The notes below the pieces were generated by a model, which saw nothing but the letters and a program-made list of their open reading frames with translations, did no database searches and was not told the origin of the DNA. From a bacterium (GTDB lineage Bacteria > Electryoneota > Tariuqbacteria > Tariuqbacterales > JADHWD01): 12,237 nt of DNA. Positions 1 through 12,237 of this stretch are shown one piece after another (the first letter of the stretch is position 1; each line of letters opens with the position of its first letter). A program made the translations under genes and the position numbers. The DNA lies in contig JADHWD010000082.1 of assembly GCA_016783645.1 (NCBI GenBank), positions 1 to 12,237 of the forward strand, in the 5' to 3' direction.

Positions 1-60
1 TCGCCTTGCCGGAAATCCGCAAGGTGGGGGAAAAACCGATCCGCTGGACTCTATCTGAAA

Positions 61-100
61 GCATAGGTTCAATTTAAAATTTAAAATTAAGAATTTAAAA
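61..100. repeat. AT-rich tandem of ~8-bp aatttaaa units
   Basis: aatttaaaatttaaaattaagaatttaaaattatc. Preceded by a GC hairpin at 4-24 (ccttgccgg aaat ccgcaagg). Confidence 0.5.
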
Positions 101-140
101 TTATCATATTAAACATGGATACACAGGATATTCAGGATAT

Positions 141-218
141 TAGGGGGCTGACACATAGGTCTTCCCCTACATCTCAGATTATTCGGTTTTCTGTAGGGGC
201 GAACCCATGTGTTCGCCC
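141..218. repeat. REP doublet: degenerate REP-A (141-170, tagggggctgacacataggtcttcccctac) plus REP-B (193-218, GTAGGGGCGAACccatgtGTTCGCCC)
   Basis: Palindromes seen directly; the same units recur at 509-576, 851-921 and 1582-1652. Confidence 0.8.
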
Positions 219-273
219 TGTTGAATATTTTTCAATATATAATATTTATCACGATTATGGTGTAATTTTAACA

Positions 274-300
274 AGGGCATACACTTTGGTCTGCCCCTAC
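274..300. repeat. Degenerate REP-A half copy (agggcatacactttggtctgcccctac) overlapping the RAYT stop codon
   Basis: Right arm gtctgcccctac is intact, left arm is decayed. The RAYT TAG stop lies inside cccCTAc. Confidence 0.6.
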
Positions 301-842
301 AATAATGGATTTTCAGGATCTTTATACCAATTTATAGGATTATTAATAATGTATTCTCTTATTTTGTATAATTCGCTTTTATTTCGAACAATATGTTCAT
401 AGTAATTACGCTGCCATATTTTTCCTTGAAATGGCGGCCAATTGTTCATTTTAACATTCCTAATATATTCGTTCGTCGTCATAGTTTTAAACCACTGAAT
501 TACCTTATGTAGGGGCGAACCCATGTGTTCGCCCTCTTTCGTTTTATTAGGACAGACACATAGGTCTGCCCCTGCAATAACGATTATTCCATGAATATGA
601 TTTGGCATTAATATAAATTCATCATGTTCCATATTGGGGAATTTCTCAGAAATCTTAATCCACCATTTTTCCACCATCTCACTTATTGGAGTGTAATTAT
701 TTTCACCGCCGGATATCTCGCAAAGTATACATTCACGATTATTAGTGCAAATAGTGACAAAATATGCGCCAGGTTGGGAATAATCGTAATTATTCAGTCT
801 TAAGGACTTTCTGCGAGGTATATCAAGTTGATATTTCATCAT
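297..842 (-). CDS. REP-associated tyrosine transposase (RAYT / TnpA_REP, IS200-like HuH Y1 transposase)
   Basis: Motifs in the ORF-track translation: GAYFVTICT (IS200-like N-terminal strand), HuH motif LMPNHIHGII, and the RAYT signature WQRNYYEHIVRN followed by EYIINNP. Flanked on both sides by GTAG-headed palindromes. The ORF-track start at 863 is a GTG inside a REP; ATG ATG at 842/839 is the more likely start and has no SD. Confidence 0.8.
   Translation of the reverse strand: MMKYQLDIPRRKSLRLNNYDYSQPGAYFVTICTNNRECILCEISGGENNYTPISEMVEKWWIKISEKFPNMEHDEFILMPNHIHGIIVIAGADLCVCPNKTKEGEHMGSPLHKVIQWFKTMTTNEYIRNVKMNNWPPFQGKIWQRNYYEHIVRNKSELYKIREYIINNPINWYKDPENPLL
509..576. repeat. REP-B plus REP-A doublet located INSIDE the RAYT coding sequence, reading frame preserved
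   Basis: 509-534 GTAGGGGCGAACCCATGTGTTCGCCC and 548-576 taggacagacacataggtctgcccctgca. The RAYT ORF runs through them as the peptide ...IAGADLCVCPNKTKEGEHMGSPL... between the HuH and WQRNYYEH motifs. Confidence 0.75.
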
Positions 843-850
843 TATATATA

Positions 851-921
851 TAGGGGCAGACACATAGGTCTGCCCCTACAAATGATTATCACCTTGTAGG
901 GGCGAACCCATGTGTTCGCCC
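851..921. repeat. BIME: REP-A (851-879, perfect 29-bp palindrome TAGGGGCAGACacataGGTCTGCCCCTAC) - 16-bp spacer - REP-B (896-921)
   Basis: Seen directly. Positions 858-921 are identical over 64 bp to 1589-1652. Confidence 0.85.
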
Positions 922-929
922 GGATTACT

Positions 930-1520
930 TTAAAATTTAAAGCCTACTTGGATTCCTTGCTTTGAAATATCCGGTGCTATATAAAAACCATATTGGTCCA
1001 TATATTTTGATTTTTTCACCGAAGATACGGCAAAATATGTGAAAAAAAATGTTTGGATAGTCCCTGATATTATCAACAATTCTTTTCCACCACTTAGGTA
1101 ATCCTTTTCCGGATCTTTCTCGACTCTCAACATAGTTATAAATGGACCTAAAACCGGAATAACAGTGGTCTCTAACATTTCATCACCCATTGCTGCTGCG
1201 CCAAATATTGTTAATCCCCAGCTACTTAAAAATCCAATCTTGCCAATATTAATGTTAGTATCAAAACTGGATAATGATTTTCTTTGAATTTCTGATTTTT
1301 TTATCAATAAAACCTCGCTCATCTGAAATACAAAAAGATTTCCGTCTCGTGTCTCAATTTTTAACAAACTGTCAGGGTACAACTCTGTTATTGTACCTTT
1401 AATTATACTGCCATTCTTAAGATGGACTTCATCGATTTTTATTGCCTGTGAATAAACCGATGAAAAATTTGCCACAAATATCAAAATGGCAATTACGATG
1501 AAAGCGATAGACCTGAACAT
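930..1520 (-). CDS. hypothetical membrane/secreted protein (~196 aa) with N-terminal signal/anchor and internal hydrophobic segments
   Basis: ORF 930..1526. The ORF-track start is GTG; ATG at 1520 is preceded by AGGAG (taAGGAGtgattATG). N-terminus MFRSIAFIVIAILIFVANFSSVYSQ, a soluble region, then hydrophobic stretches IGFLSSWGLTIFGAAAMG and LLIISGTIQTFFFTYFAV. No recognisable family. Confidence 0.6.
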   Translation of the reverse strand: MFRSIAFIVIAILIFVANFSSVYSQAIKIDEVHLKNGSIIKGTITELYPDSLLKIETRDGNLFVFQMSEVLLIKKSEIQRKSLSSFDTNINIGKIGFLSSWGLTIFGAAAMGDEMLETTVIPVLGPFITMLRVEKDPEKDYLSGGKELLIISGTIQTFFFTYFAVSSVKKSKYMDQYGFYIAPDISKQGIQVGFKF

Positions 1521-1581
1521 AATCACTCCTTATAATTAAATAACAGTGAAATAGATTTAAAATGTATAAAACTAATCATAA

Positions 1582-1652
1582 GAGGGGTAGACACATAGGT
1601 CTGCCCCTACAAATGATTATCACCTTGTAGGGGCGAACCCATGTGTTCGCCC
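1582..1652. repeat. BIME: REP-A variant (1582-1610) - spacer - REP-B (1627-1652); 64-bp identical copy of 858-921
   Basis: Seen directly. Lies between the 198-aa gene start and the flotillin stop. Confidence 0.85.
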
Positions 1653-1674
1653 AGAGAAATATTATCATACGAAC

Positions 1675-3132
1675 TTATTTCTCTTCCTTCTTCCCCATCT
1701 TTTGGAAGATTTTTTTCAAATCGGCGCCAGTCAGAGCTTCGACCACTTCGGGCAGCTGAGCGAGAATCTTCGCCACCTGTCCGGTCAGTTTAGAAGCGCC
1801 GTCGGCGCCGTCGCCTATCATGATAATTTTGTCAACCTGTGATAACGGTTCGGACACCGCCCTAGCCAACTCCGGCATCTTATCGATCAGCATCTGATAG
1901 ACCGCCGCTTCGTTATAAGCGGAGAAGGATTCAGCTTTCTTTCTCATCACTTCGGCTTCAGCGTCGCCTTGCGCTTTCTTGACTTCCGCGTCTGCCAGTC
2001 CTAACTGGCGGTTATAGGCGATGCGGGATATGCCGCGCTGTTTGGCGACTTCGATTTCCGCCATACCTTCAGATTTGATGGCTTCGGCTTTACCCGCCGC
2101 TTCCAGTTCTTTCCGCATTTTTTCCGCGGCGGCTTCGGTCTCAATCTGATATCTATGGGCGTCAGCTCCTTTCTTGATGGAGGCTTCGAGTTCCTTCTCT
2201 TTGCGCCGGATTTCCGCGTCTTCCAGCTTGATCGCTTCTTCTTTCTCCAGCAGTTTGGTGGTGCATTCCGCCTTTTTCAGTTCTCTTGTCAGTTCAGACC
2301 GTTCCAACTCATAGGCTGAATCGGATTTGGCTTTTTCGCGGTTGACATCGGTTTGATACTGCATCCGCTTCAGTTCATAATCGCGGTTGGCGGCGGCGAT
2401 TTCGGTTTCAGCGATGAATTTCGCCACATCGCCGTCTTTGCGGGCTTGAGCGGCTTTGATAGTGGTCTCCATCGCCGCTTCCGCTTCCGCCACTTCCGCA
2501 TCGCGTTTCACTTCCGCTATGCGGGGTTTGCCTAACGCCTGCAAATAGCCCTGCTTGTCCGACATATCCTTCATAGTGAAAGATATGACTGTCAAGCCCA
2601 TATTAGCGAAATCGCCGGCGGCTTCATCCTTGACCATAGCGTTGAACTTGTCCCGGGTCTTGTAAAGTTCTTCGACAGTCATTCGTCCTAACGCCGCCCG
2701 CATGTAACCTTCCAATATCTGCTCGGAAATCTCCTTGATGCCTTTTTCGCCGGAGGACAGGAACTGTTCGGCGGCTTGGCGGATGGAATAGTCATCACTG
2801 GCAATTTTGACTTGAGAAGTCGCTTCGGCGATGATATGAACGCCTTGAGCGGTAAGCACTTCCGGCGTTTTGATGCTGACAGTATAGACTTCCAAAGGCA
2901 GTATCCTGAAGGTCTCGCGCAGGGGATTGATAAAAGCGCCGCCGCCGACCACATAACGGTAGCCTATTTCTTTAACCGTCCCGTCAGGGTCGGTGACCTT
3001 ATGTTTCTTGCCGCCGGATATTATTAATACCTCGTTGGGCCCCACCTTCTTGTACATGAAGGCGAGGGCTAAATAATACAGCGCCGCAACGGCTGCCGCG
3101 GCGGCTATCAATATGATGATTATGGTGGACAT
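1675..3132 (-). CDS. flotillin / SPFH (band-7) family protein
   Basis: N-terminal TM helix MSTIIIILIAAAAAVAALYYLALAF, an SPFH-like core, then a long Ala/Glu-rich coiled-coil region (AEVKRDAEVAEAEAAMETTIKAAQARKD... EAEVMRKKAESFSAYNEAA) typical of bacterial flotillins. Start AGAGGAGcaaaATG at 3132. Confidence 0.85.
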   Translation of the reverse strand: MSTIIIILIAAAAAVAALYYLALAFMYKKVGPNEVLIISGGKKHKVTDPDGTVKEIGYRYVVGGGAFINPLRETFRILPLEVYTVSIKTPEVLTAQGVHIIAEATSQVKIASDDYSIRQAAEQFLSSGEKGIKEISEQILEGYMRAALGRMTVEELYKTRDKFNAMVKDEAAGDFANMGLTVISFTMKDMSDKQGYLQALGKPRIAEVKRDAEVAEAEAAMETTIKAAQARKDGDVAKFIAETEIAAANRDYELKRMQYQTDVNREKAKSDSAYELERSELTRELKKAECTTKLLEKEEAIKLEDAEIRRKEKELEASIKKGADAHRYQIETEAAAEKMRKELEAAGKAEAIKSEGMAEIEVAKQRGISRIAYNRQLGLADAEVKKAQGDAEAEVMRKKAESFSAYNEAAVYQMLIDKMPELARAVSEPLSQVDKIIMIGDGADGASKLTGQVAKILAQLPEVVEALTGADLKKIFQKMGKKEEK

Positions 3133-3148
3133 TTTGCTCCTCTATAAT

Positions 3149-3177
3149 CCTATACATGAATGTGATGTGTTATTCAA
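3149..3177 (-). promoter_or_regulatory. candidate sigma70-like promoter for flotillin (TTGAAT-17-TATAGG on minus strand)
   Basis: Minus-strand read ttgtcttTTGAATaacacatcacattcatgTATAGGattatagaggagcaaaATG. The -10 is weak; inference only. Confidence 0.2.
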
Positions 3178-3441
3178 AAGACAATCGGGTGGAAATTGTC
3201 CGTTGAAAAAATTTTATTTAAGAAATATACGAAAAATATTTCAGATATTCAAAGAATTTGCGAATTATTTCACGGAATTGTTAGGGGCGGAAAGCTGAGG
3301 ATTAGGGAGTACAGGAGGGCATTACTATTCCGGAAAAATTTACTTAAATAATAGGTTTATAAAAGTTCAATAGTTTGATTATGTTGTATTATAATAAATT
3401 AAACACAATAATCTACAAGTCCTTCAACAAATATCCGCATG

Positions 3442-4527
3442 TCACTTTGATCTATGGTATGCTGGCACGGAAATGATCTTTAAAGCTGTCGGCGGATCAT
3501 AAGATGGTTTATATACATTAACAATATCATGTTTGATGTATGATGGCATTCCGTAAGCGGGATCAGTGGAAATTGCGCTCATCATGCCGCAGGATTTGAT
3601 TTTCCAAAAACTTACATCACCGGAGTTCCAGCGTAAAAGATTATCCGGATATTCATTGTAGACCGCTCGCATAGCCTCACCGATATTGCTCCAGGTTTCA
3701 TCTATCAAATCATTAGGTATGAAATAATCTTCATCCTCCGACCAATCCCGGTTTATCGCCCAATTGTATTCATCGGACATGTAATAGTCCTTGAGGAACA
3801 GATCATGGTAGCCAAGCCATTCGATGCGCATATACATCATCTTACAATAGGGCCATTCAATGCCATTGGAGAATAATTCAGATAAGTCCACAAAATTATA
3901 GACTCCCGGAGCACCTACATCAACCGGATAGACAAATACTTCATCCTCAAAAATATTATCGGTGGAATGGAGAAATACTTTCATAATTGGATCTGTTTCT
4001 TCGCCCACCAGATTATATCCCATATTGAAAACCAGATGAAGATCCACCGGTTGTCCAGTCAAGCTGGTCGAACCGTATCCGAAAATATAATGCTCCTGAA
4101 CTATTTCTCCTTCATCATGCACTCCCGCCAACGCATAACGGCAATAGCCCCATGGCTCATAATCGCCAATATAACCAGTCCCGACCGGACCAAGATATGT
4201 ATTCCAGAAAAATTGATTGAATTGCTGTCCGTCGACATAGTTGCCAAGGTTCACGCCGTTTGGGCCCTCTTCCAAATTGTTATACAGAGTCTGCAATGCG
4301 TCGAAGCCCGAATTTCTAAAATTGTCGTAATGTTGCTCCCAAGCAAAATTACAGTAGGCGGCGTTTAAGCCCAGACTGTCCATTTCCGGGAATTCATCAA
4401 TCGGAAAACTCAATACCGCTTTGTGAATTTCGCCTTCCTCTAAAGCGAAGCATAAAGATAAAACCGCCAGGGTGGAAACTAACGCCTTCAACATGGTGAA
4501 GACCCAAGATGATTTTGTTGTAAGCAT
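3442..4527 (-). CDS. hypothetical secreted protein, acidic and aromatic-rich (W/Y/F), 4 Cys in the mature part; no recognisable family
   Basis: ORF 3442..4539. ATG at 4527 is preceded by GGAGG with a 5-nt spacer (tATGGAGGcagaaATG). Signal-peptide-like N-terminus MLTTKSSWVFTMLKALVSTLAVLSLCFA. No lipobox and no T9SS C-terminal domain. Confidence 0.6.
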   Translation of the reverse strand: MLTTKSSWVFTMLKALVSTLAVLSLCFALEEGEIHKAVLSFPIDEFPEMDSLGLNAAYCNFAWEQHYDNFRNSGFDALQTLYNNLEEGPNGVNLGNYVDGQQFNQFFWNTYLGPVGTGYIGDYEPWGYCRYALAGVHDEGEIVQEHYIFGYGSTSLTGQPVDLHLVFNMGYNLVGEETDPIMKVFLHSTDNIFEDEVFVYPVDVGAPGVYNFVDLSELFSNGIEWPYCKMMYMRIEWLGYHDLFLKDYYMSDEYNWAINRDWSEDEDYFIPNDLIDETWSNIGEAMRAVYNEYPDNLLRWNSGDVSFWKIKSCGMMSAISTDPAYGMPSYIKHDIVNVYKPSYDPPTALKIISVPAYHRSK

Positions 4528-4640
4528 TTCTGCCTCCATAAGAATAAGTTAATAGATATTTGGTAGTAAAATATTCACTGGCTATTTTGGCTATTATGGC
4601 TATAAAATTCAAAACTCGAAATCCGAAACGCAATTAACCA

Positions 4641-4680
4641 CGAATAAACACGAATGTTCTCGAATATGCACGAAAAAGAA
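4641..4680 (+). repeat. Four 10-bp phased repeats, CGAAnnnnnn x 4
   Basis: cgaataaaca cgaatgttct cgaatatgca cgaaaaagaa. Two more CGAA are at 4617 and 4624. The array runs straight into unit U2. Confidence 0.6.
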
Positions 4681-4761
4681 TTCACAAGCTATTAAAGCTA
4701 TGAAAGCTAAGAAATCCGAAATTCGACACAATGATTTAACCCGGATATACAGGATTAAATC

Positions 4762-4793
4762 AAGGCAAAAGTAAAAAGTCAAAAGGCAAAAGT
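4762..4793 (+). repeat. Direct repeat AAGGCAAAAGT x 2 (21-bp period), with AAAAGT x 3
   Basis: aaggcaaaagtaaaaagtcaaaaggcaaaagtg, seen directly. Confidence 0.6.
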
Positions 4794-5068
4794 GAAACAT
4801 TCACAGCAGATGAAGCAGATTAAGCAGATAATATTCACTGGTAATAATGGTAATTATGGTAATAATAGCTTTAATTGCTTTAATAGCTTGTGAATATTTA
4901 TCACCATTATCACCATCATCACCAGTGAATCTCTTCATCGTTTAATTCGTTGTGAATCTTTTTCCGCGTTCCGAGCTAAATAGCGATAATAGCCATAATA
5001 GCCAGTGAATCTCTTTCATACTTTTTTCATTCATTATTTACTATTCTAAATTCACTATTCTCAATTAT

Positions 5069-6610
5069 TTATTTCATCAACACTACCTTCTTCACCGTCG
5101 ACTGTCCACTGTCTACTGTCAACCGAATGAAATATATCCCGCTTGACAAATCCGACCCATCGAAAACCGCTTCATGATACCCAAGCGACAGGAGACCAGT
5201 GACGAGTGTCTGCACTTCCCGCCCCTGAAGGTCATATACCGTCAATTCCACATCGCTGTCAGCTGTGAGCTGAAAGCTGATAGCTATTTTCGCGTTGAAG
5301 GGATTGGGATAAGCCTTGATTAGAGCGAAATCGGAAGGCGGACTCGAAGGAATCCGCTCTTCCACTCCCACCGCCCAGGCGCTGTCCCCGGCGAAGATGT
5401 TCACATAGCCGTAGGGGATAGCCGCTCCCCACATGATATCGTCGATACCGTCATTGTTCACATCGCCGCATTCACCGATTACACTGCCGATGTTCAGACC
5501 GCCCGTGAATAAAACATCGCAGATGCCATCCATCCAAGGACTGCCGAAATAGATATAAACCGCGCCCATACTGCCGAAAGCATTGAAATTTCCAACGATT
5601 ATATCGCCATAACCATCTCCATTGCAGTCTCCGGTCGATGATATTTCGCTCGGAGTGCCGGCGTAGGAAGATATTGACAGTTCCATATCGCATTGGTTGT
5701 CCATATTGACGCCGCCGAAATAGACCATTACTTTATAAATTTCATATCCCACGAATTCGCAATCAATCGTGACGAAATCATCAAAATCGTCACCGTTCAA
5801 ATCTTCCACGATTGCGAATTTATATTCAGTGGCTATAGTCAAATCCGGTATAGTGTCCGGTTCCGCCCCGCCGAAGAAGATGTATAGGTTATCAGGGGGA
5901 TAATAACCCTCCTTGACTGCGATGTCGTCATAGCCGTCCCCGTTCAAATCGCCGCCGCCGATGAGTTGAAAGCCAAGCATATCATACTGATCAACGCCAT
6001 TAACAATCCAATCGGGGATAGTGTCCATTTCTGCGGCGCCATAGTAAATCAAAATTCTGCCCCGGGTATCATTGTATAGTGTTTGCGACACCAGCAAGTC
6101 ATCATAACCATTGTTGTTAAAATCACCGGCAGTAGATATTCTCCCAAAAGTATTAGGATAGTTTCCAGAATTTATTACTAAATCCGGAATAGTGTCAGGT
6201 TCAACACCTATGTTATAAATCAAAATCTGACTTTGTTCTGAGCCTAACCAAGCGACAATCCCTAATTCATCCAACCCATCACCATCTATATCTCCAATAT
6301 TCTTCAATGTGTATGAACTCAAGGTGCCTGTAGAGTATGTCAATTCAAAATCATGGATGGAATCCATGGGGCTTCCACCATGATAAATTAAGACAGATCT
6401 GAAATAACTGCTTTCGCCTACGCCGATGGCAATATCGTCGTATCCATCGCCGTTTTGGTCGCCGATTCCGCAGACGGCTTGACCGAGGTACATGTGATCC
6501 GGCTGCCAGGACTCGGCGTGGAAGATCAACTGCGGGGGTTGGGAAAGGGCAGTCGAGATAACGGAGAGAAAAAGGCAGAAAGCTAAAATTAAGAATCTGT
6601 AAAAATTCAT
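5069..6610 (-). CDS. FG-GAP repeat (integrin-alpha-like beta-propeller) protein with T9SS C-terminal sorting domain (Por_Secre_tail type)
   Basis: Multiple GDxNGDGYDD(I/L) calcium-binding-like FG-GAP repeats. C-terminus KAYPNPFNAKIAISFQLTADSDVELTVYDLQGREVQTLV...GIYFIRLTVDSGQSTVKKVVLMK matches the T9SS C-terminal domain pattern. Signal peptide MNFYRFLILAFCLFLSVISTALSQ. The ORF-track start is GTG; ATG at 6610 is preceded by GGAGG with an 8-nt spacer. Confidence 0.8.
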   Translation of the reverse strand: MNFYRFLILAFCLFLSVISTALSQPPQLIFHAESWQPDHMYLGQAVCGIGDQNGDGYDDIAIGVGESSYFRSVLIYHGGSPMDSIHDFELTYSTGTLSSYTLKNIGDIDGDGLDELGIVAWLGSEQSQILIYNIGVEPDTIPDLVINSGNYPNTFGRISTAGDFNNNGYDDLLVSQTLYNDTRGRILIYYGAAEMDTIPDWIVNGVDQYDMLGFQLIGGGDLNGDGYDDIAVKEGYYPPDNLYIFFGGAEPDTIPDLTIATEYKFAIVEDLNGDDFDDFVTIDCEFVGYEIYKVMVYFGGVNMDNQCDMELSISSYAGTPSEISSTGDCNGDGYGDIIVGNFNAFGSMGAVYIYFGSPWMDGICDVLFTGGLNIGSVIGECGDVNNDGIDDIMWGAAIPYGYVNIFAGDSAWAVGVEERIPSSPPSDFALIKAYPNPFNAKIAISFQLTADSDVELTVYDLQGREVQTLVTGLLSLGYHEAVFDGSDLSSGIYFIRLTVDSGQSTVKKVVLMK

Positions 6611-6651
6611 GTTATGGACCTCCACACGGTGGTTTGAATGTTGTTGGAAGG

Positions 6652-6680
6652 AATATAAATAAATCTATTCAAAAAAGCAA
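6652..6680 (-). promoter_or_regulatory. candidate promoter for the FG-GAP/T9SS cargo gene (TTGCTT-17-TATATT on minus strand)
   Basis: Minus-strand read TTGCTTttttgaatagatttattTATATT, about 40 nt upstream of the start. Inference from consensus only. Confidence 0.25.
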
Positions 6681-6814
6681 GCTTTTTGTAAGATGTGCGT
6701 TTAATATATCCGGCGGGGATGCAGACTCTCGATCACCGCACTATCATCGATTTCCGCATGGTCAGATTCTATTCCGTCTACCGCCTGCGCGGGAATGACA
6801 AAATAGATACAGGT

Positions 6815-6873
6815 TTCATTCAATAATATTTTGGCGGGTTAAGAACCCGCCCTACAGCTATTTTCAGAATAAA
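6815..6873. repeat. Composite 58-bp repeat R1: ttcattcaataatatttt + hairpin GGCGGGTTaagAACCCGCC (minus-oriented REP, GTAGGGCGGG...) + tail CTACAGCTATTTTCAGAATAAA
   Basis: Near-identical direct copy at 7033-7090. Tail variants at 9168-9200 and 9418-9446. Confidence 0.8.
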
Positions 6874-6920
6874 CCCTCATGCCGATCAGTCGGCACAACT
6901 TAGCATGAAAATAGTTTCAA

Positions 6921-6945
6921 GGGCGACCGCAAGGGTCGCCCCTAC
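6921..6945 (-). repeat. REP-C (minus orientation: GTAGGGGCGACCcttgcGGTCGCCC)
   Basis: 8-bp stem gggcgacc/ggtcgccc plus a ccctac tail. Confidence 0.7.
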
Positions 6946-6960
6946 ACCACGACGCAATTA

Positions 6961-6988
6961 GTAGGGGCAAACGGCCGTTTGCCCCTAC
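6961..6988. repeat. REP-D: perfect 28-bp palindrome GTAGGGGCAAACGG|CCGTTTGCCCCTAC, flanked by a 7-bp direct repeat gcaatta
   Basis: gcaatta at 6954-6960 and 6990-6996; seen directly. Confidence 0.8.
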
Positions 6989-7011
6989 TGCAATTAGATG
7001 ATCATTTTTAG

Positions 7012-7032
7012 GAGCAGACCTTGCGTCTGCCC
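7012..7032. repeat. REP-A-like variant (gagcagaccttgcgtctgccc)
   Basis: Stem gcagac/gtctgc. Related to the tagGGGCAGAC...GTCTGCCCctac family. Confidence 0.5.
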
Positions 7033-7090
7033 TTCATTCAATATTATTTTGGCGGTTAAGAACCCGCCCTACAGCTATTTTCAGAATAAA
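7033..7090. repeat. Composite repeat R2, a direct copy of 6815-6873 with a 1-bp deletion in the hairpin
   Basis: ttcattcaatattattttggcggttaagaacccgccctacagctattttcagaataaa. Confidence 0.8.
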
Positions 7091-7119
7091 TTGATTTTCA
7101 GAGGCAGATTTATTATATT
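7091..7119 (+). promoter_or_regulatory. candidate promoter for the PEPCK gene (TTGATT-17-TATATT)
   Basis: TTGATTttcagaggcagatttatTATATT, about 40 nt upstream of GTG 7160. The SD GGGAG sits 8 nt before the start. Inference. Confidence 0.3.
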
Positions 7120-7159
7120 TAATGTTTAAATCATTTACCATCATTGGGAGACGACCACT

Positions 7160-9040
7160 GTGTCCAATATTTATGATGTCAAGGTTTACGCCCAGTTCAT
7201 AGATAACATGCGCGAAGCGCTGAAAACCTCTAAAACTATCAAGACTGTCAAGCTGGAAGATTTACGGAGAACAGCTTATAAATCCGGTCAGAGGACGATT
7301 TATGGTTCCTATGGATGGCGCAGCGCTGTATCTTCCCGGATAGCGCCTCGGACAGTCTACCTCGGCAGTGAATATGTGCAGTTACCTAAAATCACACCTG
7401 TGCAAAAACAGCTGATTCAGAATGCGCCCGAAGAATTGCATAAGGTTCTGCATCTTCTGCGAACTTTACCTTTCGTTCATATCCGGCGGCGCATGGGCGA
7501 CAATAAAGAATACAATCCTATCTGTAATCTTTACATGTCGATGGCAGATCCTAAAAACGCCCGGCTGGCTTTTATGTACGGCAGCACATTGGCGCCGGTT
7601 GACAAGAGTAAACCCGGTCCCGAATTTACTATGATTCATATTCCGGAGGAGCATGTGATCCGCCAGCAGGTGCTGGCGCTCCCGGAATACGGCGTCAATA
7701 TATGCCTCGGTTCCGATTATATGGGCGAAGATAAGAAAGGATTTTTGCGGCAGTCGATGTATAACGCTGACGAATTAGGGATGCTGGGACTGCACGCCGG
7801 CACTAAGATCGTCAAAGCGCTGGACGCCAGAACAGGGAAGTTGAAAACATATGGCATTTACTTATTCGGTCTGTCCGCCACCGGTAAATCAACTTGGTCT
7901 TGTCATCAATTGGGCATGGATTTCAATAAAGGCGAAGGCACTTGGGCATGCCAAGACGATATCGTATTTCTGAAACGCGACGGCGGGGCTTACGGCACGG
8001 AAACGGGGTTCTTCGTTAAAACCGATGTGGATGAGAAACTGCAGGAAGCGATGTACAACGCCCTCATCGATAGAACGGCTTTATACGAAAATGTGATGAT
8101 AGACAGCAATGGACGGCCTGATTTCCTGGATGAAAACCTTTGCGCCAACGGCAGGGCGGTCATCCGCAAAGATAAATTGAAAGTGAGACGGAAGGGCAGA
8201 TTAGTGAGTATCGAATCGCCGGATATCAATCTGCCCCCGGCGGAGGAACTCGACGGCATAGCTTTCGCCTTCATCACCCGCCGCAATACTATAATGCCTT
8301 TCGCGCAAAAACTGACGCCCGAAAAAGCGGTATTGGCATATCTCTGGGGCGAATCTTCCCATAGCTACGCTTCCCAGCCCGCTAAAGCCGGCGAATCGGT
8401 GAGAGTGGTAGGCACCGATCCCTTCATAGTAGGTTCACGCGCCCGCAAAGTCAACCGTTTCAAGAAGATAGTGATGGAATTAGTGGATAAATTACCCGGC
8501 AAAGTGGAATTCTTCCAGTACAACACCGGAGGTATGGGTGAAATCATCAGAGAAGAGATGGTGGACGGTGAAAAGAAAAAGATTATGGTACGCAAGACTG
8601 AGAGAGTGCCCATCAAGCTAATGGCGGCGCTGCAAAGAGGCGACCTGCGGGGAACAAATCATTACGAAATAGGTTCATTGAATAACGAAGCGGTGGTAGA
8701 AACCGAAGGTTTCGATCTCCGGCAATATGATATCAAGCAATATTATAGCCAGGAACAGATAGATTATTACCTTCAGGATCTGGTCGACGGCCGCCGCCGG
8801 CATACGGAAGAAATCGCTTCCGAAGGGCTCGATTCGGATATTCTAAAATGGGCGGGAAAAGCCTATGAAATAGCCCCTAAGGGGAAGTCTGCAAAAGTCA
8901 CCGTCCCGGAATCACCGGTTTTTGAAGAGAAGGATAAAGAACTGGAGAAAGCGGAAGAATATCCGGCTTCTTATATCGCAACACTTCCGGACACCGCTAA
9001 ATTACGGCCGCCGAGATTAATAGCGTCAAGATTCAGATAG
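7160..9040 (+). CDS. pckA: phosphoenolpyruvate carboxykinase (ATP), divergent form with C-terminal extension (626 aa)
   Basis: GTG start with GGGAG SD. Motifs recalled from E. coli PckA, by memory: YMGEDKKG (cf. YGGEMKKG), kinase-1a FGLSATGKST (cf. FGLSGTGKTT), QEAMYNALIDRTALYENV (cf. EIYNAIRRDALLENV), ENLCANGRAVI (cf. ENTRVSYPI), ITRRNTIMPF...AVLAYLWGES (cf. LTADAFGVLPP...QYHFLSGFT), YNTGGMG (cf. VNTGWNG). About 145 aa follow the NTG motif versus about 95 in E. coli. Confidence 0.75.
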   Translation: MSNIYDVKVYAQFIDNMREALKTSKTIKTVKLEDLRRTAYKSGQRTIYGSYGWRSAVSSRIAPRTVYLGSEYVQLPKITPVQKQLIQNAPEELHKVLHLLRTLPFVHIRRRMGDNKEYNPICNLYMSMADPKNARLAFMYGSTLAPVDKSKPGPEFTMIHIPEEHVIRQQVLALPEYGVNICLGSDYMGEDKKGFLRQSMYNADELGMLGLHAGTKIVKALDARTGKLKTYGIYLFGLSATGKSTWSCHQLGMDFNKGEGTWACQDDIVFLKRDGGAYGTETGFFVKTDVDEKLQEAMYNALIDRTALYENVMIDSNGRPDFLDENLCANGRAVIRKDKLKVRRKGRLVSIESPDINLPPAEELDGIAFAFITRRNTIMPFAQKLTPEKAVLAYLWGESSHSYASQPAKAGESVRVVGTDPFIVGSRARKVNRFKKIVMELVDKLPGKVEFFQYNTGGMGEIIREEMVDGEKKKIMVRKTERVPIKLMAALQRGDLRGTNHYEIGSLNNEAVVETEGFDLRQYDIKQYYSQEQIDYYLQDLVDGRRRHTEEIASEGLDSDILKWAGKAYEIAPKGKSAKVTVPESPVFEEKDKELEKAEEYPASYIATLPDTAKLRPPRLIASRFR

Positions 9041-9048
9041 ACGGAAGT

Positions 9049-9085
9049 TACAAGTAATAAGATACAAGTAACAAGTTGCAAGTCT
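9049..9085 (+). repeat. Simple heptad-like repeat (ACAAGTA / ACAAGTT / GCAAGTC) just after the pckA stop
   Basis: ttacaagtaataagatacaagtaacaagttgcaagtc. Confidence 0.5.
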
Positions 9086-9111
9086 CTTACTGAAGGGCGC
9101 TCTTATACTCG

Positions 9112-9133
9112 TTCCCATGCTCCTGCGTGGGAA
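9112..9133 (+). other. Conserved hairpin family H (TTCCCATGC tcct GCGTGGGAA) about 70 nt downstream of the pckA stop; no U-tract
   Basis: 9-bp stem with one G.U pair. A homologous hairpin at 11137-11158 sits downstream of the oxidase gene. Both are followed by ATGCA. Confidence 0.5.
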
Positions 9134-9144
9134 TGCAAACAAAT

Positions 9145-9200
9145 GGTGGGTAAAGAACCCACCCTGCTATTTCTAACAGCTGACGACTATTTTCAGATTA
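9145..9200. repeat. Composite repeat R3 (variant of R1/R2): hairpin GGTGGGTaaagaACCCACC + ctgctatttctaacagctgacgactattttcagatta
   Basis: Same architecture and tail motif as 6833-6873. Confidence 0.6.
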
Positions 9201-9211
9201 ATGATGCATTT

Positions 9212-9278
9212 GTAGGGGCGAAGCATTTTGGGAAGATGATGTAAATGCGGCGATGATAGAAAAATGCTTCGCCCCTAC
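9212..9278. repeat. REP-E / MITE-like 67-bp element: 18-bp inverted arms GTAGGGGCGAAGCATTTT ... AAAATGCTTCGCCCCTAC around a 31-nt loop
   Basis: Perfect 18-bp arms. The loop, gggaagATGATgtaaatgcggcgATGATaga, is itself a small inverted repeat. The same family occurs nested at 11170-11385. Confidence 0.85.
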
Positions 9279-9289
9279 AGAATTGGCAG

Positions 9290-9310
9290 CCCGGTTTCTC
9301 CGAAACCGGG
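9290..9310. repeat. Hairpin CCCGGTTTC tcc GAAACCGGG (9-bp stem)
   Basis: Seen directly. Confidence 0.6.
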
Positions 9311-9317
9311 TAATGCC

Positions 9318-9354
9318 GGCAGGTCACATCCGCCTGCGGCGTGCAAGACCTGCC
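9318..9354. repeat. Hairpin GGCAGGTC ...21 nt... GACCTGCC, followed by A-run aaaataaaaaa
   Basis: 8-bp GC-rich stem. The loop contains ccgc ctg cgg. Not a canonical intrinsic terminator on either strand. Confidence 0.5.
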
Positions 9355-9374
9355 AAAATAAAAAAGCTGCCAGG

Positions 9375-9397
9375 ATTCCCTACTGCGCTAGGGGAAT
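9375..9397. repeat. REP-like palindrome attccctactgcgctaggggaat (minus-oriented GTAGGG head)
   Basis: Imperfect 8-bp stem. Shares GGGGAATGACA with 6791-6801. Confidence 0.4.
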
Positions 9398-9417
9398 GAC
9401 ACGAGCGGAGCGGATTA

Positions 9418-9446
9418 CTAACAGATGACAGCTATTCTCAAGATAA
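9418..9446 (+). repeat. Fourth copy of tail motif CTAACAGaTGACaGCTATTcTCAaGATAA
   Basis: Compare 9174-9200 ctaacagctgacgactattttcagatta and 6855-6873 acagctattttcagaataaa. Confidence 0.5.
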
Positions 9447-9486
9447 TTAAATCAGTTAAATAACACCTGATATAAAGGACTGAATA

Positions 9487-9747
9487 ATGCCGACATATGA
9501 TTATAAATGTAATGTATGCAAATATCGATTTGAAGAATTTCAGAGTATATTGTCCAAACCGATAACTATATGTCCAAGATGCGGAGGTAAAGTAGAGCGT
9601 CTTATCAGCGGCGGCGCGGGATTGATCTTCAAAGGCGCCGGATTTTATGAGACGGATTACAAGCGAAAGAGTAACGGCAACGGCGGCGGATCATATAAAA
9701 GCGCTCCGGTAACAGCCAAGACCGAATCTTCCACCGAATCCAAATAG
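9487..9747 (+). CDS. FmdB-family zinc-ribbon protein (CxxC...CxxC putative regulatory protein)
   Basis: MPTYDYKCNVCKYRFEEF...ICPRCGG matches the FmdB zinc-ribbon pattern. SD AAAGGA 7 nt upstream. Gly/Ser-rich C-terminal tail. Stop is 3 nt before the next ATG. Confidence 0.7.
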   Translation: MPTYDYKCNVCKYRFEEFQSILSKPITICPRCGGKVERLISGGAGLIFKGAGFYETDYKRKSNGNGGGSYKSAPVTAKTESSTESK

Positions 9748-9749
9748 TC

Positions 9750-11126
9750 ATGGCGGATTTCGCCAAAATCAGTAAAAAGTTGAAGCGGGTTTTGGGAAAG
9801 AGTAGAGTTTTATTCCAGCCCGAAGAGAAACTCGCTTATTCATTTGACGCCGGCTCCCGCCGCAGTATCCCTTCGATTGTCCTCTTCCCCGAAACCGCCA
9901 GAGAGGTGATTGAAATTGTCGAAACCGCCTCCGAATTTCATTTACCCATTGTTCCCCGGGGCGCCGGCACCGGTATGACCGGCGGATCCATTCCCATCAA
10001 TGACGCTGTCGCTCTCTCTTTTGAAAGGATGAATCGTATCCTCAAGATTGATGCGTCAAACCGGATAGCTATAGTCGAGCCCGGGGTGGTGACGGTGAGC
10101 CTGCAGGATGAAGCTATAAAATTCAATTTATATTATCCCCCGGATCCGGCAAGTTTCAAGATGTCCACTATCGGCGGAAATGTGGCGGAGAATTCCGGCG
10201 GACTAAGATGCCTGAAATACGGAGTCACCGCCGATTATCTCATCGGAACGGAATTCATCACTATGACCGGTGAAGTTATCAAGACGGGTTATTTCGATGA
10301 TTACCGAGCGCCCTATGATTTGACACAGCTTTTATGCGGCAGTGAAGGGACATTAGGCATCATTGTGAAAATCGCATTAAGATTGATAGATAAACCTCAT
10401 GATTTTTTAACTTTATCAGCGGAATTTCCCAATCCGGTTTCCGCCGCAGGATCGGTCACCGATATACTCAATTCCGGATTCACCCCTTCAGTGTTAGAAT
10501 TCATGGATAAGACTGCGATTGAAGCGGTCAGCCGGCAGGAAAGATTCGATTTGAACGAAGAAACCGCCGCATTACTAATTATCGAATTCGATGATGATGC
10601 TGAAAAAAACAATTTTTACGCTGAAACAACGATAAGTATCTGCCGGAAAAACGGCGCATTGAGCGTAAAATCCGCCAAAGATGCAGAAGCGCGGGAAAAC
10701 CTGTGGAAATTCCGCCGCAGCACATCATCGGCGCTCACCCGCTTGAACACCTGCAAAATCAACGAGGATATCGCAGTACCCCGCAGTAAAATCGCTGAAA
10801 TAGTTGAATTCGTGGAAAATATGGCGGAGGAGATCGATATTCTGATTCCTATTTTCGGACATGCGGGTGACGGTAATATTCACATCAATTTCATATTCGA
10901 TAAAAATGATACCGGACAATCGGAGCGCGCGGAAGCAGGTGTGGACCGCCTTTTCACAAAAGTGGTAGAGCTTGGCGGAAGTATCTCCGGCGAACACGGA
11001 ATCGGATTAGCGAAACAGAAATATCTGCCTAAACAGCTGGAGGCGGGTAATGTAGCGATGCAGAAACAATTGAAGGCGGTGTTCGATCCGCAAAACCTGT
11101 TGAACCCGGGGAAGATATTTGTATGA
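9750..11126 (+). CDS. FAD-binding oxidoreductase, GlcD / D-lactate dehydrogenase family (FAD-linked oxidase)
   Basis: N-terminal FAD-binding PCMH-type pattern (PIVPRGAGTGMTGGSIP, RMNRILKID, VEPGV). C-terminal FAD-oxidase domain with a HAGDGNIH-type motif (GHAGDGNIHINF) and GSISGEHGIG. Likely an operon with the upstream FmdB gene. Confidence 0.75.
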   Translation: MADFAKISKKLKRVLGKSRVLFQPEEKLAYSFDAGSRRSIPSIVLFPETAREVIEIVETASEFHLPIVPRGAGTGMTGGSIPINDAVALSFERMNRILKIDASNRIAIVEPGVVTVSLQDEAIKFNLYYPPDPASFKMSTIGGNVAENSGGLRCLKYGVTADYLIGTEFITMTGEVIKTGYFDDYRAPYDLTQLLCGSEGTLGIIVKIALRLIDKPHDFLTLSAEFPNPVSAAGSVTDILNSGFTPSVLEFMDKTAIEAVSRQERFDLNEETAALLIIEFDDDAEKNNFYAETTISICRKNGALSVKSAKDAEARENLWKFRRSTSSALTRLNTCKINEDIAVPRSKIAEIVEFVENMAEEIDILIPIFGHAGDGNIHINFIFDKNDTGQSERAEAGVDRLFTKVVELGGSISGEHGIGLAKQKYLPKQLEAGNVAMQKQLKAVFDPQNLLNPGKIFV

Positions 11127-11136
11127 TATTTACACT

Positions 11137-11158
11137 CGTTCCCACGCTTTTGCGTGGG
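11137..11158 (+). other. Conserved hairpin family H (CGTTCCCACGC tttt GCGTGGG) 11 nt after the oxidase stop; no U-tract
   Basis: Homologous to 9112-9133 (actcgttcccaYgc...gcgtggg.atgca). Confidence 0.5.
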
Positions 11159-11169
11159 TATGCATAATA

Positions 11170-11385
11170 GTAGGGGCGAAGCATTTTTCTGTTATGATGC
11201 ATTTATTTACACTATATAGCCTCTTGCAAAAGTATGAAAACACATCTGGTAAGGGCGAAGCATTTTCACCATCATATTCAAATATTTCATCATTTTCCTG
11301 AAAATGCTTCGCCCCTACAGATACAGGATTACCCTTTGAGGATTTTTGCAAGTAACTCTATATACAATAAATGCTTCGCCCCTAC
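11170..11385. repeat. Nested REP-E composite palindrome (~216 bp): outer arms 11170-11188 / 11369-11385, inner element 11249-11318, extra inverted pair cttgcaaaagta 11223-11234 / tacttgcaaa 11347-11356
   Basis: Arms GTAGGGGCGAAGCATTTTT, GTAAGGGCGAAGCATTTT, AAAATGCTTCGCCCCTAC, AAATGCTTCGCCCCTAC. The inner loop caccATCATattcaaatatttcATCATtttcc is the reverse complement of the 9212-9278 element loop. Confidence 0.8.
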
Positions 11386-11412
11386 AAGACCACTAATCAT
11401 AACAATCATTTA

Positions 11413-12213
11413 ATGAACACTCTCCTGCAAACGGCTGTGAATGCCGCCCGCATCGGCGGAGATATCATTATGCGTCATTACTATAATAATAATGTGAAAA
11501 AATTGACGCATAAAAAGCCCAGCGATTATGTTACCGAAGTGGATCGGGAATCACAGGACGCTATTGTCGAGTATATTCTTAAACGGTTTCCCCATCATGC
11601 GATTTTAGCCGAAGAGGAAGGCGGCGGGAAAGAAGGAGAAGAATGCCGCTGGATAATTGATCCGCTCGATGGAACTACAAATTTCATCCACCATTTCCCC
11701 GTATTCGCAGTTTCAGTGGCGGTTGAAAGACTGGATGATTCGCCCCGGGATGTGAGTTCTATCGAGGCGGGGGCAGTATTGAATCCGGTGAGCGGCGAGT
11801 TATTCAGCGCTCAAAGCGGCGGGGGGGCGTTTCTTAATGGAAAGTCTATAAAAGTGAGCGGACGAAGCAAGATAGAAGATTGTTTGATTGCCACCGGCTT
11901 CCCTTTCAGGAATAAGGATTATTTAGAGGAATTTCTGACTATCTTCAAGCGGATGTTCAACGCTGTGAGCGGAATACGGCGGGCAGGCGCGGCCGCTATT
12001 GATCTATGCTGGGTGGCTTCAGGCGCGCTTGACGGATTCTGGGAACAGGGTCTATCTCCTTGGGATGTAGCGGCGGGCAGTTTGATAGTGAAAGAAGCGG
12101 GAGGGACGCTGTCTGATTTTCAAGGAGGAAGCGGGTACATTTGGAACCGAGAAATCATAGCCGCCGCCCCGGGAATTCATCAAATGATGCTGAATCTTAT
12201 CTGCGGGCGATAA
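11413..12213 (+). CDS. suhB: inositol monophosphatase family protein (SuhB-like)
   Basis: Signature WIIDPLDGTTNFIHHFP plus ILAEEEGG... and WDVAAGSLIVKEAGG. The ORF-track start at 11371 lies inside a REP arm; ATG at 11413 (MNTLLQTAVNAARIGG) is preferred and has no obvious SD. Confidence 0.8.
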   Translation: MNTLLQTAVNAARIGGDIIMRHYYNNNVKKLTHKKPSDYVTEVDRESQDAIVEYILKRFPHHAILAEEEGGGKEGEECRWIIDPLDGTTNFIHHFPVFAVSVAVERLDDSPRDVSSIEAGAVLNPVSGELFSAQSGGGAFLNGKSIKVSGRSKIEDCLIATGFPFRNKDYLEEFLTIFKRMFNAVSGIRRAGAAAIDLCWVASGALDGFWEQGLSPWDVAAGSLIVKEAGGTLSDFQGGSGYIWNREIIAAAPGIHQMMLNLICGR

Positions 12214-12226
12214 TCTTCATTTTTTT
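12197..12226 (+). terminator. weak candidate intrinsic terminator after the IMPase gene (ttatc tgcgggc gataa ... ttttttt)
   Basis: 5-bp AT-rich stem, 6-nt gap, then T7. Marginal. Confidence 0.15.
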
Positions 12227-12237
12227 ATATAAAATTC

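Follow-up and report, generated by a model that had tools for sequence, protein, structure and literature searches.

Why does a transposase gene carry its own cognate REPs inside its reading frame? The stretch of DNA analysed here (the window, 12,237 nt) contains a RAYT gene, annotated merely as 'hypothetical protein', whose coding sequence holds two REPs, and we wondered whether this transposase has been interrupted by a REP doublet or whether the doublet belongs to the gene. The RAYT gene is single and lies among housekeeping genes. The original prediction was of an unusual, private insertion of one BIME, which the enzyme would either tolerate as a peptide loop or be inactivated by. Our analysis instead favours, with a probability of about 85%, an intact RAYT of subclass 2.4, in which an inverted, in-frame pair of cognate REPs between β3 (the HuH strand) and αC is the published hallmark.

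The RAYT gene and its protein

The ORF at 297-863 (minus strand) is uninterrupted and reads ...NHIHGIIVIAGADLCVCPNKTKEGEHMGSPLHKVIQWFK...WQRNYYEH...YIINNP (Table 1). An in-frame GTG at 863, upstream of the ATG, would give a protein of 188 aa. The TAG stop codon (297-299) lies within the GTAG head of a downstream REP, and the protein ends 12 residues past YIINNP, without the conserved C-terminal extension domain. By sequence and alignment, none of the HuH, WQ, EH, R, Tyr (of YIINNP) and Asn residues is missing. The catalytic Tyr had been placed with the WQRNYYEH motif in the original prediction; it is the Y of YIINNP, which aligns with the E. coli YIYINP motif carrying Y115, as listed in Table 1 of PMC6006769.

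Table 1 Features of the RAYT gene and neighbouring REPs, in window coordinates.
Feature	Position	Strand	Description and basis
RAYT / TnpA_REP gene	297..839	minus	ATG at 839, 180 aa, as in the NCBI gene call; supported by AlphaFold2 and Foldseek
YIINNP codons	336..353	minus	catalytic Tyr motif, subclass 2.4 signature YIxNNP; alignment
WQRNYYEH codons	393..416	minus	match GTAG-binding W94, Q95, E100 and H101 of E. coli TnpA_REP; alignment, with residues as numbered in the text of PMC6006769
Internal REP2, B type	509..534	plus	GTAGGGGCGAACCCATGTGTTCGCCC; GTAG strand is antisense of gene; pattern match
Spacer between REP1 and REP2	535..548	minus	AATAAAACGAAAGA on sense strand, residues NKTKE; hypervariable in length and sequence in the family
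Internal REP1, A type	549..575	minus	GCAGGGGCAGACCTATGTGTCTGTCCT, encodes AGADLCVCP; GTAG strand is sense; pattern match
HuH motif codons, NHIH	591..602	minus	direct reading; both His at least 90% conserved in 113 homologs
Downstream REP cluster	145..300		A type 275-300 (-), B type 193-218 (+), A type 145-170 (-)
Upstream REP doublet	852..921		A type 854-879 (GTAG strand -), B type 896-921 (GTAG strand +)
Second head-to-head A/B doublet	1583..1655		97% identical to 852-924 over 73 nt

The AlphaFold2 model of the protein has a mean pLDDT of 81.9 and a confidently folded core, displaying the HuH/Tyr fold with the catalytic His-u-His and Tyr present. Its best Foldseek match in the PDB is E. coli TnpA_REP (4er8_A, E 3.9e-7; the sequence match to 4ER8 from a profile has E 5e-5), and the top 30 PDB matches are TnpA_REP or IS200/IS605 transposases without exception. 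From the first His of HuH it is 61 aa to the Trp of WQ, not the 57 aa originally counted, and 82 aa to the Tyr of YIINNP. The HuH-WQ distance in E. coli TnpA_REP is 35 aa (H59 taken from the alignment, W94 as numbered in the text of PMC6006769), within the 35-40 aa of the original prediction. Its estimate of some 20-25 inserted residues was also sound: there are ~23-26 extra residues between HuH and WQ, and the NCBIfam REP_Tyr_transpos match extends over 149 residues of the RAYT for 126 profile positions. In the model these extra residues are predicted to make up a loop (89-109) that follows strand 81-88 and precedes helix 110-132, with pLDDT <50 for residues 91-105. The REP-encoded peptide is accordingly modelled with low confidence and predicted to be a floppy surface loop, which agrees with the tolerated-loop half of the original prediction.

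The splitting of the domain by REPs puts RAYTs of this subclass below profile thresholds: the window RAYT scores 21.4 bits against Pfam PF01797 (Y1_Tnp; threshold 23), with the match restricted to residues 118-175 in the C-terminal half, and 52 bits against NCBIfam NF047646 (REP_Tyr_transpos; threshold 80).

REPs within and outside the gene

The internal REPs are inverted and in frame, supply ~21 residues to the stretch that links the HuH strand to the following helix, and comprise one REP of each local subtype with the GTAG heads facing outward. Both had been recognised as lying in frame within the RAYT ORF, and only the limits of the A-type element needed correction. REP2 has its GTAG head at 509-512, encodes (E)GEHMGSPL(H) on the sense strand and is identical at 26/26 positions to the extragenic copies at 193-218, 896-921 and 1627-1652. 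REP1 is degenerate in the window: its head is GCAG, where 42 of 46 aligned loci have GTAG at the orthologous position, its stem contains two G.T wobbles, and it departs at 2 of 26 positions from the consensus pattern by which 854-879 is found as well. GTAG-head point mutants, GCAG among them, have been assayed for binding and cleavage in the S. maltophilia system; GTAG mutations severely cut cleavage, with the worst effect at the last two positions, which GCAG leaves unaltered (PMC8266576). As single-stranded DNA the internal pair folds into two hairpins (-17.5 kcal/mol, z -4.7), and as RNA (-38.8 kcal/mol, z -6.5) the window sequence prefers a long REP1:REP2 form.

A degenerate 26-nt REP pattern has nine copies in the 12.2-kb window, against 0 expected from 200 shuffles. 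The A and B heads of the upstream doublet face each other over a 16-nt linker, and 12 nt separate this doublet from the ATG. Farther away there is a double-foot REP, GTAGGGGCAAACGGCCGTTTGCCCCTAC, at 6961-6988, and long double-foot hairpins are found at 9212-9278 and 11249-11318. No Rfam family reached its gathering threshold anywhere in the window.

Subclass 2.4 of TnpA_REP (RAYT Group 4) was described by Quentin, Siguier, Chandler & Fichant (2018, BMC Genomics 19:475; PMC6006769), whose text names in-frame REPs between HuH and Tyr as its unique feature, calls its REPs 'inserted in tnpAREP' and gives in Table 1 the signature NH[IFV]H, WQ and YIxNNP with a median length of 194 aa. The same text reports a median HuH-Tyr distance of 88 aa, where most subclasses have 58-67, and attributes the difference to an insertion between β3 and αC. 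An 8-aa insertion at the end of αB is a further trait of the subclass. The subclass as portrayed there, with proteins of ~180-194 aa, no C-terminal extension, an enlarged, variable β3-αC region with in-frame REPs, canonical long GTAG REPs, double-foot REPs nearby and a patchy distribution over many phyla, resembles the window gene closely. The window RAYT agrees in its HuH motif (NHIH), in WQ and YIxNNP (WQRNYYEH, YIINNP), in an enlarged, variable HuH-Y distance and in its in-frame REPs between HuH and Y, and the window also contains double-foot REPs and, within +/-1000 nt, canonical long GT[AG]G REPs whose stem base is made of three G-C pairs. The internal elements themselves correspond to GTAG-type REPs in their GC-rich hairpin with covariation and in their extragenic repetition. 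The assignment of the gene to subclass 2.4 is an indirect one, by motif signatures and features. Nothing essential distinguishes this copy; its loop is near-minimal, with a single REP of either type and a 6-aa spacer, and its REP1 has the mutated GCAG head. The Group 4 name reportedly comes from Bertels, Gallie & Rainey in 2017.

E. coli TnpA_REP / YafM (PDB 4ER8; subclass 2.2, Group 2) has the HuH/Tyr Y1 fold in common with the window RAYT, its W94, Q95, E100, H101, R104, Y115 and N119 each have a counterpart there, and its gene is likewise flanked by dimorphic REPs in BIME-like alternating orientation. However, the E. coli gene contains no internal REP, whereas the window gene has two; its REPs are longer and bulged, it possesses a C-terminal extension, and the proteins are only ~19% identical. 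TnpA of IS200/IS605 elements (IS608, ISDra2) is similar in fold, in single-strand HuH/Tyr chemistry and in recognising a hairpin plus a 5' guide tetranucleotide, but there the hairpins lie at the ends of a gene-carrying mobile element and here they are also found inside the ORF. The point in the original prediction that REPs insert into coding DNA is not new: REPs in other coding genes are known from Rickettsia RPEs and from GTAG/CGTC REPs in DNA-repair genes (Di Nocera et al. 2013, PMC3733652). Those too are palindromic dimers, whose in-frame presence lengthens the protein by 20-30 residues and is tolerated, presumably in loops, but they are sporadic and species-specific, at varying sites in unrelated host genes (PMC3733652), whereas in the window case the host is the cognate transposase and the site is fixed across the subclass and many bacterial lineages.

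Conservation and nucleotide constraint in the family

Most residues of VGADLCVCP and GEHxGSPL reach a conservation of at least 90% among 113 homologs. In 68 of 99 homologs the first residue of the REP1 peptide comes exactly 5 aa past HuH, and in 94 of 96 the REP2 peptide ends exactly 4 aa ahead of QWFK, with REP1 invariably forward and REP2 invariably reverse. The loop of the window RAYT, at 31 aa, is near the family minimum of 28 (median 35). The segment is therefore native to the clade and of normal length, and the family alignment, named beforehand as the check, refutes a private insertion. This layout is shared by the nearest relative (81% identical), a finding that together with the intact catalytic residues speaks against the suggested inactivation of the enzyme by its own cargo.

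Internal REPs occur at fixed junctions among 80 related loci from many named bacterial lineages, and the stretch from HuH to WQ is a single open frame in 80/80, spanning 52 to 144 aa; these loci are best tblastn matches, so intact genes are over-represented. The copy number of the REP1-type peptide varies, up to 5 per protein, and some members are without REP1. In a few members the REP is translated in a different frame, as GQTHRSAPT (L060) or RQTCRSAPT (L064), an observation that challenges a single acquisition. Nor is maintenance universal: the internal REPs have decayed in a few loci despite intact flanking REPs (L020, L051, L053, L055), and the GTAG of REP1 has been lost twice independently in the window's small lineage, to GCAG in the window and to GTTG in L081. 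Between these two, the closest pair, the internal REPs are not more conserved than the rest of the gene (5/27 and 2/26 REP positions differ, at ~87% identity overall). Across many named lineages the REP sequences are nearly identical.

What is conserved is the DNA hairpin and its GTAG/CTAC foot, rather than the peptide. We compared codon usage over 37 genes, with the share among codons of the same amino acid as background: GTA is used in 33/37 (15% of Val codons), GGG in 37/37 (26%), GAC in 37/37 (30%), GTC in 37/37 (33%), CTA in 37/37 (6%) and CCC in 36/37 (26%). The Pro codon immediately outside the stem is unconstrained (CCT 18, CCC 8, CCA 5, CCG 5). The residue following PL is H, P, Q or R, yet its codon nearly always begins with C, completing CTAC.

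Bases pair in 98.5% and 98.1% of the stem cells of the two internal hairpins, a share that falls to 35-60% once the partner is shifted by 1-3 columns, with covarying pairs in both REP1 (AU 20/GC 8/CG 3) and REP2 (AU 21/CG 13/GC 4). Compensatory stem changes bring about amino acid switches: the second Cys of the REP1 peptide becomes Arg or Gly exactly with a change in the third base of the Ala codon, and the residue pairs E-S, A-A, G-P and T-V arise in the same way. Mispairs of G.T versus A.C type on the sense strand (5 vs 1 in REP1, 2 vs 3 in REP2) give too few non-Watson-Crick cells to tell mRNA hairpins from ssDNA hairpins of the GTAG strand. REP1 and REP2 are of different stem subtypes in most loci and the same only in L036, L039, L062 and L057. 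The long REP1:REP2 hairpin was also considered as the selected structure and rejected, as the covariation favours two separate hairpins.

The internal REPs track the extragenic REPs of equal orientation at their own locus, a pattern of concerted evolution: their mean distance to these is 1.7 and 1.0 (2.8 and 3.2 once the loci are permuted), and 0 of 2000 permutations matched the observed value. Of 27 loci where the pair is intact and the flank measures at least 2.5 kb, 19 lack a canonical REP nearby, and in 10 GTAGGGG[CT] is entirely absent outside the gene. L074 carries a 190-nt REP-spacer-REP unit as a single in-frame copy in the gene and as three outside copies, one of which has a coding-like flank that implies movement in the gene-to-outside direction. 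Coding-derived flanks beside extragenic REPs are no general signal (best identity 6.7 of 16, compared to 6.0 for shuffled flanks), with L064, L074 and L024 alone standing out; in the window itself, the flanks of extragenic REPs match the coding flank at 9-10/16 positions, which is unconvincing in AT-rich DNA.

Origin and maintenance of the internal pair

We suggest that the pair entered the gene a single time, in the ancestor of subclass 2.4, and has since been kept as a genuine RAYT substrate, either because it is itself under selection or because it is homogenised with the other REPs of the genome. The in-frame copy-number variants of the relatives could then stem from slippage or from the action of RAYT, and the window pair would be at minimal size, with REP1 starting to decay and REP2 perfect.

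The view that a recent insertion of one BIME has silently inactivated the window transposase can be set aside: its poor matches to profile HMMs, with Pfam covering the C-terminal half only, and the mutated head of REP1 would fit, but the feature is found family-wide at the same junctions, the catalytic and GTAG-binding residues are complete, the frame is open in the window and in all 80 relatives, and the core is confidently folded. It is very improbable that the segment is a protein motif selected at the amino acid level, for instance a Cys-x-Cys...His metal site, with the palindromic DNA secondary. VGADLCVCP and GEHxGSPL do resemble conserved motifs in alignments, but codon choice is frozen far past the need of the protein, and there are members without REP1 or with the REP in another frame; residues that follow stem pairing and the low pLDDT of the loop led us to reject a metal-binding CxC...H peptide. 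Recurrent, independent REP insertions at a permissive hot spot, in place of one ancestral acquisition, would account for the variable copy number, for the alternative frames and for the agreement between internal and local extragenic types. This seems unlikely given the codon-exact junctions of REP2 and, less uniformly, REP1, the orientation of both REPs, which is the same in every case, and the absence of donor REPs nearby at many loci.

A further reading, tentative in our view, is that the pair is no passenger but a selected cis-acting element, so that the gene would have the substrate of its enzyme built in. RAYT expression might be limited by it, via a long REP1:REP2 mRNA hairpin or via RAYT binding to the GTAG hairpin exposed on the non-template strand, or it might move along with the gene in horizontal transfer and, as a seed copy, give rise to the REPs of each new host. 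Synonymous sites frozen over many bacterial lineages with compensated stem changes, the stable RNA fold, the near-identity of REPs among lineages, the intact pairs at REP-poor loci and the outward direction of the L074 unit all argue for such a role. Against it stand the lack of a general coding-flank signal beside extragenic REPs, the loci where flanking REPs are intact but internal ones decayed, and the loss of the REP1 GTAG in the window and its nearest relative; moreover, the REP-poor loci were judged on their flanks, and distant genomic REPs could supply gene conversion. If true, a cis-acting role would explain why subclass 2.4 REPs are almost the same across lineages, why pairs are perfect with no other REP within several kb, and why stem complementarity dictates the protein sequence of the loop.

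As an intact subclass 2.4 RAYT, the window gene is another example of a feature published in 2018 and matters little by itself. What this analysis adds is that the constraint sits on the nucleotides, with frozen synonymous codons and stem compensation dictating amino acids, that internal REPs co-vary with local extragenic ones, and that AlphaFold2 models the peptide as a low-confidence loop; neither the codon-level covariation nor the match between internal and local REPs appears in the text or supplement legends of PMC6006769. For annotation it is useful to know that RAYTs of this kind fall below the Pfam and NCBIfam thresholds, and that protein databases are polluted by peptides which REPs encode (VGADLCVCP, GEHxGSPL, also spurious ORFs like VGANPCVRP). 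In this family, a coding sequence visibly gives way to a DNA hairpin, and the hairpins evolve in concert with the REPs of the genome, which makes a cis-element function of the pair directly testable.

A REP pair inside the RAYT gene

The minus-strand ORF at 297-863 encodes a RAYT-like protein of 188 aa if a GTG start is used; the NCBI call, P0001, begins at the ATG at 839 and is 180 aa long. The ORF translates as ...MPNHIHGIIVIAGADLCVCPNKTKEGEHMGSPLHKVIQWFKTMTTNEYIRNVK...WQRNYYEHIVRN...REYIINNP.... A 26-nt degenerate pattern returned nine REP copies in the 12.2-kb window and none in 200 shuffles. One copy of each of the two forms, A and B, lies within the gene, and we refer to these as REP1 (A-type) and REP2 (B-type). 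The original prediction of a REP doublet inside the RAYT reading frame was correct to a base or two, since both internal copies lie in the ORF at the positions tabulated here. The head of REP1 reads GCAG and its stem contains two G.T wobbles.

Repeats and other features of the window
Feature	Position	Strand	Sequence or remark
REP, B form	starts 193, 509, 896, 1627	+	GTAGGGGCGAACCCATGTGTTCGCCC; 4/4 copies identical
REP, A form	heads at 170, 300, 575, 879, 1610	-	GTAGGGGCAGACCTATGTGTCTGCCC; degenerate pattern match
REP2, internal (B)	509-534	+	within RAYT ORF
REP1, internal (variant A)	549-575	-	within RAYT ORF; GCAGGGGCAGACCTATGTGTCTGTCCT
Extragenic REP doublets	852-921, 1583-1652		heads face each other, 16-nt linker between
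Spurious ORF (95 aa)	115-402	+	read-through of REPs, ...RFSVGANPCVRP...
ATTCAC/9-mer repeats	4565-5015		intergenic; example unit 4833-4865, ATTCACTGGTAATAATGGTAATTATGGTAATAA
Other GTAG-headed palindromes, dense	6815-7090, 9100-9280, 11130-11390		intergenic
Double-foot REP, 28 nt	6961-6988		GTAGGGGCAAACGGCCGTTTGCCCCTAC
Long double-foot hairpins	9212-9278, 11249-11318		GTAGGGGCGAAGCATTTT...AAAATGCTTCGCCCCTAC
Non-GTAG palindrome	9110-9137, 11140-11167		CGTTCCCAyGC..GCGTGGGwATGCA

Along the RAYT sense strand, a leftward B and a rightward A precede the ATG; the rightward variant A, 14 nt and a leftward B follow the HuH motif, ahead of WQ and the Tyr motif; and the stop codon merges with a rightward A, followed by a leftward B and another rightward A. 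The GTAG heads of the internal pair point outward. The stop codon TAG (297-299) is the TAG of the downstream REP's GTAG head (297-300). Read-through ORFs over REPs, such as the plus-strand one in the table, seed databases with "hypothetical proteins".

The RAYT neighbourhood (930-12213) is ordinary chromosomal DNA, with genes for an SPFH/flotillin protein, an FG-GAP protein carrying a T9SS sorting domain at its C-terminus, a PEPCK-like protein, an FAD-linked oxidase and an inositol monophosphatase; the sorting domain suggests the FCB group. The ATTCAC stretch, which has no Rfam match, comprises at least seven units in both orientations, each ATTCAC plus N and three tandem copies of a 9-mer that varies between units. 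Among the GTAG-headed palindromes, GGCGGGTTAAGAACCCGCCCTAC occurs twice, within a 44-nt direct repeat, and GTAGGGGCGACCCTTGCGGTCGCCC is a further intergenic example.

For TnpA_REP subclass 2.4, which equals Group 4 in Bertels et al. 2017, Quentin et al. 2018 (PMC6006769) describe REPs carried in frame between HuH and Tyr as a unique feature, and give the signature NH[IFV]H, WQ and YIxNNP, a median length of 194 aa, a median HuH-Y distance of 88 aa, REPs of the long and "double-foot" kinds, and an occurrence in many phyla. The RAYT of the window fits this description, double-foot REPs included, and its internal REPs are a further case of this published trait. Di Nocera et al. 2013 (PMC3733652) document REPs within other genes. 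We found no later paper on RAYT-internal REPs; the passages and supplement legends of the 2018 paper that were consulted contain no codon-level or covariation analysis.

The REP-encoded loop across the family

The NCBIfam profile REP_Tyr_transpos aligns 149 residues of the RAYT on 126 profile positions (52 bits, cutoff 80), and Pfam Y1_Tnp matches the C-terminal half only (21.4 bits, cutoff 23). From the first His of HuH to the Trp of WQ there are 61 aa, against 35 aa (H59 to W94) in E. coli TnpA_REP (PDB code 4ER8; W94, Q95 and Y115 numbered as in PMC6006769): the longer spacing that had been proposed is present, but not the exact figure of 57 aa. The catalytic Tyr, which had been placed in WQRNYYEH, is instead that of YIINNP, aligned to E. 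coli YIYINP.

An AlphaFold2 model of P0001 from a 113-sequence alignment (mean pLDDT 81.9) has the HuH strand at residues 81-88 and helix αC (LHKVIQWFK...) at 110-132. Residues 89-109 between them are coil, with pLDDT below 50 at 91-105, in agreement with the suggested alternative that the protein tolerates the REP-encoded stretch as a loop. The β3-αC loop is encoded by two cognate hairpins of the same RAYT. The first Foldseek match in the PDB was 4er8_A, TnpA_REP with a REP hairpin bound (E 3.9e-7), followed among the top 30 matches solely by IS200/IS605 transposases. In the alignment, the E. coli GTAG contacts (W94, Q95, E100, H101 and R104), Y115 and N119 all have counterparts in the window RAYT. 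The suggestion that the transposase might have been inactivated by its own REP cargo was therefore not borne out: neither the catalytic and GTAG-contact residues, the model fold nor the Foldseek matches display any sign of inactivation, the fold is predicted confidently overall, and the gene codes for an apparently intact GTAG-REP-type Y1 enzyme.

A protein search gave approximately 8000 scored relatives, and alignments were built from 30 and 113 of the best matches. In both, most residues of VGADLCVCP and GEHxGSPL reach 90% conservation or more, and the stretch between the two peptides is hypervariable. REP1-type peptides occur in 99 of the 106 scorable proteins of the 113-sequence set, starting exactly 5 residues past the second His in 68/99; REP2-type peptides occur in 96 of the 106 and end exactly 4 residues ahead of QWFK, a motif of αC, in 94/96. 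The HuH-to-QWFK span in this set is 28-90 aa (median 35), and the 31 aa of the window are near the minimum. These fixed junctions and the near-minimal span contradict a private insertion in this copy; of the original interpretation, an in-frame REP pair tolerated as a predicted loop stands. Some relatives carry tandem extra REP copies: VGADLRVCPI is repeated in the relative P0024, and the RAYT locus L029 has several copies.

With one genome scanned per species, at least 577 genomes contained a relative. We kept 80 loci, a sample biased toward the best tblastn matches, and all 80 read from HuH to WQ in a single open frame. They include MAGs labelled Chloroflexota, Nitrospirae, Deltaproteobacteria, Bacteroidetes, Planctomycetes lineages (Phycisphaerae, Pirellulales), Verrucomicrobiia, Actinomycetota, Clostridia, Gammaproteobacteria and several candidate phyla. 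At two RAYT loci, L060 (1877-2395) and L064 (3001-3558), the second REP is read in another frame, giving GQTHRSAPT and RQTCRSAPT, respectively, in place of GEHxGSPL. Replacement or re-phasing of the REP has thus taken place at least on occasion.

Nucleotide-level constraint on the internal REPs

Codons were counted in 37 genes with both REP motifs, with the remainder of the same genes as background. The REP-encoded codons show practically no synonymous variation: GGG, GAC, GTC, GGC, CAC and CTA are each used in 37/37 (background 26%, 30%, 33%, 23%, 36% and 6%), GGT and CCC in 36/37 (26% each) and GTA in 33/37 (15% of Val codons). The Pro codon directly outside the REP1 stem is unconstrained (CCT 18, CCC 8, CCA 5, CCG 5). 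The residue following ...PL is H, P, Q or R, with a codon that is nearly always C-initial and so completes CTAC.

In ungapped alignments, standard pairs make up 98.5% of the REP1 stem (46 sequences) and 98.1% of the REP2 stem (50), falling to 29-60% if the 3' partner is shifted by 1-3 columns. Pair 9-22 of REP1 (AU 20, GC 8, CG 3) and pair 5-16 of REP2 (AU 21, CG 13, GC 4) change compensatorily, and these changes dictate residues of the REP peptides. The third base of the REP1 Ala codon (GCA/GCG/GCC) is matched by TGC/CGC/GGC, and the "conserved" second Cys therefore turns into Arg or Gly. The residue pairs of REP2 (E-S, A-A, G-P and T-V) track GAAC/GTTC, GCAC/GTGC, GGAC/GTCC and ACAC/GTGT. 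Selection on the peptide itself is very unlikely, as its residues obey stem pairing and L060 and L064 carry other-frame REPs. Frozen codons, compensated stems and frame switches together mark the peptide as a by-product: across the subclass it is the nucleotide sequence of the hairpins, with their GTAG/CTAC foot, that is kept.

The window's nearest relative, L081 (1044-1586), is syntenic with 297-839, with the same arrangement and the same 198-aa neighbour gene (81% protein identity; mean 87% in the DNA alignment, gap columns included). The REP1 head is GTTG in L081 and GCAG in the window, so GTAG was lost independently in both. REP2 of L081 has one G.T wobble, and its spacer between the REPs has diverged from the window's. 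Within this small lineage the internal REPs are conserved no better than the rest of the gene; in the window, REP1 gives the impression of a copy in decay and REP2 of a perfect one. Both loci have identical flanking B-type REPs, and in L081 a further 21 nt are inserted between start codon and upstream REP. The sense strand of the window's REP pair folds as ssDNA into two hairpins (-17.5 kcal/mol, z -4.7) and as RNA into a single long hairpin of REP1 with REP2 (-38.8 kcal/mol, z -6.5).

Internal and extragenic REPs

Internal REPs co-vary with local REPs. At loci with canonical REPs outside the gene, the mean distance over 17 variable positions from REP1 and REP2 was 1.7 and 1.0 to extragenic REPs sharing their locus and orientation, 2.8 and 3.2 to those of other loci (permuted), and 4.4 and 4.8 to local ones of opposite orientation; the same-orientation values were attained in 0/2000 permutations. 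The pair is thus dimorphic, and the dimorphism is common to internal and external copies, resembling the Y/Z REPs of E. coli BIMEs.

Further observations point in both directions. The pair is intact, and each flank extends for 2.5 kb or more, at 27 loci; 19 of these have no canonical REP nearby and ten have no GTAGGGG[CT] outside the gene. Loci L001, L003, L009, L011, L023, L025, L044, L046, L054 and L071, with a perfect internal pair and no GTAGGGG[CT] within 2.5-3 kb either side, do not conform to the classical REP-flanked "REPtron". At L020, L051, L053 and L055 the flanking REPs are intact and the internal ones decayed.

At L074 (Candidatus Magnetocorallium, 2756-4185), a 190-nt unit of REP, spacer of approximately 130 nt and inverted REP is present once in frame in the RAYT gene and three times outside, homologous across much of the spacer. 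The flank AATATTGTGCAATG of the outside copy at 3648-3875 resembles the IVQW codons beside internal REP2, which implies gene-to-outside copying or partial gene duplication. Coding-derived flanks at extragenic REPs gave no general signal (best identity 6.7 of 16, against 6.0 for shuffled flanks).

The REP pair was probably acquired once, ancestrally, at a permissive loop, and would since have been maintained as a genuine RAYT substrate, whether by direct selection or through homogenisation with the REP pool of the genome. In-frame copy-number variants would arise by slippage or from RAYT activity. A separate function of the internal pair, for instance in controlling expression or as a seed copy, we judge to be less likely than not. 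The point of modest interest is that coding sequence is here demonstrably subordinate to a DNA hairpin, and a cis function is therefore testable by synonymous recoding.

Follow-up and report, generated by a model that had tools for sequence, protein, structure and literature searches.

An intergenic array of hexamer-led tandem 9-mers in a Tariuqbacterales contig, probably made up of gene-less arm modules of GxxExxY nuclease-associated elements

Introduction

Several kinds of short repeats resemble the locus described here. The BIMEs of enterobacteria are bacterial interspersed mosaic elements composed of several short repeat units. MITEs include foldback-type elements, in which short tandem subrepeats make up the inverted repeats, and the STRR heptamers of cyanobacteria are short tandem intergenic repeats. 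Among nucleases, the PD-(D/E)xK fold takes part in transposition and homing, as in Tn7 TnsA and the PD-(D/E)xK homing endonucleases.

REPINs are REP doublets forming hairpins, partnered with a single-copy REP-associated tyrosine transposase, RAYT (PMC3116915, PMC5581495, bioRxiv 10.1101/2022.05.22.493013). TAACTGA direct repeats have been reported in Beggiatoaceae, Cyanobacteria and Bacteroidetes (PMC4679880), and long simple sequence repeats are built of 5-11-nt units (Mrazek 2007, as summarised in PMC4679880). In a listing of PD-(D/E)xK families (PMC3424549), the PDDEXK_2/YhgA-like proteins appear as 'putative transposases' and GxxExxY (PDDEXK_3) as of 'Unknown' function. Our literature searches for GxxExxY, PDDEXK_3/PF13366 and TIGR04256 returned no functional study and no description of a partnership between GxxExxY proteins and repeats.

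Here we describe an intergenic array at positions 4573-5010 of a 12,237-nt stretch of bacterial DNA (contig JADHWD010000082.1 of assembly GCA_016783645.1), hereafter called the window. We consider it probable that the array is a nest of arm modules of GxxExxY elements, without the gene. More tentatively, we propose that the widespread GxxExxY nucleases may act as enzyme partners to a so far unrecognised class of repeat elements found in several phyla, with words read in a lineage-specific manner and gene-less copies maintained. Most likely, the array consists of repeat DNA that is selfish or neutral, and is not a bespoke regulator of its two flanking genes.

Composition of the array and its setting

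The array forms the 3' flank of a minus-strand gene (5069-6625) coding for an FG-GAP repeat protein with a Por_Secre_tail domain, i.e., T9SS C-terminal sorting (Pfam; NCBIfam TIGR04183), and the 5' flank of a co-oriented downstream gene (3442-4539, minus strand). The latter encodes a 365-aa orphan with a hydrophobic N-terminus, a probable surface or secreted protein that matched only itself in our similarity search. Both genes are as described in an earlier note made from the sequence alone. That note had also remarked that the spacer (4540-5068) lacks the GTAGGGGC-type REPs present in every other intergenic region of the window. The spacer does lack them, but the generalisation was overstated, as the spacer 3133-3441 is also devoid of a canonical GTAGGGGC REP. 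The GTAGGGGC...GCCCCTAC repeats of the window fit a REP palindrome with a GTAG-type head and constitute a family separate from the ATTCAC units. They border a RAYT-like ORF (297-863; NF047646, E 7e-14, below cut-off), which is not bordered by ATTCAC units. This RAYT-like gene and its REPs are a system apart from the array.

Between 4573 and 5010, we found seven units consisting of ATTCAC and three 9-mers, plus one two-word unit, at the positions first reported. The strict unit pattern, ATTCAC-N5-AT-N7-AT-N7-AT, has six matches in the window, every one inside the array, and none in 200 dinucleotide-preserving shuffles; U2 and U7 deviate from it in their last word only. Across the window, the hexamer alone is found 18 times, compared with 7.1 +/- 3.0 expected, and nine of these occurrences fall within 4573-5055. 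Period-9 arrays were called by Tandem Repeats Finder (TRF) at U1, U2, U3, U4, U5, U6 and U8. The 9-mers end in AT-N-A, so that a module reads as ATTCAC followed by approximately three such words in direct tandem, without an internal palindrome. Five word families are mixed in the window: TGGCT, AAGCT, AGCAG, TGGTR and AACGA. Frames across the units have stops or no starts, which led us to discard a coding role, and a 45-aa gene called inside the array by the source pipeline looks spurious.

The left part of the array is made up of plus-oriented units separated by other tandem repeats. U1 (4573-4605, plus strand; ATTCAC + TGGCTATTT/TGGCTATTA/TGGCTATAA) is of the TGGCT word type, and its closest relatives (30/33) are units in loci L052 and L044. 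It is followed by a decamer tandem module on the plus strand (4639-4674; (CACGAATNNA) x3.6, TRF); the same module, AACCACGAATNNACACGAAT, adjoins ATTCAC units of another genome, in L009 and L054. Next come U2 (4680-4712, plus strand; ATTCAC + AAGCTATTA/AAGCTATGA/AAGCTAAGA), of the AAGCT type, and plus-strand heptamer tandem repeats (4762-4797; AAGTCAA / AAGGCAAAAGT, TRF). A near-identical 'atcaaggcaaaagt...' stretch is found at positions 4820-4860 of L131, and these heptamers are filler like that of the intergenic regions of related genomes. U3 (4799-4831, plus strand; ATTCAC + AGCAGATGA/AGCAGATTA/AGCAGATAA) is of the AGCAG type.

In the right part, U4 (4833-4865, plus strand; ATTCAC + TGGTAATAA/TGGTAATTA/TGGTAATAA) and U6 (4898-4930, minus strand; ATTCAC + TGGTGATGA/TGGTGATAA/TGGTGATAA) are the left and right arms of a hairpin-form element spanning 98 nt (4833-4930). 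U5 (minus strand; ATTCAC + AAGCTATTA/AAGCAATTA/AAGCTATTA) is a single arm located exactly in the loop of this hairpin. Its presence had been recognised, with a partial third word; that word is complete if the unit is taken to span 4863-4895, which gives it a 3-nt overlap with U4. U7 (4931-4957, minus strand; ATTCAC + AACGAATTA/AACGATGAA (+GAG)) is the two-word variant. U8 (4978-5010, minus strand; ATTCAC + TGGCTATTA/TGGCTATTA/TCGCTATTT) lies 59 nt from the upstream gene's stop codon, as the first unit past it and in sense orientation; relatives are placed alike, with a sense-oriented unit soon after a stop codon. Heptamer/14-mer tandem repeats on the plus strand (5036-5066, TRF), with a ninth ATTCAC at 5050, lie directly past the stop codon of gene 5069-6625.

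Alignment supports the three inverted pairs proposed initially and their interleaved order. U1 and U8 are identical at 29/33 positions, with extended arms of 54 nt at 78% (4568-4621 with 4962-5015), U2 and U5 at 29/33 (28/30 according to the repeat finder), and U4 and U6 at 28/33. Because the same word family is present in both orientations, apparent interleaved inverted-repeat pairs arise. The order U2 < U4 < U5 < U6 is incompatible with simple nested insertion and requires recombination between units, which we count against our preferred reading. As in BIMEs, the array is an intergenic mosaic of alternating orientation, with other motifs in between and co-directional genes around it. Its modules are made of tandem words and those of BIMEs of palindromic units, and the binding of IHF, gyrase and Pol I known for BIMEs finds no support here.

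A dispersed repeat family

A pattern scan of species-representative genomes yielded 51 loci, as against about 0.3 expected by chance. Most belong to Ca. Tariuqbacter arcticus and the MAG CAYQZD01, and the others to KSB1, Poribacteria and Bacteroidota MAGs. In these loci we counted 76 units over about 279 kb; adding the window's seven brings the total to 83 in 291 kb. The dispersed units are nearly all intergenic. In metagenome genomes of the FCB group, such as Ca. Tariuqbacter, they occur as ~75-nt hairpins or as singles just past stop codons. We identified 23 hairpin-form elements spanning 66-98 nt, including the U4:U6 element of the window, and 33 distinct short-loop hairpins over all loci. 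The 9-mer types form a limited repertoire that recurs across genomes and phyla, with two to four words per unit. Several contigs end in these repeats.

Association with GxxExxY nuclease genes

Four of the unit-selected loci contain a gene for a ~135-aa PD-(D/E)xK nuclease, GxxExxY (TIGR04256/PF13366, PDDEXK_3), and in all four (4/4) the gene is directly bracketed by units. They comprise a 526-bp arm-bounded element (L039), two hairpin-gene-hairpin arrangements (L041 and L050) and L010. A complete element consists of the gene either between two inverted modules or between two hairpin doublets.

For an unbiased test of this association, 72 metagenome loci were chosen by protein similarity only, and those with at least 52% identity (n=34) were examined in their 200-bp flanks, with an inverted match defined as at least 20/24. 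A strong inverted flank match was found at 26 of these 34 loci and at none of 79 control positions. The density of the hexamer is 6.2 per kb in GxxExxY flanks versus 1.1 per kb elsewhere. In a neighbour-joining (NJ) tree, nuclease clades match word types, and protein distance correlates with word distance (Mantel r = 0.29, reached by 0/10000 permutations). In a given genome, the scattered words agree with those beside its own GxxExxY gene (TGGAW for Tariuqbacter, TGGCW for CAYQZD). More distant GxxExxY genes have inverted arrays of other short words on both sides, and GxxExxY genes in the isolate genomes of Bernardetia and Treponema are similarly bracketed by inverted short-word arrays. The data are mostly metagenome assemblies, with gene calls based on ORF heuristics.

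The position of the gene is stable. The exact proteins P0046 and P0075 each occur in one genomic context, on 11 and 12 contigs, respectively, from different samples, with no structural polymorphism in the 6 and 10 assemblies compared. Two GxxExxY gene copies have in-frame stops, which counts against our preferred reading.

Several units of the window match arms that flank such genes. U5 is identical (33/33) to an arm of the GxxExxY element of L062, namely the right one of the two that bound it (positions 1451-1483); the arms of this element are also close to U2 (29/33 and 28/33). U3 matches a hairpin arm adjoining the L057 gene at 32/33 positions and arms next to the L059 gene at 31/33. The two-word form of U7 recurs in L083 as ATTCAC AGCGGATGA AGCGATGAA GAG, immediately upstream of the gene, and AACGAATTA words of the U7 type are present on the flanks of the L064 gene. 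In their anatomy and in these matches of U5, U3 and U7, the window units correspond to the repeat modules of a putative family that we propose to call GxxExxY-associated repeat elements. The L062 gene (P0002) comes from the same ENA sample as a contig identical to the window, at similar coverage (6.2 vs 5.7), and its contig has the 'cccggtttctccgaaaccggg' module in common with the window. The link between GxxExxY and the window's organism rests on this arm identity, shared sample, similar coverage and shared repeat modules, across separate contigs.

Neither a GxxExxY gene nor a remnant of one was detected in the window, and a six-frame hmmsearch of the array for a decayed copy, with filters off, gave only scores below 0 bits. 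The gene is also missing from the 16.5 kb examined of the 26-kb contig. The copies in the window are therefore non-autonomous. A defence-system search with PADLOC returned only weak Cas4 similarity, and sequence searches retrieved no solved structure.

A nest of a new small MITE family came closest among the four hypotheses of the earlier note. The copies are indeed small, non-coding and scattered in large numbers, with inverted ends around a short interior (98 nt in all for U4:U6, ~75 nt for relatives), and, as with MITEs, a counterpart carrying a gene shares their ends. We nevertheless consider it very unlikely that they are conventional deletion derivatives of a DDE-transposase IS with these 33-bp TIRs. 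Visual inspection of the outer borders of arm-bounded elements and hairpins revealed no target-site duplications, and no parent transposase was found: in 30 or more loci, such ends enclose only the gene for the 135-aa GxxExxY nuclease and never one for a transposase. The nuclease gene is single-copy at fixed sites, and the ends are tandem 9-mers that vary by lineage in a code-like manner, unlike IS inverted repeats. Neither the window locus nor the two GxxExxY loci showed presence/absence or copy-number polymorphism among strains, so mobility was not observed.

The closest parallel is REPIN-RAYT. In both cases the enzyme is encoded by a single-copy gene that keeps its position and has its own short repeats on either side; these repeats are also dispersed as gene-less inverted doublets and singletons in intergenic regions. 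In both, the repeat type matches the enzyme lineage, several types can coexist in a genome, and mosaics are found. The enzyme here is a PD-(D/E)xK protein and not an HUH/Y1 transposase, and the unit is a hexamer with about three tandem 9-mers instead of a palindrome with a GTAG head. The doublet arms also differ in being systematically mismatched at two positions per word.

Pairing, folding and orientation

From the invariance of the hexamer and the pair-specific 9-mers, the earlier note had argued for selection on complementarity rather than protein recognition. As the downstream gene is an orphan and the five other assemblies of the locus are near-identical, the locus itself offers no informative divergence, and we used the hairpins of the family instead. 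In 18 hairpin-form relatives, U4:U6 included, 81.3% of cells are paired, versus 81.5% with shuffled partners, and at word positions 5 and 8 pairing is absent from 13-17 of the 18 sequences. No compensatory covariation between paired units was seen in this set. We count as support for the GxxExxY reading that the hairpin arms appear to be under protein-type rather than pairing-type constraint. Two further results speak against selection on complementarity: the word types recur in other genomes, and they co-vary with the clade of the adjacent nuclease gene. Given these three results, the interleaving is not a designed pseudoknot; it is a side effect of family members lying together in either orientation. 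The suggestion of phased binding-site arrays may be partly right if the linked nuclease reads the words.

These data also bear on the idea of a structured RNA, in which the 3'UTR of the T9SS cargo gene or the 5' leader of the orphan would form mutually exclusive hairpins controlling termination, processing or translation. The spacer folds strongly, and more so on the minus strand (-165 kcal/mol, z = -9.8), on which both flanking genes lie, than on the plus strand (-135 kcal/mol, z = -8.3). The minus-strand U6:U4 stem has 28 Watson-Crick and 4 G-U pairs with one mismatch; on the plus strand, these four G-U pairs become A-C mismatches. For the extended U8:U1 stem, the G-U pairs number 5 on the minus strand versus 1. 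The sense-oriented units past stop codons in relatives also speak for such an RNA, as does a spacer with no predicted canonical terminator or sigma-70 promoter. However, any inverted repeats that lie clustered would fold strongly, which makes the predicted fold no argument for a regulatory design, and the G-U excess amounts to one or two independent substitutions copied over tandem words. Pairing shows no covariation, the variable positions being mismatched above chance, and the same 33-nt modules lie beside unrelated genes in several phyla, which is not gene-pair specific. An Rfam 15 search of 4300-5300 found no family, the only hits being to generic long hairpins (microRNA precursors) with scores far under the gathering threshold, e.g., 32 bits vs 130. 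We regard such an RNA as quite improbable.

An invertible, phase-variable switch acting between inverted-repeat pairs on the downstream gene seems extremely unlikely. Repeats of about 33 nt do delimit two segments (~155 bp and ~370 bp), and the gene downstream of these probably encodes a surface or secreted protein. Yet the window and the five assemblies, from different samples, have the locus in the same orientation (6/6) with point differences only; at the assembly level, neither inversion nor presence/absence polymorphism was detected among these six sequences. The window has no recombinase or integrase gene, the segments contain no promoter-like site, and the repeats belong to a dispersed family and are not locus-specific.

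Proposed origin and implications

Extending the reading of the array as gene-less GxxExxY modules, we suggest the following scheme from sequence comparisons. The word families of the window correspond to different GxxExxY lineages, and each nuclease lineage would recognise its own words, with positions 1-5 as a specificity code and the AT-N-A tail as the common part. The nuclease would bind these words and cleave at or near the invariant hexamer. Its activity, followed by repair or recombination, would create, shuffle and maintain gene-less copies and so drive their spread, with copies lying in intergenic DNA downstream of co-directional genes. The nuclease gene would remain single-copy and stable, like RAYT with REPINs. 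The PD-(D/E)xK nucleases linked to mobility share the catalytic fold and provide a precedent for transposition, recombination and homing; GxxExxY differs in that its ~135 aa make up this domain alone, with no additional one for DNA binding.

Causation could also run backwards, the repeats being the preferred landing site of the gene. We consider it unlikely that the repeats came first as self-made slippage STRs of the cyanobacterial STRR or TAACTGA style and were then used for landing or homing by a selfish GxxExxY gene. In that case, the window would just hold vacant sites, which the nuclease neither makes nor spreads. STRR, TAACTGA and long simple sequence repeats share with the units a 7-10 nt tandem organisation, an intergenic location and a patchy distribution across phyla, and other 7-10 nt short tandem repeats are abundant in these genomes and accompany the units. 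Cross-phylum intergenic heptamer repeats are documented (PMC4679880). In L054, ATTCAC precedes heptamer tandems (ATTCAC TAACCCC x4), as it does near 5050 in the window, and a cyanobacterium, Aphanothece, carries ATTCAC + (TGGCGATAC) x17.7. The variable word number fits slippage as well, and the arm-bounded genes of L039 and L062 resemble a gene in a hairpin loop, the position that U5 occupies within U4:U6. Nevertheless, the known repeats are open-ended one-word arrays with no fixed hexamer, inverted partner or linked gene, and the units here, of mostly two or three words, add a fixed hexamer, a near-constant count of three and inverted partners. Slippage alone cannot explain the roughly three-word count, the outer invariant hexamer and the inverted pairing, nor the recurrence of word types across phyla and their correlation with nuclease clades. 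In addition, at L041, L050, L067 and L078, the gene lies between two complete hairpins and not inside one.

If the proposed partnership holds, it would provide a first clue to the function of GxxExxY proteins, of which NCBI annotates thousands with no function assigned, and a second, mechanistically unrelated counterpart of REPIN-RAYT, with a bearing on why such replicators persist vertically. It would also account for low-complexity intergenic sequence that breaks metagenome assemblies and for spurious gene calls such as the 45-aa one in the array. With five variable and four constant positions, presented three times per arm, the words may represent a natural modular DNA-recognition system, i.e., a candidate modular nucleic-acid recognition code.

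Other features of the repeat loci

Scans of viral collections detected a collagen-like coding repeat only, and there was no PHROG match, which does not back a phage origin. By eye, we found no convincing DnaA-box, sigma-54 or iteron look-alikes. The ends of the elements, ATTCAC...GTGAAT, do not fit the AAC/GTT core of integron attC sites (RYYYAAC...GTTRRRY), and the window is without an integrase. L050 does have the look of a cassette array, with toxin-antitoxin genes separated by hairpins; an integron reading was set aside on the core sequence and because units also follow housekeeping genes. The essential gene lepA can carry the unit module in frame.

The array and its relatives

The spacer at 4540-5068 separates two minus-strand genes. 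It runs from the stop codon of the first (5069-6625), which encodes FG-GAP repeats and a T9SS sorting domain, to the start codon of the second, an orphan (3442-4539). It contains the array of eight ATTCAC-plus-9-mer units described in an earlier note: seven units consist of the hexamer and three tandem 9-mers (hereafter called words) that match one another at 16-17 of the 18 positions compared, and an eighth unit, U7, has two words only. Four units point rightward (U1, 4573-4605; U2, 4680-4712; U3, 4799-4831; U4, 4833-4865) and four leftward (U5, 4863-4895; U6, 4898-4930; U7, 4931-4957; U8, 4978-5010). The strict module pattern gave six matches, all within 4573-5010, and none in 200 shuffles. 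The proposed inverted pairs U1:U8, U2:U5 and U4:U6 were borne out, with 85-93% complementarity, and U5 occupies exactly the loop of the U4:U6 hairpin. The remainder of the spacer also consists of short tandem repeats (7, 10 and 14 nt). Five further assemblies from different samples harbour a near-identical spacer, in the same orientation in all. Source pipelines call a 45-aa gene without family hit inside the U6-U5-U4 repeats (window 4800-4937, minus strand, corresponding to 9602-9739 of locus L001), which is most likely a gene-calling artefact.

Further copies, the search for which had been proposed earlier, were found in several phyla. A scan with ATTCAC-TGGNNATNN-TGGNNATNN-TGGNNAT (21 fixed bases), run on a single genome from each species, yielded 51 loci, compared with ~0.3 chance matches by our own estimate. 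The bulk belong to Ca. Tariuqbacter arcticus (phylum Ca. Electryoneota, FCB group) and to the MAG CAYQZD01, and the others to MAGs of KSB1, Poribacteria and Bacteroidota. Three of the hits (L035, L036 and L045) are unrelated coding or long-array sequences. In one of these, L045 of the cyanobacterial isolate Aphanothece hegewaldii, TGGCRATAC is repeated 17.7 times after GTGAAT-tt-ATTCAC (5362-5532); the hexamer is that of the family and the word is family-like, but the array is long and open. A general scan of the loci identified 76 units in ~279 kb (83 in 291 kb including the window's own seven), almost all intergenic. The word repertoire is limited (TGGCWATNA, TGGAWATNA, TGGTAATNA, AGGCTATNA, AACGRATTA and AGCRGATKA), and the word types of U3 and U7, which lack partners in the window, belong to it. 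The usual form in Tariuqbacter is a ~75-nt hairpin, in which a loop of 9-11 nt separates ATTCAC plus three words from three inverted words plus GTGAAT. In CAYQZD01, units usually stand alone, in sense orientation and 20-70 nt past a stop codon. The mosaic that surrounds them recurs and combines heptamer repeats, a GC-rich REP hairpin, a CACGAAT decamer module and an inverted AGCRGAT unit; the decamer module is that found at window 4639-4674.

Linkage to a nuclease gene

In two of the loci selected for their units, hairpins are present on both sides of the same small gene, and tblastn over the unit-selected loci revealed four such genes, every one directly bracketed by units. The encoded protein is GxxExxY (TIGR04256; Pfam PDDEXK_3), of a ~135-aa PD-(D/E)xK nuclease family. 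To remove selection bias, we collected a set of 72 loci from metagenomes with protein similarity as the sole criterion. Inverted matches of at least 20/24 between the 200-bp flanks were found in 26 of 34 loci (at least 52% identity) vs 0 of 79 control positions, and the ATTCAC/GTGAAT density in the gene flanks of those loci is six times that elsewhere. A complete element, as in L062, L039, L093 and L069, typically spans 520-560 bp and comprises ATTCAC and words, 20-40 nt, the ORF, 15-50 nt, then inverted words and GTGAAT; a second common form is hairpin-gene-hairpin (L041, L050, L067, L078, L057 and L063). Some lineages have hexamer variants (TTTCAC, CTCAC) or other ends. The arrays on either side of more distant GxxExxY genes are likewise inverted, but their short words are quite different. 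In finished isolate genomes, the gene is bracketed by 28-nt inverted repeats of CACAGAGA words in Bernardetia and by 16-nt inverted repeats in Treponema. The linkage of the repeat family to the GxxExxY gene is well supported.

The window units match the arms, i.e. the modules that bracket these genes. U5 is identical to the L062 element's right arm (33/33), U2 matches the L062 arms at 28-29/33, and U3 matches gene-flanking arms in L057 (32/33) and L059 (31/33). The two-word form of U7 is also found directly upstream of the L083 gene, and its word AACGAATTA flanks the gene in L064. The L062 gene was found in the same ENA sample as a contig identical to the window, at similar coverage, and its contig has another repeat module in common with the window. 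The window itself harbours no GxxExxY gene or remnant, and its units are therefore gene-less copies. That the array is a nest of modules from a dispersed repeat family tied specifically to a nuclease gene family is well supported, in place of the structure-driven device at this locus favoured earlier. The interleaved order of the pairs stands, but its reading as a structure-driven layout is not supported. As nested insertion alone cannot produce this order, the units must also recombine with one another.

These genomes have many other short tandem repeats at gene ends (AATTTAA, CAGGATATT, AAGTTAC, GTTGACA and CCCTAAA-like), at window 71-141 and 9045-9083, L062 1-60 and 2070-2157, and L024 5960-6030. 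Several contigs end in them, suggesting that they break assemblies. L050 has an island of small genes in one orientation (3280-5370), in which an ATTCAC hairpin parts successive modules. The island contains two RelE/ParE-like toxin-antitoxin pairs, a small ORF and the GxxExxY gene, and superficially resembles an integron cassette array. A segment upstream of the L068 GxxExxY gene occurs three times in tandem (760-1330). It comprises ~70 nt from the 3' end of a nucleotidyltransferase gene, an ATTCAC unit that begins 1 nt past the stop codon of that gene, and a further ~150 nt; this triplication could be a footprint of unit copying.

Base pairing, words and nuclease lineage

The earlier note favoured selection on complementarity, which the arms do not support. 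In an alignment of 18 hairpins (A3; e.g. L014 372-446, L038 3909-3983 and U4:U6, window 4833-4930), 81.3% of cells are paired, compared with 81.5% with shuffled partners, and word positions 5 and 8 are unpaired in 13-17 of the 18 sequences, far above chance expectation. In 13 Tariuqbacter-type hairpins, the arms agree at these positions in 0-23% of cases vs 35-50% between unrelated elements. This mismatch rule holds for TGG- and TTG-type words, whose mirrored top-strand positions are T/T, A/A or purine/purine, but not for AGCAG or AAGCT types. The arms thus keep the word pattern on both strands yet may shun a perfect palindrome, which would favour a protein reading the words on DNA, with long perfect hairpins also selected against. 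Folding of the minus-strand RNA, as had been suggested, does predict a very strong structure for the spacer, with four G-U pairs in U6:U4, but this would be only a weak hint of an RNA role.

In a neighbour-joining tree of GxxExxY proteins, clades match word types: one has AGCAG/AGCGG/AACAG words, another TTGAN/TTGGG words, AAGCT groups with AGGCT, and TGGCW with TGGAW. Protein distance correlates with consensus-word distance over positions 1-5 (Mantel r = 0.29, reached in 0 of 10000 permutations). Within a genome, dispersed copies bear the same words as the flanks of its own GxxExxY gene. The hexamer and the AT-N-A tail of every word are constant. We consider it fairly probable that the nuclease would read the words, act at the hexamer and spread or maintain the copies. 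The main rival, in which the repeats would be landing sites for the gene and not products of the nuclease, appears unlikely to us.

The nuclease gene and its position

GxxExxY proteins conserve the catalytic D...ExK and a GPGFxExxY motif, and a confident structure model shows a plain PD-(D/E)xK nuclease fold, nearest to Cas4 and restriction enzymes. A superfamily survey lists PDDEXK_3 with function 'Unknown' and 'multiple transfers' (PMC3424549). Among the papers searched, three mention GxxExxY, only incidentally, and none mentions TIGR04256; parts of the present system may already have been described elsewhere. Intergenic short tandem repeats common to distant phyla are already known (PMC4679880), but without the hexamer, inverted partner or linked gene.

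Exact copies of two GxxExxY proteins, P0046 and P0075, were found on 11-12 contigs per protein, across different samples; each protein has a single genomic context, free of structural variation. The GxxExxY profile is unlike that of an insertion sequence and resembles REPIN-RAYT systems, with a single-copy, stable gene flanked by its own repeats and dispersed gene-less doublets (PMC3116915; PMC5581495; bioRxiv 10.1101/2022.05.22.493013). The window harbours an ordinary REPIN-RAYT arrangement, separate from the ATTCAC family: the minus-strand ORF 297-863 is RAYT-like (NF047646, E 7e-14, 52 bits for a cut-off of 80; Pfam Y1_Tnp, E 3e-4) and lies between GTAGGGGC...GCCCCTAC repeats (150-296 and 864-929), which also fill most other window spacers (1590-1660, 6920-7030, 9200-9290 and 11160-11320).

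Neighbours are co-oriented with the GxxExxY gene upstream in 21/21 loci and downstream in 22/27. Often the stop codon of the upstream gene adjoins or overlaps the hexamer (TGATTCAC, TGAgATTCAC, TAGgATTCAC), or the upstream ORF runs through ATTCAC and stops at the TGA/TAA of the first word (such loci are L070, L072, L073, L078, L079, L081, L083, L093 and L136); the constant AT-N-A tail supplies in-frame stops. Two gene copies harbour Q-to-stop changes (L039 4908-5315, EP*KP, and L050 4856-5269, DV*VG, both minus strand), suggesting decay of some copies, or assembly errors. In several organisms, elements with different words directly follow the stop codon of one enoyl-CoA hydratase gene (...FVEKRKPEW...; L083, L086, L088, L093 and L136-L145). 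The L093 protein sits far from the others in the tree. Either the elements have persisted vertically for a long time, or one site may have been targeted repeatedly; both could account for the placement. In several lineages, a GxxExxY domain is found in frame within lepA (EF4), between ITIKxQPVRMxY and YxLNLIDTPGH (match at ~1501-1884 in each of L095, L096, L097, L101, L102, L103 and L104). The insert is read through by ORFs of 598-729 aa, or 699-729 aa on contigs with the whole gene, which also translate the inverted words on its flanks. Such a location, in an essential and conserved gene, is like that of an intein, but the insert has no splicing domain.
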